Source of the DNA: a virus
Taxonomy: Duplodnaviria; Caudoviricetes
DNA length: 64,000 nucleotides
Strand: one strand, 5' to 3'
IMG/VR virus record: IMGVR_UViG_3300037255_000025
Location: 96,001-160,000 of that record
Both the position numbers and the translations under genes were made by a program. This document shows positions 1 through 64,000 of the stretch, one piece after another. The notes beneath the pieces were generated by a model that saw nothing but the letters and a program-made list of their open reading frames with translations, was not told where the DNA came from and ran no database searches. Each line of letters begins with the position of its first letter. Within the stretch, counting starts at the first letter, position 1.

Positions 1-142
1 CGACGAGTCAGGAACGGCTCCGCGGCCTGTTGGTCCAAGAGGTCCGGGCGTGGGGCCGGGACCGCGTGCTGGGCTCGACCCGGACCCCGGCCCAGTTGAA
101 GCTTTGGCGTGCTGAAGGCGATCACGAAGAGGAGGCCGCGTA

Positions 143-343
143 GTGGGCGCACATCTGGTCCGTGGAGAGTTTCAGTCCGATAAGTACCCCACCTGTCCGC
201 CTGGCAAGGTCCCGTTGAGCGTACGGGACCCGATGGCGCAGGATCTACTCTGGGAGTACGCGCAGAGACGAAGGGCGGTCGACGCCGAGTTCTCGGATGA
301 CCTCGAGACCGCGCTCCTTGCCGCAGGTTACGTGGCCGCTTAG
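143..343 (+). CDS. hypothetical phage protein
   Basis: 66-aa ORF whose stop overlaps the next start. Confidence 0.55.
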   Translation: MGAHLVRGEFQSDKYPTCPPGKVPLSVRDPMAQDLLWEYAQRRRAVDAEFSDDLETALLAAGYVAA

Positions 344-3300
344 TGGCGCGCGCAGCGGCACAGGCACTCGCGGGGTATTTCCCGGCGCCCAACGAGGCCG
401 TCGATCTCGCGCTGTCGCGCGTCGCGCTCGACCCGGGCAACCACGTCGTGTTCGACCCATGCGCGGGTGAGGGGGCCGCGGTCTACCGCTTGGCCGCGGG
501 CTTGTACGCGTCGCTGCCGCCGAAGGAGGCGAGCTACGTCGCGTACGACGACGCGCGGCCGACCTTGCCGGCGCTCAAGCATGTGTTCGCGTGTGAGATG
601 GAGGCGGGGCGGCACGCGAAGCTTGACCAAGCGCGCTGGCAGCACCTCGGCAGCAAGGTGCCGGTCACGACAGCACGCGGCGACGCGTTCGCGCTCGACC
701 TGGGACTCGACAGCAATAGCGACCCCGTGGGGCAGTGCTCGATCCTGTGGGCAAATCCGCCGTACGACCAGGACCCCGAGGCGGGTCCGGGCGGGCGTTT
801 GGAAGAGCGTTGGCTGAAGCGGTTTACGCCCGCGCTGGCGCCGGGCGGGGTCCTGTTGTTCCTCGTGCCGTACTACGCGCTCGCGGCCTCAGCCGACACG
901 ATCGCGCGTGAGTACGGCGTGGTGGAGTGTTGGCGGTTGCCCGGCGCGCTGTTCGACCAGTTCAAGCAGGTGCTGCTGGTCGCGCGGCGCGCTGCGGTGC
1001 CGCTGCACGAACCCGACGCCGCGGTCGCGCATCAGGTCAGGGCTTGGGCGGATGACGCTGACGCCACCCCCGAGCTGGGCGCAAGCCATCCGCCGCCCGT
1101 ACGGGTCCGCGGCCTAGAGGACGCGGCCACGGGCTTCGACGCGTTCTCGGTCCGCGCGCTGGACCTCGCGTTGGTTCGGGCTGCGTTGACCCCGTGGGAG
1201 TTCATCAAGCGAGGGTCCCGGGTCGCGGGCCGCGGTGTCCTGCCCGAGGGTCCGTTCGCGGACCTCATCACACGTCGTTACCCCGTTGCGACGCCGCCGC
1301 GCCCCCCGCACATCGCCGCCGGTATCGCGGCCGGCGCGTACAACGGCGCCCGTCTCCACAGCGACACCGCGGGCCTGCCCGACCTCTTGGTCAAGGGTTC
1401 GTTCTCCAAGCGGTTCCAGTGCGTCGAGGAGAAGTTCAATAAGGACGGGGATGTCGTGGCGGAGCTACAGGTCGAGCAGCCCCGGCTGGCCGTGACCGTG
1501 CTGGACCCCGCGGCGGGCCTGTACGTCGACCTGAAGGGTGAGGTCACGCCGAAGGTTGGGGCGACGCCGAAGCTCGCGGACTTCTCGGTGGGCGACCTCC
1601 TGCGACACTACGGGTCGTCGCTGATCGAGGTCCTGCGGCACCAGTGCCCCGCACTACATGACCCCTCACGCGACGAGGGCGTTCAGCCGGCGAGCTTTAC
1701 GCGGCAGCTCTTCCCGGCGCAGCGACACACGATCGCGGCGATCGTGAAGCTTCTCAAGGGAGAGGATCGGGCTGCCTTGCTGGTGGGCGAGACAGGTTGC
1801 GGCAAAACTGGGTGCAGTATCGCGGCCGTGACAGCGATGGGTTACCGCCGCCCGCTTGTGATGGCCCCCCCACACCTCGTTACCAAGAGCTGGCCCGACC
1901 AGGTTCGGGCTTGTTTGGGGGCCAAGGCGCGCGTCGTCGTCCTCGACAGCTTGGAGGCGGTCGACCGGCATGCCCGCGACCAGGATCCTGACGTTGTGTT
2001 TGCGATCTTGTCGCGGGAGGCCGCGAAGCTAGGCCACGCTTGGGAGGGCGCGGACCCTGGGTGGCGGACGGGACTGCCGCTCGCCGCGGGCTCGAAGGCT
2101 GGCGCGCGGGGCAAGAAACTCAAGCCGGTCAACCGTTGCCCTCGGTGCGGTTCACCCGTTCCGGTCGACGCTGACCAGGAGCCGTTGATGCCGGAGGTGC
2201 TGGCGCGTCGTCGGGTCCGGTGTGAGGTGGAGCTACGGGTTCCGAAGCTACCGGAACACCCGGCGGCCCCGACGGACGAGGAGCGGCGCGAAGGGTCGAT
2301 GGCCCGTTGGGCTGAGCGCCTCGGGGCTCTCTTGGGCCCGTGTGCCCCGTCGGACGCGTTGGTGCGGGAGGTCGCGCCCCGCGTGACCCGGTGGCAGATG
2401 GCGCGTCTGCTCAAGAAGAAGCAGTCGCGACCCTGGACGGCGGAGCGCGGCCGCGCGGCCTTCCTGTTGCTCGCGGCGGAGCTTCGACGGGCTTGGCAGC
2501 GGGGTGCGGAGGTCGCGCCCGTGGACGCGAGGCTCTACCTCTTGGCGCTTCACGCGGCCGCGGACCCTCGGGCGGTCTTGTGGGAGGCCCGGCGGCTCTA
2601 CTGGGCCTCGCGGACCAACGTGGAGGACTCCTATGGGCGCGAGGAGGGTCTGCGCGGGCTCGCGCGGGAGCTGTTGCTGTTGCTGCCGCGGGCCGAGCAA
2701 GACCTCGCCGCCGTGGAGCTTCGCGGTCGAATTGAGCTGAAAGGTCGCTACGGCTGGGACTGGGACGACTGGAATCGGGCGCGGGTCGACGGGGGCGCGC
2801 GTTGGATCGGGGGGTTCTATGTAGAGACCCGCGGAATTTCTGTCACGGTCGACAAAGCCGCGTCGGGTTCGATCGAGGCCGCGCGCGCCGTGTTGGCTTT
2901 GGTCATGGCGTCCGCAGCCTGGACGACCTTGCCCCCGTGCGGGGAGCCCTTGTTCCAAGCAGTGCCGCGGCCCCGGCGTTACCCGCTGGCGAATTACATT
3001 CGGGAACGTTACCCGCGCTGTTTCGACGCGTTGATCCAGGACGAGGCCCATGAAAACGCCTCAATCGGCAGTGCCCAGGGTCTCGCGTCGCAGCAACTCC
3101 TGAACCTGCGGCTACCGACGATCGCCTTGACGGGCTCGGTGATGAACGGGTACGCGAGTTCGCTGTTCACGCTCTTGTGGGGCTTGTCGTCGAGGTTCCG
3201 CGCGGAGTACGCGCGGGCCGACCAGGTCCGGTTCGTGCGGGACTGTGGGTACGTGAAACGGATGGTCGAGGTGAGCGCCTCGGGCGCAACCAAGGAGACC

Positions 3301-4329
3301 AACTTTGGGGCCCAGACGGACCTCCGCGACGGGGGGAAGATCGTCGGGCAGGCGCCCGGGGTGCTGCCGGCGCTTCTGCTGCGCCACCTCCTGCCCATCG
3401 CGGTGCCGCTCCAGCTCGAAGACCTCGAGCAGGCGTTGCCGCCCAAGACCGAGATCACGGTCGAGATTGAACCGTCTCCTGAGCTGCTCCGGCGGTACCA
3501 GAAGATGGAGCGCGGCCTGCGCGACCAGATCAAGCAGGACCGCTTCGTGAAGGGACTGTCCGGCCGGTTGTTCGGCGCTCTGACCGAGATGGTGTCGGCG
3601 CCCGACCGGCTCTCGCACGACACCGGCAACGAGGGCGCGTCGCGGCCGAACGCGTGGGAGACGCGCTACCCCCCGGGGTGCAGCGCTGCGGGTGGTCTTG
3701 TGGCGAGCGCGGAGGCGTTCCCGGTCGACCACCTGTTGCCCAAGGAGCGGTGGTTGATCCGGACGCTATGGGCCGAGCGCGCGGAGGGCCGGCGCGTGAT
3801 GGTGTTCGGGTGGCACCGGTCGGTCCTCGACCGGCTCGCGCACCTGATCGCGGACCTGACGGAGGAGGCGGTCGTGGTGTTGGACCCGGGAAAGGTGGCG
3901 CCGAAGGTCCGGGGGGCCTGGATCGATCGGGAGGTTGTCGCGAAGGGCGTACCGTTCTTGGTCGTGAACCCCGTGTGCGTTCAAACTGGCCTAAACTGTC
4001 TCACCTGGTTCCACTCGGTGGTCTGGTATGAAAACCCAAATTTCAGCCCGACGATCCGTCGGCAGGCCAACGGGCGGATTCGTCGGATCGGCCAGGAGAA
4101 GGAAGCGCGCTTCTTCACGCCGACCGTGTCGGACACGATGCAGCCGCTGGCGATGGAGCTGCTGATGGTGAAGCAGGGCGTCTCCGAGGCGACCGAGGGG
4201 CTGGACGCCGAGGCGTCGTTCACGGCCTCGGGCGTGGGCGACCCGAGCAGCGTGATCGCGGGGCGGGAGATCGGCCAGGTGTTGTTTGAAAAGATGCAGG
4301 AGCGCGACGACGCCGCCAAGAAGCTCTAA
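343..4329 (+). CDS. N6A/N4C DNA methyltransferase (DUF6094-like) fused to SF2/SNF2-like helicase
   Basis: N-terminal FDPCAGEG (SAM binding) and ANPPY; GETGCGKT Walker A, QDEAH motif II, LTGS motif III, QTGLNC, QANGRIRRIGQ motif VI; CPRCG Zn insert. Confidence 0.85.
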   Translation: MARAAAQALAGYFPAPNEAVDLALSRVALDPGNHVVFDPCAGEGAAVYRLAAGLYASLPPKEASYVAYDDARPTLPALKHVFACEMEAGRHAKLDQARWQHLGSKVPVTTARGDAFALDLGLDSNSDPVGQCSILWANPPYDQDPEAGPGGRLEERWLKRFTPALAPGGVLLFLVPYYALAASADTIAREYGVVECWRLPGALFDQFKQVLLVARRAAVPLHEPDAAVAHQVRAWADDADATPELGASHPPPVRVRGLEDAATGFDAFSVRALDLALVRAALTPWEFIKRGSRVAGRGVLPEGPFADLITRRYPVATPPRPPHIAAGIAAGAYNGARLHSDTAGLPDLLVKGSFSKRFQCVEEKFNKDGDVVAELQVEQPRLAVTVLDPAAGLYVDLKGEVTPKVGATPKLADFSVGDLLRHYGSSLIEVLRHQCPALHDPSRDEGVQPASFTRQLFPAQRHTIAAIVKLLKGEDRAALLVGETGCGKTGCSIAAVTAMGYRRPLVMAPPHLVTKSWPDQVRACLGAKARVVVLDSLEAVDRHARDQDPDVVFAILSREAAKLGHAWEGADPGWRTGLPLAAGSKAGARGKKLKPVNRCPRCGSPVPVDADQEPLMPEVLARRRVRCEVELRVPKLPEHPAAPTDEERREGSMARWAERLGALLGPCAPSDALVREVAPRVTRWQMARLLKKKQSRPWTAERGRAAFLLLAAELRRAWQRGAEVAPVDARLYLLALHAAADPRAVLWEARRLYWASRTNVEDSYGREEGLRGLARELLLLLPRAEQDLAAVELRGRIELKGRYGWDWDDWNRARVDGGARWIGGFYVETRGISVTVDKAASGSIEAARAVLALVMASAAWTTLPPCGEPLFQAVPRPRRYPLANYIRERYPRCFDALIQDEAHENASIGSAQGLASQQLLNLRLPTIALTGSVMNGYASSLFTLLWGLSSRFRAEYARADQVRFVRDCGYVKRMVEVSASGATKETNFGAQTDLRDGGKIVGQAPGVLPALLLRHLLPIAVPLQLEDLEQALPPKTEITVEIEPSPELLRRYQKMERGLRDQIKQDRFVKGLSGRLFGALTEMVSAPDRLSHDTGNEGASRPNAWETRYPPGCSAAGGLVASAEAFPVDHLLPKERWLIRTLWAERAEGRRVMVFGWHRSVLDRLAHLIADLTEEAVVVLDPGKVAPKVRGAWIDREVVAKGVPFLVVNPVCVQTGLNCLTWFHSVVWYENPNFSPTIRRQANGRIRRIGQEKEARFFTPTVSDTMQPLAMELLMVKQGVSEATEGLDAEASFTASGVGDPSSVIAGREIGQVLFEKMQERDDAAKKL

Positions 4330-4365
4330 CGCGGCGCTGACGAGGTAAGGAGCCCGCGGGAGGTC

Positions 4366-4572
4366 GTGATGGCGAGGAAGCTAGGTGAGGCGGTCTGGGT
4401 CGCGGCGGGCGTGTTGGACAGCGCGCTCGACGTCGCGGAAGCGATGGTGCCGGGGTTCTCGCGGTCGCGCCTGGACTGGTGGGCGACGCGTGTCTGCTTC
4501 CGCTGGATTCGGGTCGCGGTTGCGCTCGGGTACGACGGCCCCGGCGGCGCTCACGAGCGCGGCGAGGCGTAG
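4366..4572 (+). CDS. hypothetical protein
   Basis: Preceded by the GGTAAGG motif and GGAGG RBS. Confidence 0.5.
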   Translation: MMARKLGEAVWVAAGVLDSALDVAEAMVPGFSRSRLDWWATRVCFRWIRVAVALGYDGPGGAHERGEA

Positions 4573-4574
4573 CG

Positions 4575-5099
4575 TTGAGCACGGATGCCTACATGTTCGT
4601 GGAGCACCAGACGCCCGACGGCTCCTGGTCTCTGGTCGAAAAGCGGGCGATTTTGGTTCGACGTCAGGCACGCAAGCTCTACCGGGCCGGCCCGCTGAAT
4701 GCCTCGCGGCTCCGCGCGGGCGAGGCCGCGCTGTTGCTCGAGTCGGAGTCGCTTGACCCGTTTCGCCGGTACGATCAGAACCGCTGGTTTCTGGAGCGGG
4801 ACTACGTGTTGTTCGGTCTGCTGTCGGGCGCGCGTGACCATCGCCAGCCGGTCTATTCTGTGCGGGGTTTCCCGGCGGATCTCAGCGACCTAGGTCGCGC
4901 GCAGTTGCCGCTTGGCCTGCTGGCGTGGGATGCCTACGGGACTTGGCTCACGACGGCGGAGCTTCGGGCGGTTGATACGGTCTACAGGGCCGTGACCGGG
5001 TTTCCGCAACACAGCACCGCCTTGTTCGTTGACACGATTCGTCCGATGCTATGGGCGGGGCCCCCGGACCGCGTCCGCGCCGTCATGTGGTTCTCTTGA
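4575..5099 (+). CDS. hypothetical phage protein
   Basis: TTG start; N-terminus STDAYMFVE and C-terminus RVRAVMWFS resemble a common small phage family. Confidence 0.55.
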   Translation: MSTDAYMFVEHQTPDGSWSLVEKRAILVRRQARKLYRAGPLNASRLRAGEAALLLESESLDPFRRYDQNRWFLERDYVLFGLLSGARDHRQPVYSVRGFPADLSDLGRAQLPLGLLAWDAYGTWLTTAELRAVDTVYRAVTGFPQHSTALFVDTIRPMLWAGPPDRVRAVMWFS

Positions 5100-5527
5100 G
5101 CCTTCACCGGACCAGACCAGACGCCGGGTGGATCGCGGGGAAGCTCGCGGCGTGTCGCTATTGCGGGGGGCCGATCCCGTCGGGGCGGAGGACGTTTTGC
5201 TCGGGCCAACGGGGCCGGTTCCGTCGCGACCGCGGGGTCCTGCGGTTCCTCGTGCTTCCGGGTGGCTGCGTCCACGAGTTCTGCGTCCGGTCCAACGCTG
5301 CGTACGCGCGCAAGTGCGTTGAGGTCCGAGACGGTCGCGTGTGTGCTGTTTGCGGCGTCATGCAGCCCCGCGATGGTTGGCAGGCGGACCACATCGTGCC
5401 CGTCAGCCGGGGCGGCGGCGAGACCGGGCTCGACGGCTTGCGCACGCTGTGCACGGAGCACCACCGAGTCGAGACGAAGAAGCTGGCGCAGGAGCGCGCA
5501 GCCGAGAGGAGAGCGAAGAGATGTTGA
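5087..5527 (+). CDS. HNH endonuclease
   Basis: RDGRVCAVCG...WQADHIVPVSRGGG...LRTLCTEHH; N-terminal CRYC. Confidence 0.85.
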   Translation: MVLLSLHRTRPDAGWIAGKLAACRYCGGPIPSGRRTFCSGQRGRFRRDRGVLRFLVLPGGCVHEFCVRSNAAYARKCVEVRDGRVCAVCGVMQPRDGWQADHIVPVSRGGGETGLDGLRTLCTEHHRVETKKLAQERAAERRAKRC

Positions 5528-6081
5528 AGACGAGGAAACGACTCTTGTGCGACGTCGACGGCGTGCTGGCCGACTTTGCGTCCGCCGCGACGGCCGTGGC
5601 GGTTCGCGTTCTCGGGATGCCGTTCCCTGCGAACGCCCAGGACGAGTGGGACATGTTCCGGCACCTCCAGCCGGAAGATCGAGCCCGCGTGTACGAGGCT
5701 CTGCACGAGCCGGGGTTCTGTCGTGGGCTACTGCCGCTCCCTGGTGCTGTCGAGGGAATGCGCGAGTTTCGGGGGGTCGCGGACGTGTACTTCGTTACGA
5801 GCCCCATGCAGGGCATGACGTGGACACGCGAGCGCGAGCTGTGGCTGGCCGAGCACTTCGGGGCGTCGACTCGGGAGATTATCCACACGTCCGCGAAGCA
5901 CGTGTGCGTCGGTGACGCCCTGCTGGACGACAAAGTGCAGAACGTGGTGTCGTGGCAACGCTACCACCCTGAGGGGGTCGGCATCGTGTGGGACGCGCAG
6001 TACAACCGTCGGGCTGCCGTGCTTCACCGTGCTCGATCGTGGTCGGACGTGACTTCGATTCTTGGAGGAGAACCAACATGA
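5521..6081 (+). CDS. HAD-family 5'(3')-deoxyribonucleotidase (NT5C-like)
   Basis: CDVDGVLADF, FVTSP, K...GDALLDDK, YNR motifs. Confidence 0.85.
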   Translation: MLKTRKRLLCDVDGVLADFASAATAVAVRVLGMPFPANAQDEWDMFRHLQPEDRARVYEALHEPGFCRGLLPLPGAVEGMREFRGVADVYFVTSPMQGMTWTRERELWLAEHFGASTREIIHTSAKHVCVGDALLDDKVQNVVSWQRYHPEGVGIVWDAQYNRRAAVLHRARSWSDVTSILGGEPT

Positions 6082-7658
6082 TGAAGCGAACGATCCTGGG
6101 CGGCGTACGTGTGCTCTTGATCGACGACCTGTCTCCCGAGGACTTGGCCATGTGCATGGCCCTTTACGCGCGCTCCGGCGAGAGCGTCGAGGTCCACTAC
6201 GAGAAAGTCATGAAGGCGCGGCGGCGAGCGCTCTCGAGGGCGCTGGATCCGTGGGACTACCCCAACGGCGACCCGGAGGGCGACATCGTGGACGCCGTGA
6301 TGGATGTTTGGGGCGACAACCACCCGACCGCGCGCGCGGAGAAGCTCGGGAAGCAGTACGTTGTGGGGTACGGACACCGCAGCATCGCGGACAACGGGTA
6401 CACCGCACTGTTCTTCGAGGGCGTGTCGATGCTGGCCGCGAAGGCGATCCAAGACACGCCGCTGTACAACGGCCAGGAGATGTCCTCGCGGGCGGTTGAC
6501 TGTGGCGAGCAGCCCTACGTCGATCCGGTCGGTACCCCGGAGTCCCGCGCGGTGTTGGAAGGATGGCGCGCGTTGTACCGGCGCTGCTTGCTGGCTGCCG
6601 TGGACGAGACGATGGTGCGTCACCCGCGGCGCGAGCCCGAGGAGGACTTGGGCCAGTACAACCGCGCGGTCAACATGCGCGCGTTTGACGTCGCCCGGGC
6701 GATGCTGCCTTTCGGGTGCGCGACCCAGGTGGGTTGGAGCGGGACGCTGCGCCACGTCGGCGAGCGCCTCGGGGTCCTCAAGCACCATCCGAGCGCGGAG
6801 GTGCGGGCGCTCGCGGAGGTCGCGATCGAGCTGTGCCACGGGCGCTACCCGGGGTCCGGTTTCGGGGATGCGGTCGCGTCGGGCGTCGGGCTGCTGAACG
6901 AGCCGACCGAAGGCGCCATGGCACGCGACGCTTGGACCGCGCTCGCCGCGTCACTCGTGACCTACCGGCCGGAATTGGGTCGTCCGCTCAAGGAGAGCGT
7001 TTGCTACGACTTCGGTGAAATGAAGTCTGGCTGGCTCGGGAGCCCCGACCCCGACCTCGTGGAGGGTGAGCAGGCCTTTACCGAGAAGGTTCGTGATCTC
7101 CTCCAGTTGCGGCCGCGCGGCGCTTTGCTCCCGTGGAGCCTGACGAAGTACGGGCTGGCGGACTTTGAGTTCCCGCTGGACATGGGGTCCTGGCGCGACC
7201 TCCAGCGGCAGCGAGCGATGGTGGTGCCGACGCCGCTGCTCACGGCGGACCTCGGGTTCGAGCCGTGGTACCTCGACCAGTTGCCGGCACCCGGCGGCGA
7301 CAAGCGCGCGGGGAGCCTGGGGGACATCGGCGCGGAGGTCACGGCGTTGCTCCACCGGGCCAAGGCCGTGACGGACGACCCCGTGGCGCGGCAGTATTAC
7401 TTGCCGCTGGGCGCGAGGGTCCGCGCGCGCGTCTCGGCAGGTCTGCCGGGGCTCGTGTACTTCTTGGAGCTTCGGACGGGCAAGACCGTCCACCCGACGC
7501 TCCGCGCCCGGGCGCTCGAGATGGCACGTGCGTTCCGCCGGGGGTTTCCGGACGTTGCGATCCACGTTGACGAAGACCCGGATGGTTGGAGCCTGCGCAG
7601 GGGTGCCGCAACGCTCGCGGAACGCGTTAAGGTGGTTGAGTCAACGACCCCTCTCTGA
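6078..7658 (+). CDS. thyX: FAD-dependent thymidylate synthase, tandem-domain ThyX/Thy1 type
   Basis: YVVGYGHRSIAD, QEMSSR, FDVARAMLP, RDLQRQR, YFLELRT...HP. Confidence 0.8.
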   Translation: MMKRTILGGVRVLLIDDLSPEDLAMCMALYARSGESVEVHYEKVMKARRRALSRALDPWDYPNGDPEGDIVDAVMDVWGDNHPTARAEKLGKQYVVGYGHRSIADNGYTALFFEGVSMLAAKAIQDTPLYNGQEMSSRAVDCGEQPYVDPVGTPESRAVLEGWRALYRRCLLAAVDETMVRHPRREPEEDLGQYNRAVNMRAFDVARAMLPFGCATQVGWSGTLRHVGERLGVLKHHPSAEVRALAEVAIELCHGRYPGSGFGDAVASGVGLLNEPTEGAMARDAWTALAASLVTYRPELGRPLKESVCYDFGEMKSGWLGSPDPDLVEGEQAFTEKVRDLLQLRPRGALLPWSLTKYGLADFEFPLDMGSWRDLQRQRAMVVPTPLLTADLGFEPWYLDQLPAPGGDKRAGSLGDIGAEVTALLHRAKAVTDDPVARQYYLPLGARVRARVSAGLPGLVYFLELRTGKTVHPTLRARALEMARAFRRGFPDVAIHVDEDPDGWSLRRGAATLAERVKVVESTTPL

Positions 7659-7852
7659 AGGGAGGGGCTTGAGAAAGGAAGATTCACCACCTCTCCGATC
7701 AAGAGACCAAACCGTTGACTAGACATGTCGAAAGACAAGCTGAGCCAGCTAACCGTGGTAGGTTGAAACGACGTCTCGGGTGTCCCGCTAGCCCGGACCT
7801 TCTCGGCAGGCCAGCGTCGAAGCGAAGTACAGACAAGGGGCTTAACGCCATC
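7640..7852 (+). ncRNA. omegaRNA (HEARO/OMEGA-like scaffold); guide is the upstream flank ~7620-7639
   Basis: GTCAAC...GTTGAC pairing, several hairpins, directly upstream of the PLMP-domain gene. Confidence 0.75.
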
Positions 7853-8896
7853 ATGTTCGTTCCCGTCGTAGATCAGAAAAACCAGCCGCTCATGCCGACC
7901 TCGCCGGCACGAGCACGTCGCTGGATTGAAACCGGAAAGGCTACACCTTTCTGGAAACGCGGTGTGTTTTGCGTTCGCCTGAACGTCGAGCCCTCCGCAC
8001 GAGAGACGCAAACCATTGCCGTCGGGATTGACCCCGGCAGCAAGCGAGAGGGGTACACCGTCAAGAGCGAAGCACACACGTACCTGAACCTTCACGTCGA
8101 AGCTCGTACCGGCGTCAAGGAGGCCGTCGAGGCTCGCCGAAACATGCGGCGTGCGCGCCGCTTCAGAAAGACGCCGTGCAGGAAGAATCGTCTAAACCGA
8201 AGTCGAGGAGGGCTCCCGCCGAGCACGAAGGCTCGCTGGCAGTGGAAGCTTCGGCTAGCCGGATGGCTGGCGCGAATGTTTCCGATCGTTCGGTTCGTCG
8301 TAGAAGACATCGCTGCCGTGACGAAGAAAGGTCAGCGACGGTGGAACAAGTCGTTCAGCCCTCTCGAGGTGGGCAAGAAGTGGTTCTACCGAGAGTTGGC
8401 GAGAGTCGCTCGGGTGAGCACGAAGAAGGGCCACGAGACGAAAGAGATGCGGGACGCTTGCGGTCTCAAGAAGACCAGCAAGAAGCTCGAAGAGACGTTC
8501 GACGCGCACTGCGTTGACAGCTGGGTACTGGCCAACTCGTTCACCGGCGGCCACAACAAGCCCGACAACGTGGAGATCCTGTGCGTCGCGCCGCTCGCTC
8601 TGCGTAGACGCCAGCTTCACCTGATGCAGCCAGCCAAGGGCGGAGAGCGTCGACGTCATGGAGGAACGAGAAGTCTCGGGCTTCAACGAGGCAGCATCGT
8701 AAAGCACCCGAAGCACGGAATCACTTTCGTCGGCGGGACGCTGGGAGATCGTGTGAGTCTGCACGCGCTCGACACCGGCAAACGCCTCACGCAGAAAGCA
8801 AAGCCGGCTGATTGCCGAGTGCGCTCTCATAACTCGTGGCGTACCTGGACGCCCGAAATCAGCAAGAAAACCGAACGGGGCTCCTCCCCGACCTGA
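7853..8896 (+). CDS. isrB: IsrB RNA-guided nickase (PLMP/RRXRR, split RuvC, no HNH)
   Basis: QPLMPTSPARAR; VGIDPG (RuvC-I); Arg-rich bridge helix; VVEDI (RuvC-II); AHCVDS (RuvC-III); 347 aa with no HNH/CxxC insert. Confidence 0.85.
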   Translation: MFVPVVDQKNQPLMPTSPARARRWIETGKATPFWKRGVFCVRLNVEPSARETQTIAVGIDPGSKREGYTVKSEAHTYLNLHVEARTGVKEAVEARRNMRRARRFRKTPCRKNRLNRSRGGLPPSTKARWQWKLRLAGWLARMFPIVRFVVEDIAAVTKKGQRRWNKSFSPLEVGKKWFYRELARVARVSTKKGHETKEMRDACGLKKTSKKLEETFDAHCVDSWVLANSFTGGHNKPDNVEILCVAPLALRRRQLHLMQPAKGGERRRHGGTRSLGLQRGSIVKHPKHGITFVGGTLGDRVSLHALDTGKRLTQKAKPADCRVRSHNSWRTWTPEISKKTERGSSPT

Positions 8897-8925
8897 AGGA
8901 ACGGGGTTTCCGCCCCGGAAAATCG

Positions 8926-9501
8926 ATGACCGACGTTCGGATTGCCCTCGCGGGCGCAAGTGGCTGTGGGAAAACGACCCTCATGGACTTCCTCGCGCAG
9001 GAGCTAGGGCTTCCCGTGAACCCCGTGGGGTCGAGGTCGGTCGCGCTCGCGATGGGGTTCATGAACCCGTACGATGTTGACGCCGCGGGCCAACGGCCCG
9101 CGTTCCAGGAGCGCCTCGTGCGGGACAAGATCGCCTGGGAAGCTAAGACGCCGTCATTCGTCACCGACCGGACGACGGCGGACAATCTCGCGTACCACGC
9201 GCTGCACGCGCTCGACGACCTCACGGGCTTCGTCATCGACGCCGCGGCCGAGGGGATGCGGCGCTACACGCACGTTCTGTACTGCCCGCTGGCGGAGCAC
9301 CAGTCGCTCGCGGGCGACGCGGTACGCCGCGCGGGCCGGTCATACCACGAGGTCTACGACGCGCTGTTGTACGGGCTGCTGCACCGGTTCTGCGGCGACG
9401 CGGTCGTGCGGGTTTCGGGCGATGACCTCGCGCGCCGTAAGCAGTTCGTCCTCGCGACCGTGACGGGGTGGTTGTCGCCCTCGGCGGAGTCCCGGCGGTG
9501 A
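8926..9501 (+). CDS. P-loop nucleotide kinase (AAA_28/dNMP kinase-like)
   Basis: IALAGASGCGKTT; FVTDRT. Confidence 0.75.
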   Translation: MTDVRIALAGASGCGKTTLMDFLAQELGLPVNPVGSRSVALAMGFMNPYDVDAAGQRPAFQERLVRDKIAWEAKTPSFVTDRTTADNLAYHALHALDDLTGFVIDAAAEGMRRYTHVLYCPLAEHQSLAGDAVRRAGRSYHEVYDALLYGLLHRFCGDAVVRVSGDDLARRKQFVLATVTGWLSPSAESRR

Positions 9502-9640
9502 GCGCGCGACCGACGCGTTGGGGCGAAGCCGTCAACCTGTTGACGTACAGCGTACCTTTTACGCGGCCTCGGGCTTTCTCGTGCTTCGGGATCGAACACG
9601 AGGTTTTCACGGTCCGGGCGCTCGCTGAGGCGCTCTTCGG

Positions 9641-10606
9641 GTGGATCCCGTGACTGGTATTGAGGCCCTGCCGGCGCCCGGGGATCCTGACGCGGTCTAC
9701 TGTTTTGACCTGAACGGATTTATCTGGCGGCTTGCTTCGAGTCCGTTCATGGCCGGCAAGGCCGCGCTGGGGTTCGCCCGGACGCTGCGTCGGATCCTGC
9801 GGGAGCGACGTCCGGGTTACCTGGCGGTTGCGGTCGACAACGCGCTGCCGACGTTCCGCCACGACCTGTTCCGGCAGCACTCGGCCATGTTGGGCGCCGA
9901 GGACTACAAGGCCGACCGGGTCAAGCGGATCAAGCCCCACGAGCGCGCGGCCGTGTTGGAGCAGATTCGCACGGCCCAGGAGCTGCTCGAAGACGCGTAC
10001 GGCGTCCGGTGCCTCGCGGCCCGGGGGTACGAGGGGGACGACGTCTTGGCGACGCTGGCCCAGCGCGGGCTCGACGCTGGGCTGAAGGTCGTGGTGGTCG
10101 CGTATGACAAGGACATGTTCCAGCTCGTGCAGCAGGACCGCTGTTGGGTCTGGGATGGCGAGGGTCGGGTGTTCGACGCCGCGGCGGTCGAGGCCAAGCT
10201 CGGGTGCGCGCCGGACCGCGTGGTCGACTTCATGTCGATCGTGGGCGACTCGACCGATGGCGTGCGGGGCGTCGTCGGGGCCGGACCGGTCGCGGCGTTG
10301 AAGGTCTTGGCGGCGTTCCCAACGCTCGATGCCGCGCTAGAGTCGGCGGAGCGTGGCGACCAGGACCACCCGCTGTGGCAGCAGGATCCGCGGCTCTGGG
10401 CCAAGGTGGTGTCGCAGCAGCGTCAAGCGCAGCTTTGCCGCCAGCTTGTGACGCTCGCGCGTGACGTCCCGCTGGCCGTGACGCTCCAGGAGCTGAGCCT
10501 GTCGGCCTCGATGGCGGTGGAGCTAGCGCTCCAGGACACGACGGCGTCCGAGGCCGACCCTGTTGACGGTCCCGAGGCGTTCGAGTGGTCGGTGGCGGAT
10601 GTTTAG
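9641..10606 (+). CDS. 5'-3' exonuclease / flap endonuclease (Pol I N-terminal-like)
   Basis: FDLNG, YKADR, GYEGDDVLATL, DKDMFQL, GDSTDGVRGVVGAGP (H3TH). Confidence 0.9.
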   Translation: MDPVTGIEALPAPGDPDAVYCFDLNGFIWRLASSPFMAGKAALGFARTLRRILRERRPGYLAVAVDNALPTFRHDLFRQHSAMLGAEDYKADRVKRIKPHERAAVLEQIRTAQELLEDAYGVRCLAARGYEGDDVLATLAQRGLDAGLKVVVVAYDKDMFQLVQQDRCWVWDGEGRVFDAAAVEAKLGCAPDRVVDFMSIVGDSTDGVRGVVGAGPVAALKVLAAFPTLDAALESAERGDQDHPLWQQDPRLWAKVVSQQRQAQLCRQLVTLARDVPLAVTLQELSLSASMAVELALQDTTASEADPVDGPEAFEWSVADV

Positions 10607-10632
10607 TCGCACCGCGGGGTAAGGTGGACGAA

Positions 10633-11436
10633 GTGAGCATCCTATCTGACAGCGCGGTCCTGGTCGCCATGGACCAAAAGCGCATCGTGATCGATCCGTT
10701 CGACCGAGCGCGCCTGGGGTCAAACAGCTACGACGTTGCGCTCGGCCCGCGCCTGCTGGTCTACGAGACCGAGGAGCCGATCCTGCGTCCGGATGGCCGC
10801 GTTTTCTTCCCGGGCGCGCCGACCATCCTGGACGTCCGAAAGCAAAACCCGACGATGACGGTCGACATCCCGGAGTCCGGGATCGTCCTGCACCCCGGGC
10901 AGCTCTACCTGGGCTCGACGATTGAGCGGACCGAGAGCCACGACTTCGTGCCGGTGCTGTGTGGCAAGAGCAGCCTCGGTCGGTTGGGCCTTTCCGTGCA
11001 CGTTACCGCAGGATTCGGGGATGTAGGATTCTGCGGGGCATGGACGTTGGAGCTGATGGTCGTGCGCCCGCTCCGCATCTACGCCGGCATGCCGGTGGCG
11101 CAGATCGCCTGGCACACCGTCGAGGGTTTGGTTCTGCGACCGTACGGGTTCAAGCCGGGGGCGAAGTATGCGAACCAGTCGGCGGACCCGGTGGCGTCGG
11201 AGATGTGGCGGAACTTCGACGGCCTGAAGCCTGACGAGTGGCGACCGACCCCTAGCCGCGACCTTCCGCCGTTTAAGCTCAAGCCCGACGAGCGATCACA
11301 GCGCTGGCGCGACGCCGAGGCCCTGTGTGGTCCAGGCTACTGCCCACCCGACGCGCTCAAGATCATCGAGGAAGAGCAGGCCGCGTACGACGCCAAGCTG
11401 TCCGCAGTAAACCTCGACGGTGTGGGGCGGCCGTGA
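10633..11436 (+). CDS. dcd: dCTP deaminase
   Basis: ILSD, NSYDVALG, GKSSLGRLGL, TAGFGDVGFCGAWTLEL, GMPVAQI, KYANQ. Confidence 0.9.
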   Translation: MSILSDSAVLVAMDQKRIVIDPFDRARLGSNSYDVALGPRLLVYETEEPILRPDGRVFFPGAPTILDVRKQNPTMTVDIPESGIVLHPGQLYLGSTIERTESHDFVPVLCGKSSLGRLGLSVHVTAGFGDVGFCGAWTLELMVVRPLRIYAGMPVAQIAWHTVEGLVLRPYGFKPGAKYANQSADPVASEMWRNFDGLKPDEWRPTPSRDLPPFKLKPDERSQRWRDAEALCGPGYCPPDALKIIEEEQAAYDAKLSAVNLDGVGRP

Positions 11437-11681
11437 GCTACGTGGTCCGGATATCAAGCGGGTATGACCGCTTGGCCTCCTTTTACGTGGCCGACGACGG
11501 GAGGATCACGGCGCAATTCGAGGATGCTAAGGAGTACCCGACGGTGGAGGCGGCCGAGCGAACGACGTTCTGGGTTGCGCGTGTCTGGGTAGGTTATGAC
11601 GTACGTGTCGTAGACCTTGCGGAAGAACTCCTGACGCGAGAAGCCGCGCGTCAGGTTGGCGTCGAGGACCCGCTGTGGTGA
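11433..11681 (+). CDS. small paralog family member 1 (LADELLEREA family)
   Basis: AKEYPTVEAA; VVDLAEELLTREAAR; GTGA overlap. Confidence 0.65.
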   Translation: MSYVVRISSGYDRLASFYVADDGRITAQFEDAKEYPTVEAAERTTFWVARVWVGYDVRVVDLAEELLTREAARQVGVEDPLW

Positions 11682-11983
11682 GCGGCGCCGCGTGGTTGTT
11701 GGTGATGCCGCGACCCCCGGGGGTGAGCCGGCCTGCGCTGATGTGGTATGTTGGGGGCGCAACCTGGACGTACGACGCGCTCCGCGCGACCGCGTTCCCG
11801 ACCGCCGAGGCCGCCAAGGCCCAGGTCGACGCCGCCGCGATGGGGCTCGGCCCCAAGGTCGCGTTGCGCGTCCGGGCGGTGCTGTTCGCGGAGGTGCTGC
11901 GCGAGAACGAGGCGGTGCTGCGGCGTGCGGTGCCTGTCCTGACGGACCCACGGGGCGGTCCTGGGGGACGGGGCCGTGGTTAG
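11678..11983 (+). CDS. small paralog family member 2
   Basis: WLLV; ATAFPTAEAA; VLFAEVLRENEA. Confidence 0.6.
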   Translation: MSGAAWLLVMPRPPGVSRPALMWYVGGATWTYDALRATAFPTAEAAKAQVDAAAMGLGPKVALRVRAVLFAEVLRENEAVLRRAVPVLTDPRGGPGGRGRG

Positions 11984-12235
11984 GCGCCAAGGGCCTTTCG
12001 TCGTTCGGGTCGAGACCTGGGAGGAAGACAAGCCCGTGGCCTTCTGCCGTTGTCACCCGCGTGCTCGCGGCGAGGTCGCCTGACGCGTCACCCGTCGTTG
12101 GCCGCGGCGTTCGCGGTCGTTGGCCAAGCAAACGTTCTGGCCACCCGATACGCCCGAAAGTACGGGTGGACCCGCACCTCGCGCGTTGTCCCGCTCGCTG
12201 ATGCCCTGTTGGAGGTTGAGGCGGGCCTTGTCTGA
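11976..12235 (+). pseudogene. small paralog family member 3, apparently frameshifted
   Basis: C-terminal VVPLADALLEVEA is in a frame lacking a good start; plausible N-terminus (FVVRVETW) is in another frame. Confidence 0.45.
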
Positions 12236-12500
12236 GTTCTTGATCCGGTTACACAGAGACGGAGTCTGGCCGTACTACTGGACCCAGTATTACTTGGGTT
12301 GGGTGACAGAGCCCTCGCGGGCGACCCCCTACTTGGAGGAGGAAGCGCGCGAGGAACTCAAGCGCGTGATCCACTACTTGGAGGAGGACGCGCGCGAGGC
12401 ACTCAAGCGCGTGATCCGTCGGACAAGTCAGCCGAGTCTCGACGTCGTTCCGTTGTCCGACGCGATGTTGGACCGGGCCGCGCGCTATCCCAACCTCTAG
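12228..12500 (+). CDS. small paralog family member 4 (internal 15-aa duplication)
   Basis: WVTEPSRATPY; VVPLSDAMLDRAAR. Confidence 0.65.
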   Translation: MSEFLIRLHRDGVWPYYWTQYYLGWVTEPSRATPYLEEEAREELKRVIHYLEEDAREALKRVIRRTSQPSLDVVPLSDAMLDRAARYPNL

Positions 12501-12742
12501 CCCAACGCCTCCTCTTCGAAGTGGCGCAGGCCGTGGAGGGACCTCGGCGCGCGCAACGCGGCGCTCGGGCGCGAGCGTGCGACCGCCGCCCAGACGGCCT
12601 CCGCGGCTTCCTCAGCCGCCGACAGGATCGGCGGCGGGTACTCGAGCGCGCTCAGGGGGGCCGTGACCCGCGTACGCCTCGCCGGGTACGGGGCCGCGTA
12701 GGGGTTGCAGATTTTGGCAGACTGGGGCACAAAGCTCATCAC
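12497..12742 (-). CDS. hypothetical protein
   Basis: 81-aa ORF preceded by an AAGAGG RBS-like sequence and a GC hairpin. Confidence 0.4.
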   Translation of the reverse strand: MMSFVPQSAKICNPYAAPYPARRTRVTAPLSALEYPPPILSAAEEAAEAVWAAVARSRPSAALRAPRSLHGLRHFEEEALG

Positions 12743-12989
12743 GTTGACCTCTTGCTCAGGTTGACCAGGCCCTCGGCGTTACCCGCGCCGGGGGCTTTCG
12801 TTCGTCTGAGAAGCTAAAACCGGGCCGGAGTCGCGGCCCTGGTAACTTAAGGCTTTTCTAGCAATTCTGCACGGCCGGTAGACGCAAAAACGCATCACAC
12901 GTCCTACAATTGCGCATCGGGGCGATCAACCCCGGGCGTAAGGGCGGCGCGGGTTCCGAAGCGTCGCCCGCGGGGGTAAGGATCCGGGC

Positions 12990-13238
12990 GTGGGCGAACA
13001 GCATGTCGGCGCGTGGATCGTGAAAGTAGTCGGCGGACACGTAGACGTGTCCGCGGCGTGGGTGGTGCGCATCGGCGCGATGACAGGGGCCAGCCGCGTC
13101 ACGACCGAGCCCGGGAAGGCGGTGTTCACCACCCGAGCCACGGCGCTCGACTGGATGAAGGCAAACCACGCGTCCGCGGGGTGCGCGGTTCCGCTGGCTG
13201 ATGAGCTGCTTGAGTGCGAGGCCCGACGGACGCCATGA
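12990..13238 (+). CDS. small paralog family member 5
   Basis: WIVK; AVFTTRATA; VPLADELLECEARR. Confidence 0.7.
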   Translation: MGEQHVGAWIVKVVGGHVDVSAAWVVRIGAMTGASRVTTEPGKAVFTTRATALDWMKANHASAGCAVPLADELLECEARRTP

Positions 13239-13498
13239 AGCAAGCGTGGATCCTGCGGGAGTTGCCTGACGAGCCTGACGTGGCGCTCTCGTCGGTCTGG
13301 CGGAGACCTACGCTCTACGTAAGCGTGTACGGTGACGATTGCGCGGTCTTCGCCCTTTCGGCAGCAAAGGTGTTCCGGTCGGCAGCTTGCGCAGAGCGTC
13401 ACCGTCGTCGTCTTTTGATGCCCGATCGGTGGACCGTGGTTCCGTTCGCGGACGCGATGCTCGATTACGAGGCGGCGCGCCATGAGGCGGCCCGATGA
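13235..13498 (+). CDS. small paralog family member 6
   Basis: WILR; AKVFRSAACA; VVPFADAMLDYEAAR. Confidence 0.7.
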   Translation: MKQAWILRELPDEPDVALSSVWRRPTLYVSVYGDDCAVFALSAAKVFRSAACAERHRRRLLMPDRWTVVPFADAMLDYEAARHEAAR

Positions 13499-13758
13499 GC
13501 CGCGATGCTGGCTGGGTCCTGAAGTCGCGGATGACGGCGGAGTACTTTGTGGCTGGGGTTCGGACGGGAGGTACTTGGTACACCGGGGTTCGGACGGGAG
13601 GTGCTTGGTACACCGTCGCGCCCTACTGTTCGATGGGCCGCGTGTTCTGGACGGAAGCCGACGCCCAGGAGGCCCGCGGTCGCCTCGACGACCCGGAGAC
13701 GTGGATCGTGGTCCCGTTGGCGGATGAACTGCTGGAACAGGAGGCCCGACGCCGATGA
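13495..13758 (+). CDS. small paralog family member 7
   Basis: WVLK; VFWTEADA; WIVVPLADELLEQEARRR. Confidence 0.75.
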   Translation: MSRDAGWVLKSRMTAEYFVAGVRTGGTWYTGVRTGGAWYTVAPYCSMGRVFWTEADAQEARGRLDDPETWIVVPLADELLEQEARRR

Positions 13759-14045
13759 CCTGGGTCTTGGTCTGTAGACGCCCCGGCGCGCAACGCGGCG
13801 CGCAACGCGGCGCGCAACGCGGCGCGCAACGCGGCGATACTTATTACGCCCGGGACCTGCGTTCGCACGGTGAAGACTGGCCATACACGCTCATGCTCGA
13901 CTTCGCCCAGGAGTTCTCGACCGAGCAAGCCGCGCTCGCGCATCGGATAGAGCACCCCAGCGATGATCACGAGCTTGTGGTGGCGGGTCCTTGGATCGTG
14001 GTTCCGCTGGCGGATGAGCTGCTGGAACGGGAGGCGCGGCGCTGA
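13755..14045 (+). CDS. small paralog family member 8
   Basis: WVLV; AQEFSTEQAA; WIVVPLADELLEREARR. Confidence 0.75.
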   Translation: MTWVLVCRRPGAQRGAQRGAQRGAQRGDTYYARDLRSHGEDWPYTLMLDFAQEFSTEQAALAHRIEHPSDDHELVVAGPWIVVPLADELLEREARR

Positions 14046-14323
14046 TGAGCTGGGTCCTGAAGCAGGCGGCGTTCCACGACGGCCGTGTACCTAAGGAGCC
14101 CCCCGCGCCGTACTACCTGGGCAGGACTCGCCCCGTGGCTCAGGACTCCGCGGCGGCGTGGTACACGAGTCCTGGGGACGCGATCGAATTCACGACCGAG
14201 CAGGATGCACGGGACTTCGTTCAGGAGCGGGGGATCCTCGGGGAGTGGCGACCCGTTGATCTCGCGGGTGAACTGCTGGCGCGCGAGGCTGCGGGCCCGA
14301 GCGGCAAGCCGGACCGCGGATGA
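14045..14323 (+). CDS. small paralog family member 9
   Basis: WVLK; AIEFTTEQDA; PVDLAGELLAREAA. Confidence 0.75.
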   Translation: MSWVLKQAAFHDGRVPKEPPAPYYLGRTRPVAQDSAAAWYTSPGDAIEFTTEQDARDFVQERGILGEWRPVDLAGELLAREAAGPSGKPDRG

Positions 14324-14330
14324 GGACCCG

Positions 14331-14555
14331 ATGCCCTGGATCCTGAAGCAGGACAGACCCTGGCCCTGGTACGTGTGGCGCGCGTTCCCAGCGCTCGTCG
14401 CCAACGGGGCGTACCACATGACCGATAGCCCCGGGAGGGCGCTCGCGTTTGACACGTGGGCCGAGGCCGACCGCTTCCGTAGCCCCAGTCTCGACCTCCA
14501 TTGTGTCAACCAGGCGGACGAGACGCTGTCGTGGGCCGCGGCCCAGCACCCGTGA
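14331..14555 (+). CDS. small paralog family member 10
   Basis: MPWILK; ALAFDTWAEA; VNQADETLSWAAA. Confidence 0.65.
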   Translation: MPWILKQDRPWPWYVWRAFPALVANGAYHMTDSPGRALAFDTWAEADRFRSPSLDLHCVNQADETLSWAAAQHP

Positions 14556-14571
14556 AGGCCGCGAAGCCCGT

Positions 14572-14817
14572 GTGGATCGTGAGATTCGGGTCGCGACGAT
14601 CGACGATGTGGGCCTGCCTTGCTGGCTTTACTTGTACATGGACGCCAACGACGACGTTGAGGCGACGAGCTGGCTTGACCTCGCGACCGAGTTCCCTCGT
14701 TCGGGGGAGGCGCGCCGGCTTCTGAAGCGGGGGGGTCTAGGCCCCGTGGGCTGGGAACCCGTGGACCTCGCGGACGAGATGCCTGAACACGCGTTGGAGC
14801 ACGAGTCGCGGCGCTGA
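14572..14817 (+). CDS. small paralog family member 11 (possibly frameshifted from a start at 14552)
   Basis: ATEFPRSGEA; PVDLADEMPEHALEHESRR; WIVR lies in the adjacent frame. Confidence 0.55.
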   Translation: MDREIRVATIDDVGLPCWLYLYMDANDDVEATSWLDLATEFPRSGEARRLLKRGGLGPVGWEPVDLADEMPEHALEHESRR

Positions 14818-14844
14818 GTCGCGGCGCTGAGTCGCGGCGCTGAG
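14803..14844. repeat. 13-bp tandem repeat x3 (GAGTCGCGGCGCT)
   Basis: Read directly from the sequence. Confidence 0.9.
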
Positions 14845-15080
14845 CAGAAACCTGTCTGCGGGGCGTTCGGGCTCAACGGCGTAGGCGCGCTCTAGCGTGC
14901 GTCTCCGTGGAGCCTCCTTGGGAACCCGGGCCAGTATATCGCCGGACGCGCCAGAAGCGTCTCGTGTGGCCGCGACGCCCCCCGGGCGCCCGCTCGGAGC
15001 TTCCTCGGAGCTTCCTCGGAGCCTCCTCCCGCGCCCCACGCTTGCGGCAAGGGCTGCCGCGCCGGTACAATGCCCTCTCC

Positions 15081-15935
15081 ATGCCGAGAAAGTTCCGTCC
15101 CCCGGTCGACCCCGCGCTGCGCCAGAAGCGCCCCGCGCTGCCCCGTACGCGCGCGCTCTACGATGAGTATGTCGAGCAGTTCCGCCGGGATAGCCGCATC
15201 GCCCGGGTCGCCGCCCACTTCGGCGTCACGTGGACGACGGCCCGGATCGTCTACCACGACGGGTGGGTCGGGATCCCCTGGGCCCGGCCGATCAAGAAGG
15301 TCCTGGAGCAGGACGTCTTCGAGGAGGAGAACCGGTCCCGGGAACAAGCCCGCCGCGACCGCGCCCGGGAGCTAGAGGCCCGGGAAGCCGAGCAGGAAGC
15401 GAAGCGCGAGGCCCTGAAAGCCGAGCGACAACGGGCCCAAAACGAAGAGGCCACGCTGGTCACCAGCACCCGCCGAGGCCTCCAGCAGCTTGCCTCAGTC
15501 GTGCTGGCGCTGAGCCCCGCGGCGGCCCAGATGGTCCGGGTCGTGATGCGCGAGGCGTTCGACGAGACCGTCGGGCCGGACGGCAAGCCCCAGTACACGC
15601 CCAAAGCCATCCCGACGATCAAGCCCGACGCCGCGATGAAGTACCTGAACGCCATGGCCCAGATGGCGGCCCGCGTGACCGTCGCGGGCGTGGATCTTTC
15701 GCACTTTGCCGCCGAACGCCGTGGGCCGGAGCCCACGGTGGGCGCGGTTGAGATGACGGAGGAGGAGAACGAGGAGGCGTTGCAGCACGCCCGCTCCATC
15801 CTGTGGAGCCTCGACGAGGAGGCCCGGCTGAAGCGGGAGGACGCGTACCCGCGGCCCGAGGCCCCGGCGGTCGCGCGGGAGGACGCCCCGGACAAGCCCT
15901 CGATCGGGCCCCAAAACCCGGGCGAAGTGCACTAA
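15081..15935 (+). CDS. HTH + coiled-coil protein, possibly terminase small subunit
   Basis: IARVAAHFGVTWTTARIVY HTH; charged coiled coil; TTGCGG-N18-TACAAT upstream. Confidence 0.5.
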   Translation: MPRKFRPPVDPALRQKRPALPRTRALYDEYVEQFRRDSRIARVAAHFGVTWTTARIVYHDGWVGIPWARPIKKVLEQDVFEEENRSREQARRDRARELEAREAEQEAKREALKAERQRAQNEEATLVTSTRRGLQQLASVVLALSPAAAQMVRVVMREAFDETVGPDGKPQYTPKAIPTIKPDAAMKYLNAMAQMAARVTVAGVDLSHFAAERRGPEPTVGAVEMTEEENEEALQHARSILWSLDEEARLKREDAYPRPEAPAVAREDAPDKPSIGPQNPGEVH

Positions 15936-16000
15936 AGGTATATACCTTTGCTTGCGGGTATATACCTTTGCTTGCGGGTATATACCCGAAGGTATATACC
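15934..16000. promoter_or_regulatory. four GGTATATACC palindromes (operator/iteron-like)
   Basis: Copies at 15937, 15957, 15977 and 15991; first three have a 20-bp period. Confidence 0.7.
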
Positions 16001-16008
16001 CCGGATTC

Positions 16009-16425
16009 ATGGCAGCTAAACAGAAGCGACTGTTGGTTTGGTCGGCGAGGGCAGAGGCGGCCCTTCGTCGCGCGGAAACGGAGCGGAGGGCCTCCTTGGG
16101 TCGGGAGCTTCTCCCGCGCGAGAAGTCTGCAAGCTCCGTTGTGCTCTGGGCCCTTGAGTCGGTCGGGTCTCCGCGACCTACTATCCGTGAGCGTGTCCGC
16201 GAGAAGGTTGTGCAGGCTCATGTGTATCTTGAGGGCGACCCCGTGGGCGAGCAACACGACGCTGCCGTCGCCATGGCTAGGCTGCGCGAGATCGAGGCGC
16301 ACCCTGAGCGCCTCGTGAGGGGCGAAGAACTGGGGAAGCTCCTTGATGGGCTGGCGGAGTTCCCCGAGCCCTTGGTCGAGTACGACGACCCTCGGGTTGC
16401 CGCGAAGAAGGCCCGGCGCGGGTAA
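16009..16425 (+). CDS. putative DNA-binding protein (ribbon-helix-helix-like N-terminus)
   Basis: Basic beta-like N-terminus KQKRLLVWS followed by helices; directly follows the palindromes. Confidence 0.45.
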   Translation: MAAKQKRLLVWSARAEAALRRAETERRASLGRELLPREKSASSVVLWALESVGSPRPTIRERVREKVVQAHVYLEGDPVGEQHDAAVAMARLREIEAHPERLVRGEELGKLLDGLAEFPEPLVEYDDPRVAAKKARRG

Positions 16426-16435
16426 GGACCGGGGC

Positions 16436-16768
16436 GTGCCCTGGATCATCAAGCTCACGGAGCTGGCCACGACGCACTGGCCCTCCCCGGGACGGACGGC
16501 GTACCTGCGGGCGTGGCCCCAAGGCCCTGTTGGGTGGCGCGCCGTCCAGATGACGCACATCGTCGCGACCGACGGCGCGGCCGTTTGGGTGCCAGAGCTG
16601 AGCCTGGCGAAGGTGTTCGCCACCGAGGAGATCGCGCGCGCCGCGGCGGACCGATGCCGGTCCAAGATCGGGGAGGCGCGGTTTGTGCGGCTTGAGTTCG
16701 CGGACTGGGCGGGGGAACTGTTGGAGCGAGAAGCCGCCCACGCTGGGGGTAAGGGACCGCGAACGTGA
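16436..16768 (+). CDS. small paralog family member 12
   Basis: MPWIIK; AKVFATEEIA; ADWAGELLEREAA. Confidence 0.7.
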   Translation: MPWIIKLTELATTHWPSPGRTAYLRAWPQGPVGWRAVQMTHIVATDGAAVWVPELSLAKVFATEEIARAAADRCRSKIGEARFVRLEFADWAGELLEREAAHAGGKGPRT

Positions 16769-17988
16769 AGATCCTCCGAGCGTACAAGACCGAGCTGGAC
16801 CCCACGGTCTCCCAGACCGAGCAGCTCCTACAGCACGCCGGTTGCGCTCGCTGGGCTTACAACTGGGGTCTCCGAAGGAAGATCGAGTCCTACGAAGCTA
16901 CGGGCAAGAGTCCGTCCTGGGTGGATCTCAACCGCGAGCTGAACGTGATCAAGAAGCTCCCCAAGGAAGCCGGCGGGGTCCCGTGGATGTACGAGTCCTC
17001 GAAGTGTGCCCCGCAGGAAGCGCTCCGAAACCTTGATCGAGCCTTTGAGGGCTTCTTTCGTCGGTGTAAGAGCGGCTCGAAGCGGAAAGGCTTCCCTCGG
17101 TTCAAGTCTCGTAAGCGGGGCATCGGTAGCTTCAAGTTCAGCGGAACGATTCATGTAGAAGAGCGACGGGTTCAGCTTCCCCGTCTCGGGAAGATCAAGC
17201 TCAAGCAACGCGGGTACCTCCCGACCTCGGGGGTGAAGATCCTCTCAGCTTCGGTCTCGGAGCGAGCGGGGCGGTGGTTCGTTTCGATCCAGGTTGAACA
17301 GGGGCTACCGGATCCCGCACCCAAGCCCACGTCGGTTCTCGGGATCGACGTTGGGATCAAGAATCTCGGGGTCACCAGCGAAGGCGAGGTCTTCTCCAAC
17401 CCGAAGGCGCTCCTGGCAGCGCAGAAGCTTCTCCGAGCGCGTCAGAAGTCTCTCGCGAGAAAGACCAAAGGATCGAACAACAGGAGGAAAACGGCCGCTA
17501 GGGTCGCCCGTCTACACGCTAGGATCTCCAATATCCGGAGGGATTCGATCCACAAGATGACGACTGCGATCACCAAGCAGGCGTCGGTTCTCGTGATCGA
17601 GGATCTCAACGTCCTTGGGATGCTGAGAAACCACTGTCTCGCCCGGTCTCTGTCGGATGCCTCCCTCGGGGAGATCCGCCGGCAGCTCACCTACAAGAGC
17701 AAGTGGCGCGGGGTCGAGCTTCGGGTAGCGGACCGCTTCTATCCAAGCAGCAAGAGGTGCTCGGGGTGTGGAGCGGTCAAGGTCTCGCTCTCGTTGGCCG
17801 AGAGGGTCTACCGATGCGAGCTTTGTGGTCTCGTGATCGATCGAGACCTGAACGCTGCCCTCAACTTGAAAGATTTGGCCGGGAGTTCCCCGGTGCAAGC
17901 CTGTCGCCCTGGAGGCTCTGGTGCTGCTCTTACGAGCGGTACGAAACCTCTGGTTGGGCAGGAACCGAACCGGGAGGCTTCCTCGTGA
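16765..17988 (+). CDS. tnpB: TnpB RNA-guided nuclease (IS607/IS605 type)
   Basis: AYKTELDPT..HAGCARWAYNWGL; GIDVG, IEDL, DRDLNAA RuvC triad intact; CSGC/CELC zinc finger. Confidence 0.93.
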   Translation: MKILRAYKTELDPTVSQTEQLLQHAGCARWAYNWGLRRKIESYEATGKSPSWVDLNRELNVIKKLPKEAGGVPWMYESSKCAPQEALRNLDRAFEGFFRRCKSGSKRKGFPRFKSRKRGIGSFKFSGTIHVEERRVQLPRLGKIKLKQRGYLPTSGVKILSASVSERAGRWFVSIQVEQGLPDPAPKPTSVLGIDVGIKNLGVTSEGEVFSNPKALLAAQKLLRARQKSLARKTKGSNNRRKTAARVARLHARISNIRRDSIHKMTTAITKQASVLVIEDLNVLGMLRNHCLARSLSDASLGEIRRQLTYKSKWRGVELRVADRFYPSSKRCSGCGAVKVSLSLAERVYRCELCGLVIDRDLNAALNLKDLAGSSPVQACRPGGSGAALTSGTKPLVGQEPNREASS

Positions 17989-18029
17989 AGCAAACCGGCC
18001 CGGAGAACGTATTCGGTCCGTTCTTTCAA
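17880..18029 (+). ncRNA. TnpB reRNA (scaffold ending GGAGAACG at 18009, guide ~18010-18029)
   Basis: Overlaps the tnpB 3' end; identity with two other copies stops at GGAGAACG(T). Confidence 0.65.
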
Positions 18030-18512
18030 GTCGTCGACTGCGCGGCCGATGCCCCGCCGGCCGCGGCGGTCTCGCCCATCGACTTCCTCAACGCCCAGCT
18101 CACCCAAGTGACGCAGGAGCTCGACGAGGCGCTGGAGAAGCTCGAACGGATGCCGTGCGGTCACGCGCGGTTCGAGCAGCACCGAGAGATGCACGCGAGC
18201 GCTACGCCGTACTGCACGGTCTGCCGGATCAACCACGACTACCGGGTACTCGAAGAAGAGGAAGCGCGTCTCGACCTAGCGCTCGAGAAGACCCAACAGG
18301 AACTCGATCGTGTCCGCACCGCGCTGCAAGAGGCCTCCGTGGTTGCGACGAAGGCCACCGATAGGCTTCTGGATTCCCTGCCCGGTCGGGTCCTTCGCCC
18401 GTTGCGCGAGGCGGTCGATGCGCTGCGCAAGTCCGGCGACATCGAGGGCGTGATGAACGCTCAGCGCGACATCATCGATGCAGCGCTTGTGCTGTTCCCA
18501 GAAGCAACCTAG
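17985..18512 (+). CDS. hypothetical coiled-coil protein with CxH/CxxC motif
   Basis: MPCGH...YCTVC flanked by heptad repeats; start uncertain. Confidence 0.5.
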   Translation: MKQTGPENVFGPFFQVVDCAADAPPAAAVSPIDFLNAQLTQVTQELDEALEKLERMPCGHARFEQHREMHASATPYCTVCRINHDYRVLEEEEARLDLALEKTQQELDRVRTALQEASVVATKATDRLLDSLPGRVLRPLREAVDALRKSGDIEGVMNAQRDIIDAALVLFPEAT

Positions 18513-19210
18513 CGATCAGCCCGTTCGGCACGGGCGATCATGTCGTCGTTCGCCGCCCTGTGGGCTTCCCTGTCGTGGTGATCTTCCGCGTGCGCGTGAG
18601 TCGACGCCATCAACGTGTTGCTGGCCTTCTTCCACGCGTCCTTCGCGTCGGAGTGGGCTTGGGCTGCGTTCTGGTGAAGCTCTTCGAGGGTTTGGTCACC
18701 GCGAGTGACCCCCGCGTTAGCCAACTTCGTGGCAGCGTTAGCGGCCGCCGACGCGGTCTTCGCCGCGTTTTCCTTCGCCGATGTCTTCTGCGCCGCCACG
18801 TCTAGGGTCTTCGCGTCGCCTTGGTGCGCGGTCGCGGCCGCTTCGTGCGCCGTGGCCGCTTTGTCGTGTTGCTCGACGGCGTTCTCGTGGGCGTATGCCA
18901 TGTCCGGCGTATCTGTCTTCTTCTGCTTCTCATGGTCCGCGGAGGCTTCCTTGTGGGCCCCCGCAGCCTTCAGGTGCGCGGCAGCCGCATCCTTGTGCGC
19001 GGAAGACGTACCCTTGTCCTGGGCCGCGCGCGTCGCGGCCCCAGCTGCTTGTGACAGTTTCGCCGCGGCCCCCGACTTCCCGCCGAGGTCTTCAGTTCCC
19101 GAACCGCGGCGCTCCGCCGCGTTACCCGCGCCGGTAGACGCGAACCGGCCGTGTTCATCACGCTCGGCCTTCGTCACCAGGAAGCTCAACCGCTTTCGAG
19201 TCGTTTCCAT
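18509..19210 (-). CDS. Ala/His-rich helical-repeat protein, candidate virion/head protein
   Basis: VTKAERDEHGRF N-terminus; HxxAAxAH repeats. Confidence 0.6.
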   Translation of the reverse strand: METTRKRLSFLVTKAERDEHGRFASTGAGNAAERRGSGTEDLGGKSGAAAKLSQAAGAATRAAQDKGTSSAHKDAAAAHLKAAGAHKEASADHEKQKKTDTPDMAYAHENAVEQHDKAATAHEAAATAHQGDAKTLDVAAQKTSAKENAAKTASAAANAATKLANAGVTRGDQTLEELHQNAAQAHSDAKDAWKKASNTLMASTHAHAEDHHDREAHRAANDDMIARAERADR

Positions 19211-19238
19211 CGCAGGTACCTTACCTCAAGCGGGTGTT

Positions 19239-20054
19239 TTAACGGAGACCGAGCGCTCGGAGCTTCTTTTCCACAGTTGAGCGGGCACGGCCGAGATCCC
19301 GGGGCCAGTCGACGACCTTGACGATCTCGAGGCGCTCGAGCGCCGCGTTGCGCGCGGGAGTCGGCTCGGGCTCGGCCTTCCAAAGACCGTTGACGCCAAG
19401 CCGGCTTCGCTCCGCCGTTTGCTCCGGGGGCGCCGCGCTGGGCTCCTGGCACTTCTTGACCCGGCCGTCCGCGACGTCATCGATTTGCTCCGCCGGCAGG
19501 ACCTCGTTCCCCGCGTCGGCGTCGACGCCCGCCCGGAGGAACAAACCACGGGTCCGCGCCGACCGGGAGGAACTCGACTTGGCCGTGGGTCCCGCCGCGG
19601 GGGCCCCGGGTTCAACGATCTCGGCCAGCATCCACAGCGGCTTGTTCAGTTCGTGCAGGACGTCATCGAGCACGCGGTACGTGTCGGGATCGCGCTCGCC
19701 CGCGACGCTCGCGCGCGTGCTGCTGAGCCGCCGCACGACCGTCTGGAGCATCGTCCGGATCGCCGCCGCGACCGCGATGCCCGTGAGACCCTCGAACGAC
19801 GGCGTGGGCAAGTCGGTCACGACGGTCTCGGCGACGCCGCCCAGCGCCCGCACGCGCTCCATCACGGCGTCGGCATGCTCGGTCAGCAGCCCCTCGTAGA
19901 GCCGCTCGAGGAACCGATGGAGCGCCAGGAACTGCGGGCCCGTGACGTTCACGTGCGCGTTGTGCGCCGCCAACCCAAGCGCGTTCAGCTCCGAGGCACG
20001 CCGGTTCAGCTCCGCCACGAGAGAAGATCGCTCAACGTCGGGCATCGTCATCAC
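19239..20054 (-). CDS. dps: Dps/ferritin-like protein with C-terminal extension
   Basis: HNAHVNVTGPQFLALHRFLERLYE...ADAVMERVRALGG; K-x-x-WML C-terminal motif. Confidence 0.8.
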   Translation of the reverse strand: MMTMPDVERSSLVAELNRRASELNALGLAAHNAHVNVTGPQFLALHRFLERLYEGLLTEHADAVMERVRALGGVAETVVTDLPTPSFEGLTGIAVAAAIRTMLQTVVRRLSSTRASVAGERDPDTYRVLDDVLHELNKPLWMLAEIVEPGAPAAGPTAKSSSSRSARTRGLFLRAGVDADAGNEVLPAEQIDDVADGRVKKCQEPSAAPPEQTAERSRLGVNGLWKAEPEPTPARNAALERLEIVKVVDWPRDLGRARSTVEKKLRALGLR

Positions 20055-20139
20055 CTTGTACCTCTACCAGCGAGACGCGCGGACCGCGAGTTCTTCGGAC
20101 CAAGAGCTGCGCGCAGTTGAGAGCCAAAGGCGGAAAGAG

Positions 20140-23100
20140 CTAGACGGGCGTTCGCCTAGCCAAACCACTGATGCTCCAACCAGTGTACTGGCCCGCCTTG
20201 ATCTGCGCCCAAATCTCGTCGTCGACCACCCTACAGGCGAGCAACCAAGTCCCCTTCGCGACCTTACGGCCGTTGATGATCAGGTCACAGGGTGCGATGT
20301 AACTTTCTACCGGTCGCAAATGCCCGTTCACGAGGACCTTATGCTGGAGATCGATGTTCCGGTAGTCCTCCATCCAGCGGTGCGCCGACTTGGCGATCTC
20401 ATCGGCGTCGTAAGTGTCGAATTGCGCGTCCACCGACGGGGACGGCTTCAGCACAATTCCAAGGATGTACCGCTGCTCTACTGGAGCCGCGTCGTCGGCT
20501 TTCCCGACCTCGACGATCTCGACCTCGCGCTCGTCGGCCTTACGGACGTGGCGCTCGTTGATGAACCCTGGGTCGCCCGTACCCTCGGCTGCGGGCACGA
20601 CCGGGATGAACGGCCGCGTCATCGAGTCCGCGGAGTCGCTGGCCTTCTGGGCGAGACCTTCGAGTGAGCGGTCTGGCGTCGGCGTGTTGCCCTCGGCGGC
20701 GCGCAACGCGGCGCGCACGTCAGGACCCGCGGCCTTTTGGGCGAACTTCCCGTCGTCCTCGCGTGGCTGGTCACCGCCAGACCCCGCGCCCTTGTCGTCC
20801 GCCTTTGAGCCGGTTCCGTCGGGCTTCGCCACCGCGACCTTCTCGGCGTGAGCCTGGCCCGCGTCGAGTTCTCCCTGGAGGTCGGCCCAAGCCTTCGGGT
20901 CGTCGATGTCCGAGTGGAGCCGGTCGAGCGCGTCGTGGGTCTTCTCGGCTGCGGTCTTGTGACCCTCGGCGGCCTCTTGGTGGCGCTCAACGCCCGCCTT
21001 GTCGCCCGCCTCGGCGGCCGCGACGGCGGCGCGCGCGTGCTCCGCCGCGGCTTGCTCGTGGTCCCCGGCGACCTTTGCGGCCGCGGCGGGGTCGGGCTTC
21101 GCGGCCTTGTCCCCGTTGAGCTTGTCTCCGCCGGGCTTCTTTCCGTCAGCGGCGATCTGCCGCGAGGTCGTGCCCGCGCGATCGGAGGCGTGCTGCGAGA
21201 CGATGTCGAGTGCGTTGGACACGACGTTCAGCGTCGAGTGGAGCAGGCTCCGGGCATCGGTGATCTGTGCGGCCTCGTGCAGCAGGTCTAGCCCATGGCC
21301 CGCGCGGGGTGCGGCTCCGTTGGCCGTGCTACCGCTTCCCGAAGCGCGCGGGGTCTTACCGCCCGAAGCCGCCCGCGGGGCCCGGTCCTCGCCCGACAGG
21401 GGCGCACGGCGGTCGTGTTCGCTCACGCGCGCGCCGGTCGAGCGATGGTGCTCGTCGACGTGGACCGACGCCTTCGCGACCGCGGCCTCGTTGATGTCGT
21501 CGAGGAGCTTGCGCGCGGCAGCCGAGCACGACGCCTTCACGTCCGCCGGCAGGTTTGACTGCGGGATCCGCGCGAGCGCGTTGCGCACGTGGGCCGCGTC
21601 GGGCTTGCCGTCCGGACCCCGGACCGGGAAGTGCCGGAGCGTCTTGGGCGTCGTCTTGCCGTCGACCTTCTCGCCGCCGGACTCGACGTGGAGGAACGCG
21701 GAGTCCGGAAGGTCGTTTACCTCGGCAGAACTCCACTCGGCTTTGCGAACCTCGGCGAGGTCGAGCGCCGCCGCCACTGAGTCCTCAAACGCGTCCGCCA
21801 GGAGCGCCTTCGTGACCTCGGCGGGTTCGAGACCCAACAGGGCCTTCACCATCTGCACCGACGTGGTCTGGATGCACTTCAAAGTCGCCGAGGGCTCGTG
21901 TTCTTCGAAGGCTGCCGCCGCCTTGTCGGCGTCCTCGAAGCCAAAGAGGATTGCGTACTCGGAAAACTGGCTGTCGGCTTTCTGGTGTACGGCCCATTGG
22001 GCGCGAGTATCGTTCGCCTTCGGCCCGAGGAAGACGTCCAGGCCCGTCCCGACATCCCCCGCGATCCCGGGGATGAATCCGTAGTCGAACTTGTAGACCA
22101 AGTCGCCCAATTCACTCTTCTGAACGAACCCCGCGGGGCGGTCGACGTGGACCGGGACGCCTTGGTAGTCGACCTTCTTGATGACGGGACCGCGGGGTGC
22201 GCGTCCCGTCGGAAGTGGCTGGCCGGGGGCGTCGTAGCCCTCGGTGTGCCCCTCCTCGCCGACGACCTTCTGCGATACCGCGTAGCCCACGGGGGTGTCG
22301 CGCCGGACCGTGTAGCCCGCGCCGGGCTCGGCTCCGCCGACGCGCTCGTCAGGACCGGGAACCTGCGGGCTGTTCTTCGCCGCGGGCTCGATGCCGTCGT
22401 CCTCATCCGACGGGAGCTTCGCTCCCTTACCGGGCGCGGGAGGCCGCGGCTTTCCCGGAGCCTTCGGGGTCCTGGCCGCAACGCCGCTCTTCGGCGGCCC
22501 CGCCGTGGTGTCCGCGGGGTCCTCCCCAGGCGGGGCCTTGCCGTCGGGACCCGTCTGGTCCTCGCCCTGTCCGGCGAAGTCGCCCAGGCCCGCGCCTTCG
22601 GCGGAGTCCGTCGGCGCAACGCCACTCGTCAGGTCGTCCCAGTCCTTGTCGGTCATGGACGCCAACGCGTCCTGGATGCCGGCGAGGATCGTGTTGGTGA
22701 ACAGCTCGGTCCCGTCGTCATCGCCGAGGTCGGCCTTGAACGTGACGCCGATGGCACGCTGGGCCGCGTGCTTCGCCAAGTGCTCGACCGTGTGTTCGGC
22801 CGCGTGAGCCGCCAGGTGGTGCGCCAGGGCCTCGGCAAAGTGCGGGACGGCGTGCTCGATCGCGGACCCAACGGCGTGTCCGACGCCGGGCAACGCGGCA
22901 CCAACGGCGGCGAACGCGAGCTTGACCGCGACCTTGAGCGCGACGGTCCGCATCGCGGCCTTCTGCTCTGGCGTGACTTCTTTGCCCGTAACGGCGCTCT
23001 TGAGCCCCTGAGCCGCGGTCTTGACCAATCCGACCTCGTGCATGACCGCGCCCTTGAGCGCCTGGGGCGCGCCCTTGATCTTCTCGACCGCGGACGCCAG

Positions 23101-23631
23101 CGCGCCCTTGACCCCGGCGGCGAGCTTCGCCGCGCCCCCGGCGGCGCGCCACGCCGCGACCTCGGCCTTGTTCGGCTGGGTCAACGGGGTCGCGCGCGGG
23201 TCGGGTGAACCGTTCGGCTTGGCGCCCGCGGGACCCGCGTCGGGCTTGTCCCCAGCCGGCTTGGCGCCCGCGGCCCGACCCTTAGGCTCCTTCGCGGGGT
23301 TCACGTCGGTGTACTGGTTGTGATGCGCCTTGCTGACGTCCCAGTCCTTCAGCAGGCGCGTGAACTTGTCCTCGTGCGCCTGGTCCGGGACCAGCATTCC
23401 ACCCGAGGCCAAGTCGCTCTCGCCCACCGGACCCCCGGCGAGCTTGTGGAGCGACTGGACCGCCGACTTGGCCGCGCGGGCGAGCCGGTCCTGGGCAGCG
23501 CTTTGCGCCATCGCGATCTCGGCCGCGAGGTCACCCCGCAGGCTCCGCACGACCTGGCCCGCCCGGGCCGACAGCGCCGCGGGCGTGATCTCGGATTCCT
23601 CACGCGGCGTGAGCTTCGTCGGCAGGGGCAT
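20140..23631 (-). CDS. multidomain head-maturation protein: inorganic pyrophosphatase-like domain + NDLPDSAF domain + C-terminal XkdF-like serine protease
   Basis: YGFIPG..GD..GLDVFLGP; VNDLPDSAF...RHFP...HVRNALARI; GIVLKP..DAQFD..EIAKSAHRW..IDLQH..VESYIAP..KGTW..W..IK.G..TGWSISG. Confidence 0.8.
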   Translation of the reverse strand: MPLPTKLTPREESEITPAALSARAGQVVRSLRGDLAAEIAMAQSAAQDRLARAAKSAVQSLHKLAGGPVGESDLASGGMLVPDQAHEDKFTRLLKDWDVSKAHHNQYTDVNPAKEPKGRAAGAKPAGDKPDAGPAGAKPNGSPDPRATPLTQPNKAEVAAWRAAGGAAKLAAGVKGALASAVEKIKGAPQALKGAVMHEVGLVKTAAQGLKSAVTGKEVTPEQKAAMRTVALKVAVKLAFAAVGAALPGVGHAVGSAIEHAVPHFAEALAHHLAAHAAEHTVEHLAKHAAQRAIGVTFKADLGDDDGTELFTNTILAGIQDALASMTDKDWDDLTSGVAPTDSAEGAGLGDFAGQGEDQTGPDGKAPPGEDPADTTAGPPKSGVAARTPKAPGKPRPPAPGKGAKLPSDEDDGIEPAAKNSPQVPGPDERVGGAEPGAGYTVRRDTPVGYAVSQKVVGEEGHTEGYDAPGQPLPTGRAPRGPVIKKVDYQGVPVHVDRPAGFVQKSELGDLVYKFDYGFIPGIAGDVGTGLDVFLGPKANDTRAQWAVHQKADSQFSEYAILFGFEDADKAAAAFEEHEPSATLKCIQTTSVQMVKALLGLEPAEVTKALLADAFEDSVAAALDLAEVRKAEWSSAEVNDLPDSAFLHVESGGEKVDGKTTPKTLRHFPVRGPDGKPDAAHVRNALARIPQSNLPADVKASCSAAARKLLDDINEAAVAKASVHVDEHHRSTGARVSEHDRRAPLSGEDRAPRAASGGKTPRASGSGSTANGAAPRAGHGLDLLHEAAQITDARSLLHSTLNVVSNALDIVSQHASDRAGTTSRQIAADGKKPGGDKLNGDKAAKPDPAAAAKVAGDHEQAAAEHARAAVAAAEAGDKAGVERHQEAAEGHKTAAEKTHDALDRLHSDIDDPKAWADLQGELDAGQAHAEKVAVAKPDGTGSKADDKGAGSGGDQPREDDGKFAQKAAGPDVRAALRAAEGNTPTPDRSLEGLAQKASDSADSMTRPFIPVVPAAEGTGDPGFINERHVRKADEREVEIVEVGKADDAAPVEQRYILGIVLKPSPSVDAQFDTYDADEIAKSAHRWMEDYRNIDLQHKVLVNGHLRPVESYIAPCDLIINGRKVAKGTWLLACRVVDDEIWAQIKAGQYTGWSISGLARRTPV

Positions 23632-23715
23632 GGTGGGGCGAAGCCTACATCGGAAGACGCCGCGGCGTCACCTCACCCGCGCTAAGGCGGCGCCGACCGG
23701 GTAAGATGCTTCGCG

Positions 23716-23913
23716 ATGCCCTACCGCCTGACGATCGACCTTTCCGACGCCTACGCGGCGAAGCTCCGGGCGCTCGCGGAGACCCGGAAGCGGTCCCCCG
23801 AACAGTGCATCCTGGACTTCCTCGCGGCCTGTCAGCCCGGCGGGTCGGGTTGGCGTAACCCCGCGGACGACCACCACGAACGGGCAGACGAACCTGAAGG
23901 TGAAAAACCGTGA
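23716..23913 (+). CDS. small RHH/CopG-like DNA-binding protein
   Basis: LTIDLSD...KLRALAETRKRSPEQ; TAAGAT box 8 nt upstream. Confidence 0.6.
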   Translation: MPYRLTIDLSDAYAAKLRALAETRKRSPEQCILDFLAACQPGGSGWRNPADDHHERADEPEGEKP

Positions 23914-24134
23914 CCCCGACGGCGTCTCAGCAGCGCGTGCTCGAGTGTCTACGGGCGACGCCGGGTTGGCTGAGCCGCATGGCGATCGTCCGCGCGACAG
24001 GCTTGGGCCGCGAAGTTGCGGCGGAGGCGCTACACGCCCTACGACGCGCTGGCCTCGTGGAGCGGACGTTCGAGGACAGTGGGATCTGGCGATGGGTGCA
24101 AACGAGCACCCCCGGGGGTAAGGGGCCCGTATGA
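23910..24134 (+). CDS. small winged-HTH protein
   Basis: QQRVLECL..WLSRMAIVRATGL..ALHALRRAGLVER. Confidence 0.65.
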   Translation: MTPTASQQRVLECLRATPGWLSRMAIVRATGLGREVAAEALHALRRAGLVERTFEDSGIWRWVQTSTPGGKGPV

Positions 24135-24370
24135 AGCCCGCCGAAGTAACGATGCCCGCCCCCGCCCGCATGACCAAGATGCTGAACGACGCCGCCTACG
24201 ACGTGGAGCTGGTGGTGCGACGCCGCGCCGAGTCCACTGCGGACCCTGACGCGCTCACGATGCCGTTCGAGATCCCGATCGGCGCCGATGAGCAGCGCAA
24301 GATCCAGGGCCTCATCGCCGCGAGCCAAGAGGGCGACGAGGGCCCAAAGTTCGGACCGCCCGCGGAGTAG
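24131..24370 (+). CDS. hypothetical protein
   Basis: ATGA overlap; GGGGTAAGG upstream. Confidence 0.5.
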   Translation: MKPAEVTMPAPARMTKMLNDAAYDVELVVRRRAESTADPDALTMPFEIPIGADEQRKIQGLIAASQEGDEGPKFGPPAE

Positions 24371-25003
24371 CTACTCCGACGAGAACTTTCCGTGGTCGTC
24401 GCGGTGGACGCCCGGGCCAGTCTTCGGCCTAGGGTTCCCACTCGTCGTTGCCATGTTTTTGAGGCCCTCGGCCACCGCTCGGGACAACGCAACCCCGCGT
24501 GCGCCGCCGTACTGAGCGCGGAACGCCTTCGCGGCCTCGGCGGCGCGCTTTCCCGCTTCCATGTCGATGACGCGCTTGGCCTGGTTCCGTAGGGCCTTCC
24601 AGTCGATCGTTACACCGGAGGCTTTGGCGTACGCGGTCCACTGCCGCGTCGTCTTGTCCTGCTTGGCGCTGTTACAGGACAAGCAGCAAGTCAGCATGTT
24701 CTTCGCGTCGGACCCGGCACCATCAAGGTTGCGCGCCAGGATGTGGTCGATCGTGAGCCCCACGCCCTGCCCAGTCGGGTCCTTCGTGTGGCAGTAGGCG
24801 CACGAGTGCCCATCGCGGGCGTACACGGCGTGGCGCGTGGGCTCATAAATCTTCACCGTTTTGGCGCTCTTGCGGAGGAACGCGAGGGCTTTGCGGGTCG
24901 CGCGGACCGCCTTCATCTCGTGACCCGGCGGCGCCACGGCGTTCTCCGGCTGCGAGACCTCCTGGAGCTTCGCGGGCTCGGTACCTAGAAGGAAGTGGCG
25001 CAC
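24371..25003 (-). CDS. HNH endonuclease with C-terminal RDDHGKF motif
   Basis: RDGHSCAYC..LTIDHIL..NMLTCCLSCNSAK. Confidence 0.85.
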   Translation of the reverse strand: MRHFLLGTEPAKLQEVSQPENAVAPPGHEMKAVRATRKALAFLRKSAKTVKIYEPTRHAVYARDGHSCAYCHTKDPTGQGVGLTIDHILARNLDGAGSDAKNMLTCCLSCNSAKQDKTTRQWTAYAKASGVTIDWKALRNQAKRVIDMEAGKRAAEAAKAFRAQYGGARGVALSRAVAEGLKNMATTSGNPRPKTGPGVHRDDHGKFSSE

Positions 25004-25015
25004 GGTCCGAGAGCG

Positions 25016-25924
25016 TCAGGCCGGGACGTAGCTGACGCGGACCTGGACGGGGTTCTCGCCCAGCATCGCGACCTTGCCGTCGAAGATGTACGGGACGCTG
25101 TAGAATGTGTCCTGGTAGCAGTACACGACCGAGTCGACGTAAACCTCGCGGGGCCACGGTCCCTCGCCGCACATGTTCCCGGTCTCGGGCTTCGGCGGGT
25201 ACCGGAGGTTGAGCGCGGCGCGGATCGCTCGCTCGACGGTGTCGAACGAGGGCCCGACGGCCTTGGCGACGCCGCGCATGTCGAGCGCCTGGTCTTGCTT
25301 GGTGACCTCGCGGACCGGGACCACGCCACCCTCGACCTTCCCGCGGTCGGTCGGCTCGGGCTCCTTGGTCTGCGCCCGGACGTCGTCGCCCGTGCTTCCC
25401 TTCTGAGCCTTGGCCTTCTCGGATTCTTCCTCCTTGGCGATCTTCGCGGCCTTCTCGATGGCATCGTCGCGGCGCGAAGGGTGGCCCTTGAACGCCGCCG
25501 CGAGGTCCTGGGGCCACGCCTTCGCAGAGGCTTCGAGCGCGGCCTTGGCCGCCATCTCGACCTCGGTCGAGTCCCCGCCGTCGTCGTCTTTCTTGGCGGG
25601 CGCGGGCGGCGCCTTCATCTTGCCCACGAGGTCGAGCGCGGCCTTGGCGGCGGCCGAGAGCTTGAGCGGGGTCTGCTCGCCCTGGATGTTGGCGGAGGCG
25701 TTGGGCTTGACCTCGTTGGCGTCCGCGGCGGTCGACGAGTCGTGCGTCGTGGCCCAGGGCATCTCGGTCTTGGCCACCGGGATCAGTTCGTCGCCCCGCC
25801 GGTGCGTGAGGTCCTGTGCCGCCTTCGCGACGGAGCTGTACGTGGCGGTCACCGGGGCAGGCGCGACGCGCTCCCGGAGCCTACGCGCCTTCGCTTCTGC
25901 CGCGACGTCTTCGATGATGGCCAT
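25016..25924 (-). CDS. scaffold-like head assembly protein
   Basis: Ala/Lys-rich with many xxKA motifs; C-terminal beta domain WPREVY..VVY..YSVPY..PVQV..YVP. Confidence 0.55.
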   Translation of the reverse strand: MAIIEDVAAEAKARRLRERVAPAPVTATYSSVAKAAQDLTHRRGDELIPVAKTEMPWATTHDSSTAADANEVKPNASANIQGEQTPLKLSAAAKAALDLVGKMKAPPAPAKKDDDGGDSTEVEMAAKAALEASAKAWPQDLAAAFKGHPSRRDDAIEKAAKIAKEEESEKAKAQKGSTGDDVRAQTKEPEPTDRGKVEGGVVPVREVTKQDQALDMRGVAKAVGPSFDTVERAIRAALNLRYPPKPETGNMCGEGPWPREVYVDSVVYCYQDTFYSVPYIFDGKVAMLGENPVQVRVSYVPA

Positions 25925-26010
25925 GTCGGGCAGCCTACACGCGCCCGCCTAGGTGTTCAACGTCGTGCTGTCCCGGCGCGCCCGGGCGAGGTAGGCTGCC
26001 CGACATGGCC
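25919..26010. repeat. perfect 20-bp inverted repeat (GTAGGCTGCCCGACATGGCC) containing the divergent promoters and start codons
   Basis: 25919-25938 is the reverse complement of 25991-26010. Confidence 0.85.
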
Positions 26011-26439
26011 GACGACCCGTACCGTTACGCCGCCCCCACAGGGAACACACCAAAGAAGGACGGCGCCACGGCGTGGTCGGTCGCCGGGCCCCACGGCGAG
26101 GCCTGGATGCGGAGCCTGTCCCCGATCGACGCCACGAACTTCAACGCGACCGGCGCGATCAACACGGTCCCGACGGGCTACTCGACCTATCCCAGCGCCC
26201 CCGGGATCGACCTCGTGGCGCTGAGCAAAGCGCGCAAGAGCGACTCAAATGGCGATGGCACCGGTGTGGGGCGCCGCGCCTCGGGGTTCCTCGCGGCCGA
26301 CAGCACGGGCGGGACCGTCGTGTTTACGACAGGATCGGGCCAGGTTGAGACCTGGGTCGTGCCGGCGGGCGGTGGGGCCTCGGTCGAGATGACGCACCTC
26401 GCCGCATACAGTGGCACGAACCTGATCGTGTTCTGGTGA
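26005..26439 (+). CDS. putative virion structural protein
   Basis: Gly/Thr-rich small beta protein heading the operon. Confidence 0.5.
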   Translation: MADDPYRYAAPTGNTPKKDGATAWSVAGPHGEAWMRSLSPIDATNFNATGAINTVPTGYSTYPSAPGIDLVALSKARKSDSNGDGTGVGRRASGFLAADSTGGTVVFTTGSGQVETWVVPAGGGASVEMTHLAAYSGTNLIVFW

Positions 26440-27743
26440 GCGCCGCGATGAACCGGCCAACGAAGCTCGCGCGAGGACTCGCGATCCTCGCGCTGGGCCT
26501 CACGATCGGTGCGTGCGGTCAGTGTGGCCCCGCACCGACGCGCGTGGCGTCGACGTCGGAGACCAGCACGAGCGCCGGCAAGCTCGTCGTCCCGGAGGTG
26601 CAGTTCCCGGTGAACGGTCGGAGCCCGTGGCAACCCGGCGGTGTGGAGGGTCCCGGGGGGCCGTCCATCATCGCCTCCGCCAACTTCACCGCGCTGGCGA
26701 CGAGCGGAGGGGTGTTCACCGTGCCCCCGTCGTGGCTGTCGATCTCGTGCGCGACGACGGGCCGAACGGTCCAAACGAGCGCCTCGACGATCGTGTCGGG
26801 AATCGGCGCGAACGCCTGGCGAGCCCGTAACGTCGGTAGCGGGCTTGGTCTATCCGTCGAGTCGAACCGTACCAATTTCGCCACATATGGAGCGTCCGGG
26901 ACCTCGGGGTGGTCCACAAACGGGGCCACGATCACGGCAGCATCCGGGCCAGACGGAACGGCGAATGCTGCCGTCACCGTCGCGTGGACCGCAGGCACGT
27001 CCGTCGCGGGATACGCCGGCGGAGGAGCCTCCAGCAATGCCGTCTCGTTTTGGGAGCGCGACTTGGGCGGGTCTCAGACCATCGGCTTTTTCGACATCCA
27101 AACAGGCTCACCGACGATGGTGCTCAATACCGCGCCGACATGGGCTCGGTACTCGACCTCTGCGTGGGCTGCTATCAGTCCACAAGGGCTGGGTTGGGGC
27201 TCGTGGTCGGGAGCGCCAAATCCAAACGGTTCTGGGACTGTGTGGGGATCGCAAATCGAGACAGGGCTATATCCGTCGAGCGTGATCCCAACGAACGGGT
27301 CTGAGGACATCCGCGCCGCTGACACGCTGAGCACGACGACCGCGATCGCGCCGTCTGGGCGGCTCAACATGACCGAGGTCGTCGCGCCCAACTTCGCGAG
27401 CGGCGAGCAGGGTGTTGACTCGCCGATCCTTTGGTGGAGCTCGACGAATCAGATATACCTCCAGCAGAGCACCGGCAAGGTCGTCGTCGATGTCGGTGGC
27501 TCGCCGGTCCTCACGAGCGCGGCGCTCACGTGGTCGCGCGAGCAGGCGATTACCGTTGCCGTTCACCTCACGCCCTCCGGCGCGCTCTCCCTCACCGTGA
27601 GTGGAGCGACGACGGGCAACGGCACCGTCAACACCACCGGCGTCGGCACCTTCAGCACGGGCGCGACCTCCTATCTGCTCGGTACGTCGAGCGGCGCGCA
27701 AGAATGCGCAGACCTCCGCAGCGTGAGCTTCGCGGCGCCATGA
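26436..27743 (+). CDS. tail-fibre/lectin (LamG-like) protein with a lipoprotein-like signal
   Basis: GLSVESNRTN and QIETG.YPSS.IPT...RAAD.L motifs typical of phage fibre proteins; N-terminal LAILALGLTIGAC. Confidence 0.6.
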   Translation: MSAAMNRPTKLARGLAILALGLTIGACGQCGPAPTRVASTSETSTSAGKLVVPEVQFPVNGRSPWQPGGVEGPGGPSIIASANFTALATSGGVFTVPPSWLSISCATTGRTVQTSASTIVSGIGANAWRARNVGSGLGLSVESNRTNFATYGASGTSGWSTNGATITAASGPDGTANAAVTVAWTAGTSVAGYAGGGASSNAVSFWERDLGGSQTIGFFDIQTGSPTMVLNTAPTWARYSTSAWAAISPQGLGWGSWSGAPNPNGSGTVWGSQIETGLYPSSVIPTNGSEDIRAADTLSTTTAIAPSGRLNMTEVVAPNFASGEQGVDSPILWWSSTNQIYLQQSTGKVVVDVGGSPVLTSAALTWSREQAITVAVHLTPSGALSLTVSGATTGNGTVNTTGVGTFSTGATSYLLGTSSGAQECADLRSVSFAAP

Positions 27744-29377
27744 TCATCGACCGATACCCGAAGCTTTCCGCCGCGCTCATGGTGGTCCTCTCGGTTACGT
27801 TGGCCGTATCCATCACGCAGCTCCTCGGACTTCTCGGGCTCGACGCCCGCGCCCCCGCGTACGCGCCTATTGCGCACCCCGTAACGGCACGCGTAACGAC
27901 GTACAGCGACGCCACGGTGGTCGACACGGTCCTGGGGCCGCTGGACGGCGGGTTCCGCACCGGTGACCTCGCGACGCTGGCTCGCGGGTCGACCGGGCTG
28001 TCTGCGTCTACGGTGTTCGCGACCGGGGCCATGACCGCAGGAGACGGCGCGGGAGGAACGTTTATCTGGGCCCCCTCGGCTCCCACGGCCGACGACGGCT
28101 GCACCGTGATCGTGCCAATCGACAGCTCTGGACACCCGTCGCCTGGTGCGTGGGTCCGCCAGTGGTCCGGTCCGATCGACGTGCGCTGGTGTGGCGCAAG
28201 TAGCTTCGGATCCGCCGCCGCAAACACCGTCGCGATCAACAACGCCTACAAGCTCGCCGTGGCGCGACAGAGCGCATACCTCGGCCAGTCCGCGGTGCTC
28301 CTCAGCGGCTCGTTTCGCATCTCCGGGACGATCCTGGTAGGGGCACCGGGTGGCGGTTACACCTCGGTCAGCACGATCGGGGAGGGCAATTTCGCGAGCG
28401 GGCTGCAATGGGATCCGTCTGACGAGGCACTCGACGCCGGTGTGGGCGACGCGGGCACCGATGCCGGCGTCGACGGGTTGCCGGTCGCGCAGAACATCGC
28501 CGTGCTGTATTGGAACAATATCGGCGCGACGATGCGAAATGTTACGATCCAGTATGTCGGCGCGACACCCGCGACAAATTCTGTAGGGCTAGCGTTGTCT
28601 GGCCCGACCGCGTCGATGGATTCGAACCAAGACACCTTCGACACAGTGACCGTGTACGGCTTCGCTACCGACGTGGCCGTTGGTGGCGTCAACACTGCGG
28701 TGGCGGGCCAAGACTGTGCGGCTCAGATCGCCTTCAACGATACCTATCTCGAGGGCGCGACCTATGCCGGAATCCAAGGCGGCGGGGACGGTAACTCTCT
28801 GGAGATCAGCTTCAAAAATGGCGGATTGGCCGGAAACTACATTGGGGCTGCCCTGGGAACAGCGGGGGGTTGGTCATTCGAAGGCGGCGGCAGCAGTGGC
28901 AACACCTTCGCCACCTTCGTTTTCCTAAGCGAGTGGCAAGGTCCGTTCAGCTTGCGAGACTGGCGCTTTGAGATGGCAGCCGGCGAGATCGCGATGAGCG
29001 GCGCGACGCAAGCCACCGTTGACGGCTGCACATTCCAGATGACCGCCGCGCCGACTGGATACAACGTGCCGATCTCGCTGTCTGGATATACGGCTGCCAA
29101 GATCACAATCCGCAACTGCGCCTTCGCCAATAACTTCGGATCCGACTACCCCGAAATCGCGGCCCCGTCGAACACCACAGGGTCGGTTAGCGCGATCGAG
29201 TTCGTCAACAATCGACTCGATAACCCTGCTTCTGTGCCGTTCTTTTTGTACCCAGGTGGCGCATCCAACGGGATGCGCTACTCGATGTGGGGAAACTACC
29301 TCGACGGCGGGAATCAGGGGCTGCACATCGGCACGATCGTCGACGGCGGAATGGTCGACTCGGTGTCGTCACCGTAG
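27740..29377 (+). CDS. tailspike-like beta-helix (pectate lyase fold) protein with N-terminal TM/signal
   Basis: GDGAGGTF.W...DDG.TVI..G.WVR..IDVRWCGA head-binding-like motif; beta-helix repeats; hydrophobic N-terminus. Confidence 0.65.
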   Translation: MIIDRYPKLSAALMVVLSVTLAVSITQLLGLLGLDARAPAYAPIAHPVTARVTTYSDATVVDTVLGPLDGGFRTGDLATLARGSTGLSASTVFATGAMTAGDGAGGTFIWAPSAPTADDGCTVIVPIDSSGHPSPGAWVRQWSGPIDVRWCGASSFGSAAANTVAINNAYKLAVARQSAYLGQSAVLLSGSFRISGTILVGAPGGGYTSVSTIGEGNFASGLQWDPSDEALDAGVGDAGTDAGVDGLPVAQNIAVLYWNNIGATMRNVTIQYVGATPATNSVGLALSGPTASMDSNQDTFDTVTVYGFATDVAVGGVNTAVAGQDCAAQIAFNDTYLEGATYAGIQGGGDGNSLEISFKNGGLAGNYIGAALGTAGGWSFEGGGSSGNTFATFVFLSEWQGPFSLRDWRFEMAAGEIAMSGATQATVDGCTFQMTAAPTGYNVPISLSGYTAAKITIRNCAFANNFGSDYPEIAAPSNTTGSVSAIEFVNNRLDNPASVPFFLYPGGASNGMRYSMWGNYLDGGNQGLHIGTIVDGGMVDSVSSP

Positions 29378-29761
29378 CTAGCCGCGGGGCTTGGGCCGCT
29401 CGAGGACCAGTTCCGAGCCGGTCGCGCTCAACGTCCCACCGCACCCGTGGCACTTCACCGACTTGGTCGAGCGCATCGACGTCGGGTGTTCAAAGTCCCG
29501 CACGGCGGGCGTCGGGTTGGTCCGCGAGGGCTCGCCGACGGGCGCGCAGCTCGTCGTCACGCCGGACTCCTCGAGCCCCCAGTCGTCCGCCAGTACCATG
29601 ATGGGCTTGCGGCACCCCGGGCAGCAGACGACGTAGCTGAAAGCCTTGCCCTTGTGGGCCCAGCGGCGTGCATCACCAGGCAGCATCTTCTGGGCACACC
29701 CCCACGGAGGGTACGGGCGGATCAGGGCTCGGACGACCGGTTCGAGCGGGCTCAGTTTCAC
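29378..29761 (-). CDS. zinc-ribbon protein
   Basis: CCPGC, CHGC. Confidence 0.5.
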   Translation of the reverse strand: MKLSPLEPVVRALIRPYPPWGCAQKMLPGDARRWAHKGKAFSYVVCCPGCRKPIMVLADDWGLEESGVTTSCAPVGEPSRTNPTPAVRDFEHPTSMRSTKSVKCHGCGGTLSATGSELVLERPKPRG

Positions 29762-30021
29762 CGTCGACCCGAGCGCGCTGCGCGATAGATATCGACGGCG
29801 GCGTCCGTAGGGTCCGCGTCAAACCAACCGAGGTTTTCTTGGTCCGAAAACAGGACCCCGCGATACCCCTTGGGCGACGCCCGGACCGTGTCACCGATCC
29901 CGACCGCTTCAGTGTGGTACACGACCGCGATGCCTCGCGCGTCCAAGGCAGCCCACGTGTTGGAACCCCGCCAAGGTTTCGCCGGACCCCACGTCGCGCC
30001 AGGTAGGCGGGGGGCCGTCAC
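29758..30021 (-). CDS. hypothetical protein
   Basis: Coupled overlapping ORF. Confidence 0.5.
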   Translation of the reverse strand: MTAPRLPGATWGPAKPWRGSNTWAALDARGIAVVYHTEAVGIGDTVRASPKGYRGVLFSDQENLGWFDADPTDAAVDIYRAARSGRR

Positions 30022-30338
30022 GGCTCCACCATGAGCCGTGCGACCGTTGCGGTCAGTTCAGCCACACGACCGAGCGCGCTGTGTAGCTCCACCCGCAGAC
30101 GCAGCGCCTCTTCCTCCCAGGTTTCGACCCGACCGACACGGCCGTCCTCGAACGTGACCGAGGTCGCGCGGCCCCCGCGGTCGACATCACTGATCGGGTA
30201 GGTCTCGCGCGGCTGCTTGCGGCCGAAGCCTTGGCGTGGCGGGCGTTCGAGCCTGACCTGCGCCGAGGCCGACACGTACTCGGGCAGGGTCGCTAGACCG
30301 CCCTCGTGCCAAACGGGAACGTCGTGGTGCCGACCCAT
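30018..30338 (-). CDS. hypothetical protein
   Basis: Coupled overlapping ORF. Confidence 0.5.
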   Translation of the reverse strand: MGRHHDVPVWHEGGLATLPEYVSASAQVRLERPPRQGFGRKQPRETYPISDVDRGGRATSVTFEDGRVGRVETWEEEALRLRVELHSALGRVAELTATVARLMVEP

Positions 30339-30661
30339 CAGCGCGTCTTCTTTGCGGGCTTCGGCTTCGCCGGCCGCACCGGAACCTGGAGGAAGTCTTT
30401 CACTTCCTTTCGGGTTGCCGCCAACCGCGCGAGCTGTAGCGCTTCGCCGAACCCTCGTGCGTACCCCGCGGCCTCCTCGAGCGTTGCGCCCCCGAAAAAC
30501 ACAGCATCGGGCGAGACTCCCAGGACCACGAGGTGTTCGGACGGACCGTACACGAAGAGGTGGTCGTAGCCGCGTTCGTTCGTCTTCGGTCCGTCGAGGT
30601 AGGGCGAAACCTTCACCCGGTTCAGAAGGCTGTTGAGCGTGTCGTAGTCGCGTGTGTTCAT
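30338..30661 (-). CDS. hypothetical protein
   Basis: AAC-N15-TAAGG motif upstream. Confidence 0.55.
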   Translation of the reverse strand: MNTRDYDTLNSLLNRVKVSPYLDGPKTNERGYDHLFVYGPSEHLVVLGVSPDAVFFGGATLEEAAGYARGFGEALQLARLAATRKEVKDFLQVPVRPAKPKPAKKTR

Positions 30662-30692
30662 ACGCGGGCCCCTTACCCGCCGCGGCGCGCGT

Positions 30693-32663
30693 TCATTCGC
30701 CCGAGGGCGTCACCCACTCAAGTAGCTTGGCCACCGAGACCTGGACCTTCGTGATGTTGTGGCGCTTGAAGTAGGCCGCGAGCGCGTCATCACCGCCTGG
30801 CTCGGCCGCGGCTCCACCGGAGCCCACTGAATTGGGGAGCGGCGCGCCCGCGGGGGCTGTCTTGGGTTCCTGGTCGTCGCCGGGCTTGCTCGCCCCCGGC
30901 GGGGGTCCGCCCGGAGGGGCCGAACCGTCGCCGCCAGGCTCTCCCGGTGCCCCCGGAGCGCCGCCCGCGGGGGGTGTGGCCGCGCCTCCGTCGAGGCCCA
31001 TGATGCCCTGGAGCACGAGAGGAAATGGCGCGTCGGCCCAAGGGGTGTCCAGCTTCTTGAACTCCTTGTTGAGCGCTTCGCTCGCGGCGGCCCGGACCTC
31101 GTTGGTCGTCAGGCCCCCGGCGGTCGCCAACTGGGTCACGAGCGTAACCAACTGCGTCGGGTCCGAGGCGGGCGCGGAGTTGGTCTTGAACGTCCAGTAC
31201 CGGATGCCCATGTCGGCCAACACGCGGCGGTTCATCACGTGGTCGAACTGTTCCCGGAGCGGCTCGAAGACCTGCTGCTCCGCGAACTGGAGCACCGCCT
31301 GGGCCTGGGCCCGGTTGACCTCCTGCGATACGCCGCGGAGCAGCTCAGGCAGCCGGAACTGGCTGCCGATCTTGCTCGTCCCGTTCTTCTCGTACTCCTG
31401 GAACAGGGCATCCTTGAGCTGGGCCTCCGTGAGGGGTCGCAGCTCCACCTTGACGCGCGACGCGCTCGACATCGCCTGGGCCGGGTTGGACTCGGCCTCG
31501 ATCAGCAGGACCGAATGGAAGTTGGCGCGGCCCTGGATGGTCTCCTTGAGATGGTTCTTGATGAGGTCCACGGCCCCCGCCTTGAGCGAGCCGCCGCTCA
31601 CGAGGATGGCCATCGGCGGGATGCACTTCTGGTCGAAGTAGCTGAAGTTGATTTCCTCGGACGCGCGCAGCCCCAACACGTTCATCGTCGCCCCGACCCA
31701 GCGCGGGATCCCGTACGGTCCGATGGGGCTGAAGACCGACCACCACAGGATCTCTGTGGCCTCGACCGCTAGCTCGCCCTCCTTGTCCTTCAACTCCTCG
31801 GGCGACGCATAAAAGTTGCCCGTCTTGGCCGACAAGATGCGGGTGTCGCCGAACTCCTTGAAGTACACGGCGATCAACCCGTTCACCAACTGCACGAACG
31901 TCCTGAAGCGCCGCGGGACCGGTACGGTCGTGTACTTCAACGGGCTCATCTTCTGGGGCGTGTCGACCAGCACGTGCTCGATGTGGATCGGACGCAGCCG
32001 CATCGTCACGGCGTCGATGCGCTCGAATTGCTGGATCTGGCGGTTGCCGTTCCGGATGACCTCCCAGTAGGCGTTGCCCGTCGTTTCCAGCTCCAGCCGG
32101 GTCTGCATCCTCATCTCAACGAACGAGGTCGTGGGGTTGCAGTAGGCGAAGAACCGCTCCAGCGCGAACTTCTCGCGTTTCATCTCCGCCCGCATGGTCT
32201 CAATCGTGGCCGTGACGTGGTCGTCGTCGACCGGGTCGACGCTGTGGTCGTAGATGCGCTGCATCAACAGCGCGTCCCGGACCAGATCGCTGGCGTCGGA
32301 CTTGTCGAGGTCGATGACGGGAACGAGCGTGAACCCGTAGCCGTCGATGTTGGCTGCGTACGCATCGACGCAAGGACGGAGCGCCGAGCTGTTCTCCCAC
32401 GTCCGCACCGTCGCCCACGGGTCGTACCGGGGGATGAGCGCACCAGCTCCTAGGAACCAGTTCGCCTCGGATTCGACAGAAGGCCTGTTATTTCCAGCGG
32501 AAACCACCTCGGTACCGCTGACCGAGATGACGATCGCCTTCTCGACAGGGTCGCCGTTTTGATGGGTCGCTACAACACTTGAAGGCTGATTTTCCGAGGC
32601 CGACTTAACGACCTCTTGGTACTCGCCGGTGAGGGAACGGAGAAGGTCAGGTTCGATAGCCAT
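30693..32663 (-). CDS. phage portal protein (PBSX/XkdE-like)
   Basis: LETTGNAYWEVIRN, YFKEFGD, YGIPRW, N..YF....P, DALFQEY, FRLP.LL.G, NRA.A, QVFEP, LTTNEVR. Confidence 0.9.
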   Translation of the reverse strand: MAIEPDLLRSLTGEYQEVVKSASENQPSSVVATHQNGDPVEKAIVISVSGTEVVSAGNNRPSVESEANWFLGAGALIPRYDPWATVRTWENSSALRPCVDAYAANIDGYGFTLVPVIDLDKSDASDLVRDALLMQRIYDHSVDPVDDDHVTATIETMRAEMKREKFALERFFAYCNPTTSFVEMRMQTRLELETTGNAYWEVIRNGNRQIQQFERIDAVTMRLRPIHIEHVLVDTPQKMSPLKYTTVPVPRRFRTFVQLVNGLIAVYFKEFGDTRILSAKTGNFYASPEELKDKEGELAVEATEILWWSVFSPIGPYGIPRWVGATMNVLGLRASEEINFSYFDQKCIPPMAILVSGGSLKAGAVDLIKNHLKETIQGRANFHSVLLIEAESNPAQAMSSASRVKVELRPLTEAQLKDALFQEYEKNGTSKIGSQFRLPELLRGVSQEVNRAQAQAVLQFAEQQVFEPLREQFDHVMNRRVLADMGIRYWTFKTNSAPASDPTQLVTLVTQLATAGGLTTNEVRAAASEALNKEFKKLDTPWADAPFPLVLQGIMGLDGGAATPPAGGAPGAPGEPGGDGSAPPGGPPPGASKPGDDQEPKTAPAGAPLPNSVGSGGAAAEPGGDDALAAYFKRHNITKVQVSVAKLLEWVTPSGE

Positions 32664-32689
32664 CGCGGACCCAGCCTACCACGCGATGG

Positions 32690-33555
32690 CTACTGCTCGT
32701 CGACGTCGATCCAGCCCGGACCTCGGCGAGAGCTAGCCGCAGCGCTCATGCGGGCACGAGTCTCTTCCGGTACTCCGAAAACGCCGCGGTTGTGGGCGGG
32801 TCGCCCCTTTGCGGTAGCGCTAATCTTTTCTCTCGATTCCGCCGACCACACACGTGTCCTGTTTCGCGCCGCGAGCGCGGCGCTGAAAGCTGGTCCCATC
32901 TTCTTACCAAGTTGGGCCGCTCCGATCTTCGCGCGTTGTTCGGCCGGGAGCGTCTTTCCTAGGTGTGACGCGCGCATCTTCGCCCTCGTCTCGTCGGTCG
33001 GGTGGCTCATCAGCTCGCGATGACGCGCGAGCTGCTCCGGCGTCCGCTTCTTTCCTCGGTTCGCGTCGCCGATCTTCTTCGGGCCGCTGGGTCCTCGAAG
33101 CGCTTCTTCTGCACCACGCTTCTCGCGAGAAGTGACGCCGCGTAGCCCTCGGGGTCCATTAGGCGCCGCCTCGCGTGTCCGTCGCGGATCGCCTTCTTCG
33201 CCTCCTCGGATAGAGCCCCGCCTGCTCCGCCGAACCGGCGGTTGAAGCCCTTCGGATCCATCGCGTCTAGCTCACGGATCCAGAAGGTCTCGGCCTCGTT
33301 GAGTTCACGCTGGGTCACGCCCTCCACGACCTCAAGGATCGTCTCCCGGAAGGCCCCACGGCCAACCTGTCGCAGGTAGAGGTCGAAGGGCGCGACCCTG
33401 CCGATGAGGTGGCCGCGCATGCGCGTCTCGAAGTCCCGCGCCTGGCCGACGTAGTGCCGACCCGTCGTGACCTCGGTCAGGAGGTAGATGACGGCGCGGG
33501 TGACGATCCTCGCCTCATGGGCAATCGTCCTGGCGCTCTTCTTGGCTGCTGCCAT
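32690..33555 (-). pseudogene. GIY-YIG homing endonuclease with NUMOD3 repeats, split by a 1-nt frameshift
   Basis: VIYLLT..TGRHYVGQ..R..H; E..WI..GFN; NUMOD3 motifs (ETRAKMRASHLGK) continue in the alternate frame from ~33078. Confidence 0.75.
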
Positions 33556-33578
33556 ACGCGCGCGGGCTCCCTACCCGA

Positions 33579-34292
33579 TCAAGCCCACGCCCTCACGCGC
33601 TCGTACTCGCGGAAGACCAGCGGGTACTGGCCACCGCCGAGGAGCTTCGCCTGGCGGGCCGCCTTGTCGCTCGGTCGTGTCATGTGGCCCCTGACGGCTT
33701 CGTAGCCGTGAAGGCACGCGAGCGCGGCCTTGAACGATATCGCGGCCGTATCCTGGTTGTCCTGACCGGGGGCCTCGAACAGCGCGAGGATCGCGGCCCG
33801 GCGCGTGACGGCGTACGCCGGGTGTTGGCGCGCGTCCTCGGACAGCACCGCGTCGACCTCGGCCCGCAGGCGCTCGCGCGACGTACGGGAGTCTGTCGGT
33901 TTGGCCGCTTCGGGCTCGGGCACCACGTGCTCGTCGCGGACCAGCGGCCATCCAGCGACAGTGCTCGCGGGATAAGGAAGCTCCGTCGTGAGACCAGCCA
34001 ACGTCCTGCCCACCAACGTTACCTCTTCGTACGCGCGGACGCGGTGGACCAGAACACTCGGAAGGACGCCCAGACCCGGCGGAGGGATCCGGACCTCGCC
34101 CAACATGACACGACCGTTCCGGGTTTCGATGCCGATGCAAGACCAATCACGCCCGTGCAACAGCATCTGTGTGATGCCCCACAACGACGTCTTGAACGAA
34201 ACGCGATCCCCTGGACCCACCCCGTCAACGGTGTACTGCTCAGAGTCCTTCCCCCAAATCTGCCCAACCTCGACCCTGCTCGGCTTCGTCAT
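33579..34292 (-). CDS. hypothetical protein
   Basis: Begins MTKPSRVEVGQIW; GGGTAAGG and GGAGG upstream. Confidence 0.55.
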   Translation of the reverse strand: MTKPSRVEVGQIWGKDSEQYTVDGVGPGDRVSFKTSLWGITQMLLHGRDWSCIGIETRNGRVMLGEVRIPPPGLGVLPSVLVHRVRAYEEVTLVGRTLAGLTTELPYPASTVAGWPLVRDEHVVPEPEAAKPTDSRTSRERLRAEVDAVLSEDARQHPAYAVTRRAAILALFEAPGQDNQDTAAISFKAALACLHGYEAVRGHMTRPSDKAARQAKLLGGGQYPLVFREYERVRAWA

Positions 34293-34329
34293 CGTCGCAC
34301 CTCCAGCGGCCCCCCTTACCCTGACGCCC

Positions 34330-34368
34330 AAAAGAAAGGGCCACCGAGGCGAAACCCTCGGTGGCCCT
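34330..34368 (-). terminator. intrinsic terminator
   Basis: 13-bp stem AGGGCCACCGAGG/CCTCGGTGGCCCT followed by TTCTTTT on the minus strand. Confidence 0.85.
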
Positions 34369-34389
34369 GATGCCTGGTCGCGAACGAGG

Positions 34390-34647
34390 TCAGCTCGCGG
34401 GTGCAGCCGGGGCGGGCGTGACCGGAGCCGCCGGAGCCGCGGGGGCTTGAGCGGGCGTGTTGGCCGTGATCGCAGCACCCAGCGCGGCCGCGCTGGTGTT
34501 GAGCTGCGTGACCAGCGAGGCGAGCGCCGCGGGGTCGGTCCCGGCGGCGGCGATCTGGGCCGCGAGGCCCTGGATGAGCGTGATCGCGCTCTGCTCGACC
34601 GTGACGGATGCGGCGACTTGAGCTTCGAGGGCGGTGAGGTCTGCCAT
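34390..34647 (-). CDS. small Ala-rich helical phage protein
   Basis: MADLTALEAQVAA..SAITLIQGLAAQI; GGAG RBS; possible upstream GTG start. Confidence 0.7.
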   Translation of the reverse strand: MADLTALEAQVAASVTVEQSAITLIQGLAAQIAAAGTDPAALASLVTQLNTSAAALGAAITANTPAQAPAAPAAPVTPAPAAPAS

Positions 34648-34815
34648 GGTGTCTTCTCCTTGATTGAGGAGCAGCCGTAGCAGCTCCAGGACGGCGTCCA
34701 GCTTGGCCTCGATACGGTCGAGCTGCGACTTGTTCACCCGGGGTGAAGTAACGCACCGAGCGGGGCGCCGCAAGCGAACCCGGCGCCACGGGGGGTAAGG
34801 AGCCCGGCGGAGGTC

Positions 34816-35163
34816 GTGATGATCGAGATCAGCGGACACAGCGACGACGTCGTGTGCATCGGGGGCGACGTGAACGATGAGGTAGCGCCGGGGGCGATCC
34901 TGTTGGTCGGGACCAAGCAGGCGGGCGTCGAGGTCAAGATGCAGTACCTGTCGACCGGCGTTTGGGCCGCGCGGGTGAGCCAGGTCGACGACGGCGCACC
35001 GATCCCGTGGCCTGTGTCGATCTGCGAGTCCGAGCCGACGGGGCTCAAGGACAACCGGACGCCGCCCTACACCGTGGTGGTCCGGATCGACTGCCCGCCC
35101 GGGACCCCGGTCTACCGAGGTTCTCTACGGCTCGGAGTCGCGAAGAAGAAGAGGGGTACGTGA
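34816..35163 (+). CDS. hypothetical phage protein
   Basis: ISGHSDDVV.I.GD motif; promoter motif and RBS. Confidence 0.6.
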   Translation: MMIEISGHSDDVVCIGGDVNDEVAPGAILLVGTKQAGVEVKMQYLSTGVWAARVSQVDDGAPIPWPVSICESEPTGLKDNRTPPYTVVVRIDCPPGTPVYRGSLRLGVAKKKRGT

Positions 35164-35339
35164 TGCGCAAAGAGAACGAACCGTCGGACGGAAACCACGG
35201 GCCCGGGTGCGCCGCGACGATCGTCGCGGGCCTCGTCGTGTGGGCCTTCCTGTTCGGCGTCACGTGGGACGGGCGCCACTACGACGTCTCGTGTACGTGC
35301 CGCCGCGGCGTCGTGGTCAACCAGAAGGCCGCGCCGTGA
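35163..35339 (+). CDS. small membrane protein
   Basis: One hydrophobic segment. Confidence 0.45.
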   Translation: MRKENEPSDGNHGPGCAATIVAGLVVWAFLFGVTWDGRHYDVSCTCRRGVVVNQKAAP

Positions 35340-35776
35340 AGAACGTCACCTCATTGGTCGCCTCCCAACTCGTCTTCGACCGGGCGAAACCAGAGCACAA
35401 CCAAGACCACCCGCGGGCGCTCTTGGTTGTGCCCTCGCTCGTATCCACGAGCGAGATGTGCGCGGCGGTGATGCTGGATCTGACGCGCCAGCACCCCGCG
35501 CTGGGGATTCGCCGGGCCGCGTCGGGGTCTCACTTGACAGTCGAGAGGGGCAGCACGTCGCCGCTCCTGGAAGTGCGGCACGTTCGAGACGACCTCGTAG
35601 GAAACCGATTGGACGTCGTGTTCGTCTGGGTCGAGGTGCGAGGCCTCAAGGAGGACCCGTCGTTGCTCGACCCCTGGTGGCGTCAGGTCGTCATGGGCCG
35701 GCTCGTCGCAGGCTACCGTGTCGTGCGATTCGGTGATTCGTGGGGTGTACTAAAGGAGCGGGCGTGTTGGCCGTGA
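35336..35776 (+). CDS. hypothetical protein
   Basis: GTGA-coupled ORF. Confidence 0.45.
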   Translation: MKNVTSLVASQLVFDRAKPEHNQDHPRALLVVPSLVSTSEMCAAVMLDLTRQHPALGIRRAASGSHLTVERGSTSPLLEVRHVRDDLVGNRLDVVFVWVEVRGLKEDPSLLDPWWRQVVMGRLVAGYRVVRFGDSWGVLKERACWP

Positions 35777-36171
35777 AGTCCGCCGCGTGGGGCCCTGGTC
35801 CCTGGGACGATGAGCCCGACAGACTCGAGTGGGTGCATGCGGGCCTTCCTTGTGTCATCCGGCGCAACCGGACCATGGGTGTGCTCCTGGGTTACGTCGG
35901 GATCCCCACGGGGCATCGCGTGGCCTCGATGATGTTGGGCGCGTCGGAAGACCTTCGGGTCCACGACGGCGTCACGTTCCACCAGCACGGCTCGGTCGAG
36001 CTAGAGCTTGACCCCGATCTCTACTGGGTCGGATTCGACTGTGGCCATGCGGGCGACCTCTCGCCGTTACTCGGTCTATCCAGGTCCGGGTACGGGGTGT
36101 ACCGCGACATCACGTACGTCCGCAGCGAGACCGAGCACCTCGCGGACCAGTTGGCCGCGCTCGACCGTTAG
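35773..36171 (+). CDS. conserved hypothetical phage protein
   Basis: GPWDDEPD..LGYVGIP.GH..VHDGVTF..WVGFDCGHAGD..YR...YV. Confidence 0.7.
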   Translation: MKSAAWGPGPWDDEPDRLEWVHAGLPCVIRRNRTMGVLLGYVGIPTGHRVASMMLGASEDLRVHDGVTFHQHGSVELELDPDLYWVGFDCGHAGDLSPLLGLSRSGYGVYRDITYVRSETEHLADQLAALDR

Positions 36172-36539
36172 TCCGCCACCGTCTGGTCTGCGAGCGTCGG
36201 GTAGACCTCGACGCTGTAGCCCGCGACGCCGCGCGAGGAAGTCGGGAACGTCTCGACCAAACCTCCCGGGTACGTCACGAGCCACACGGCGTCATAGACC
36301 CCGGGGTACTGTGTATCCGCCGCCTCGAACGAGACCGTGACCTGGTTGCCGTTGGTGCTGAACGGGCTGTTCGCGAGCGCGACCGCGGCGGGCGTAACCG
36401 AGTGCCGGGTCTGCCGATGCACCATGTTGAAGACGCACGTCGTGCCGCCCGGGATGATGACGTCGCTGCCGTCCTGGTTCTTCAACAGCACGACGAGGGG
36501 ACGACCCGTGTCGCCGGAGCGGATGGTGAACTCAGCCAT
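36168..36539 (-). CDS. BppU N-terminal-like baseplate/tail protein
   Basis: FTIRSGDT..L..DG..DT..PGVY..VTY..G.VETFP. Confidence 0.65.
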   Translation of the reverse strand: MAEFTIRSGDTGRPLVVLLKNQDGSDVIIPGGTTCVFNMVHRQTRHSVTPAAVALANSPFSTNGNQVTVSFEAADTQYPGVYDAVWLVTYPGGLVETFPTSSRGVAGYSVEVYPTLADQTVAD

Positions 36540-36553
36540 CCACCCACGCTAGC

Positions 36554-37777
36554 TCAGCTAGACCGCCGCCACACGCGTCGAGCGGTACCGCCGAGCGTCT
36601 TCACCTGGCGCGCGGGCTCGTTCGAGGACCAGACCCGCTTCGCCGCGCCGCCGAACGTCTTCACCCGACGCTCGGGCGGGCTGCTGGACCACACGTGCCG
36701 AGCGGCACCGCCGAGCGTCTCGACGGCGCGGACCGGGATCGGGACCGGCGGCGAGTACGGGATGTCGCCCGAGAGGTTCGCAACCGCGGCCGCTACGCCG
36801 GAGAGGTACCCCGCGCCCGCGAGCGCGGCGGAGACCTCTGCGTCGGCATACGCCAGCCCAGAGAGCGCCCCCGCGCCCGCGACGCTCGCGTTCGTCGACG
36901 TACCCAGCGACACGGCGCCCGAGACCTGACGGATCACGGTGGGAAGAGCCGTTTGGTTCGCGACCAGAGAAGCCGTGCCCGCTATAGCGGCGATCCCAAC
37001 GATGCTGGCGGCCGAACCAGCCGCCAGCGTGGCCGCGCCCGACACGGCCGGCGTGATGGCCGACACCGCGGACAACGTTGCGGTCCCCGTGACGCTCGGC
37101 ACCGCTGTCGTGCTCGTCGTCAACGCCACGGTCCCGGCGACGAGGGCGGACCCGGCCAACGAGCCCGCGACGGCGCCCGTAACGCCCGCGGACCCCGTGA
37201 GACCATCGGACGCGGACCCGGTCGCGGTCGCGCTCGCGCCCAAGGACGCAGCCCCGAAGATCCCCAGGGTCGCCAAAGACGTCGCTGAACTTGGCGCCGT
37301 TCCCGAGACCGCGCCGGCCCCGCGTGCGGTAGCCGACGCAGACGACGTCGTCGCGATCGAGCCCGCGAGTGCGCCGCTTCCACCCAGCGTCCCAGAAGAC
37401 GAGCAGGACTCCGCCGCGGTACCCGACAAAGAGCCAACGCCGCCCAGGACCGCTACAACCGACGTCGCAACCGACGCAGCACCCCCAAGCGCCCCCGCGC
37501 CGCGTGTCACGCCGGTAACGAACGCAGAGGCCGCAGCGGCCCCCGACACCGTCGAGGTCGCGGTGCTCGCCGCAGCCGCGGACGCAGCGCCCCCTAGTCC
37601 ACCAACGCCAAACAGCGCCCCCGCGCTCACGGTCGCGGCTACGACGGTGCCCGTGAGCGTGACGGAGTCGAACGCGGTGGTCTTGTCGAACCAACTCGAC
37701 TCCGCGGTTGCGGCCGTCGGGTCGAACCACCCGGCGCCGGTCTGGGTCTGGCCGAACCACCCGGCGCCCGCAGTCAT
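36554..37777 (-). CDS. Ala/Gly/Ser/Thr-rich virion appendage protein
   Basis: Repeating GxGxLxG units. Confidence 0.6.
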   Translation of the reverse strand: MTAGAGWFGQTQTGAGWFDPTAATAESSWFDKTTAFDSVTLTGTVVAATVSAGALFGVGGLGGAASAAAASTATSTVSGAAAASAFVTGVTRGAGALGGAASVATSVVAVLGGVGSLSGTAAESCSSSGTLGGSGALAGSIATTSSASATARGAGAVSGTAPSSATSLATLGIFGAASLGASATATGSASDGLTGSAGVTGAVAGSLAGSALVAGTVALTTSTTAVPSVTGTATLSAVSAITPAVSGAATLAAGSAASIVGIAAIAGTASLVANQTALPTVIRQVSGAVSLGTSTNASVAGAGALSGLAYADAEVSAALAGAGYLSGVAAAVANLSGDIPYSPPVPIPVRAVETLGGAARHVWSSSPPERRVKTFGGAAKRVWSSNEPARQVKTLGGTARRVWRRSS

Positions 37778-37778
37778 G

Positions 37779-39266
37779 TCAGATCCAATAACCCTTGACC
37801 GTCACGCCGACCGTGATGGCACCCGTGCTCGTCACGACGCCGAGGTTGCGCGCCACGATCGCGATGTGCTCGCTAGGGTTCGCCACCACCGGCGACTGCG
37901 TGAGGTCGAGGTCGATCGGGACCGACGAACCCAGCACACCCACGGCGGCCGTTGTCGCGTAGGTGTCGATGCCGATGAAAATCTTCCTCGGCGCCTTGGT
38001 CGTGCCGGTCGCAAAGGATGCGCTCTCGCCCGTCGCCAGTGAGGTTGCGGTGTGACCGACGGCGAGCTGATACAGGAACGCCACCGGACCGCCCGCCAGG
38101 ATGACCGAGACGCATCCTTGAATCTGCACGCCGGTGATGACGAACTTCCGCGGGACCTGAGAAACACCGCCCGCCGGAACCGTATAGTCGAACAGCAGTC
38201 CGTCGTTGTTCACCGCGTAGGTCGGAAGGATTGCCGCGATGCCCCCCAGCCCCGTGACGTTCGCGGTCGTGTTGTTCAACACGGCCGCAGTAGGGCCCGA
38301 GCCCGCAGCGGAGTTGGGAAGGTTTGCCGTCGAACCGACGGTGCCGCCCTCCTGTCCCTGGTAGCCCATCAGGCCCGCCAGCCCGGCGAGATGGCTAGAC
38401 GACAGGCCCGTCTGGAGGTCGGTCTGCTGAACGTGAATTCCGAACACCTTGAGCTGCGCTTGCGTGCCCGAAACGACGCCGCTGTTGCGCTGCTGCACGG
38501 TCACGGGCAGGGCACACGTCGACGAGGGCGCGCCGTTGCCCGCGGGGGTCGGGATGCTACCCACGAGCGTGTAGGGGCCGGTCCCCGACGTCGAGATCCA
38601 GAACTCCGTGACGAAGTCGGCAACGACGATACGGAGGTGGTAGGTGGTGCCGGCCGCCAGCGCAGCGCTGGCGACGGGGCCGATCGGGGTCTCGTTACCG
38701 TTGAAGTTGACGATTCCGTACGTCCCGGCGCTGGTGATGCGGAAGTAAAACCCGTCGACCGGTGTCGTCGTGGCGGTGGGTAGAAACGCGCCGATCTCGA
38801 TGATCTGTCCGGCCTCGACCGGGGACACCCCCGCGATGTTGACCACGAACCCCAGCACCAACTGGGCGCCGCCCTGCTGCTTGAAGTAAGGCCACGAACT
38901 CACCGCACAGCCCGTCGAGGTCGTGGCGGTCGAGTTGGCGTTCAGGAGCAGCGACCCGCCGGACTCCGTGACGGTCATGGTGGTGAAGAGGCACCTCCAT
39001 TGGCCCGTCGCCTGGGCCGTGCCATTGAAGTCCCAATCCAGGAGGGGCGTGGGCGAGCCGACCTGCGCCCGGTTGTCCACGGAGGACACGATCGGGCGCA
39101 TGCTGCGCGTGCCCGTGATGCTGCCGTGGTCGTTCTCGCACGCCAAAGCCGCGAACCCGGCCTGCGCTTGGACGAGCGGCGTCGTAACGTTCAGGTTGTA
39201 GTTCGCGTCGACGTTGGCTTGGCCCGTCGTGCTGGAACCGCCTGTGATGACCGAGGGAAGAGGCAT
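37779..39266 (-). CDS. putative tail/appendage structural protein
   Basis: Gly/Thr-rich beta protein in the structural operon. Confidence 0.6.
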   Translation of the reverse strand: MPLPSVITGGSSTTGQANVDANYNLNVTTPLVQAQAGFAALACENDHGSITGTRSMRPIVSSVDNRAQVGSPTPLLDWDFNGTAQATGQWRCLFTTMTVTESGGSLLLNANSTATTSTGCAVSSWPYFKQQGGAQLVLGFVVNIAGVSPVEAGQIIEIGAFLPTATTTPVDGFYFRITSAGTYGIVNFNGNETPIGPVASAALAAGTTYHLRIVVADFVTEFWISTSGTGPYTLVGSIPTPAGNGAPSSTCALPVTVQQRNSGVVSGTQAQLKVFGIHVQQTDLQTGLSSSHLAGLAGLMGYQGQEGGTVGSTANLPNSAAGSGPTAAVLNNTTANVTGLGGIAAILPTYAVNNDGLLFDYTVPAGGVSQVPRKFVITGVQIQGCVSVILAGGPVAFLYQLAVGHTATSLATGESASFATGTTKAPRKIFIGIDTYATTAAVGVLGSSVPIDLDLTQSPVVANPSEHIAIVARNLGVVTSTGAITVGVTVKGYWI

Positions 39267-39279
39267 GATCGTTTCCTTA

Positions 39280-39993
39280 CTACGTCCAGATCCAGCGGAC
39301 GGTGAACGAACCAGAGAACGCGTCCACCGCGGTCGCGTCGATGTTGAACCCGACCCCGGCCGTTGGGACGCTGCATGTGAACGCGATGAAAAGGGCCGCG
39401 TATTGATGGTCAGCGGCGGTGTAGCTGCTCGACGTGTCCTCCATGAGGAACGCCTGGCACGTCGACGTCGACAGGATCGTTGTCTGCCCCGTCACCGCGA
39501 CCGTCGCGGTGTTAGACCCGGGGGCTGCGCCGAAGTTGATCGTCGCCGTGCCGGTGTTCCCCGCGTTCGTTCCGTTGGTGCCGTTCGTCCCCGCAGTTCC
39601 CTGAAGACCTTGGACGCCGCGGGTGTTACCGTTCGAGTCCACGACGTAGAAGCCGATTGACTCGGCGTCGTAGAACAGCGTGTAGCCCGCTTGGAGCGGG
39701 ACGCTGATGAGCGGGATCACCACCGACCCGTCGGTCTGCTCAACCGTAACCTGGCACGTCACGGACGCGTCCGTGTTGCGGAAGGCCATGAAGCGGCAGT
39801 TGCGCTCGGCCCCACTCGCGGGGCTCCCGACGATCGTCGTCGTCCCGGCCCCGGCGATGATCTGGTTCGGCGGCGACCCGGGCTGGTATGTGCCGTTCGA
39901 AAGTGCGTCGACGTAGTCCGCCTTGACCGCGATGGCCTGGGCCCCGCCGGTGATGAGCGTGATCAAGCTGGAAGTGTTGGACAGCAAGATCAT
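39280..39993 (-). CDS. structural protein with a short collagen-like segment
   Basis: GVQGLQGTAGTNGTNGTNAG. Confidence 0.6.
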   Translation of the reverse strand: MILLSNTSSLITLITGGAQAIAVKADYVDALSNGTYQPGSPPNQIIAGAGTTTIVGSPASGAERNCRFMAFRNTDASVTCQVTVEQTDGSVVIPLISVPLQAGYTLFYDAESIGFYVVDSNGNTRGVQGLQGTAGTNGTNGTNAGNTGTATINFGAAPGSNTATVAVTGQTTILSTSTCQAFLMEDTSSSYTAADHQYAALFIAFTCSVPTAGVGFNIDATAVDAFSGSFTVRWIWT

Positions 39994-40074
39994 GGGCTGG
40001 GCGAAGGCTACAGCCAGCGGCGCCGCGGGTCTACTGGCCGAGACCACTACTCCACGAAGGGGCCGCTGAGCGTG

Positions 40075-40326
40075 TCAACGCGGCGGACTTGGATCGGAAG
40101 CGGCGGATATCGCCCGAAAGAGACGCGCCGCCGCGACGCCCGAAAGGTACCCGGCCCCCGAAAGCAGCGCGTAGGCCTGCGCCGAGGCTTCGACGGCCCC
40201 GGACAGGGTAAGGGTCGCGGCCGTGATAAGCGCGTCGAAGGCCGTGCTCATCACCGTCACGGTCGGCGTACCGACCGTGACGATCTGGAGCAGTTCGTTC
40301 GTCGCGTTGAGGGTCAGGTTCGCCAA
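40075..40326 (-). CDS. short structural-gene remnant or chimera
   Basis: GAGYLSGVAAA shared with 36554-37777; N-terminus resembles 39280-39993. Confidence 0.4.
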   Translation of the reverse strand: MANLTLNATNELLQIVTVGTPTVTVMSTAFDALITAATLTLSGAVEASAQAYALLSGAGYLSGVAAARLFRAISAASDPSPPR

Positions 40327-40373
40327 GTGCCGCAGCCCTCGTTTCGCAGCTAACTACGCGGTATTGGTCAGGA

Positions 40374-41519
40374 TCACGTGAGAGACGCGGTCAAGGCCGA
40401 GATGGCGAAACTTGGCGTGATGCCGTTGGACACGGCGAGCGACGACGTCAGCGCCCCGAAGCCGTAGACGACCCCGGCGCCGCTCGTGAGCGAGCCGAAG
40501 GCGAAGTAGGTCTCGGTCTCGGACCCGCCGGTGGCGGCCGGGAACGTGATCGCCGCAGCGTTGACGGCGTTGATCGGGTTGTTGCCCGAGATGGTCCAAC
40601 CGCCCGAAGACCGCGCGACCGCGACGCGGGCGTAGCTCGTGTACCCGGCCTCGCTGGTCGTCTGTGAACCGGTCTGCCCCGGGTTCGCCGTGTGGAGGCT
40701 GATGTAGAAGCTGCCCGCGCTCGAGCTGCCCTGGATGACCGGCGCCTGGGCGAAATTGGTGTTCTGGAACACCAGGTCCCACATCGAGGTCTCGCCCGAG
40801 TTGCTCCAGGAGAACGACTGGCCGCCGAGCAGCCTCGCGATGTCCTCCATCGCCTCCTTGGCCGTGCCCCAGACCTTGCCAGCGAACTCGCGCAGCGGCT
40901 CGAACGGGTCGACCGCCGCGATCGACGCACAACCGTTGAGATCGATCGCGAGCCCGGAGCACTCGCGGTCGAGCGCCTCCCGCGCGAGACCGCCGCCAGT
41001 GGGCGGAGCGCCACCCCCGCGGACTGCGCGCTGAGACGCCCTCTCCGCGAGGTGCTGCTTGAGGAGGCTGTCGATGCCTTGGCACGCCGAATCGACCAAC
41101 ACGTCCGTCGCGGCCCACAGGTCTTTGCCGTGTTGCTTCTGGACGAAGTGGATCGCGTCCTTGTGGTCGTCGGCGCGGCCCGTCCGGGCCCGCTCAGACG
41201 CAATCATGACCTCGGGCGTCAGTTGGCCGAAGAGCGACGCCACCCGGGTGGCGTGGTCCTGGTCTTTCGCGTTGCACTCCCGTTGGGCCAGCGCGGCGTC
41301 GTGGACCCGGTAGCCGTCCGCGTCCTCCACGATGCCTTCGAGGTTGAACACGCGGCTCGGCGGTGGCATCGGCAGCGGCGTCGGGTTCTGGGCGTGGATG
41401 AGGCTGTGGACCTCGGTGCGCGTGCCCTGGAGGGCCTCGGCCGGCTTGCGCCCGGCCGCGAGGTGCTCGGCGTAGATGCGCGTGACGTCGTCGGCCGTGA
41501 CGGTGTGGACGAGGGCCAT
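40374..41519 (-). CDS. minor tail protein with N-terminal extension
   Basis: C-terminal YISLHTANPG..EAGYTSYARVAV..ITFPAATGG domain typical of phage tail proteins. Confidence 0.7.
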   Translation of the reverse strand: MALVHTVTADDVTRIYAEHLAAGRKPAEALQGTRTEVHSLIHAQNPTPLPMPPPSRVFNLEGIVEDADGYRVHDAALAQRECNAKDQDHATRVASLFGQLTPEVMIASERARTGRADDHKDAIHFVQKQHGKDLWAATDVLVDSACQGIDSLLKQHLAERASQRAVRGGGAPPTGGGLAREALDRECSGLAIDLNGCASIAAVDPFEPLREFAGKVWGTAKEAMEDIARLLGGQSFSWSNSGETSMWDLVFQNTNFAQAPVIQGSSSAGSFYISLHTANPGQTGSQTTSEAGYTSYARVAVARSSGGWTISGNNPINAVNAAAITFPAATGGSETETYFAFGSLTSGAGVVYGFGALTSSLAVSNGITPSFAISALTASLT

Positions 41520-42209
41520 GGGCGCCAGGCTAGCACTTCGACGCCGTCGCCGGGAAGCTGCGAAGAGGGCGGGCCCCGCTACCGTCTTGAACGTGGCGGA
41601 GCTTCACCCGACGATGGTACCAGGGCCGCGGGCATCAGGGAAACCTGCTCCAGTTCAGCGCTCGCGCCGAGCATGTCGAAGATGTCCGACTGAAAGAACC
41701 GGTATTCTCCGCCGCGGTATGGCCCCAGAAGCAGCGCCGAGGCCTCGAGCGAGTCGCGTAGACCGGGGTCTCGACCAACCGTCGCCAGAACATCGGCGAG
41801 CATCGGAAGATAAAACGGCGCGAAAACCTCACAAGCAACCGCGTAAGCCCAAAACGGGACCCAGACGTCTGATCGAGACGTCCCGTGGCCACGGACGACA
41901 ACACGGCCGCCCGCGGCCTTTACAACCTCGCGTACAACCCCTTCCCGGTGAACGTGACTTCGCTCGAGCAACCAGAGCCCCGCGGTCTGGGCGTCAGACC
42001 CCTCTCGACTCCTCATCCCAACCCCAGGATCCGGCGAACATCTCGGTTTTCGACGTCGAACGTTAGGCACGTTCGACCAAGGAAGAATGTCAAGCCGCGA
42101 AACCGCTCCCGCGCGACCTGTAGCGCCGCTTCGTCCTGGTCCAGGCCGGTCGTCTTCACGTCCGGATCCTTACCCTGGACACGGGCGATTCAGCCGAACA
42201 CGCGGTCGC

Positions 42210-42890
42210 TCACGTCGAGGGCTCCGCGGGAACGCTCAGACAGACCCAAGAGGGCAGCGCCTTGAAGCGCGAGACGTCGCAGGGCTGCGCGATGCCCGGG
42301 ACTGAGCCCTTGCTGGTGTACTGCCAGGCCAAGACGTTCCCCGCCGGATCATCCCAAGCGCCCCACGGCGCGCACGGCGGTGGGTCCGACTGCGTGTACG
42401 ACGGGACCCACAGCGGGTACTGCTTCAGCTCCGGGTGAGCCCCGAGGCCCATCGGGGTCGCAACCCACGCGGCCGTGTAGATGAGCGGCACGACATCGAG
42501 CGCGGTCGACACCGCGTCGAGGAAGTCCAGGAGCGTGTCGAGCGTCGGGATGCGTCCCGCGGCACCGACGGAGCGCTCCACGTCCACCATCGGGCAGAGC
42601 GTATGGCCACAGCCGTCAATGGTCGCGAGGAAGTGGGCCGCTTGGTCCCGACCCGCGCTGAAGGGGGAAAGAAAGTGATAGGCCGAGAGGGGCAAACCTG
42701 CCGCGACGACGCCCGCGGCATTCCTTGCGAACGTCTCGACGGTCGAGCCCGCGCCGGTCGCGCCTTCAGAGGCTTTTACCGCCACCCCGGCGACCTTCGG
42801 GTACAGCGAGCCCGCGACTCGGGCCCAGTCTGGAAGACCCTGCGAGGGCCCGATGTCCAACAGCGTGTAGGGTGCGTCCGGTGTCGCCAT
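42210..42890 (-). CDS. GH25 lysozyme (endolysin)
   Basis: LDIGPSQG, VKASEG, AYHF, MVDVE, PLIYT, WQYTSKG.VPGI...D. Confidence 0.9.
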   Translation of the reverse strand: MATPDAPYTLLDIGPSQGLPDWARVAGSLYPKVAGVAVKASEGATGAGSTVETFARNAAGVVAAGLPLSAYHFLSPFSAGRDQAAHFLATIDGCGHTLCPMVDVERSVGAAGRIPTLDTLLDFLDAVSTALDVVPLIYTAAWVATPMGLGAHPELKQYPLWVPSYTQSDPPPCAPWGAWDDPAGNVLAWQYTSKGSVPGIAQPCDVSRFKALPSWVCLSVPAEPST

Positions 42891-42900
42891 GCCGGCGATA

Positions 42901-43209
42901 CTACACGCGCCGCAACGCAGGCATCAACCAAGCGGGCGGGTCGTCGCCCGCGGTCTGAACCAGCTCGAACGACACGCCGGCCTCCGAGCGGGTCACGAGC
43001 GCGCGCATGCCCCGGCCGCACGAGCCGCAGACGGCGCCCCGCTCGTACGCGGTCTCGGGGTCCGTGATTGCGTGCACGATGAAGTCCGGCTCGGCGCAGA
43101 ACGGACAAGGCACGTGCACCTGGGCCTCGAAGCCGAACCCGCTGATGGTCGAGTTCCGGTGGAACTTCTCCTCGTACGCGGCAAACTCTGGGCTTTTCTC
43201 TGTCGTCAC
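42901..43209 (-). CDS. zinc-ribbon protein
   Basis: CPFC, CGSC. Confidence 0.55.
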   Translation of the reverse strand: MTTEKSPEFAAYEEKFHRNSTISGFGFEAQVHVPCPFCAEPDFIVHAITDPETAYERGAVCGSCGRGMRALVTRSEAGVSFELVQTAGDDPPAWLMPALRRV

Positions 43210-43496
43210 TCGTCCTCCTGGTTTGTGGCGTCCTGGTCGACCACGATCTGCGTGACCCTGCGCTCCGCCGCCGACTGGACGATCTCTTGAACGAGGTCCG
43301 CGATGGGCCGGTCGTAGTCCTCAGGCGAGAGGAACCACGTAGCCCAGTAGTCGCCAGGGTCTCGGTAACCGCCGAGGCACACCTGGAGCGCTGGGTTCCC
43401 CTCGTTGTCGATGACCATGAGCGCATGGCGCTCGCGCAGGACCTTCCGCGGGAAGGCCTCCTCGAGCTTCTGTAGGAACAGGAGAGCGTTGCGCAT
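43206..43496 (-). CDS. hypothetical protein
   Basis: GGGGTAAGG motif upstream. Confidence 0.55.
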   Translation of the reverse strand: MRNALLFLQKLEEAFPRKVLRERHALMVIDNEGNPALQVCLGGYRDPGDYWATWFLSPEDYDRPIADLVQEIVQSAAERRVTQIVVDQDATNQEDE

Positions 43497-43526
43497 ATCG
43501 GCCCCTTACCCCCCGCGGCGCCGTCT

Positions 43527-43865
43527 TTAGAGCGCAGGGGGCCGGTCCACGGTCCGCGCCAGCTCAAAGTCGGCGTGGGCCATGAACAACTTGAACCCGT
43601 CGTGCTCATGGAACTTCGCCACTGACGCCACGACCACGTGCGGGCTTGACCACCGGCGAAACAAACGCGCGTAGCTCAGCGCGACATCGCTCATGTCACG
43701 CAGCACCTTGCCCCACTCGACGTCTTGGGCCGCTTGGGCCCGGCCCCGCAGCCGGTCAGCGTAGTCGGTCGCGAGGCCCACGTGGGACCGCCACTGGCCC
43801 GTCGAGGCCCGGGGGGTCTTCTCGGGCTCCTCGGCCTTGTCGACACGGTCGTCCAGCTTGCTCAC
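43527..43865 (-). CDS. hypothetical protein
   Basis: GTG start; RVDKAEE motif. Confidence 0.4.
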   Translation of the reverse strand: MSKLDDRVDKAEEPEKTPRASTGQWRSHVGLATDYADRLRGRAQAAQDVEWGKVLRDMSDVALSYARLFRRWSSPHVVVASVAKFHEHDGFKLFMAHADFELARTVDRPPAL

Positions 43866-43894
43866 CCGGGCAACGATAGCAGAAGACGCCCCGG

Positions 43895-44206
43895 CTAGCC
43901 CCGCGCCTTCGCGTCGGGCGTCTCCGCGGTCGTGGTCGGTGCCGAGGGCATCGTGGTCGGGGAAGACCGGTCCGAGTCGGCTGGCGTGCCCCAGGACAGC
44001 GCCCCGCGCAGCCGTTGCACCAACAACGGGTGCTGCTCCAAGTCCTCGATGACCGCGAGCGCTATGCCGACGGGCACGTACGAGAGCTTCGCGGGCACGA
44101 CAGGGCGCGGGACAACGTGCCGGTACACCGCCCATACCCCGCGCACGAACGCGTACCCCAGCCCGACCACCGCGAACGCCGTCTGGAGGTACTCGGGTGC
44201 CGACAT
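43895..44206 (-). CDS. small membrane protein (holin-like candidate)
   Basis: N-terminal TM segment; near the lysins. Confidence 0.4.
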   Translation of the reverse strand: MSAPEYLQTAFAVVGLGYAFVRGVWAVYRHVVPRPVVPAKLSYVPVGIALAVIEDLEQHPLLVQRLRGALSWGTPADSDRSSPTTMPSAPTTTAETPDAKARG

Positions 44207-44275
44207 CCTTGCTAGAGCATCACCCGAACCCGGCGCTACGTCGAGAGCCGATACGCCACACTGCGGTCATCCCGC

Positions 44276-44983
44276 TCACGAGGTCGTTGGAATCGGTGGT
44301 GGCGGGCCGTAGTCCCGGCGGGTCCGGGACGCGAGCGCGGGGAACCGCGCGCACTGAAGCTCGACCGCGTCGACCCAACCCGACCCGTCGAGGCGCGCGA
44401 GCCACCGAGGCACGAAGTCGTAGAAGCACTGGCTGTAATCTTGCTCGTCGAAAGCGTGGCGTCCGCCCGGGGTCTGATCCGGTTGGCCGTTGGGCTCGAC
44501 GAACCCGAAGTTGCACGCGCCGTCCGCGCCCTGCTCCGACATCATAGGGTCGACGTACCAACATTTCATTGCGCCGCGGCCCCACTCGCCCGGAGCGTAT
44601 CCCGCGACCTCGGCGTCGCGCAGGTCCTCGGCGCGCTCGAGGAACGCGAGCGTCCCCATGGCGTACGCGTCGGCCGCGGTCACGACCAGCTCTACTGGCT
44701 TTTGCTTCTTGGGCGCGGCCTTCCACACGGCCTGCGCCCACGCGACCGTCATCGAGGCCCACCCCTGCGCGCGGCAGAGCCGGACCTGCTCGCGGTAGCT
44801 ACACGGCACCCGCATGACCCGGCCGCCCGCCTGGGGGAACGGCATCCTGAGGGCGTCGGTGGGCACGACCAACAGGACCCCGTCGGGCTCGTACGGGACC
44901 GTCACCCACGAGATCGGCTCCGCGACGCCGGCCGCGACCGCCGCGGCGAGCCCCCAGGAAGCCGGCGCGTTCGGGTTCCCCAT
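44276..44983 (-). CDS. putative cell-wall-acting enzyme (H...DYSQ family)
   Basis: DAL, K.W, NFG, Q....H....DYSQ pattern; lysis-region context. Confidence 0.45.
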   Translation of the reverse strand: MGNPNAPASWGLAAAVAAGVAEPISWVTVPYEPDGVLLVVPTDALRMPFPQAGGRVMRVPCSYREQVRLCRAQGWASMTVAWAQAVWKAAPKKQKPVELVVTAADAYAMGTLAFLERAEDLRDAEVAGYAPGEWGRGAMKCWYVDPMMSEQGADGACNFGFVEPNGQPDQTPGGRHAFDEQDYSQCFYDFVPRWLARLDGSGWVDAVELQCARFPALASRTRRDYGPPPPIPTTS

Positions 44984-45237
44984 CACGGAAACACCGGGAA
45001 GTTTCCCAACGTCGTCGCCGTGCAGTTGCACAGCGCGGTGTATGCGGCGCGACGCGGACAGCTTGGCCCGTGTCTCAGCATCTCCTCGGCCAGCGCGCGC
45101 GAGAGCGCAACCGGGTCAGGTCGGGTCTCGCCCACCCAGACGTACGAACTACAGTAGCAGGGTCGCATGTTGCACTTGCAGCAGAAACCGTCGTAGCTGA
45201 TGTCGCTCACGGACCTAGACTACCACGGGCCAGCCCG

Positions 45238-45453
45238 TCACGACTTCGGGTCGGTCGCGTCGCCGTGGGCTAGCACGACACCGCCGCCCAGCAGCGAGAA
45301 CAGCATCTGGACATCTGCGAGCGTCAGCGTTAGTTGTCGGTTGGGCGGTGTTCCCTGGCGCGCGACCTCCAAGAGGTAGTCCGGGGCCTCGACGACAACG
45401 CTTCCGTCGCCGTTCACGGAAGCCGATAGCGCGGGGTTCGGGAGCTGGTGCAT
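45238..45453 (-). CDS. hypothetical protein
   Basis: TGATG-coupled ORF. Confidence 0.4.
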   Translation of the reverse strand: MHQLPNPALSASVNGDGSVVVEAPDYLLEVARQGTPPNRQLTLTLADVQMLFSLLGGGVVLAHGDATDPKS

Positions 45454-45752
45454 CAGACGGCTTTCGCGGCCGACACGAGGCCGACGCCGCCCGTAACGGC
45501 GCCGAGGATGGTCGCGACCGGGCCGAGGATCTTGGCAGCGAGCGCGAGCCACGCCTCGAAGCGCTCGAGCCCCGTCGGAACGTGCCCCGCCGCGGCCTCC
45601 TTCCACCCCTCGAGCTGAAGCTGAACCTCGCCCAGCGTCGAGACCCGGACGTCCTCCGCGGACTGCCCCGTGAGGCCCGCGAACGCGATCACACCCTGCT
45701 CGACCTCCTCCGGCGTCATCGGCTCCGCGTCGAACGGCGTCAAGGTGGTCAC
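45453..45752 (-). CDS. small protein with C-terminal hydrophobic helix
   Basis: ILGPVATILGAVTGGVGLV. Confidence 0.5.
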   Translation of the reverse strand: MTTLTPFDAEPMTPEEVEQGVIAFAGLTGQSAEDVRVSTLGEVQLQLEGWKEAAAGHVPTGLERFEAWLALAAKILGPVATILGAVTGGVGLVSAAKAV

Positions 45753-46099
45753 TTCGATCGATCCTCGCCGGCTTGCGGCAAGACGACTGTCGTCACGACA
45801 GGCCCTTGCGCGACCCCGGGCGTGCACGGCGCGGGTAGGTCCTGGCCGCCGTCGACGCCGTTGCGTCGCAGGATGCCCTGAACCTCGGCGCGGGCAGGTC
45901 GCAGGTCGGCGCGGGCCCGGGCAACCCAGGGTGCTCCGGCGTCGCCCGGTACCTGGCCGAGGTCACACACCGCGGCGTCGATGAGCCGGCGGCTCGTGTC
46001 GAGCCCCGTGGTGTCTTGGGCGGCCAAGCCGTAGCAGCCAGCATCCACGACGCCGATCATGAACACCGCAGCGAACGCGAGACGGGACCCGGACTTCAT
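45749..46099 (-). CDS. putative secreted/lipoprotein (spanin-like candidate)
   Basis: Signal-like N-terminus ending DAGC; TAGGCT box upstream. Confidence 0.45.
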   Translation of the reverse strand: MKSGSRLAFAAVFMIGVVDAGCYGLAAQDTTGLDTSRRLIDAAVCDLGQVPGDAGAPWVARARADLRPARAEVQGILRRNGVDGGQDLPAPCTPGVAQGPVVTTVVLPQAGEDRSK

Positions 46100-46131
46100 C
46101 GCCACAGCCTACCAGGCACCACCGCGCCCCG

Positions 46132-46395
46132 CTAGCCCGCGGCGTCGCCCGAGACCGCCGCGAGATTGGCCAGGGCCGCCGCGGTCGCGGTCTGGGCCGC
46201 GGTGTAGCGCGCCTGGTCGTTCACGAGCTGCGCGGCTTGGGCCGCCGCCTGAGCGGTTACGAACGCGACCCGGTCGGCCGACGCCGCGACGTTCTGCTGC
46301 GCGACCGTAACGGCTTGGCCCGCCTGGGCCTCTGCCGTGAGGGCCGCCTGGTACTGCACCATCGCGGCGACGACTGCCTGGCTCATACACGACAA
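46132..46395 (-). CDS. Ala/Gln-rich coiled-coil protein
   Basis: Composition. Confidence 0.5.
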   Translation of the reverse strand: MSCMSQAVVAAMVQYQAALTAEAQAGQAVTVAQQNVAASADRVAFVTAQAAAQAAQLVNDQARYTAAQTATAAALANLAAVSGDAAG

Positions 46396-46446
46396 GGTAC
46401 TGCACGCCCCGGCGGAACGGCAACCGCCCCGGGTAAGAGCCCTTAT

Positions 46447-46962
46447 ATGACGCAGCCGAAGAACCCCGCGAAGGCTTACCAGGTCTTGTGGGAGAATAGC
46501 TTCATTGGTCCGTTCTACCGGGGACGGCGGCGCACGCTGCTAGACCAAGGAGACTTCGTCGATGTTGATCTGCGCCCAGACCCCGCACCCCTGCTGAGCG
46601 AACTGTGCCGCCGGTTTCCGCAGACAACGCCATCGATCGTCAACAGCAGCGCTGCCGACCCGATCCTTATCGTGTTTGAGCCGCGGGACCTACCGGTCCG
46701 CCGAGCGGCGAACCGTCTCCGCAAACCCCTGCGCGATCTAAACGACGCCGGACACTACACGTCGTTCTTTGCGCTGGTCACGCGCGACCCCGCCGACACC
46801 CTGCTGCTCCAGGGTGCCTGGCTTCTCGACTCGCAGCTCTACTGGACCAACGAGGTTTCGAGCCCCGCGCGCCGCAGCTCCCGTGTACCCGGCTGGGACG
46901 GCGTCAAGCCCATCCTCGATCGCCTCACGGCCGCGGGTCGCGTCTTGCTCCGCTGCGACTAG
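46447..46962 (+). CDS. hypothetical protein
   Basis: AAC-N15-TAAG motif upstream. Confidence 0.5.
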   Translation: MTQPKNPAKAYQVLWENSFIGPFYRGRRRTLLDQGDFVDVDLRPDPAPLLSELCRRFPQTTPSIVNSSAADPILIVFEPRDLPVRRAANRLRKPLRDLNDAGHYTSFFALVTRDPADTLLLQGAWLLDSQLYWTNEVSSPARRSSRVPGWDGVKPILDRLTAAGRVLLRCD

Positions 46963-46969
46963 TCGTTCG

Positions 46970-49783
46970 TTAGTCGGGCGAGATCACGCGCGCTCCGACG
47001 GAGCCCGCCTGGATCGCGTGTTGAATCGCGCACTGGCGCGCGAAGCACATCGCGGCGATGCGGTCGGGTGTGTGGGCCGCGGGGTCGTAGCTGAACAGGT
47101 TCGACAGCCACTCGCTGGTCTCGCGGTCGCGCTGCTTGCCGTCGTGACCCGTGGGGATGATCCACTTCTTGTTCATCATCTCGACCGCCACGGCCTCGAC
47201 GACGAATTCGAGTGACGGGTTGACGCCCGAGCCGGTCCGGTAGGGCACGACCGTGATGGCGCTGCGTCGGCTTAGCATGTCCAACATGCCCAACTGCGCC
47301 CCGACGGACTCGACCATGACGATCGACCCGAAGCGCTCGGCCGCGCTCTCGACCTTCGCGATCGTGTCGGGGCTGGTCCACCGGCCCGCCTCGACCTCGA
47401 GCACCCGCCGGTCCCCGTTGGGCATGACCGCGATCGTGAAGATGCATGATAGGTCCGCCGCCGCCTTCTTGGAGAACGCCAAGTCCACGCCCGTGTAGAT
47501 CCCGATGCGGTCCAGCGGACCCTCGGCGTGGTCCCCGAGGAGCCGCGCCGACTCAGCGGCAAGCTGCTGGTCGGCCCAGTCAGGGTGTCGCTCGAGCAGC
47601 TCATCGAACAGGTCCCCGGCCGAGTGACACGGGCGCAACCCCTCACCGCGCGCGCAACAAGCGTCCACCCACTCGCGCTTGAACCGCAAGCTCTCGTCGT
47701 CGCGCGCCTGGCACAACAGGGCCCGCGCGAACTCGAACGGCCCCATGTCCATGCGCTTCTGCTCGATGCGCTTCGGGGTCCACCGCTCGGGCCAGGCGAC
47801 GACGCCCTGCTCGTCGTAAACCGGGAACCGGTACAACGCGAAACCCGGCTTCTTGGAAAGCCGGTGAACGAGGTCGTCCGGGTGCCAAGCGTTACTGAGT
47901 ACAACCACGCGGGCCGAGCCCGTGAGCCGGCCCATCAGGGTCGCCTGCACCCAGTTCCATAGGTGGTCGCGCGGGGTCTGGGTCCGGGTGTTCTCCGAAT
48001 CCAACACGTCGTCCAGGATCAGGTCGTCGATGCGGGCGCCGTGGATGTTGCCGAAGATGCCCGTGGCCTGGACGCTCGGGTCCTTCGCGAACACGGTCCG
48101 CTCGACCGTGAGCTGGTGCAGGTTGAACGGCATCCGGACGTCCTTGGACCGGACGAGGTTCGGGAAGACCTCGTGTAGCTCGTCGGACTGCTGAATGTAC
48201 TGCCCGATGCTCCGGACGATCTTCTGGGCGAGCTGGCTCGTCTTGGTGACGATGACGACGCGGCGGTTGGGGTTGCGCCCCAGGTTCCACAGCGTCCGAC
48301 CCACGGACATCTGCACGGTGTTGTGCGTGACGATGTAGTCGCGGCCCGCAACGTACGTGCAGTCCGGCGAGGCCTCCGGGTCTACCGCGATGCAGCGCAT
48401 CGGCACCGTGTCGACCCGGTCGATCGCTACAACGCACCGATACGTCACGCGCGCGCCCCGCGCCGAGACCTCGCCGGTCTCGTGCATCGCTCGCTTCCGC
48501 GGAGACCAAAAGACGGGGTCGTGACTCGTGAAGCACACGCGCCAATTGGGCCCCATGTCCTGCCCGTTGAGCGTCGCCCGCTCCGTCGCGATGGTCGCCT
48601 TGATCCCGAGAGACCGCGCTAGCTCCAACACCGAGACGGCCAAGCGCTGCGTCGTGCTCGAGAATTCTACCCGTGCGCCTGCCGCCGACCCGTCGGTGTC
48701 GAGTAGTCCCGCGAGCAAGTCGCGCCGCTGCTCGACGGACCCGATGAGGTAGTCGGCCGGAACGTGCTTGTCCTCGAGCACGCCAACCTGCCGAAGCTTG
48801 TCCCGAAGACCCAACGCCCTAACGCCGCGCCGCCCGCCGCCGATCGTCACCGTTACCGCGTTCGAACCCCTCTTGTCGTACGGCCAAACGCTCACCGGCG
48901 GGAGCCCCAGAAGCTCGTGACACCGGTCGGCCACCGCGCGGTCCTCACCGTTGAACGTGACCGTAGCCTTGCCGACGGACCCGTTCCCAAGCCAGACCCC
49001 CAACACGTAAGGCGGCACCAGGTACGCGCGCGCCGGGTATTCCACCGGCGCCGTCAGCGGGATCCTCCAGTTGTAGAGGTCGTACCGCGACCCGTCGGCG
49101 CGTTTAGCCCCAGACCGCCGCGTCAAGCCCGCGTCGATCATTTCCTGCGTTGTCACGACGCGCCAACCGTCCTCCGAGAGTTCAGCTCGACTCGCGGCTT
49201 TGCGACGTGCCGCGCTCGCGGCCAAGCCATCGAGGAAAGCCTGCGACGGCGGCCGCTTCAGCTTACTCGGATCAGTGCGACGAGGTCGCTGTACCCGGCC
49301 GGTCTTTTCCGACGAGAGCCGGCCGACATCCGCCAAGTTGCGTGCGACCCAGCGGTGCTCGTCCGACGCCACGATCGAGGCCCCGTCGTCAAACGTGAGC
49401 CGGTAGGTGACGTGGTCTAGCTCGACGGGGCCCGCCCACGTCACGCGACACGCGCGGCCGTTGCGCCCGAAGACGACGTCGCCCGCAGCGAGGTCCCCCA
49501 TGGTCCGCCAACCACCCGGCGTCGGGACCGGCGTGTCGACCGCGAGGTGCTTCCCGCTCTCAATCGCCGCAAGTATGAGTAATCGTTCATGTTTATCGAG
49601 AAGACCATGCCACGCGACGTGCTGCGGCGCGTTCGTGATGCGCTTGCCCGTCGACTCGTCGCGCAAGACGAACTGGTTGAACGCGACCGCGTTCGTCCGG
49701 GCCCGGACCGCAAGATTGCGCAGGACCTGATGGCCGACCGCGCTGTCGCGCGCGACCACGTGTTCTTCGGGCCAGTCAGCCAC
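46970..49783 (-). CDS. terL: terminase large subunit containing an intein
   Basis: AAIESGK/T Walker A split by the intein; GARIDDLILDDV Walker B; NAWHPDDL; WPERW; GVDLA, MVES, HTPDR nuclease domain. Confidence 0.92.
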   Translation of the reverse strand: MADWPEEHVVARDSAVGHQVLRNLAVRARTNAVAFNQFVLRDESTGKRITNAPQHVAWHGLLDKHERLLILAAIESGKHLAVDTPVPTPGGWRTMGDLAAGDVVFGRNGRACRVTWAGPVELDHVTYRLTFDDGASIVASDEHRWVARNLADVGRLSSEKTGRVQRPRRTDPSKLKRPPSQAFLDGLAASAARRKAASRAELSEDGWRVVTTQEMIDAGLTRRSGAKRADGSRYDLYNWRIPLTAPVEYPARAYLVPPYVLGVWLGNGSVGKATVTFNGEDRAVADRCHELLGLPPVSVWPYDKRGSNAVTVTIGGGRRGVRALGLRDKLRQVGVLEDKHVPADYLIGSVEQRRDLLAGLLDTDGSAAGARVEFSSTTQRLAVSVLELARSLGIKATIATERATLNGQDMGPNWRVCFTSHDPVFWSPRKRAMHETGEVSARGARVTYRCVVAIDRVDTVPMRCIAVDPEASPDCTYVAGRDYIVTHNTVQMSVGRTLWNLGRNPNRRVVIVTKTSQLAQKIVRSIGQYIQQSDELHEVFPNLVRSKDVRMPFNLHQLTVERTVFAKDPSVQATGIFGNIHGARIDDLILDDVLDSENTRTQTPRDHLWNWVQATLMGRLTGSARVVVLSNAWHPDDLVHRLSKKPGFALYRFPVYDEQGVVAWPERWTPKRIEQKRMDMGPFEFARALLCQARDDESLRFKREWVDACCARGEGLRPCHSAGDLFDELLERHPDWADQQLAAESARLLGDHAEGPLDRIGIYTGVDLAFSKKAAADLSCIFTIAVMPNGDRRVLEVEAGRWTSPDTIAKVESAAERFGSIVMVESVGAQLGMLDMLSRRSAITVVPYRTGSGVNPSLEFVVEAVAVEMMNKKWIIPTGHDGKQRDRETSEWLSNLFSYDPAAHTPDRIAAMCFARQCAIQHAIQAGSVGARVISPD
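48320..49549 (-). mobile_element. class 3 intein with LAGLIDADG homing endonuclease (410 aa)
   Basis: HLAVDTPVPTP block A; EHRW block B; MRCIAV block F; IVTHN/T block G; LGVWLGNG and LLAGLLDTDG. Confidence 0.9.
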
Positions 49784-50615
49784 GGAGCCTCCGCAGGACC
49801 TCGGCGGCGGCCCACCAAGCAAGCACACCGCCCACGCGGCCCCCGCCGGTCGCGACCACGATACCGGGCGACGCCTCTCGCACGGTGGGCTCGGGCAGGA
49901 CAGGGCGCATCCCCCAGATTGAACCACGATCCTCAAGCGTGCCCACAGCTTCTTGGAGCGGACCCAACGCCCGCACGCGCATTTTCTCTGTGTAGTCGTG
50001 CGCGCGCGATGGATCGCGCTCCAAAGTCTCGCCAAGCCGCACGACACCCAACCCCCACGAACGCGCCGCGTAGGCAAAGTACGACGTCACCGGGACCAGC
50101 ATCGTCCGTGCGGGCGTTCGCTCCGCCTTGAACAAGAGACCGCGCCCGCCGAGCGCCTCGACGCCCACGAGGGCAAGCCCGCTTGCGTTCAGAATCTGGT
50201 CCGTCCAGACGCCCGCGGCGAGCACAACAAGCCCGCCCTCGACAACGTCGCCCCCCTGGAGGTGTACGCGGCCGCGCTCGACGCGCGTGACCTTCCCCGC
50301 AGCCCGCTCTGCGTAGAGCGCCAAAACGTCCTCGGGCCAGAACGTCGCCCAGTCCAACCGTGCCTTGCGTCCGACGACATCGGCACCGTCGAAGTCAAAA
50401 ACAGCCCCGTGTTGCCGTCCGAGCGACTCGGCTGCGCGCGCTCGCTCGGCCCAAAGGCCCTTGTACCAAGAGCGCGCGTAATAGCCGCTCGCCGCTCGTG
50501 AGGCCGCGCTGGGCTCCGCCGAGTCGATCAAGGTAACAGACGCGCCTGCGTCGGCCGCGACCCGCGCGATAGCGGTCCCCCAGAAGCCGCCGCCCACCAC
50601 GACGAGGTCCTTCAA
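49776..50615 (-). CDS. FAD-dependent oxidoreductase (DAO/glycine oxidase-like)
   Basis: VVVGGGFWG, ASRAASG, VVLAAGVW, WGMRP, ATGG. Confidence 0.85.
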   Translation of the reverse strand: MKDLVVVGGGFWGTAIARVAADAGASVTLIDSAEPSAASRAASGYYARSWYKGLWAERARAAESLGRQHGAVFDFDGADVVGRKARLDWATFWPEDVLALYAERAAGKVTRVERGRVHLQGGDVVEGGLVVLAAGVWTDQILNASGLALVGVEALGGRGLLFKAERTPARTMLVPVTSYFAYAARSWGLGVVRLGETLERDPSRAHDYTEKMRVRALGPLQEAVGTLEDRGSIWGMRPVLPEPTVREASPGIVVATGGGRVGGVLAWWAAAEVLRRLRG

Positions 50616-51505
50616 AGCCCCACCAGCCTTCCGGTGTCCCGATAGACCGACTTCAGCACGGGCCGGACGCCAGACCAGCCCATCGCCTCGCCGCGGTAAC
50701 GGGCGGGGAACGAAGCGGCGCGCGCAGCCCACCATACGGGGCCCAGGTTGTCGCGTACCAGCGTCTCTTGCTGTTCGTCGATGTCCTTGCCCAGGTAGTA
50801 ATTCCCGCGGCACAGGCTGTTGTAATCGCACAACGCGGTCTCAAGCTGATCGAGCGCGTTGAGCCCCGCGCCGCCGTCTTGGGCGCGCTTGAGCAAGTCG
50901 TGCTGGCGCTGCGGGTCGCAGCACTCCTGCCAGGTCATGCCCGTGAGCCGCACCATCCCGGGGATCGGCCCCGCGGTCTCGCCCAACTTTGAGCCGATGT
51001 CGGGCGCCGTGATGGGCAGCCCGTGAACCGACTTCAACAAGTCGGCCCACTTGTAGCTCGCCCAAGGTCCCGCGTTCGGTACCGCCTCCAGCGCCGTCCG
51101 GACCTTCACCCAGCCCTCTTCCGGCGAGCCGCCCCGGGCGAGACCCGAGACCCAACCGTCGAGCGTCGCGGTGCCCACGGCTTCGAGTACCCCGTTGAGG
51201 AACGCCGCGGCTTTGGCTCGGCCAGCGTCGCCCCGGACGCCTCGACGCTCGATGCCGGTGGGCAACACCGGAAGCCGCGCAGGATCTATGGGCTCCGGAA
51301 CGGGGTACACGAGCCCGACTTTTGCGGCGCTTCCGAGCGAGTACCAGGCCAAGTACAGGAGCGTCCGCCAAAGGCGGTCGGACTCCGGAAGATGCTGGTA
51401 GACGCGCGCCAACACGGGGTACGTCGGGTCCAGGTCACCCGACTCGACCTGCCCGCGGGAGAACCGGCAAAAGTCTCGGAACGAGTCGCGCCCGTGCAGC
51501 GTCAT
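50612..51505 (-). CDS. amino acid:DNA transferase (aGPT-PPlase2/AADT, HhH glycosylase fold)
   Basis: DLDPTY, ERRG, GPWASYKWAD, LETALCDY, G.YY.G.DI.E. Confidence 0.8.
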   Translation of the reverse strand: MTLHGRDSFRDFCRFSRGQVESGDLDPTYPVLARVYQHLPESDRLWRTLLYLAWYSLGSAAKVGLVYPVPEPIDPARLPVLPTGIERRGVRGDAGRAKAAAFLNGVLEAVGTATLDGWVSGLARGGSPEEGWVKVRTALEAVPNAGPWASYKWADLLKSVHGLPITAPDIGSKLGETAGPIPGMVRLTGMTWQECCDPQRQHDLLKRAQDGGAGLNALDQLETALCDYNSLCRGNYYLGKDIDEQQETLVRDNLGPVWWAARAASFPARYRGEAMGWSGVRPVLKSVYRDTGRLVGL

Positions 51506-51942
51506 GGGAACAGGTAGCAGCACAGGGCTCGGCGCTGATCGCTCTTGGCTCGCGCGCGCCCCATCAAGACGCCCCCGAGGCTGACGTAGAACGCGTTGCT
51601 CGCTAGGTTGGTGGCGTCGGTCTTGAGTTCAAGAGGTCGAGGCATAGAACCCACCAAGGCACGCGCGAACCCTTGACGCCGCGCCGCGGGCAGGACTCCA
51701 ATCTCGCCCAGGACCGCGACGCCGTCGCGCGCCCGGACTCTGTAATGGGCGAACGCCGCACCCTCGACACCCACCCAGTGCTCGCGTGCGACCTTGTGGG
51801 GCGTCGACGTGCGCGCTTTCTGATAAACGTACCAGGCGCGCGCCCCCACGACGAACCAGGACCCGATGTCCGCCTCGACCGAGGTCCAGACACGCTTGAG
51901 CCACTCGGTGTCGGTGGGCTCGAGCCCACGAACAACCGTCAC
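51502..51942 (-). CDS. GNAT acetyltransferase
   Basis: IGVLPAARRQGFARAL; N..SNAFY..LG. Confidence 0.85.
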   Translation of the reverse strand: MTVVRGLEPTDTEWLKRVWTSVEADIGSWFVVGARAWYVYQKARTSTPHKVAREHWVGVEGAAFAHYRVRARDGVAVLGEIGVLPAARRQGFARALVGSMPRPLELKTDATNLASNAFYVSLGGVLMGRARAKSDQRRALCCYLFP

Positions 51943-52892
51943 GCGTCAGACTCCTCTGGCTCAACAACCTGGGGCTCGTCCTCCTCGTCCTCTTCGAGCG
52001 GCCCGCCGAGGGCCCCACGGAGGTTCTTCGCGCGCTCCCGCTCCTCCGCAGGGCTCAGGCAATCGAGCATGCCAGTGCGGAAGTAGAAAACTACCGAAAT
52101 CCGCTCGTGGCCCCCGTGGTCTGGGTCGCCCGCGGGGCCGACGGCGCCGTGTATGGGCGTGTTGCCGTGGACCTCGTGCGGGTCGAACGCGATGACGTCA
52201 CGGTCCTGGAGATCCACCGCGACGCCGAAGCGCGGGAATACCAATTCGCCCCCGCGATAGCTACCCTGACGCAAGACGCTGATGATGCCGAACCCCTCGG
52301 GTAGGTCGCCTGCGTCGCGATGGCAACCGCCAGCGAAGGTGTTGTTGACCGTGAGGGTCGTGAAGGGCGTGCCGGGGACCACGTACGCCGGGTGCGTCTT
52401 GGCGGCCGCCACCATTTGAGCCGCGTACCGGTCCGGCGCGACCGACTCGAACACCCGCGCGACCTGCTGGACGTATGGAAAGCACGCGGCCCACTCTTCC
52501 GGCCGCTCCATCGAGGCCGCGCAGGCCCGACAGTACGGGATGCGCGCGTAGCGGTCCGACGAGCCTACGACGGCCGACGCTACAGGTTGACCACCAATGT
52601 TCGTGCGAGAAAGCTGGCCCGACGCCAAGACACGCTTGTTGCGACCAGAGGCGCCGAAGTGCCCACGGTTGTTGGTCTTGCGGTTGCGAAGCCAGTGAAG
52701 GAACGGGTAAGCGGCGTCCGCGGCCTCGCGGTTCACGGCGGCGCGCCGGAGCGTCAACAGGCGCTCGCCTGACGGCTTGTAGACCGTGCAGTCGCCCTCG
52801 GCCTTCAGGACGATGTCCTGGGGCAGCATCCGGCGCCCCAGCATGGCCTCAACCTCTGCTGCGGGCCGCTGCCCTCTGAGCTGTACGATCAC
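51939..52892 (-). CDS. TET/JBP-family 2OG-Fe(II) dioxygenase
   Basis: TPFTTLTVN, HRDAGD (HxD), GG.LVFP, HGNTPI, RISVVFYFR. Confidence 0.85.
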   Translation of the reverse strand: MIVQLRGQRPAAEVEAMLGRRMLPQDIVLKAEGDCTVYKPSGERLLTLRRAAVNREAADAAYPFLHWLRNRKTNNRGHFGASGRNKRVLASGQLSRTNIGGQPVASAVVGSSDRYARIPYCRACAASMERPEEWAACFPYVQQVARVFESVAPDRYAAQMVAAAKTHPAYVVPGTPFTTLTVNNTFAGGCHRDAGDLPEGFGIISVLRQGSYRGGELVFPRFGVAVDLQDRDVIAFDPHEVHGNTPIHGAVGPAGDPDHGGHERISVVFYFRTGMLDCLSPAEERERAKNLRGALGGPLEEDEEDEPQVVEPEESDA

Positions 52893-53632
52893 GCTTCCCC
52901 GGGGAGCCCCGCGACAGCCTGCGCAACCGCGGCCAACACGGCCTCCGTGACGTTCGGCGTACCCCAGGCGGCGTTGAGCCGCTGGCATTCCGCCAAGAAC
53001 TTCGGCTGCGTCGTCGAATCCAGGTAGAGCTGCACCATGCGAGTCTGCGCCACCCCCGCGTCAGGCGTGTCGCTACCCTGGTGGAGGTTCTGCCTCGGCT
53101 CGTCTTGCTCGCCCAGCGCAGGGTTTTCACCGTCACCGACGGTCGACACCTCCATGGGCGCGACCGCCAGCATCTTCATCAGCTCCTCCTCACCGAAGCC
53201 GAGGTCGATCGCGCTCAGGGCCTCGCCCCCTTGGTCAAGGCCGCGCAGCAAGTCCTCCAGCTTCGTCGGGTCCCACTGGCCACGCTTCTGGTTCATCTTG
53301 ACCGTGAGCTTCTTGGCCTCGGCCTCGGTCAAGCCGTTCAGGAAGACCATCGGACCGGACTTCAGCCCCAACTCGGTCGCGGCAGCCCAACGGTGCTCCC
53401 CGTCTACAATCAGGTCACGCTTCGCCCCGGTCTCGTCCGTCCCCCAGACAAGCAGCGCCTGGGACGCGAGCCAGCCGTCCTCGAGCAGGCCGTGCTTCAG
53501 GCTCTCGGCCTGGGCGGGCGTCATGACGTTCGGATTGTACCCGTTGGGCTTGACGCTCTTGAGGGGTCGCATCACGACCTCGCCCACGACCCGGGCCTTC
53601 TTCTCCACCGCGGGCTCTTGCTCGACGCTCAT
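52889..53632 (-). CDS. ParB/Srx N-terminal-domain protein
   Basis: KPNGYNPN, IVDGEHRW, MNQKRG. Confidence 0.8.
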   Translation of the reverse strand: MSVEQEPAVEKKARVVGEVVMRPLKSVKPNGYNPNVMTPAQAESLKHGLLEDGWLASQALLVWGTDETGAKRDLIVDGEHRWAAATELGLKSGPMVFLNGLTEAEAKKLTVKMNQKRGQWDPTKLEDLLRGLDQGGEALSAIDLGFGEEELMKMLAVAPMEVSTVGDGENPALGEQDEPRQNLHQGSDTPDAGVAQTRMVQLYLDSTTQPKFLAECQRLNAAWGTPNVTEAVLAAVAQAVAGLPGEA

Positions 53633-53647
53633 GCCCGCACTGTCTCA

Positions 53648-53760
53648 GAGACGTCTCAAACTTGCAACGTTCTCCGGGGGGTTCAGCAAGCTGATACCCG
53701 GTTCGGTTCCTGCCCAACCAGAGGTTTCGTACCACGCTTACGCGCAGCACCAGAGCCGCC
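53648..53760 (-). ncRNA. orphan TnpB reRNA-like scaffold with its own guide
   Basis: Near-identical to 17911-18009 with compensatory hairpin changes; ends GGAGAACG; no tnpB adjacent. Confidence 0.65.
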
Positions 53761-53929
53761 CCGGTACCGCCGCCCTGGCTTCCGCCTCTGTATTGAATAC
53801 CCAGGCGAACTCAACCAACGGCGTGAACGAACGCGCGGCCGTGAGATCGCTGTTGCGTAGGTAGTAGTAGTACCCTGGCTTCTGTTCCGGACGACCTAGT
53901 TCACCCGCTCTGTATCGGACGACCCACAC
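53738..53929 (-). pseudogene. small paralog family member 13, C-terminus replaced by the reRNA sequence
   Basis: VWVVR..YYYYL..AWVFNTEAEA then RLWCCA* read from the reRNA. Confidence 0.55.
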
Positions 53930-53937
53930 GGGGGCGG

Positions 53938-54693
53938 CTACTTGGAGCAGAGCGCGGGCGAGAACAACTTCCCCGGCCACTGCACGGCGAAGCCCGCTCG
54001 GGCGTCTCGGACACGCGCCTCGGCCGCGACGATGTCGTCGCCCGCTTCCTTGACCTCGTAGAGGTTGACGACGCCGAAGCGCGCGCCGTTCGCCCGGATG
54101 TGCGCGAGCCGGGCCTGCTGATACCGGAGGTTCGCGAGGGCGTCGCAAGTCGCACGCGCGTCGTTCGCGATATGCTCGGCCGTCCTTCGGACCATGCAAG
54201 CCCGGTCGGGTCGGCACGCCCGCTCCTCCACCAGGAGCTTCTCGTAAGCGTTGAGCGCCATCGAGAGCTTCACGTCGTCCGGCGGGGCCTCGTCGCACGT
54301 GTCCTTGAACGCGCTCCTCGCCAGGGTGAACCGCTCACGCGCGTCCGCTAGATCCCGCTCGCGCGACTCGATGTCGCCGAAGAACGGGTCGATGCGCGTG
54401 ACGATCTCGACCGACGCCAGCTTGGCCTCAAGCGCCTTTCGGGCCTTCAGGCACTGCATCGCCTGCTGCCCGTCCGCCACGCCCTTGGCCGCCATCGCGA
54501 GGGCCTGCTGGTTGCGCGCGGCCTGTTCGTCACGCATCCGCTGGAAGTTGGCCTCCCGGGCCTGCGCCCGGGCCTCGGGACTCGGGCCGGTTGTGTGCGG
54601 TGCGGGGTTGCGCTGCCCAACCGTGATACCGCCGAAGTCGCAACCTGCGCACGCGAGCAAAACGAAGAAGAGACCTAGCTGTAGCGGTTTCAT
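53938..54693 (-). CDS. putative lipoprotein (coiled coil, Cys pairs)
   Basis: MKPLQLGLFFVLLACAGC lipobox. Confidence 0.7.
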   Translation of the reverse strand: MKPLQLGLFFVLLACAGCDFGGITVGQRNPAPHTTGPSPEARAQAREANFQRMRDEQAARNQQALAMAAKGVADGQQAMQCLKARKALEAKLASVEIVTRIDPFFGDIESRERDLADARERFTLARSAFKDTCDEAPPDDVKLSMALNAYEKLLVEERACRPDRACMVRRTAEHIANDARATCDALANLRYQQARLAHIRANGARFGVVNLYEVKEAGDDIVAAEARVRDARAGFAVQWPGKLFSPALCSK

Positions 54694-55157
54694 CAGACGG
54701 TTCCTTTGTTGGTCGTGACCTTGCGGCGCTGCTGCACCGGGCGCACGGGTTTCGGGTAAGTCATTGACGAGCCGTCCGCGAACCTATCGCGAGCCGTCTT
54801 TGACGGGGTCTGCGAGGGTCGCGCCCAGGAGAACGCCTGGAACAGCACGGACCAGACGTCGTGGTAAACGTCGGCTCGTGCGTGCCCTTGCTTCGAAGCG
54901 ACTGCGTTCTTGAAGTTGTCGTACTTGAGCCCCTCGAGCAGGAACCGCCCGACGAAGGCCGCGAGCGCGTCCCGCTTGACGACGACCCGGAACGGGTAGT
55001 CAGTCACGGCCGACGTCAGGACCTTCGAGGTTTCGAGCCCCGCGCGCCGCAACGCCAGGAGGTCCTCCCGGACGCGGGACCGGACCAACAGCTCATCCGC
55101 CGCCGCGGGCTGCTTGGAGACGACAGAGAAGACACCAATGGGCAAAAAAATCCACAC
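54693..55157 (-). CDS. conserved hypothetical phage protein
   Basis: WIF...G.FSVV..LLVRSR..DL..DYPFR..YDNFK. Confidence 0.65.
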   Translation of the reverse strand: MWIFLPIGVFSVVSKQPAAADELLVRSRVREDLLALRRAGLETSKVLTSAVTDYPFRVVVKRDALAAFVGRFLLEGLKYDNFKNAVASKQGHARADVYHDVWSVLFQAFSWARPSQTPSKTARDRFADGSSMTYPKPVRPVQQRRKVTTNKGTV

Positions 55158-55255
55158 GACGATGCTCAACCTTTCACGTAGCCCCTGGTGCCTCCCAATC
55201 AGCCGCGCGAGCCACCCCAGCGTGAACGCCATCCGCGGTGAGAGGCGCGGCCATG

Positions 55256-55462
55256 TCAGGCGTACCCCGCGTACCGATCCTCGCGGTCGCTGTCCCCGTC
55301 GCACTCGCGGCACAGGCCCACCTCCGGCGCCTCGGAGGCCGTCTCGCGCGTGCCATCGACGAGCACGAATCCGCGCGTGACGGCCTTGCGGCGGGGGTGC
55401 CGCACGCAATGTCTACGGTCCGCCTTGCCGCGCGCGGCCTCGCTCTCCGTGACGCGGATCAC
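55256..55462 (-). CDS. small zinc-finger protein
   Basis: CVRHP...LCREC. Confidence 0.5.
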   Translation of the reverse strand: MIRVTESEAARGKADRRHCVRHPRRKAVTRGFVLVDGTRETASEAPEVGLCRECDGDSDREDRYAGYA

Positions 55463-55776
55463 GAGAACACCTTGCCGTCTACGACGTAGACGGCCTCCGG
55501 CTCGACGCCGGGCGGCGCCGCCCCGTCCGGGACGTAGACCCAGACATCAATGGCTGGGTCTAGATACGCGAGGACCAGGCCCGTTCCGTGGATCTCGTTG
55601 AGGGATGCCTCGACGAGATCCTGACTTGGATCTCCCGCCAGGACGGCGGCGTCCTCGCCTCTCATGACGATTCCGCAGGAATCGCCGATGGCCTCCTCCC
55701 GGAGGCGCTGATCTGCTGCGGAGCGCGGCTCCGCGTCGTGGGACGCGACCCACGCGAGCGCTTGGCGGTTCGTCAC
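55459..55776 (-). CDS. hypothetical protein
   Basis: GTGA-coupled ORF. Confidence 0.5.
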   Translation of the reverse strand: MTNRQALAWVASHDAEPRSAADQRLREEAIGDSCGIVMRGEDAAVLAGDPSQDLVEASLNEIHGTGLVLAYLDPAIDVWVYVPDGAAPPGVEPEAVYVVDGKVFS

Positions 55777-56147
55777 GATGTCACCTCCGTGAGAGCAGCG
55801 AGAGCCGCTCTCTTGTCTTTTCTCGTAGTCCCCACGTGTTCCCACATGCCGGAGCCCTCCACTCCGTCGTCGTGGGACAACCGACGGACCCAGCCGTCCA
55901 TGCGCTCCGTGAGCGGCTGCCCGAGCCGGCGCGCGCGCTCCTCACGAGGCAGCGAGAGCCACGCCGCGAGCAGCGCCGTGCGAAGCACCCGGCCCTCCCC
56001 AGGGGGGCCAGCGTACCGCTCGCTGAGGTAGCAGCGAGGGTCACCGCAGTCGCCGCGGTCGATGCCGCAGGCCATGCATTCGTTGCTCTTCGCGATGCAC
56101 GCGCTATGCGCGGGCATCCCATCGACGGTGGTGTCCGGGTCGATCAT
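55773..56147 (-). CDS. hypothetical Cys-rich protein
   Basis: CMAC..CGDPRC; start uncertain. Confidence 0.45.
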   Translation of the reverse strand: MIDPDTTVDGMPAHSACIAKSNECMACGIDRGDCGDPRCYLSERYAGPPGEGRVLRTALLAAWLSLPREERARRLGQPLTERMDGWVRRLSHDDGVEGSGMWEHVGTTRKDKRAALAALTEVTS

Positions 56148-56214
56148 GATCTTATTCGCTTCCTTCTGCGCCTCGGCGCAGCACAACCGGCTGGGGCGAA
56201 ACGACGGACCCGCG

Positions 56215-56460
56215 CTAGTCGCGCGCGAAGCTATGGAGGTCGCCGAGGCGGACAACGATCTTGCGCCCGTCCGCGGTCGTGACGTCGACCAGCGTATCGG
56301 GCGACTGGGCGTGGAAGGCGAAAACGTCCGACATCTCGACCTCGACCTCGGTGTGACCCGCGAGGCTCGTCGCGCCCGCGGCGTCGGTGACGACCTCGCC
56401 CCCAAGGAAGCAGCAGTGGATCGAGGTCTCGGTCACCAGGTTCGTCGTCTCGTTGCTCAT
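56215..56460 (-). CDS. hypothetical protein
   Basis: Directly downstream of a sigma70-like promoter. Confidence 0.55.
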   Translation of the reverse strand: MSNETTNLVTETSIHCCFLGGEVVTDAAGATSLAGHTEVEVEMSDVFAFHAQSPDTLVDVTTADGRKIVVRLGDLHSFARD

Positions 56461-56465
56461 GTCTA

Positions 56466-56520
56466 GAACTATAAGACGAGTTAGGCAGAGCGCAAGTGTT
56501 AGAAGAGAATTAAGTTCAGG
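56466..56520 (-). promoter_or_regulatory. strong sigma70-like promoter, leaderless
   Basis: TTGCGC-N16-TATAGT with AT-rich upstream tract; ATG 7 nt after the -10 box. Confidence 0.65.
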
Positions 56521-56526
56521 GGACGT

Positions 56527-57039
56527 CTATCTGGGTTCCCTCCCACACGGCCGCCAGACGACGACGACGCTCGCGAAAAACCCGCTGGCTCGGTACGGCC
56601 CCCCGGTCAGGAAGCGAACGCGGCCCCGGATGTACCGGACCTCGGCGTGACCGATCACGTCCTCGTGCCACCACGCCAGGTCCGTCGATGCAGGCAGCAG
56701 GCCGACGACGAGCGCGCCGCGCGCAGCCTCGTTGCGAGCCTTCCTCGTCCAGGCGTAGACCTCGCGCCCGTAGGGCGGATTCATGAAGACCCTCTCTCCC
56801 GACCAACTCGCCGAGAGCCCGTCCGACGCCTCGTCGAAGTAGCGCGGACACTTCGCCGTCTGGGTGGTCGCGCAGGGGTCGAGCGTGAAGGCGAACTCCG
56901 CGTGAAGCGGGTCGAAGACCTCCGGCGGCGTCTCCCAATGCCGGCCATTTCCGTTGTACCGCCCATTGTTTTTCGCGCGCGCTCCGCCGAGTACCGCGGG
57001 GTTGTCGGTCGCGGCGATAGTTCTGCGGTTCGCACTCAT
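56527..57039 (-). CDS. phage DNA N6-adenine methyltransferase (Dam family)
   Basis: WETPP..F, FTLDPCA, FMNPPYG, LLPASTD..W, GRVRF. Confidence 0.88.
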   Translation of the reverse strand: MSANRRTIAATDNPAVLGGARAKNNGRYNGNGRHWETPPEVFDPLHAEFAFTLDPCATTQTAKCPRYFDEASDGLSASWSGERVFMNPPYGREVYAWTRKARNEAARGALVVGLLPASTDLAWWHEDVIGHAEVRYIRGRVRFLTGGPYRASGFFASVVVVWRPCGREPR

Positions 57040-57476
57040 CAGGGGACGTACTTCCCGGCCGCTCGGCGGCGCAGGACCAGCTCGCCGAACGCGTGCTCGA
57101 AGTCCTGCCAGTGCTCGGCGTTGCGCTCGTGGAGCGCGATGAGGTCGCGCTCGCTGACGTAGGAACCGTCGTCCATCGCGGTGTCCATCCACGCCATCGC
57201 GCCCGGGATGTCCTCCTCGGGCGGGTACGGCTTCGGCTCCGGCGGCGACAAGCGCGGGGGCTCACGCACGGTCGCACCCACGAAGCCCGGGACATCCATG
57301 GTCTTGGGCCCCGTCGCGTGCTGCGTGTACTGCTTGAACCAGAGTCCGCGCCGGGAGCGCGTCAGCGGGTCGTCCGCGCCCTCGTCCAGCTCGATCTCCT
57401 TGTGGAACAGCTCGCCCGCCGCCTTGGCGAGCGACGCGTCCGTGTAGCCCAGGATCGTCAGCTCTGCGTAGTACAT
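57039..57476 (-). CDS. hypothetical protein
   Basis: AAC-N15-TAAGG motif upstream; TGATG-coupled to the MTase. Confidence 0.55.
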   Translation of the reverse strand: MYYAELTILGYTDASLAKAAGELFHKEIELDEGADDPLTRSRRGLWFKQYTQHATGPKTMDVPGFVGATVREPPRLSPPEPKPYPPEEDIPGAMAWMDTAMDDGSYVSERDLIALHERNAEHWQDFEHAFGELVLRRRAAGKYVP

Positions 57477-57516
57477 CTTGAGGCCTCCGCCGGTCCCTTA
57501 CCCCCCGCGGGCCCCG

Positions 57517-60500
57517 TTAGTCGAAGTTGATGCCGCCTGCCTTCATCGCCTTGAACAGGCTCTCGCGGTCTTGGTACCCGTAGGTCTTACCCTTGTACTG
57601 GACATCGTGGTCCTCCTTGGGCAGCACCAGGCCGTTGTTGTGTCCCGGCCCCGCGATCATCTCGCGCTCGTGCTTGTAGGTTGAGGAGAACGTGCCGTCG
57701 TCCAGGACCTGGTCGAAGGCGGTGTGGTCGATCGGGCACTTCCACCGGAGCAACACACCATTATGGCCGGCGAAGAAGTCCTTGGAGTGCTTCTCTCCCA
57801 TCGACCAGCTCGCCAGCTCCGCGTGTTTCTTGATCGTGACGGTGCTGACGGTGTCGTCCTTCCAAGCCTTGGCCATCTCGATGGCGGTCTCGGGCTCGTA
57901 CTGCATGCCCCGCGTGAGGTCGAAATGCGTTGGGGCCTGGGCGTCCTTCACGCCCACATGCTCCAGCATCGCCTTCCACCGCGCCGCCCGCGTCTCGACC
58001 GCCGCCGCCATCGTGGCCTTGGTGTTCGGCAAGACCGGCTGCCGAGGCGCGCCCTTCTCGGTCACGTCCGCGAACGCGGCGTAAACACGTCCGTGGGCAC
58101 CGCCGTCGGAGTGGCCCTGCGCGGTCCACTCCTTAACGATGCTCTTGATCGCGTCGTGGGTCGCGCTTGAGAGCCCGACCCCCTTGTTGACCGCGGCGAT
58201 GGCTTTGTTTTGCTTCGTGGAGCTGACCGGTAGCTCGGCGAGCGCCGCGGCAACCTTGTCGTGGGCACCGCCGTCGATCGCGTTCTTCAGGCTCAAGACC
58301 TTCTCGGGCGGCGCGACCGGCTTGGGCTTCGACGCCTCGTACGCGTCGCTCGCCTCCTTCAAGAGGCGCCCGCGGGTCTCCAGCATCTCGACCACCTTGG
58401 CGTGGTCCTTGGGCGCGAGGTCCGGGATGCGGTCCTGGACGTACTTGGTCCAGCCGCCCGGCGCGGCCGCGAGCTTCGTGATGCGCTCGACCTGTTGCCG
58501 GAAGCCCGGGGCCTCGAACGCGTTCTTGACGCCCGCGGCCTCGAGCACCTTCGCGTACTGGGGCGCGACGGACTTGTCGAAGCTGCTCGTCAGCTCTCCG
58601 ACCTCGAGCTTCCCGGGCTTGTCACCGCCCTGGGCCTTGAACAGCAACACGCCGCCGTTGTCGACGCGCGCGATCGAGCCGTCCGGGAGCTTGAGGACGT
58701 TGTCGCCGCTATACCCGATGACGTCCCGGTTCGCCAAGAAGACGTCGGCGGCGAACCCCTGGGCGACCTCGCGCGCGTCGCCCTTCGATGGCGACAGCCC
58801 CAGCGGCAAGCCCCCCGGGAGGATCGTCGACGCGTACAGCGTCTTGCCCTCGTGCTGGAAGACTTGGCTCTCCGGCGCCTTCACGCCCAGGTCGTTATAA
58901 AGCTGGTTGGCGAGGTGCTCGACGTGGGCCTGCGACGGGTTCGCATACTCCTTGATGTAGCGCTGGACGCCGTCGGTCCCGAGCCAGAAGCCGCTCTTGC
59001 CCAGGGCGTTGCTCCCGGCGGCGCCGCCGGTCTTGGTACCCAGGACGGTCGTGCCGACGCTCTTGACGGGCGGGGCGTAGTCCCGGCTGAGCAGATCGGG
59101 CTGCTTCGCCAGCTTGGGCCCCAGCTCCGCGAGGATCTTCTTGTCGCGGTCCATGTTGAGAAGCCCCGCGGCGTCCTTCAGCGTCGTGAGCTTGACCGCT
59201 TGGGTCTCGGCCATGCCGCCGGGCGGCGCCTTCAGGCCGTCCCGAGGGTCACCGCCGACCCGCTGGGCGATGTAGTAGCGGGTCGTGCTGACGCTGCCCT
59301 TGTAGTCGCCCATGAGGCCGACGATCCGCACCTTCAGCCCGCTCTCCTCGTGGACCTCCTTGAGCGCGTTCTGCTGCGGCGTCAGGCTCTCGCCTGCGTC
59401 CATCTTGCCCTTGGGCCATGTGTTCTGCGCACCACCGAAGTGGCCCTTGGGCTCGTAGATCCACATGCGCCCGTCAGGCTCCATGACGATGCAGCCGGTC
59501 GAGATGTGCGACCCGGTCGGCATCGGTCCCTCGCCGACCTCAACGTCCTGGGTGTGCTTCCAGAAGCCCCCCGCCTCGGAGTTCAACGGCACGCCGTTCA
59601 GCGTCGTCGGCGCTGGCGGTCCGAGAGCGATGCCATCCGCGGAGACGCCCTTGTCCCCCCAGGCGCACAGTGCCTTCGGGTCCCCCAACGGGTTCGGGGG
59701 CTCCGGGGGCGACACCACGGGATCGGGCGGCGCCGGGGCTGCGACCTTCGCCGCATCGGCCTCGGCCCGGAGCGCCGCCTTGATGGCGGCCCCGTTGGCC
59801 TCGTTGTGCGCGTTGGCGGCGTTCACCAAGGCGTCGACGCCCGCGAGCCCGTGCTTGCCGTTCGTGGCGGACTCGGTCTTGATCGCGTTGACCAGCGCCT
59901 CGCGCGCGGTCTCGTGCGCGTCGGCGGCGGCCCGGTAGACCTCCGGGGTCTTCTCCAACTCCGCCTTGGCGGACAGTCTGTTGGCGTCGCGGCTGGCGTT
60001 GATCGCCGCGACCATCGCGACCTCATGGGCCGCGTGTTCCGGCTTGATGTCGCCCGCGCCCTTGACCAGGTAGTTCTTGCCCGCCCGGGCGTGAAAGTCC
60101 TTGGCCCGCTGGGCCGCGGCCGCGGTCATCTCGAGCTTCTTGAGCGCCTTGGCGTGCTGCTCCGGGGGCAGCGTCTTGAGCGTGGCGTCGATCTTCTTCA
60201 GCAGCGCCTCGTGGGCCGCGGCCGTGATGACCTTGCCGGCGACGACCTTGCCCAGCGCTTCGGCGTTCTGCGCGGCCTTCTTGGCCCCGGCGATGAACTT
60301 GCCGTGCTCGTCGCGGATGACCGTAGATTCGTCGAAGTCGCCCGCCTTCTCGACCGCGAAGCTCAGCTGCACCGGGGCCCACGCGGCGCGCAACGCGGCC
60401 TTGGTAACCTCGGGGTCAAGCGGGGGTGCGTTCGGTACGGGTGCGCCAAGTACACCGCGAGCGCGCGCCAGCGCCTTGAACAACCGGTCACCGGACGCCT

Positions 60501-60825
60501 CCGGGGGCGCCGCCTCGTGGACCGACCTGGACGCCGTGTTGTGCGCCGCGGTCTTCTCGAAGCGAGCCCCGACGAGCGCCCACGCAGCAGCCCCCCGCGC
60601 GTTCTCGGCTACGCCGGGCCCGTCGTCCGGTTTAGCCTCGGCGGGTGCCTGCTGGGCCTTCGCGACCGTTTGGAACGCCTGCGTGACCGCGGCCCACACG
60701 GTGTCGCTCAGGGCCTTCTCGACCACCGCGCGGGCCGCCGGGTCCGCCGCGCTCAACGCCTCCTTGGCCTGTGCCAACGCGGCGGCGATCTTGGTCTGGG
60801 CTTCGCTGGCGTCCATCTCGCGCAC
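57517..60825 (-). CDS. polyvalent protein: helical N-terminus + Nudix hydrolase + PI3/4K/HipA-like kinase + ADP-ribosyltransferase-like domain
   Basis: PKGKMDAGES..NALKEVHEESGL Nudix box; GSN..YIK..E.LA..LY...G..P, D.FLANRDVIG..DN..RVDNGG.L kinase; TRG..SWS..EREM ART triad. Confidence 0.75.
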   Translation of the reverse strand: MREMDASEAQTKIAAALAQAKEALSAADPAARAVVEKALSDTVWAAVTQAFQTVAKAQQAPAEAKPDDGPGVAENARGAAAWALVGARFEKTAAHNTASRSVHEAAPPEASGDRLFKALARARGVLGAPVPNAPPLDPEVTKAALRAAWAPVQLSFAVEKAGDFDESTVIRDEHGKFIAGAKKAAQNAEALGKVVAGKVITAAAHEALLKKIDATLKTLPPEQHAKALKKLEMTAAAAQRAKDFHARAGKNYLVKGAGDIKPEHAAHEVAMVAAINASRDANRLSAKAELEKTPEVYRAAADAHETAREALVNAIKTESATNGKHGLAGVDALVNAANAHNEANGAAIKAALRAEADAAKVAAPAPPDPVVSPPEPPNPLGDPKALCAWGDKGVSADGIALGPPAPTTLNGVPLNSEAGGFWKHTQDVEVGEGPMPTGSHISTGCIVMEPDGRMWIYEPKGHFGGAQNTWPKGKMDAGESLTPQQNALKEVHEESGLKVRIVGLMGDYKGSVSTTRYYIAQRVGGDPRDGLKAPPGGMAETQAVKLTTLKDAAGLLNMDRDKKILAELGPKLAKQPDLLSRDYAPPVKSVGTTVLGTKTGGAAGSNALGKSGFWLGTDGVQRYIKEYANPSQAHVEHLANQLYNDLGVKAPESQVFQHEGKTLYASTILPGGLPLGLSPSKGDAREVAQGFAADVFLANRDVIGYSGDNVLKLPDGSIARVDNGGVLLFKAQGGDKPGKLEVGELTSSFDKSVAPQYAKVLEAAGVKNAFEAPGFRQQVERITKLAAAPGGWTKYVQDRIPDLAPKDHAKVVEMLETRGRLLKEASDAYEASKPKPVAPPEKVLSLKNAIDGGAHDKVAAALAELPVSSTKQNKAIAAVNKGVGLSSATHDAIKSIVKEWTAQGHSDGGAHGRVYAAFADVTEKGAPRQPVLPNTKATMAAAVETRAARWKAMLEHVGVKDAQAPTHFDLTRGMQYEPETAIEMAKAWKDDTVSTVTIKKHAELASWSMGEKHSKDFFAGHNGVLLRWKCPIDHTAFDQVLDDGTFSSTYKHEREMIAGPGHNNGLVLPKEDHDVQYKGKTYGYQDRESLFKAMKAGGINFD

Positions 60826-60838
60826 CGTACCACGATCG

Positions 60839-61126
60839 CTAACGACCTCGGGGGCGACCGCCCTTCCGACCGATCGCGCTCAGCTCCGCCGCGGACAGGT
60901 TCCGGGCCCGAGCCTCGCCGCCCCGTCGACCTAGCGCCCTCATGTGCTCCCGCGCGCTCTCCGCCAAGCAAGCCATCAGTTCGTTGGGCGTCACGGAATG
61001 CCGAACCATGCGCCGTACCGCCTCCACGGCACACGTTCGCGCCTCTTCCTCGGGCGTTGTGTTGTGTGATGCCCGCGCGATAAGTGCTTGGATCTGCGAG
61101 AGAATCTTTGGATCTGTCGGGCTCAT
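60839..61126 (-). CDS. DUF2786-like N-terminus fused to KGG-type repeats
   Basis: KILSQIQALIARA...EEARTC; ALGRRGGEARARNLS...SAIGRKGG. Confidence 0.55.
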   Translation of the reverse strand: MSPTDPKILSQIQALIARASHNTTPEEEARTCAVEAVRRMVRHSVTPNELMACLAESAREHMRALGRRGGEARARNLSAAELSAIGRKGGRPRGR

Positions 61127-61253
61127 GAGGTCGCGATAACCTAGCGGCTAGGTTTCACAACGTGATCGCCGATGTAGCCCAGGGGGTTCTCCGCCGTCAT
61201 GGGCGCAACCCCTCCGGGGGAGCTTTCGATAAGCTCCGCGACCTCATCGTCGG

Positions 61254-61856
61254 TCATGTGGTTGGGTTGGGCTGGGCCGTGTCGAGGAACCCGATCAGCT
61301 CCGACAGCAGGTCCTGAACCGGCTGGGAGGCGTCGAACTGGTGCCCAAGATTCGGCCCAGTGCCCCAAGCCTCCGCAAACCGGCGGGACTTCGTCGCGCG
61401 GCCCAGCATCCAGTTGGGGTTCTGGTTCGAGCCCCGGGCGGCGCGCCTCTCCGCCAACAACGGCTCAGGCGCGACCAGGTGCGCGACCGCGAGCGTGGCC
61501 CCGGGGCCCGGTCGACATTGGCCCGCTACGGAGCTGCGGTCGAAGAACCGCGCGACCTTCTCGAGGCTAAACCGGTCACCGTCGAAGACGGTCAACGGGC
61601 AGCCGTGGAGCGCCGGGTCCGCGGCCCATGAGTCCAGCGAGGCCTCGACGCCGTTGTACGGGACCGTGTCGGCGCCGTCGAACGTTCCGCCCGTGTAGTG
61701 TCCCGCCGCGACCATAGCGCCCGGCACGACGGTCCACTTGGGCTTGGGCGTGCCATAGCGAAGTTGACCGGAGTCGAGCCAATCGAGCAGCGCCCGAACC
61801 AACGTCGTCTTGCCGCACCCCGGCGCACCAACGACCCATAGAATGGTGGGCGTCAC
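61254..61856 (-). CDS. P-loop nucleotide kinase of the type linked to DNA base-modification loci
   Basis: WVVGAPGCGKTT; GHY..GTFDGADT; FDGDRF; RRAARGSNQN..W..GR.TK. Confidence 0.75.
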   Translation of the reverse strand: MTPTILWVVGAPGCGKTTLVRALLDWLDSGQLRYGTPKPKWTVVPGAMVAAGHYTGGTFDGADTVPYNGVEASLDSWAADPALHGCPLTVFDGDRFSLEKVARFFDRSSVAGQCRPGPGATLAVAHLVAPEPLLAERRAARGSNQNPNWMLGRATKSRRFAEAWGTGPNLGHQFDASQPVQDLLSELIGFLDTAQPNPTT

Positions 61857-62086
61857 GACCACGACCGCGACCGCGACCACAACCCCGACCCCGACCGCGA
61901 CCCCGACCCCGACCACGACCACGACCACGACCTCGACCACGACCGCGACCGCGACCCCGACCGCAACCGCGACCCCGACCTCGACCCCGACCACGACCCC
62001 GACCGCGACCTCGACCGCGACCCCGACCACGACCCCGACCGCGACCTCGACGACTCGAAGCCTGCTCGCATGACCGCCGCGTTCAC
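61853..62086 (-). CDS. RS/SW/SG dipeptide-repeat peptide
   Basis: MNAAVMRAGFE followed by ~33 S-x dipeptides; GTGA overlaps at both ends. Confidence 0.7.
   Translation of the reverse strand: MNAAVMRAGFESSRSRSGSWSGSRSRSRSGSWSGSRSGSRLRSGSRSRSWSRSWSWSWSGSGSRSGSGLWSRSRSWS
61854..62052. repeat. degenerate 6-bp tandem repeat (CGACCN)
   Basis: Read directly from the sequence. Confidence 0.9.
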
Positions 62087-62433
62087 TTCGTCACCTTGGG
62101 CAATTCATGCAGCCACGGGAATGCGTCGCAGATAGCTCCACGCCCGACGACGAACCAACTCGGAGCCCGCTCGAACTCGTTGAGCTTACCGCTTGTCAGC
62201 ATCTCCGAGAAGCGACCCGTGTCGGCCACCCACCCGCCGTCCTCCAGCGAGATCCAGTCACGGCCAACCGCCTTCACCCGTCCAATGTCGATCATCGTCA
62301 CGGTGCGGATGAGTACTGCGTCCCCAGGGCCGAACGGAAACGGAGGCGCCTTCTCCGCCGACGCAGCCTTCAGCACCGGCATCATCGCCTGAATCTCGCG
62401 CAACTGCTTCACCGTCAAATCGTCGATGTTCAT
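62083..62433 (-). CDS. small beta-barrel (Sm/SH3-like) conserved phage protein
   Basis: G.AVLIRTVT...GRV...L....WVADTGRF...E.E....V..GAI.D..W...LP. Confidence 0.6.
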   Translation of the reverse strand: MNIDDLTVKQLREIQAMMPVLKAASAEKAPPFPFGPGDAVLIRTVTMIDIGRVKAVGRDWISLEDGGWVADTGRFSEMLTSGKLNEFERAPSWFVVGRGAICDAFPWLHELPKVTK

Positions 62434-62497
62434 GTCGTTTCCTTTTCGTTGTCTAGCCCGGACAAGCCTCCGGACGCCGGTTCCCATGTCAGCTCCC

Positions 62498-62766
62498 TTA
62501 CCCCGAGCCCGACGGCTCACCCTGGGTCCTCAGGACCGTCGGCTCGTACCCGACCTCGGCAGCGTACGCGGTCGCCGCCTTGCGGCCCGCGACCTGCCCG
62601 TCGCGGTAGCCGCGTTGGTACGCCTCGGTGTCGGCGCCGCGCTCCACCCTCATCGCGCGCCTCCCGGCACCGTCCTGGAACCCGCGGCAGTACAGTTGGT
62701 ACAGCTCCGCCGGTCGCCAGGCTCGCGGCGCGGCGTCAGTCAGCCCTTGGGCCAGTCGACGCGTCA
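62498..62766 (-). CDS. hypothetical protein
   Basis: Y.RGF.DG / YQRGY.DG repeats. Confidence 0.45.
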
Positions 62767-63012
62767 CGCGCTCGCCCCGGCGTCGGGATCGACAGCCTTG
62801 TGGCCGCACACGCGGCACGTGAGGGTCATGCCTGGGCCGTGCTGAACGCCACACGCCGGGCAGTCGTGGAACCCGTACCGGAGCAACCTCCGCTGCCGCT
62901 CCTCGTTCGCGATCCGCATCCTTTCGATCCACGCCGGAGAGCCCCAATCCTCCTCGTACACCCAACCGGGCGGACGCTTCCAGCCCGGGTTGCGCTTCGG
63001 GTCCGCCGTCAT
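62764..63012 (-). CDS. small zinc-ribbon protein
   Basis: CPAC, CRVC. Confidence 0.45.
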   Translation of the reverse strand: MTADPKRNPGWKRPPGWVYEEDWGSPAWIERMRIANEERQRRLLRYGFHDCPACGVQHGPGMTLTCRVCGHKAVDPDAGASA

Positions 63013-63281
63013 CGGACGTCCTCCGCGGCGAGTTCTTGGGCGAAGTAGTCCACGCTCGGTTCGGCGCGGACCTCGAAGCGCTGCTCCGGCGATCCCTCGC
63101 GGTCCTCCGCGACCATCACCACGTAGGTCGCGCCGCGCGCGAGGTCGTAGTCGCCGCGTTGGTCGTAGTTCTGGCCCCACTGTCGGGCCGCGGCCTCAGC
63201 GCTGACGGCTCGGATTGTCCCTGCACCGTCGCGGCCGCCGCCCAGCTCCGGACACCACACGATCCACGCCGTCACCGTCAT
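63009..63281 (-). CDS. hypothetical protein
   Basis: ATGA-coupled ORF. Confidence 0.55.
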   Translation of the reverse strand: MTVTAWIVWCPELGGGRDGAGTIRAVSAEAAARQWGQNYDQRGDYDLARGATYVVMVAEDREGSPEQRFEVRAEPSVDYFAQELAAEDVR

Positions 63282-63679
63282 TTGTCCACCTTCTTCGTCA
63301 GCTCAGCCTCGGCCAACATACGCGCGGCCGCGAAGCCCGTGGTCTCGTACTCGACGCCGTCGAGCCGCACGAACTCTTCGGCCGCACTGGCGCCTTCGTG
63401 CTCAGCCCGTGAATAGAGGCTGAACGGGTACCACGACACCGTCCGGTACGTGAACGACACGGTCCGACCGGGCTTATCGTAGCAGTACAGCGTAACCGAC
63501 GCGCGTTGGGGTACCGCGTCGAACCGTTCCCACAGCGTCGGGCGGCCCGGCTCGTGCTCCGACCAGACCCAGATGACGCCGTCACACTGTCGGTCGCTTT
63601 GCACCCGGGTCGGGCAGAACTTCGTCCCCGCGACCTCGACGGAGAAGTTGTACCTCACGTACAGCAACGAGGGCGCCAC
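63278..63679 (-). CDS. hypothetical protein
   Basis: Follows the TAAGGGG motif. Confidence 0.5.
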   Translation of the reverse strand: MAPSLLYVRYNFSVEVAGTKFCPTRVQSDRQCDGVIWVWSEHEPGRPTLWERFDAVPQRASVTLYCYDKPGRTVSFTYRTVSWYPFSLYSRAEHEGASAAEEFVRLDGVEYETTGFAAARMLAEAELTKKVDK

Positions 63680-63692
63680 GCGCTACCCCTTA

Positions 63693-64000
63693 CGTTCTCC
63701 GGGGCCGGTTTGCTTCACGAGGAAGCCTCCCGGTTCGGTTCCTGCCCAACCAGAGGTTTCGTACCGCTCGTAAGAGCAGCACCAGAGCCTCCAGGGCGAC
63801 AGGCTTGCACCGGGGAACTCCCGGCCAAATCCTTCAAGTTGATAGCAGCGTTGAGATCCCGATCGATCACGAGACCACAACGCTCGCATCGGTAGACCCT
63901 CTCGCTCAACGAGAGCGAGGTCTTCACCGCCCCACACCCAGAACACCTCTTGCTGCTTGGGTAGAAGCGGTCCGCGGTCCTTAGCTCGACCCCACGCCAC
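63693..64000 (-). mobile_element. tnpB: 3' end of a second tnpB element with reRNA (truncated by the window edge)
   Basis: CERCGLVIDRDLNAAINL; right end nearly identical to 17880-18009. Confidence 0.9.

Follow-up and report, generated by a model that had tools for sequence, protein, structure and literature searches.

An uncultured soil phage devotes ~4% of its ~170-kb genome to a lineage-specific multigene family of small, single-domain proteins (~75–110 aa), confirmed here as a real and diversified paralog family in which a constant frame carries a variable body. We tentatively read this family as a diversified repertoire of small binders or inhibitors used for host takeover or counter-defence. 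The virus record measures 169,748 bp, and the window, i.e. the whole 64-kb stretch of DNA that was analysed, sits inside it. A profile HMM of the copies, run against the six-frame ORFs of the genome, returned 27 members: 12 at 11433–16768, the truncated m13 at 53738–53929 on the minus strand, 11 in a second array (array B) outside the window (G000 165668–168742, minus strand), and three singles. Sequence similarity among the copies is far beyond chance: these 27 frames score at E values of 4e-28 to 4e-6 whereas the best non-member frame in the same search of the genome reaches 0.11. The copies are only 20–40% identical to one another, and GC3 is 0.71–0.88 in every member. The family ORFs are kept in related phages, and about 8 copies are found in a divergent phage (L038). 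A preliminary description had listed thirteen ORFs, all of which are present at or near the positions given there, but the genome total is 27, not 13; the family domain is also found in distant phages. The array and its neighbours are laid out as follows, in window positions.

11433–11681, plus strand: m1, 82 aa; HMM E 2.5e-20; alignment A2; orthologue in L033 84% identical
11675–11983, plus strand: m2, 102 aa; HMM E 1e-17; orthologue 98% identical
11976–12235, plus strand: m3, degraded; C-terminal half at 12050–12235 (61 aa) with VVPLADALLE
12228–12500, plus strand: m4, about 90 aa, start uncertain
12497–12742, minus strand: small conserved ORF, not a family member, 81 aa, GC3 0.90; also called in L033 and L034
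12958–12981, plus strand: bipartite upstream motif GAAG-N15-TAAGG, 8 nt before the m5 GTG
12990–13238, plus strand: m5, 82 aa, GTG start; HMM E 1.4e-22; orthologue about 61–65% identical
13235–13498, plus strand: m6, 87 aa; HMM E 2e-23; orthologue about 60–64% identical
13495–13758, plus strand: m7, 87 aa; 30-nt tandem duplication in the first variable loop
13755–14045, plus strand: m8, 96 aa; modelled by AlphaFold2
14045–14323, plus strand: m9, 92 aa; HMM E 3.5e-28
14331–14555, plus strand: m10, 74 aa; HMM E 9e-22
14572–14817, plus strand: m11, 81 aa, atypical N-terminus; HMM E 1.5e-16
15081–15935, plus strand: orf284, conserved 284-aa protein, no known family; 99% identical in a relative
15937–16000, no strand: palindromes, four perfect GGTATATACC copies with spacing of 20, 20 and 14 nt
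16009–16425, plus strand: small conserved ORF, up to 138 aa (109 aa as called in a relative); no family match
16404–16427, plus strand: bipartite upstream motif GAAG-N15-TAAGG, 8 nt before the m12 GTG
16436–16768, plus strand: m12, 110 aa, GTG start; HMM E 1.7e-22; orthologue about 93–99% identical, varying with the span aligned
16765–17988, plus strand: TnpB, with OrfB_IS605 and Cas12f1-like TNB domains
53738–53929, minus strand: m13, truncated, 63 aa; C-terminal strand and helix lost

The three motifs first noticed in the sequence are borne out by alignments A1, A2, and A3, where they read W-[VI]-[LIV]-[KR] at the N-terminus, A..F.T...A in the centre, and V-V-[DP]-L-A-[DG]-E-[LM]-L-E.EA at the C-terminus. 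Some details of individual ORFs had to be amended: m11 has no W motif at its N-terminus, m13 lies on the minus strand, and m3 (61 aa) looks frameshifted. An N-terminal-like strand of m3 lies in a different frame (11976–12083), and this gene, which is missing from the relative L033, is probably a frameshifted pseudogene. The full-length orthologue of m13 in a relative (P0022) has 86 aa. Directly downstream of m13 is a short remnant resembling the 3' end of TnpB. In total, three copies of the family are degraded. The start/stop overlaps are as first described, with GTGA at dcd/m1, where the stop codon of the dCTP deaminase gene (dcd) and the start of m1 share nucleotides, ATGA at m5/m6, m6/m7, and m7/m8, TGATG at m8/m9, and GTGA at m12/TnpB. 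The DNA similarity reported between the 3' ends of the genes is real but moderate (75–87% over 52–68 nt), and it extends into the start of the next gene.

The divergently oriented ORF at 12497–12742 divides the m1–m4 unit from the m5–m11 unit. In two related metagenomic phages, both arrays form one run on one strand. This ancestral super-array, which sat just downstream of nucleotide-metabolism genes and in which the 284-aa protein gene (15081–15935) was embedded, has been split here by an inversion between inverted TnpB copies. The TnpB gene at 16765–17988 is one of the two inverted copies bounding the inversion between array A and array B, and m12 is the final member before the breakpoint. 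Comparison of array content among related phages, as had been advised, revealed whole-gene gains and losses together with hybrid genes: the super-array numbers 23 copies vs 16 in phages about 90% identical, and L033 and L034 either lack m3, m4, m9/m10, a2, and a7–a9 or carry other genes in their place, with flanking genes 89–99% identical. As for regulatory elements, the GGTATATACC array stops 8 nt before the ATG at 16009, and these palindromes look like a putative operator array. The bipartite upstream motif is phage-specific; in the form [ACG]AA[CG]-N15-TAAGG it occurs in 22 copies in the genome, four of which precede family members (m5, m12, a1, and a8). No sigma-70-like promoters were found, nor any excess of them, and terminator-like hairpins show a weak excess only.

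AlphaFold2 modelling, also called for at the outset, gave a confident compact fold for both m8 (pLDDT 82.7, pTM 0.74) and a6, a member of array B (pLDDT 91.1, pTM 0.75). The family is predicted to adopt a compact alpha/beta domain with the order strand1-strand2-strand3-helix1-strand4-helix2. In these models, W-V-L-K corresponds to strand 1, A..F.T...A runs into helix 1, and V-V-x-L-A-D-E-L-L-E.EA forms strand 4 and helix 2, with an Ala/Leu/Ala packing stripe along the latter. The three constant motifs are, as modelled, the fold core, and the best-conserved columns (A, L, A, A, F/Y, Y, V, W, and T) are residues of core type. This bears on the model first put forward for these genes, an adaptor library in which a constant C-terminal helix docks onto one partner (protease, RNA polymerase, virion, or oligomer) while the variable body recruits targets. 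Such a library is unlikely. No other conserved block of the family is as long as the C-terminal element, helix 2 of the a6 model, with 20 residues, exceeds the need of a small domain, and the 99%-conserved 284-aa protein inside the ancestral array offers a candidate partner. However, both models build strand 4 and helix 2 into the domain as an integral part, and it is here that their confidence is highest (pLDDT above 90). Moreover, the conserved residues are of Ala/Leu core types whereas the acidic, exposed ones vary, the acidic helix positions being retained in only about 50–65% of copies. Finally, the first half of the motif, as 'VVPL[AS][DE]', also ends the internal repeats of the fused protein P0025, in which a free C-terminal tail is impossible. 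Since the Ala/Leu/Ala stripe is best conserved and the first residues of the element recur in internal repeats of fused proteins, the conserved C-terminal helix probably belongs to the fold core rather than being a free docking peptide, although the paralogs may still have a partner in common.

Searches of Pfam, PHROG, NCBIfam, and solved structures (PDB) gave no match to the family, in agreement with the initial view that it is not a described one; the best E values in PHROG (0.056) and NCBIfam (0.021), each obtained on a single member, fell short of the threshold (E below 0.001). Four Pfam domains, DUF2849 (PF11011), DUF7336 (PF24024), DUF7204 (PF23834), and DUF2188 (PF09954), resemble the family in being small and in their strand-strand-strand-helix order ending in an 'A..F.T..EA'-like helix, but with a cut-off as loose as E 10 their models still match 0 of the 27 members. 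For DUF2849 (gathering score 22.5 bits), hmmscan of the members at E up to 10 gave no hit and its HMM retrieved from the whole genome a single unrelated frame (E 0.29); DUF2188, DUF7336, and DUF7204 had no genome match at E up to 10. Distant fused homologues do match below the gathering scores, at E 0.0024–0.21 for DUF2849 (confined to P0021, P0062, and P0060), 0.003–0.016 for DUF7336, and 2.7e-4 for DUF7204, and a DUF2849 cluster appears in the Atlas structural listing at TM 0.50. To our knowledge, none of these four domains has a known function.

The same domain occurs as 2–8 tandem repeats in giant proteins of other phages. A 2H phosphoesterase domain is present in five of these repeat proteins, one of which has an additional match to Acb1, and InPase is present in one. 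They include P0005 (1688 aa), with 8 repeats plus 2H/Acb1-like and InPase domains, and P0008, P0036, and P0051, with repeats and a 2H domain. Both 2H phosphoesterase and InPase are typical of the early effectors known as phage polyvalent proteins, whose domains are also found as solo proteins (Iyer et al. 2017, PMC5512222). The family core domain is likewise repeated in giant phage proteins beside 2H and InPase, whereas the copies in the window stand alone, each gene having a start of its own, and add a C-terminal helix. The uncharacterised 'LPD' domains (LPD1–40) were compared through the Pfam LPD models, none of which matches these proteins. The fusions raise a second alternative, in which the paralogs would be beads of one hetero-oligomeric or multivalent complex or scaffold and the arrays the unfused form of the tandem-repeat proteins. 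Fusion in single polypeptides provides an argument of the Rosetta-stone type, translational coupling suggests matched expression, and helix 2 might just as well use its Ala/Leu/Ala stripe for contacts within an oligomer. We nevertheless consider this alternative quite improbable, since a defined stoichiometric complex is hard to reconcile with the differences in copy number and membership between phages about 90% identical and with the decay of three copies.

Two loops, between strands 1 and 2 and between helix 1 and strand 4, are hypervariable in both length and sequence. Orthologues of m5, m6, and m8 are 55–65% identical, vs 89–99% for flanking genes; mismatches and indels between orthologues concentrate in these loops, and the gene ends are 83–100% identical. 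Tandem repeats in the loops vary between relatives. The first variable loop of m8 contains a 12-nt repeat (x4.4, i.e. GAQR x4) where relatives have other repeats (AHRE x3) or none, the m7 orthologue P0014 has one repeat unit fewer in the first variable loop, and an internal 45-nt tandem duplication in m4 is missing from the orthologue P0026 of a relative. Recombination has also left its mark, as one gene of a relative joins the a2 start to the a3 body and another joins the m10 start to the m11 end. Breakpoints that were mapped lie either within the coding ends of genes or within the first loop, and whole-gene indels are bounded near gene ends. These hybrids and indels support the earlier proposal that the conserved gene ends act as recombination substrates.

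Values of dN/dS reach 1.1 for m5, 0.9 for m6, and 0.77 for m1 (with its L033 orthologue), vs 0.05–0.23 for exo, dcd, and orf284, and a1 is also near 1, a value that relaxed constraint would equally give in short genes. Fast evolution is not true of all copies, since many array-B members are 97–100% identical between relatives. A third alternative is that the copies are largely dispensable, drifting paralogs in an array that expands and contracts by unequal crossing-over at the repeated ends, with little selection on each. It accounts for dN/dS near 1 in m5, m6, and a1, for the three degraded copies, and for the gain and loss of units between close relatives. However, purifying selection is clear in several members (0.19 for m2, 0.29 for m7, 0.36 for m8, and 0.34 for a11), fold-core residues are retained across copies of such low identity, and the family persists in the divergent L038, its domain also recurring in many distant phages. 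Carrying about 4% of the packaged genome would also be costly, and this drift scenario appears distinctly doubtful.

In structure comparisons, where the best Z is typically 7–8, every score stayed below this background. The neighbours included 8g9s chain A, from a type I-C Cascade/anti-CRISPR study (Z 4.9 over 65 residues, rmsd 3.7, with m8; Z 3.6 over 51 residues, 26% identity, with a6), and, further, AcrIIC5 (8f3k) and AcrIF9 (7chr). No characterised inhibitor was matched at significance (best Z 3.6–4.9), and the sequence search of the PDB was negative. Small anti-CRISPR proteins are similar in size and are also small alpha/beta phage proteins, but differ in having no sequence match to the family in the PDB search and Z scores below background. 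It is very unlikely that the paralogs are nucleic-acid-binding or regulatory proteins that tune how host or phage genes are transcribed or translated: the arrays do lie in a DNA-metabolism region and RRM-like, SPOR, and topoisomerase I/III domains of two-layer alpha/beta fold are among the weak neighbours (Z 2.5–3.9), but these scores too are below background, the members, whose net charges span -9 to +6, have no basic surface in common, and conserved residues are core-type, with none of the polar/aromatic surface residues of RNP type.

Among known systems, the hyperplastic regions (HPRs) of T4-type phages undergo PeSL-mediated modular shuffling (Arbiol et al. 2010 PMC2839356; Comeau et al. 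2014 PMC4122927). As in HPRs, the genes are small, probably early, non-essential-looking, and clustered between conserved core blocks; close relatives differ in gene content through insertion, deletion, and replacement by recombination at short repeats, and the region contains repeated copies of a phage promoter-like motif. By contrast, the genes here are mutually homologous (one family of 27) whereas those of HPRs are unrelated ORFans, and the recombination substrates are mainly conserved coding ends instead of the promoter-terminator cassettes that flank each ORF in HPRs. Promoter and stem-loop cassettes do not flank each ORF in these arrays, which have 4 motif copies for 23 arrayed genes, and the present phage is not T4-like. 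Large eukaryotic DNA viruses also have tandem multigene families, such as MGF110/360/505 of ASFV and the ankyrin and Bcl-2-like families of poxviruses. Like the phage arrays, these consist of diverged paralogs in tandem, vary in copy number among strains, evolve by birth and death, and presumably take part in interaction with the host, but the present family belongs to a bacterial virus and consists of far smaller single-domain proteins, with coupled operons and an unrelated fold.

If the family is, as tentatively proposed, a repertoire of small binders or inhibitors, each paralog would present two fast-changing loops on a rigid core. Through these loops it would bind a host target that is variable and differs from one paralog to the next, and would probably block or redirect that target. 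The targets would most likely be defence proteins or other host proteins. The two loops may sit at opposite ends of the domain, in which case a single binding surface fits less well. The loops diversify by point substitution and by slippage of short in-frame tandem repeats, and paralogs also recombine with one another at their conserved ends, which adds hybrid genes and whole-gene gain or loss. Because translation of the genes is coupled and the phage's own upstream motif recurs at intervals ahead of them, they are probably expressed jointly, early or mid-infection. As tandem 'beads' in the giant 2H/InPase proteins, the same domain would serve the same role in conflict.

The array at window 11433-16768 (+) is part of a family of small genes whose 27 members in this genome are firmly established. 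The thirteen ORFs named in the preliminary description, which correspond to m1-m12 of this array (array A) and to the truncated m13 at window 53738-53929 (-), are all present and align with the three motifs by which they had been recognized. When a profile of the copies was compared with all six-frame ORFs of the genome, 27 members were found at E-values of 4e-28 to 4e-6, versus 0.11 for the next-best frame, and chance is therefore excluded. The family is thus real, and it was its size that had been underestimated. Every member shows the third-position GC excess typical of the real genes of this genome (GC3 0.71-0.88). The family profile places the additional members as follows (coordinates of the whole record):

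165668-168742 (-): array B, an 11-gene array (a1-a11)
7221-7481 (-): single member
18697-19008 (-): single member
70278-70532 (+): single member

Three copies are clearly decaying: m3 appears frameshifted, a9 is frameshifted, its orthologue P0003 being intact, and m13 lacks its last 27 residues and is followed by what resembles a short leftover of the TnpB 3' end. The frame directly downstream of m13 (window 53600-53737, -) reads '...GTKPLVGQEPNR...', the C-terminus of the TnpB of the window; judging from its sequence, it looks like the remnant of an IS right end that probably truncated m13. In a net-charge check, the pI of the members was found to range from 4.5 to 12, a spread that rules out a DNA mimic or a uniformly charged protein.

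The record (169,748 bp, GC content ~68%), of which the window covers bases 96001-160000, is rated complete by CheckV. Its two termini, 1-210 and 169539-169748, share 99% identity over 210 nt and both fall within a TnpB gene. From this it is likely that the assembled genome is circular or circularly permuted, and that the "linear" record arose when the assembler broke it at this repeat. Array A lies downstream of the following genes:

window 343-4329 (+): DarB-like methylase-helicase
ThyX
RRXRR/HNH protein
P-loop kinase-like protein
window 9641-10606: 5'-3' exonuclease
window 10585-11436: dCTP deaminase, immediately before m1

The stop codon of the dCTP deaminase gene overlaps the start of the array via GTGA.

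Two close metagenomic relatives were compared with this genome, L033 (a 130-kb ENA contig) and L034 (contig QGNH01001869.1, from an accession series that corresponds to the Stordalen Mire peat virome; PMC6786970). Both are collinear with it from the methylase-helicase through m12. In both relatives m12 leads directly into a1-a11 on the same strand, whereas here the alignment breaks off at record position 112759, resumes at 168773 and proceeds in the reverse direction from there. Both break points coincide with the edges of TnpB copies in inverted orientation (88-93% identity), between which roughly 55 kb are inverted relative to L033 and L034:

window 16765-17988 (+; record 112765 to about 113985): TnpB copy 1, inversion edge
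record 168780-169748 and 1-462 (-): TnpB copy 2, inversion edge

The TnpB sites are empty in both relatives, where the dCTP deaminase gene shares its strand with arrays A and B and with the terminase gene TerL. The ancestral state was therefore a single super-array composed of members, a 284-aa gene, a small ORF and then more members, which was split here by inversion between the TnpB copies. Over this stretch 16 members are found in the relatives versus 23 here, m3, m4, m9/m10, a2 and a7-a9 being missing or replaced in the former; gain and loss of units is thus firmly documented.

The closest bacterial relatives of the TnpB of the window (48-57% identity) are mostly from Chloroflexota (Anaerolineales, Ktedonobacteria, Chloroflexia), sequence matches that may weakly hint at the host or at the source of the TnpB element. 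The papers citing the QGNH accession series do not give the host of contig QGNH01001869.1. A terminase-like ORF at window 46970-50077 (-) encodes 1035 aa, versus 527 aa for the TerL of a relative, from which about 1.2 kb of this ORF are missing (a gap at record 144322-145550 in the L036 alignment). The segment of residues 129-586 has its matches in intein-bearing genes of actinobacteriophages (terminase, helicase, exonuclease), and TerL probably holds an intein or a homing element.

AlphaFold2 models made with the family alignment as input give a confident common fold, both for m8 (pLDDT 82.7, pTM 0.74) and for the compact 76-aa member a6 (pLDDT 91.1, pTM 0.75). The topology of both is strand 1, strand 2, strand 3, helix 1, strand 4, helix 2. 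The W-V-L-K motif forms strand 1, strands 2 and 3 hold a conserved Y and W, the A..F.T...A motif runs into helix 1, and the C-terminal motif is divided between strand 4 (V-V-x-L) and helix 2 (A-D-E-L-L-E.EA), the latter two being the elements modelled with the highest confidence. The least variable columns among 39 family sequences (A, L, A, A, F/Y, Y, V, A, W) are all firmly of core type. Within helix 2 the least variable residues make an A-x3-L-x3-A stripe, and the acidic positions are kept in just 20-26 of the 39 sequences. In P0025, a fused homologue with four repeats, internal repeats end in 'FVPLAD' and 'VVPLSE', and no free C-terminal docking peptide is possible at those positions. From model confidence, conservation pattern and fused forms together, we infer that the constant helix would be a part of the fold. 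The earlier proposal of a free C-terminal peptide docking onto one partner is not supported by these data, and the adaptor model built on it, in which the variable surface would contact different host targets, is now unlikely.

The fused forms came from 1.84 billion representative proteins searched by HMM, of which only 66 scored E below 0.001. These can be divided into solo proteins and long ones. The solo proteins (62-111 aa) belong to this phage, to metagenomic phages closely related to it and to L038, a fragment of a more distant phage with about eight copies. The long proteins (159-2419 aa) contain the core domain two to eight times in tandem, and five of them also have a 2H phosphoesterase domain. 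In one of them, P0005, encoded on a 121-kb phage-like contig between an 816-aa and a 2009-aa protein, the 2H domain also matches Acb1 and an InPase domain is present too. Both domains, 2H and InPase, are typical of phage polyvalent proteins, which have been read by Iyer et al. as early, often virion-delivered, conflict effectors (PMC5512222). This association is the sole functional pointer for the family, and an indirect one; we know of no earlier link between solo small genes and repeats within giant proteins. Tandem fusion also suggests that the members might build a hetero-oligomeric assembly, an explanation that we find rather improbable. The phage has two polyvalent-type giant proteins of its own, from both of which the domain of the family is absent: the product of window 343-4329 (+) has 1328 aa with a DUF6094 methylase and a ResIII helicase (a DarB-like dyad), and that of window 20140-23631 (-) has 1163 aa, combining an InPase domain with an XkdF-type protease at its C-terminus.

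Neither the protein family nor its fold model matches anything described. Scans of the members against Pfam, PHROGs and NCBIfam gave nothing usable, and a profile search of PDB sequences gave nothing below E 0.3, the best matches (E 0.3-0.6) being a pilin and the 'F.s.eeA' helix of NDUFS4. With the m8 and a6 models, Foldseek found nothing in the PDB at E below 1, and the best Z-scores of VIA-align against 48,161 chains, 4.9 for m8 (8g9s_A, 65 residues, rmsd 3.7) and 3.9 for a6, are both below the background of the tool. Matches in BFVD were uncharacterised small phage proteins only, headed by a protein of Sinorhizobium phage phiM12 (TM 0.59/0.63, E 0.023). The strand-strand-strand-helix pattern of Pfam DUF2849, DUF7336, DUF7204 and DUF2188 resembles that of the family, and these four models give sub-threshold matches in distant fused homologues; run against the genome, they matched none of the 27 members, and DUF2849 sequences sought in five genomes were not found. 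With m9 as query, tblastn detected no copy among the 50,697 genomes of cultured phages, the region matched no phage in megablast, and the dCTP deaminase used as query against viral contigs revealed no relatives.

Divergence from L033 differs widely among genes. Where two identities are given in the list below, one is from BLAST and the other was calculated over the alignment used for dN/dS; the dN/dS estimates are noisy because the genes are short.

Identity and dN/dS of array genes and flanking genes relative to L033
Flanking 5'-3' exonuclease, dCTP deaminase and 284-aa genes: 89-99%; dN/dS 0.05-0.23
m1: 84%; dN/dS 0.77
m2: 98%; dN/dS 0.19
m5: about 61-65%; dN/dS 1.1
m6: about 60-64%; dN/dS 0.9
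m7: 83-88%; dN/dS 0.29
m8: 55-62%; dN/dS 0.36
Most array-B members: 92-100%; dN/dS not informative (few changes)

The variability is firmly centred on two loops: mismatches and indels between orthologues fall between strands 1 and 2 and between helix 1 and strand 4, and the gene ends of aligned orthologues are 83-100% identical. Tandem repeats that keep the reading frame occur in the first loop and vary from phage to phage (GAQR x4 here versus AHRE x3 or none in the relatives), and duplications of 30 nt and 45 nt are present here and absent from the relatives. Largely neutral drift is, in our view, quite an improbable account of this pattern. The 3' ends of the genes are 75-87% similar at the DNA level over 52-68 nt, and this similarity crosses the stop/start overlap into the first codons of the next gene. 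The suggestion that such conserved ends could drive shuffling is supported by actual recombinant products, and hybrid genes are thereby firmly established: in one relative a clean hybrid joins the first 14 codons of a2 to the body of a3, and another gene in the relatives carries the start of m10 and the end of m11 around a different body. A 13-nt tandem repeat, GAGTCGCGGCGCT x3.2 with 100% matches, lies across the m11 stop codon and the following spacer (window 14803-14844).

As for expression, a bipartite motif, [ACG]AA[CG]-N15-TAAGG, occurs in 22 copies in the genome, and at m5, m12, a1 and a8 it precedes the GTG start by 7-9 nt; its TAAGG half could act as a ribosome-binding site. The other members are linked by overlaps of 1 to 8 nt or by short gaps. 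Scans of the array region for Rfam families, tRNAs and sigma-70-like promoters were all negative. A 10-bp palindrome, GGTATATACC, is present in four perfect copies at window 15937-16000, spaced by 20, 20 and 14 nt and ending 8 nt before the ATG at 16009; the 170-kb genome has no further copy, the number expected in the window being 0.11, and four are kept in L033 and three in L034. Lying in the middle of the ancestral super-array, they look like a putative operator array for a dimeric regulator. On the opposite strand between m4 and m5, a conserved 81-aa ORF (window 12497-12742, -; GC3 0.90), about 93% identical in L033 and matching no family, adjoins the only AT-richer intergenic stretch of the array.

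Because a rigid frame with fast-evolving loops is combined with a position in an early or DNA-metabolism region and with occurrence of the same module in polyvalent-type proteins, the best fit, and still a tentative one, is that the family may be a repertoire of small binders or inhibitors directed against variable host targets. A fuller formulation, possible if rather doubtful, is that of a combinatorial binder repertoire on a rigid mini-scaffold that matches no solved structure, a virus-side counterpart of immune-receptor repertoires that would neutralise many variable host defence proteins. Slippage of repeats and in-register recombination of cassettes between paralogs would then generate the diversity of the two loops, and the module would do the same job as beads in the injected polyvalent proteins of other phages. 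Nucleic-acid binding is the least probable function of those considered.

Closely related phages are already known to reshuffle hypervariable clusters of small accessory genes among themselves, and the nearest published system is that of the hyperplastic regions of T4-type phages with their PeSL cassettes (PMC2839356). The present locus differs from these in that a single homologous family recombines at its coding ends. It shows a route by which a phage can diversify such a set, through loop repeats, hybrid genes and unit gain or loss. It also links solo small genes with the repeated unannotated modules of giant "polyvalent" phage proteins, and thereby offers a handle on a domain that no database currently names. 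The scaffold, small and apparently very stable (76 aa, pLDDT 91, no solved homologue), could interest protein engineering. Should the paralogs prove to be binders or inhibitors, the array would be a ready-made natural library, with about 27 scaffold variants per phage and more in relatives, and would point to the host proteins that a soil phage must neutralise.

Follow-up and report, generated by a model that had tools for sequence, protein, structure and literature searches.

The 64,000-bp stretch of DNA analyzed here (the window) belongs to the genome of an uncultured phage (169,748 bp, ~170 kb; 67.5% G+C) and contains a head-assembly block in which the capsid matures via an XkdF-type (Peptidase_S78_2) prohead protease (Table 1). 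Three copies of an IS605-family TnpB element are the repeats flanking an inversion that divides the head module. Relatives with 91–97% identity show the un-inverted order, with genes for the 302-aa protein, HNH, the InPase-XkdF protein, Dps, and a 258-aa protein, followed by three reverse genes, a 397-aa scaffold, and a 319-aa capsid protein. The scaffold gene lies outside the window and was unseen in the original prediction. This prediction held that a hydrophobic-x-Lys-Ala/Ser motif (motif A) is cleaved by the protease and that RDxxG[KR]F (motif B) targets proteins to the capsid, so that Dps, a nuclease, a pyrophosphatase-like domain, and a Nudix/kinase/ART protein would be packaged. No MuF domain was detected in the head block of the window, and Pfam and PHROG searches gave no family for the 233-aa protein.

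Table 1. Features of the window discussed in the text. A slash marks the predicted cut within motif A, and numbers beside motif A sites are residue positions.
Feature	Position	Strand	Content	Motif A sites	Domain evidence
IS605-family TnpB element	16765–18011	+	adjoins the 233-aa gene		PF01385, PF07282, PF12323
233-aa protein	18509–19210	-	11-residue leader, VTKA (12–15), RDEHGRF (17–23), Ala/His/Lys-rich helical body	VTKA 12	
Motif B copy 1 (233-aa protein)	19142–19162	-	RDEHGRF, 2 residues after VTK/A		
Dps	19239–20054	-	ferritin-like domain, residues 14–148	LWKA 224	PF00210, 64.9 bits
Dps tail elements	19293–19385	-	LWK/A (224–227) and WPRDL (250–254), then a basic helix		
1163-aa polyvalent head protein	20140–23631	-	helical N-terminal region, InPase, DUF6582-like, helical Ala/His/Lys region, motif B, XkdF protease	VSKA 99, TFKA 297, VTKA 606, VRKA 628 and 1029, VAKA 718, VGKA 1042	
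XkdF-type prohead serine protease domain	20152–20478	-	residues 1052–1160, C-terminal		PF14550, 94.3 bits (cut-off 24); phrog_3017 head maturation protease, 8e-35
Motif B copy 2 (1163-aa protein)	20743–20763	-	QP-REDDGKF-A, between helical region and protease, no predicted structure there		
DUF6582-like domain	21484–21741	-	residues ~631–716, edged by VRK/A (628) and VAK/A (718)		
InPase domain	21844–22176	-	residues 486–596		PF18823, 39.2 bits (cut-off 26.8)
HNH endonuclease	24371–25003	-	210 aa, ends in motif B	LRKS 43	PF01844, 27.9 bits
Motif B copy 3 (HNH)	24383–24403	-	RDDHGKF, 3 residues from the C-terminus		
302-aa head-module protein	25016–25924	-	no known family; three [VI]xKA; WPQDL (residues 137–141; 25502–25516)	VAKA 32 and 219, IEKA 156	
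Portal protein	30693–32663	-	two motif A sites within the first 43 residues	VVKS 18, VEKA 40	PF04860, 69.8 bits; phrog_12
1102-aa protein	57517–60825	-	N-terminal region with five [VL]xKA, extended header, helical region, Nudix (440–552), kinase-like region (lead), ART-like C-terminus (lead)	VEKA 35 and 158, VAKA 54, LFKA 115, VTKA 140	PF00293
Motif B copy 4 (1102-aa protein)	60295–60336 (heptapeptide 60295–60315)	-	RDEHGKF with the full header DFDESTVI-RDEHGKF, 2 residues after VEK/A		

Every motif A instance listed in the original prediction was found again in the protein named. With our own GC3-based gene calls as the background proteome, 16 V.KA matches were counted in 8 head-associated proteins (4,370 aa), a set partly picked in that prediction for carrying the motif, and 15 in the other 189 called proteins (44,609 aa). 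For the head set, 1,000 shuffles confined to 25-residue windows gave an expectation of 3.2 ± 1.7, and none reached 16. Among the 18 arrangements of V, K, and A with one wildcard, V.KA ranked top in the head set (runner-up, 9), and its direction mattered (16 V.KA, 0 V.AK, and 5 A.KV). The head proteins were enriched, and the rest of the proteome stood at expectation, with 48 observed and 48.5 expected [VIL]xK[AS] matches. An unbiased genome-wide ranking by motif A placed the scaffold first, with the 1102-aa protein and the protease polyprotein completing the top three. The proposed position at domain borders was often borne out, for example at both edges of the DUF6582-like domain, which is 53% identical to that of P0002, where the aligned borders read LEK/A and AAK/A. 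Several other matches fall within folded domains (503 in InPase; 1042 and 1079 in XkdF), and thus not every match can be cut.

Motif A is linked to head proteins in other XkdF phages as well. In the relative L050, the observed and expected counts were 6 and 0.9 in a 423-aa protein, 9 and 2.8 in the polyprotein, and 4 and 0.9 in the capsid protein, and the tail genes had only 0–1 matches. The scaffold of another XkdF phage, L174, had 7 matches against 1.6 expected. The capsid proteins of three XkdF phages carry [IL]-x-K-A ~12–16 residues from the N-terminus (AIEK/A, LLAK/A, and LLEK/A). In close relatives, the middle residue differs at three motif A sites, with V/I, K, and A kept; in the 302-aa protein, this P2 change is seen at two sites. 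One site counts against a cut, as VRKA is changed to VRKK in a 93% relative. Overall, the head-specific enrichment, the top rank of the scaffold, the border sites kept in P0002, and the conserved capsid N-terminal [IL]-x-K-A provide good support for Lys/Ala as the probable cut site of the XkdF prohead protease, in line with the original prediction.

The second motif, R[DE][DE]xG[KR]F, has exactly four matches in the six-frame translation of the whole genome, every one in a real gene. The chance expectation was 0.01 in the called proteome (Poisson P ~4e-10) and 0.08 in six frames, and four scrambled orders of the motif gave no matches. The copies lie where they had been placed, in otherwise unrelated proteins and far above chance, and those in the 233-aa and 1102-aa proteins closely follow V[TE]KA, as had been noted. 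At the four sites, the flanking DNA shows no relationship and the motif is written with different synonymous codons, which argues against a recent duplication. One protein has the motif at its N-terminal end, two have it in the interior, and one has it at the C-terminus, a looser placement than that of a T4-type leader. In the 91–97%-identical relatives, the 233-aa gene keeps its leader and V.KA, and its body is replaced (28% identity) by one without motif B.

In RDxxGKF we recognize a diverged form of a longer, 14-residue header, [FW]xExxHPRDxxG[KR]F, behind which lies a Gly-rich linker. A profile of this header matched 2,867 protein clusters; single proteins contained 2–10 copies, with a median of 265 aa from one to the next. 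The carriers comprise scaffolds; portal, MuF, and protease fusions; and Nudix, TopoIB, ART, InPase, and kinase modules, families that make up the phage "polyvalent protein" repertoire. Portal fusions accounted for 22 of 70 carriers, and in many standalone proteins the header lies at position 6–30. HPRDxxGKF was found at 93 sites, nearly all within long ORFs. The exact RDEHGKF coding pattern occurred at 45 IMG/VR loci, compared with 3 for the reversed peptide; approximately 15 of the 45 fall in a ligase-like family with no relation to the others, which limits the specificity of the heptapeptide on its own. RDEHGKF lay in a scaffold between the portal and capsid genes at all five loci checked, and it is also interdomain in protease, MuF, TopoIB-Nudix, ART, and portal-protease fusions. 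A 56%-identical ortholog of the 1102-aa protein keeps the header unchanged between diverged flanks and has another, canonical copy (K-A, then DWDESAHPRGEGGRF) in an N-terminal extension. No description of the header turned up among Pfam models, solved structures, or published papers.

These data support RDxxG[KR]F as a mark of head-associated or virion-delivered proteins and as the local form of a widespread phage header. The capsid-targeting or capsid-binding role proposed for the peptide, as a capsid-loading tag, is plausible. The portal fusions count against docking, since they need no such tag, as do the variable placement of motif B and its loss from the 233-aa gene of the close relatives; given these fusions and a header conservation far exceeding that of any head protein as a possible binding partner, a release, processing, or ejection role fits equally well. 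Conservation across phages with unrelated portal and capsid families also makes a fast-evolving head protein an unlikely partner.

The motifs, their statistics, the domain content, and the link to head proteins in several phages are direct observations; cleavage, docking, and any packaging of the individual enzymes are inferred. Our main reading, to which we assign a probability of roughly 50%, is that K/A or K/S is the prohead-protease cut site and that the RDxxG[KR]F header is a docking signal on head cargo. The XkdF protease would most likely cut at hydrophobic-x-Lys/Ala or Lys/Ser. Short peptides would be trimmed from the N-termini of the portal, the 233-aa protein, and the capsid protein; the scaffold would be cut into pieces, as would the long N-terminal part of the 1102-aa protein; and the domains of the 1163-aa polyprotein would come apart. 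In this lineage, Lys-Ala or Lys-Asp stands 0–2 residues ahead of the extended header, so cleavage would put the header at the new N-terminus of the freed module. The header, which precedes the modules of phage proteins built into, or carried in, the head, most likely directs docking, whether to incorporate the protein or to eject it later. Precedents are the T4 capsid-targeting sequences ending at the gp21 L/I-x-E site (PMC9026906) and the multiply cut propeptides of SPN3US (PMC10052503).

The case for packaging differs among the enzymes. The InPase is fused to the protease in one polypeptide and would thus enter the prohead with it; its packaging, proposed earlier for a pyrophosphatase-like domain, is likely. 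Packaging is also likely for the 1102-aa Nudix protein, and its kinase and ART domains, named as cargo in the same claim, are leads only (atlas leads of 0.91–0.95 for HipA/PI3K-like and 0.85–0.89 for ART-like, with R, S-x-S, and E-x-E visible at 971, 1006, and 1052). The neighbors of this gene and of its ortholog are DNA-modification genes, not head genes.

It is possible, though we would bet against it, that only the protease-fused domains are packaged and that Dps and HNH are cytoplasmic helpers, acting in DNA protection or iron handling and with the terminase, respectively, their motifs being otherwise used or idle. HNH partners of terminases are well known, and HNH genes of head modules usually work in DNA packaging, which makes an injected nuclease, and hence HNH in the virion, doubtful. 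The relative L050 has an untagged HNH gene in its head module, between MuF and the protease; against the helper role, motif B here sits on an added C-terminal tail of HNH. As for Dps, only part of its description as tagged cargo held: LWKA is present in the tail, and the six-frame search found no RDxxGKF in this protein, as a helper would have it. The 120-residue tail is, however, specific to this lineage (seen only in 91–93% relatives; ordinary Dps proteins have 155–163 aa), and its K/A site lies just ahead of WPRDL. All three six-frame WPxD[LM] matches in the genome are in head proteins (the scaffold C-terminus, the Dps tail, and the 302-aa protein; ~1.3% of six-frame residues), although the pattern was spotted post hoc and ~2 matches are expected by chance from residue frequencies; both matches in L050 are likewise in the scaffold C-terminus and the 423-aa head protein. 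Packaging of Dps is thus only suggested, by the LWKA and WPRDL tail with a pattern common to the scaffold C-terminus, and not by motif B.

Less likely still, the header may be a release or processing signal, self-cleaved or recognized by a conserved protease, that frees modules from a portal, MuF, protease, or neighbor in the head or the infected cell. This would suit the single header per module at domain-sized spacing, the flexible linker behind it, and the portal-fused carriers, whose effector must come free to leave the head; the very high conservation across unrelated phages would fit an intrinsic chemical role or a conserved enzyme. However, standalone proteins that begin with the header have nothing to be released from, podovirus-like contigs have the header in their scaffolds, HNH and P0002 have it at the very C-terminal end, and we know of no autoproteolytic motif that matches it. 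A signalling role is very unlikely to be lacking altogether, with VxKA a by-product of Ala/Lys-rich amphipathic helices and RDxxGKF a beta-turn element or a recombination joint in module shuffling: the carriers are Ala/Lys-rich, D-x-x-G is a common turn (a low-confidence single-sequence structure model bridges R171 and F177), and modules do shuffle (the 233-aa body and the last 113 protease residues are replaced in close relatives), but the VxKA enrichment is directional and survives local shuffling, diverged phages retain motif A sites where domain borders align and at the capsid N-terminus, and the header is conserved as protein despite different codons and unrelated DNA flanks and is confined to head-associated and effector proteins.

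Several known systems resemble the proposed docking and cleavage. Encapsulin cargo-loading peptides, which are short and terminal, load unrelated enzymes, including ferritin-like proteins, into an HK97-fold shell; the likeness is a short peptide tag on unrelated enzymes, the consensus differs, and capsid binding here is putative. InPase, Nudix, ART-like, and kinase-like effectors are also combined in the polypeptides of phage-type polyvalent proteins (Iyer, Burroughs, Anand, de Souza, Aravind 2017, J Bacteriol; PMC5512222), whose genes lie with portal-terminase head genes and for which packaging and injection were predicted; that study established the InPase family PF18823. Unlike in those proteins, a zincin-like metallopeptidase is absent here and the processing enzyme is the XkdF prohead protease, fused in cis; that article, which does not use the word "linker," makes no mention of the header motif or of a K/A site. 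T4 IPI-III and Alt with gp21 (PMC9026906) likewise have a short peptide common to unrelated internal proteins and adjoining the prohead protease site, together with a fragmented scaffold, and Alt is an ART, as the C-terminus of the 1102-aa protein may be. However, the proteases (S77 in T4, XkdF here) and sites (L/I-x-E against hydrophobic-x-K/A or K/S) differ, with no sequence likeness, and the T4 tag precedes the cut and is removed, whereas the header follows the predicted cut, would stay on the mature module, and is variable in position. Head maturation in SPN3US and phiKZ (gp245/gp175; PMC10052503) also involves many head and ejection proteins and propeptides with several 3-residue sites, including that of the portal, although the cut there, after Glu in A/S/G-x-E, was proven by mass spectrometry, whereas the sites here are predicted from sequence. 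MuF-fused polymorphic toxins of prophages (Zhang et al. 2012, PMC3482391) carry exchangeable effector modules on a head-assembly protein, and some header carriers are MuF fusions; in contrast, the carrier here is a protease or none. This phage joins enzymes to its head-maturation protease in one polypeptide, and several of its head-associated proteins bear genuine short motifs of two kinds, a probable Lys/Ala cut site and a local form of an unnamed header that is widespread in virion-delivered phage proteins.

The phage record (169,748 bp, 67.5% G+C, rated complete), of which the window spans bases 96001-160000, is a circular assembly, given that its contig ends share a 210-bp overlap within a repeated sequence. 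It contains an IS605-family element in three copies, 88-99% identical, which encode a 407-aa TnpB (OrfB_IS605 plus Cas12f1-like TNB). Inverted copies bracket an inverted segment of ~55 kb, by which the protease, Dps and 233-aa genes have been split from the scaffold and capsid genes; in relatives without the element, the protease/Dps block and the scaffold/capsid genes are adjacent. The ancestral order, on one strand and taken from relatives 91-97% identical, is 302-aa protein, HNH, InPase-XkdF polyprotein, Dps, 258-aa protein, three reverse genes, 397-aa scaffold and 319-aa capsid protein. The XkdF gene lies between the portal and scaffold/capsid genes in these close relatives (L172 and L173) and in two other XkdF phages (L050 and L174). 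Gene content and the contiguous head module of the relatives thus bear out the view of this region as a head-assembly block, which the original prediction had taken. A megablast search of the region against GenBank phages gave no match. Two further open reading frames were observed: the 435-aa ORF has a lipoprotein-type signal with a lipobox ending in Cys, overlaps other ORFs and is not among the called genes, and the 1035-aa ORF is likely a large gene with an intein or inserted endonuclease.

Positions of head-associated genes, motif B copies (R[DE][DE]xG[KR]F), TnpB elements and other features
Feature	Window	Genome	Strand	Remarks
302-aa protein	25016-25924		minus	head block; no known family
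HNH endonuclease, 210 aa	24371-25003		minus	head block, after 302-aa gene; motif B at residue 201
Polyprotein, 1163 aa	20140-23631		minus	InPase PF18823, residues 486-596; motif B at 957; XkdF-type prohead protease PF14550, residues 1052-1160, C-terminal
Dps, 271 aa	19239-20054		minus	head block, after polyprotein gene
233-aa protein	18509-19210		minus	head block, last in order; motif B at residue 17
Portal	30693-32663		minus	PF04860
1102-aa protein	57517-60825		minus	motif B at residue 171
Scaffold		about 1460-2653	opposite to head block	outside window
Capsid protein		2712-3671	opposite to head block	outside window
TnpB element, first copy	16765-18011	112765-114011	plus	
TnpB element, second copy	63687-64958	159687-160958	minus	
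TnpB element, third copy		168749-169748 plus 1-481		spans contig junction
435-aa ORF	26436-27743		plus	opposite-strand block between portal and 302-aa gene
1035-aa ORF	46970-50077		minus	LAGLIDADG/homing-endonuclease segment, residues about 439-506
Tet/JBP-type dioxygenase	51939-52988		minus	a few kb from 1102-aa gene

Every instance of V-x-K-A, or more widely [VIL]xK[AS] (motif A), that had been listed from reading the sequence is present, and its excess over the rest of the proteome proved specific to the head-associated proteins. Together, eight such proteins contain 16 V.KA, versus 3.2 expected upon shuffling within 25-residue windows, and the remaining proteins show no excess. No other ordering of V, K, A and a wildcard stands out as V.KA does; amino-acid composition was dropped as its origin on the basis of the shuffle and ordering tests. 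When the 197 called proteins were ranked by enrichment for [VIL]xK[AS], the scaffold, absent from the original picks, came first, followed by the 1102-aa protein and the polyprotein.

In the polyprotein, sites at residues 606, 628, 718 and 1029 separate the InPase, DUF6582-like, helical and protease parts. P0002, a 1014-aa XkdF polyprotein of another phage that is 53% identical in two domains, has LEK/A and AAK/A (slash, putative cut) at the aligned DUF6582-like borders. In three XkdF phages, the capsid protein has AIEK/A, LLAK/A or LLEK/A ~12-16 residues from its start, and the portal has similar sites within the first 40 residues. In L050 and L174, motif A is enriched in head genes only, most strongly in the scaffold-position proteins, with no enrichment in tail genes. 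Among the close relatives, the middle residue differs at three motif A sites with V/I, K and A unchanged, and one site is lost (VRKA to VRKK). The polyprotein homologues have no more than the protease and DUF6582-like domains in common, so distant site-by-site conservation was checkable in those domains only; the other relatives compared for site conservation are too close to be very informative. A literature search on XkdF cleavage specificity retrieved nothing relevant, and to our knowledge neither catalytic residues nor a cleavage specificity have been characterised for this family. We propose hydrophobic-x-K/A as a candidate specificity of XkdF proteases; at motif A matches inside folded domains, cleavage is unlikely. 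For other head-protease families, there is good documentation of propeptides and scaffolds cut at several places (PMC9026906, PMC10052503).

In three XkdF phages, the scaffold-position protein also starts with V-D-[RN]-[AP]-A-[NI]-x-x-x-F-[LV]-[VI]-V-K (about 1460-1530 in this genome, 13139-13210 in L050 and 10727-10850 in L174), which may be a protease-docking strand. The leader of the 233-aa protein, L-S-F-L-V-T-K-A, resembles the end of this motif.

The second motif, R[DE][DE]xG[KR]F, has exactly four matches in the six frames of the whole genome, all in coding frames, which confirms the originally listed sites; 0.01 would be expected in the proteome by composition, and scrambled orders of the motif have zero matches in the genome. 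It is N-terminal in one protein, internal in two and C-terminal in one, and each copy has the core R-D-x-x-G-[KR]-F within a low-complexity linker. Recent duplication was dropped as the origin of the copies, given their unrelated DNA flanks and differing codons.

Across IMG/VR, the exact coding pattern for RDEHGKF was found at 45 loci, versus 3 for the reversed peptide. About 15 of the 45 represent an unrelated ligase-like family (~620-660 aa, with a K-W-D-G motif; L004-L007, L013, L021 and about 10 more IMG/VR loci). Its members have G-RDEHGKF-HMFP within an apparent folded domain, so the heptapeptide by itself is not restricted to the header context described below. At the remaining loci, [HQR]-P-R-D-E-H-G-K-F lies in low-complexity linkers: near the N-terminus of the product of a gene that sits between those for portal and capsid (all five loci checked), and also between domains of S78 protease, MuF, TopoIB-Nudix, ART and portal-protease fusions. 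The wider pattern HPRDxxGKF occurs at 119 loci at least, and nearly all of the 93 sites among the matches listed are in long ORFs. These matches yield the consensus A-[ED]-[FW]-x-E-x-x-H-P-R-D-x-x-G-K-F-[TAS]-x-G-G-G, hereafter the header; for comparison, header consensuses were built from 90 and 418 sites. Portal fusions account for 22 of 70 header carriers among the matches listed, and other carriers have Nudix, DUF2213, TopoIB, LPD3, Zeta, ART, InPase, MuF, PI3/PI4-kinase-like, GNAT, RelA/SpoT or XkdF domains.

A profile search with the header matched 2,867 clusters in a set of 1.84 billion representatives. Proteins among the best matches contained 2-10 header copies, with a median distance of 265 residues between them, and many standalone proteins begin directly with the header. 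It is not represented in Pfam, and when its profile was searched against solved structures, the sole match, to cyclin-Y (E 0.9), was due to chance, with no structure containing the header. A tblastn search of GenBank phages with a 35-residue header gave nothing, probably because the query was too short and of low complexity. No paper was found in a literature search for spellings of the motif, and the header is absent from the text of the polyvalent-protein paper (Iyer et al. 2017; PMC5512222). The header is very widespread yet apparently undescribed.

The four local copies of motif B are diverged members of this header. The upstream F-D-E is found only in the 1102-aa copy (F-D-E-S-x-x-x-R-D-E-H-G-K-F), where V-I replaces H-P; the polyprotein copy reads Q-P-R, as do scaffold-type copies; and the Gly run is absent from all four. 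In an ortholog of the 1102-aa protein (56% identical), the header is unchanged amid diverged flanks, and an N-terminal extension bears a second, canonical copy directly after K-A. A putative K/A cut precedes motif B in two of the four local copies, including the 233-aa protein, whose core motif begins two residues past VTK/A. Lys-Ala or Lys-Asp lies 0-2 residues upstream of the extended header in all three cases in this lineage, so that cleavage would leave the header N-terminal. A helical region that is Ala/His/Lys-rich and scaffold-like in appearance adjoins three lineage copies (233-aa protein, 1102-aa protein and the C-terminus of P0002). Compared with its counterpart in L172 (10827-11603), the 233-aa gene retains the first 11 residues and the V.KA site, which are the same in the 91-97% relatives; the remainder is 28% identical, and the relatives' version is 25 residues longer and without RDxxGRF. 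On this alignment, the gene is a swapped cassette.

In our main reading, the precursor would be cut at K/A, so that the mature module would start with the header, which fits its place at the start of many standalone proteins, and the header would then serve as a docking signal for incorporation or ejection. A bolder reading, held at roughly three chances in ten, is that the header may be an address label, portable and near-universal among tailed phages, for head entry or portal exit of any protein module, paired in each lineage with its own protease site, here hydrophobic-x-K/A cut by XkdF. Alternatively, it may be a release or processing signal; many carriers are already portal fusions, and the header is conserved far better than any head protein able to bind it. 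We favour the docking role, in incorporation or ejection. The original prediction stands in part: both motifs are real, K/A is a well-supported candidate cut site, and docking is the favoured role of the header.

The items of the originally proposed cargo list fare differently. The InPase is very probably inside the prohead because of its fusion to the protease (PF14550, 94.3 bits versus a cut-off of 24); Dps lacks the header, and the HNH may simply serve DNA packaging. The sole match in a related-loci search with the polyprotein was a distant InPase. Its last 113 residues, the protease domain (window 20140-20478), are 68% identical to a close relative versus 95% for the first 1050, and the gene looks like an internal recombination mosaic. 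Residues about 220-290 (window 22750-23000, minus strand) form a long helical stretch, hydrophobic and rich in Gly/Ala and His, that could be membrane-active, as in ejection proteins. Pfam and PHROGs returned nothing for the 233-aa and 302-aa proteins, the scaffolds, or the N-terminal 480 residues and middle parts of the polyprotein. AlphaFold2 models of the two large proteins, computed without alignments, were of poor quality (mean pLDDT 40.9 and 41.2) and were used for rough helix/coil maps only.

In the 1102-aa protein, a multi-site N-terminal region, the header and a helical region all precede the Nudix domain (PF00293); its kinase-like and ART-like parts are leads only. Its gene and that of the ortholog sit among DNA-modification genes, away from the head module. 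Besides the Tet/JBP-type dioxygenase gene near the former, Tet_JBP, ADDT, DAO and glycosyltransferase genes adjoin the latter (L169, 14460-21353), which suggests a DNA hypermodification cluster.

The Dps domain (PF00210, 64.9 bits versus a cut-off of 24.5) covers residues 14-148 of a protein longer than the usual about 155-165 aa. The excess is a lineage-specific tail bearing LWK/A, then WPRDL and a basic helix. WPxD[LM], a pattern noticed post hoc, occurs only three times in the six frames of the genome: at the scaffold C-terminus (genome about 2600), in the Dps tail (window 19293-19307) and in the 302-aa protein (25502-25516). Both of its matches in L050 (9822 and 14186) are in head proteins, and the 302-aa protein has no detectable relation to the 423-aa head protein of L050 beyond WPxDLA. 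This distribution suggests that Dps borrows the capsid-binding end of the scaffold, with W-P-x-D-[LM] plus a basic helix as a candidate capsid-binding end common to scaffold and putative cargo.

Both large proteins resemble polyvalent proteins (Iyer et al. 2017), the 1163-aa protein in combining InPase with XkdF and the 1102-aa protein in combining Nudix with the kinase-like and ART-like leads. The PF04860 portal and the contiguous head module of relatives are further likenesses, with the 1102-aa gene lying elsewhere. Unlike in polyvalent proteins, Pfam found no zincin-like metallopeptidase in either, and a serine protease domain is present instead. As candidate polyvalent proteins, they would be packaged and injected. 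The T4 capsid targeting sequence is a short N-terminal peptide common to unrelated internal proteins, which ends at the prohead protease site and is removed. Motif B occurs in four unrelated proteins, at the N-terminus in one, internally in two and at the C-terminus in one; unlike the T4 sequence, it would stay after a K/A cut upstream in two of the four.

The predicted system combines features of two kinds known before: packaged effectors of the polyvalent type, and head proteins trimmed by a protease. As a general concept, packaging of such effectors and their trimming by the head protease are established. New here are a candidate rule for cleavage by XkdF proteases, a family hitherto uncharacterised, a widespread unnamed header in diverged form beside a putative cleavage site, and a Dps bearing the C-terminal motif of the scaffold, which as cargo would be unusual. 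Little is known of the phage proteins injected with DNA beyond a few model phages, and if a sequence label marks them, anti-defence and take-over enzymes could be listed straight from genomes. If the address-label reading is true, thousands of unannotated phage proteins would become readable as injected cargo from sequence, and the label would be usable for loading chosen proteins into phage heads.

Follow-up and report, generated by a model that had tools for sequence, protein, structure and literature searches.

A predicted post-replicative thymidine hypermodification pathway encoded next to the large terminase gene of an uncultured phage

The uncultured phage has a genome of 169,748 bp with 67.5% GC, which is complete according to CheckV, and the portal protein of no cultured phage is more than about 30% identical to its own. 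Five genes on the minus strand form an operon within the 64-kb stretch of this genome that was analysed (the window), in which no tRNA genes were found. In order, these genes encode a ParB-like protein, a Tet_JBP 5-methylpyrimidine dioxygenase (5mYOX), a GNAT acetyltransferase, an amino acid:DNA transferase (AADT), and an FAD enzyme, and they are followed by the large terminase gene (terL). The coordinates in the initial annotation were confirmed, and its claim of five coupled genes running into terL was borne out by Pfam calls and by the 4-base stop/start overlaps read from the sequence (GTGA, GTGA, ATGA, and TTGA). Profile searches for Tet_JBP, aGPT-Pplase2, DAO, and Acetyltransf, which that annotation had proposed, all matched at the genes it named.

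The terL gene (46970..49783, minus strand) begins with a GTG and shares 8 nt with the end of the FAD enzyme gene; another possible start codon is located 16 nt downstream. Its product matched Terminase_6N and termin_lrg_T7 together with LAGLIDADG_3, Hom_end, and Hint_2, indicating a large terminase with an intein-like insertion. The homologue in the syntenic locus L006 has 530 aa and is 61% identical, with about 400 aa missing. Stop/start coupling of the operon to the large terminase is conserved in unrelated phages. At the nucleotide level, the sole blastn match of the whole operon was an 89-nt patch in the Mycobacterium phages Phelemich and Reprobate. No copy of the phage promoter motif AA-N15-GTAAGG was found upstream of the ParB gene, the nearest minus-strand copies being at 57496-57518 and 62496-62518, and scans for sigma-70 promoters and terminators gave results at chance level.

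The dioxygenase (317 aa, 51939..52892, minus strand) matched Tet_JBP (PF12851) with 81.3 bits and an E-value of 6e-23. No variation is seen in the family alignment at the iron ligands of the HxD...H motif (H191, D193, and H242) or at the 2-oxoglutarate arginine R264. The AF2 model (pLDDT 86.7) is predicted to adopt a TET-like jelly-roll fold, with human TET2 as the top Foldseek match and CcTet and NgTET1 also among the top matches. The overlap with the ParB gene requires GTG 52892 as the start codon, not ATG 52844. This choice is supported by the VQLR motif that it adds at the N-terminus, which is conserved in homologues, and by the folding of the added residues with a pLDDT of 96 in the model. 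ParB-dependent 5mYOXs are distinguished by a C-terminal extension past the last cysteine conserved in both subclasses. Here, the invariant C278 precedes a 39-residue extension with conserved E284 and K289, in which a helix is confidently modelled at residues 281-295. Fold, residues, extension, and ParB neighbour all suggest that this protein belongs with the ParB-dependent T-dioxygenases (clade C1), and we predict that it converts T to 5-hydroxymethyluracil (5hmU) in DNA. Such phage enzymes have been reported to make 5hmU from T, and those tested acted on no more than roughly 35% of T in E. coli, with a sequence preference (O'Toole et al., PNAS 2026, PMC13229309). In public phage records, TET genes of this kind are mislabelled as queuine tRNA-ribosyltransferase.

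The ParB-like protein (247 aa, 52889..53632, minus strand) is a predicted activator of the dioxygenase. Its match to ParB_N (PF02195) scored 24.5 bits, just below the cut-off of 26.3, and several PHROG ParB families matched with E-values down to 1e-18. In the AF2 model (pLDDT 83), the N-terminus takes the ParB/Srx nucleotide-binding fold, after which come a helical segment, a disordered linker (159-193), and a C-terminal domain of two helices; the first and the last of these parts are confidently modelled. Foldseek matched this model to ParB, Noc, and KorB, and helices 122-155 align with part of these proteins beyond the nucleotide-binding domain; no HTH family of Pfam was matched. A ParB gene was present in 78 of the 83 loci with a homologous TET gene, and lies directly upstream of it in 47. 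Complex prediction, in which ParB and 5mYOX were each supplied as a 25-row alignment, gave scores of 0.04, 0.38, and 0.25 (mark 0.32), which speaks neither for nor against binding.

The AADT (297 aa, 50612..51505, minus strand) matched the Pfam family ADDT / aGPT-Pplase2 (PF18724) with 29.7 bits (cut-off 26.2) and phrog_6364 with an E-value of 1.5e-25. It is 40% identical to gp3 of Mycobacterium phage Phelemich and matched PDB entry 8z2m, the glycinyltransferase gp46 of phage PaMx11, to which its identity is 24%. All 12 active-site residues of gp46 are kept (D24, Y47, Y51, E92, W146, K150, E243, T244, C247, K261, D262, and E265; numbering checked against the structure paper of gp46), covering the metal, base-clamp, phosphate-pocket, and glycine-contact roles. 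These kept contacts and the neighbouring lyase suggest glycine as the most likely donor, although the contact residues may also persist in transferases that use other amines.

The FAD enzyme (279 aa, 49776..50615, minus strand) matched DAO with 61.6 bits and aligned end to end with PDB entry 8z2o (query 3-278, chain 4-286, E 3.4e-14). By these matches it is a homologue of PaMx11 gp47 (NGTO), the flavin-dependent lyase whose structure was solved along with that of gp46 (PMC11472151). Among the residues whose roles were named in that work, the FAD-binding glycines of the GxGxxG motif (G9, G11, and G14) do not vary in any of the ten family members. Of the three residues that form the base cage and bind the carboxylate (W51, R242, and K268), W51 and R242, the latter carboxylate-binding, are likewise invariant in all ten. 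K268 of gp47 is replaced by arginine in nine of the ten, including the enzyme in the window. HMMER pairs the wedge/base-reading residues Y180 and Q182 of gp47 with Y and A, a pairing that is unreliable as the multiple alignment is gapped here. The FAD enzyme gave no tblastn match in the phage collection even at E = 1, and a search for related loci using this protein alone returned no relatives; its homology was seen by profile and PDB searches instead.

The GNAT (146 aa, 51502..51942, minus strand), a predicted 5-NmdU N-acetyltransferase, matched Acetyltransf_1 (PF00583) with 23.8 bits (cut-off 20.7), and the alignment reveals the acetyl-CoA motif RRQGFA. With the GNAT of L006 it shares 60% identity. 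Against PaMx11 gp48 it displayed 29% identity over 82 aa, within the GNAT core only (E 5e-4 in a five-sequence database). The gene content of the related loci was scored by six-frame profile searches, which detected the lyase in eight of 83 and identified a GNAT in three of these eight. At least three of the eight (L007, L008, and L053) show no GNAT. Counting the window, GNAT and lyase occur together in four independent contigs (with L006, L016, and L023), although the GNATs of the window and L006 are barely alignable with those of L016 and L023.

The initial annotation saw no canonical 5-hmU DNA kinase in the window and left unassigned the kinase at 61254-61856 that it mentioned. This calls for correction: a TET-linked P-loop kinase (Ploopntkinase3) is encoded at 61254..61856 on the minus strand, and we predict that it acts as a 5-hmU DNA kinase. 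Its score for PF18751 was 26.2 bits as a protein and 28.5 bits in frame, around the cut-off of 27. It alone in the genome also matched a profile of TET-linked P-loop kinases from which it had been left out (92.9 bits, E 2e-28, profile positions 3-181 of 185), and it displays the Walker A motif GAPGCGKT. The gene lies 7.6 kb upstream of the operon within the same co-directional gene block. L006 has its kinase in the same displaced position, and the kinase is inside the operon in L007, L008, L016, L022-L024, L053, and Phelemich. The biochemically characterised 5-HMUDKs include PaMx11 gp49 and M6 gp54. Only the P-loop region aligns with gp49 (25% over 68 aa), which matches AAA_33 and Zeta_toxin, not PF18751. 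The literature consulted contained no biochemical work on PF18751 proteins. In 2013, Iyer et al. reportedly defined two families that adjoin phage TET/JBP genes, aGPT-Pplase and the P-loop nucleotide kinases. In public phage records, the kinase carries the wrong label of small terminase or adenylate kinase.

Genes for ordinary dTMP synthesis are present, as the initial annotation had stated: the window encodes ThyX (6078..7658, plus strand; PF02511) and a dCTP deaminase-like protein (Dcd; 10624..11436, plus strand; PF22769, 118 bits). It had also reported that the window lacks a C5-methyltransferase, and this holds for the complete 169,748-bp genome (PF00145 search). The genome-wide search for a hydroxymethylase that it proposed revealed no ThyA-like gene or dUMP hydroxymethylase (PF00303) in the complete genome. 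Likewise, no radical SAM protein or amidoligase was found in the complete genome, and no ThyA-like gene in the flanks of the 83 related TET loci.

Based on these findings, we postulate that the phage probably encodes a complete pathway for thymidine hypermodification that operates entirely after replication and leads from T to 5-acetylaminomethyl-dU (5-AcNmdU). ThyX and Dcd would supply the phage with normal dTMP, and its genome would be replicated with T. The ParB-like protein would then activate the Fe(II)/2-oxoglutarate dioxygenase, which would convert T into 5hmU in the DNA polymer, and the kinase would convert 5hmU into 5-phosphomethyl-dU (5-PmdU). The AADT would swap the phosphate for an amino acid (most likely glycine) attached through its alpha-amine, resulting in N-alpha-glycinylthymidine (N-alpha-GlyT). 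The gp47-like flavin lyase would cut the N-C-alpha bond to create 5-aminomethyl-dU (5-NmdU), whose amine would be acetylated by the GNAT. The steps from 5-PmdU through GlyT and NmdU to AcNmdU are published biochemistry (PMC8989533, PMC11472151). In a comparison with the PaMx11 cluster, the best match of each window protein was its functional counterpart. For the phage itself we infer the chemical steps, the choice of glycine, and the acetylated product from the gene content. The modified base likely shields packaged DNA from host nucleases. The mechanism put forward in the initial annotation, a post-replicative handle on T followed by PaMx11-like finishing, agrees with the data at every point that sequence can address. 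The new base that it held possible is not what one would expect first, since the kinase is in the window and the expected product, 5-AcNmdU, is already described.

It is unlikely, if not negligibly so, that the pathway is of this class with a different chemistry, using an amine other than glycine, another acyl-CoA or intermediate, or an unrelated GNAT, and ending in 5-NmdU or an undescribed base. Identities to gp46 (24%) and gp48 (29%) are low, AADTs specific for serine and putrescine exist (PMC8989533, Table 1), and both the lyase-bearing loci that show no GNAT and the divergence among the GNATs fit such a reading. Against it, every glycine-contacting residue of gp46 is retained, and the conserved carboxylate-binding arginine of the lyase fits an N-alpha-linked amino acid. 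Moreover, the GNAT is translationally coupled between the TET and AADT genes and recurs with the lyase in four contigs. A more speculative and rather improbable extension is that another amino acid or acyl group yields an undescribed thymine derivative, with coupling to terL timing or targeting the modification to DNA awaiting packaging and ParB guiding the dioxygenase towards the DNA of the phage. Such a derivative is conceivable because the enzymes downstream of the dioxygenase share only 24-29% identity with their PaMx11 counterparts and because the kinase belongs to a family for which we found no biochemical study.

Two further readings were considered. We hold it very unlikely that only a few sequence-defined thymines are marked as a regulatory or packaging signal, rather than the genome being protected in bulk. 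O'Toole et al. found an NTR/YTY preference and partial conversion and considered an epigenetic-like role (PMC13229309), and tight coupling between operon and terL is seen in this phage as well as in Phelemich, MakoManhole, and L006. Known thymidine hypermodifications, on the other hand, replace much of the T and block nucleases (PMC8989533), and the sequence gives no sign of a specific target site. This reading bears on extent and role and is compatible with the same chemistry. It is extremely unlikely that the substrate is 5mC instead of T, with the downstream enzymes decorating 5hmC. The characterised clade A and B phage 5mYOXs oxidise 5mC (PMC8256090), and some T-dioxygenases also act on 5mC in vitro (PMC13229309). 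The lack of a C5-methyltransferase in the complete genome argues against this substrate, as do the ParB linkage and C-terminal extension, which are features of the T-dioxygenase subclass, and the kinase, AADT, and lyase, which are known from thymidine pathways only. The initial annotation took 5mC to be the only substrate of characterised phage TETs, a view that no longer holds now that ParB-dependent T-dioxygenases have been published (PMC13229309).

If the predicted route to 5-AcNmdU is correct, a compact set of six genes turns T in finished DNA into 5-acetylaminomethyl-uracil. No modified nucleotide pool would be needed; thus, the whole route could be tested by co-expression in E. coli. It would also be a natural case of a T-dioxygenase feeding PaMx11-type finishing enzymes, and the operon enzymes may serve for the enzymatic labelling of T in DNA. 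The concept is already published, and the gain is one more well-defined example, not a new principle.

Among known systems, the ParB-dependent T-dioxygenase pathways of clade C1 resemble this locus by their features. They too have a ParB-like gene directly upstream of one for a C-terminally extended Tet_JBP protein and no C5-methyltransferase; a P-loop kinase and an AADT accompany the pair, which adjoins the terminase. The partners named in the clade C1 paper are GATases, kinases, and AADTs, with GNAT appearing only in its domain survey; its main text does not mention the flavin lyase, which is present in the window operon (PMC13229309).

PaMx11 gp46-gp49 comprise a homologous AADT, flavin lyase, and GNAT, as well as a P-loop kinase, with the same predicted intermediates and end product. 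In PaMx11, 5hmdU is made before replication by the ThyA-like hydroxymethylase gp51, whereas here a dioxygenase would act on DNA and no such synthase is encoded. The PaMx11 kinase is of the AAA_33/Zeta-like type, unlike the PF18751 kinase of the window, which is displaced by 7.6 kb, and the gene order differs. [quoted passage not shown] This domain is also FAD-dependent and cleaves a glycine adduct on a C5-methyl uracil, but it acts on U34 of tRNA, not on DNA. The FAD enzyme has a weak NCBIfam match to MnmC, limited to the FAD-binding N-terminus, and homology between gp47 and MnmC was reported by Lee et al. (PMC8989533).

Cultured actinophages carry similar modules at their left ends, namely Mycobacterium phages Phelemich and Reprobate, Gordonia phage MakoManhole, and Rhodococcus phage Tonitrus, with AADTs 35-40% identical to that of the window. 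Phelemich encodes, in order, ParB, TET, AADT, an FAD oxidoreductase, Ploopntkinase3, and TerL. A GNAT was annotated in none of the three modules examined, in contrast to the window, and the Gordonia and Rhodococcus modules have a protein of about 290 aa with no assigned function at the position of the lyase. Over partial alignments, the actinophage TETs share only 27-35% identity with that of the window, which has closer relatives among marine and T4-like phages. The authors who described Tonitrus already term its module a thymidine hypermodification system (PMC11955845). The initial annotation proposed a new hybrid route, a claim of novelty that does not stand. The replacement of the dUMP hydroxymethylase by TET_JBP beside T-hypermodification genes was described by Lee et al. 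(NAR 2022; PMC8989533, section 21, Fig. 2 sequences 22-25), and the links of ParB-dependent T-dioxygenases with P-loop kinases and AADTs by O'Toole et al. (2026; PMC13229309). The route encoded here is a new example of a published kind of pathway, rather than a new system.

The source record is a single 169,748-bp IMG/VR virus record with a GC content of 67.5% and a completeness of 100% (CheckV). A gene call based on GC3 revealed a co-directional block on the minus strand of the window, from approximately 63,700 down to 46,970. The five genes that the initial annotation had described as an operon running into terL (49776-53632) lie in this block, and Pfam and PHROG matches confirmed all of them. 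They encode, in order and on the minus strand, a ParB-like protein (52889-53632; PF02195, 24.5 bits, below the cut-off of 26.3, and also matched by PHROG ParB families), a Tet_JBP dioxygenase (51939-52892; PF12851, 81.3 bits), a GNAT (51502-51942; PF00583, 23.8 bits), an amino acid:DNA transferase (AADT, 50612-51505; PF18724, 29.7 bits), and a DAO-type FAD enzyme (49776-50615; PF01266, 61.6 bits). The four junctions between them are overlaps (GTGA, GTGA, ATGA, and TTGA), and the 3′ end of the FAD gene is overlapped by a terL start. The large terminase itself (46970-49783, minus strand) is interrupted by approximately 400 aa containing Hint and LAGLIDADG homing-endonuclease domains, an insertion that resembles an intein. 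In the closest relative (L006), the large terminase is 61% identical, has 530 aa, and lacks this insertion.

For the dioxygenase, the GTG at 52892 is the most likely start codon, since the N-terminal motif gained by this choice is kept in homologues and its residues are modelled at a pLDDT of 96. The structure model of the dioxygenase (pLDDT 86.7) had its best structural matches to TET2, CcTet, and NgTET1, and the residues that bind iron and 2-oxoglutarate do not vary in the family alignment. O'Toole et al. 2026 (PMC13229309) showed that phage Tet_JBP enzymes encoded beside a ParB act as dioxygenases on T, require this ParB on double-stranded DNA, and bear a C-terminal extension. The enzyme of the window has both the ParB neighbour and a C-terminal extension, which lies beyond the invariant Cys278. 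Its ParB-like partner was modelled as a ParB/Srx nucleotide-binding fold joined by a disordered linker to a C-terminal domain of two helices. A second ParB-like gene occurs outside the window (genome positions 73979-74752, plus strand); its 257-aa product scored 71 bits with a profile of the ParB proteins that accompany TETs.

Neither a C5-cytosine methyltransferase nor a ThyA-type synthase or hydroxymethylase was found in the complete genome. ThyX and a dCTP deaminase-like protein are present, in line with the ordinary dTMP supply that had been proposed for this phage, as is a deoxynucleotidase. Likewise, no ThyA-like gene was found in the flanks of any of 83 related loci. Given these gene contents, the C5-hydroxymethyl handle has only one plausible source, namely thymine that the dioxygenase oxidises in DNA. 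A radical SAM enzyme or an amidoligase would point to another finishing route, and neither was found in the genome. ThyX (6078-7658, plus strand) is unusually long (526 aa), and its single open frame gave two distinct Thy1 matches.

The initial annotation had reported no canonical 5-hmU DNA kinase in the window, a statement that no longer holds. The ORF at 61254-61856 matched PF18751 (Ploopntkinase3) with a score at the cut-off. We built a profile from 30 kinases that other phages and contigs encode next to a TET or AADT gene, excluding the protein of the window. Of the 220 proteins predicted in the genome, this protein was the sole match, at full length (92.9 bits, E 2e-28). In related loci, the kinase lies within the operon: L008 displayed the order ParB-TET-AADT-FAD-kinase, L007 and L053 displayed similar orders, and L016, L022, L023, and L024 displayed ParB-AADT-(GNAT)-FAD-kinase-TET. 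In L006, whose TET is 76% identical to that of the window, the kinase is displaced in the same way as here, with the genes for a 210-aa protein and then a giant NUDIX protein between it and the operon. The NUDIX protein of the window (57517-60825, minus strand) has 1102 aa, of which only a central NUDIX domain is recognisable, and its L006 counterpart in the same position has 1357 aa. Directly upstream of the kinase start is a 196-bp tandem array (61856-62051) in which CGACCC occurs approximately 32 times with a period of 6 or 12; the array is in frame with the longer ORF that reaches 62030.

The finishing enzymes resemble those of Pseudomonas phage PaMx11. The FAD enzyme aligned end to end with the flavin-dependent lyase gp47 (PDB 8z2o/8z79, E 3.4e-14). 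In an alignment of ten family members, the FAD glycines, Trp51, and Arg242, the proposed holder of the glycine carboxylate in gp47 (PMC11472151), are invariant; Lys268 of gp47 is replaced by Arg, and the alignment is unreliable in the Tyr180/Gln182 wedge region. The whole-protein match of the AADT to gp46 (PDB 8z2m) was weak, and all 12 gp46 residues that the structural study (PMC11472151) places in the metal site, the base clamp, the phosphate pocket, or contact with glycine are kept. The GNAT has the acetyl-CoA motif, and its likeness to gp48 is limited to the GNAT core.

Based on these findings, we postulate that the ParB-activated dioxygenase would convert T into 5hmU, as do the ParB-dependent T-dioxygenases (PMC13229309). 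Following the reconstitution and structures of the PaMx11 system (PMC8989533, PMC11472151), the kinase would then yield 5-PmdU, the AADT N-alpha-glycinylthymidine, the flavin lyase 5-aminomethyl-dU, and the GNAT 5-acetylaminomethyl-dU. We infer every chemical step, and consider post-replicative thymine hypermodification very probable as the class of pathway; 5-acetylaminomethyl-dU as the exact end product, deduced by the same analogy, is only slightly favoured.

The gene block that holds the operon also encodes a Dam-type N6-adenine methyltransferase (56527-57039, minus strand; PF05869, 93.7 bits). In L008, a Dam gene comes just after the operon, and in L007 the operon itself includes an N6_N4 methyltransferase; the module may thus be accompanied by a second DNA modification. 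The window also encodes a 1328-aa protein that joins a DUF6094 methyltransferase-like region to a ResIII helicase domain (343-4329, plus strand), and a TnpB (OrfB_IS605 and Cas12f-like TNB domain; 16765-17988, plus strand), in whose vicinity no transposase was seen.

Metagenomes contain several hundred homologues of the dioxygenase. Among the 83 dioxygenase-bearing loci examined, ParB was present in 78, the kinase in 40, the AADT in 30, and the flavin lyase in 8, counts that are lower bounds because many loci are short. The lyase was always accompanied by ParB, kinase, and AADT (8/8). A search of the lyase-bearing loci with a small GNAT profile placed a GNAT alongside the lyase in L006, L016, and L023, as in the window. 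Public phage records, among them those of Phelemich, MakoManhole, and PaMx11, give these genes wrong names: the TET is entered as queuine tRNA-ribosyltransferase, as DpdA-like, or as SNF2 repair protein, and the kinase as either adenylate kinase or small terminase.

The initial annotation had put forward a hybrid route that is fully post-replicative. The idea is already published, since Lee et al. 2022 (PMC8989533) predicted that TET_JBP makes 5hmU in situ, and O'Toole et al. 2026 (PMC13229309) associated P-loop kinases and AADTs with the ParB-dependent subclass and demonstrated one key step experimentally. In the published text, as distinct from figures, we found no description of lyase and GNAT combined downstream of a TET. 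The window adds a complete example with clear limits, in which the finishing enzymes are of the PaMx11 type and the less common GNAT is among them. It comes from a new phage lineage of high GC content, whose portal shares approximately 30% identity with the portal of any cultured phage. Cultured phages have the same core as the window, beside the terminase at the left genome end. It consists of ParB-TET-AADT-kinase in Gordonia phage MakoManhole and in Rhodococcus phage Tonitrus, and the Tonitrus authors regard their module as a thymidine hypermodification system (PMC11955845). In Mycobacterium phage Phelemich, the order is ParB-TET-AADT-FAD-Ploopntkinase3-TerL.
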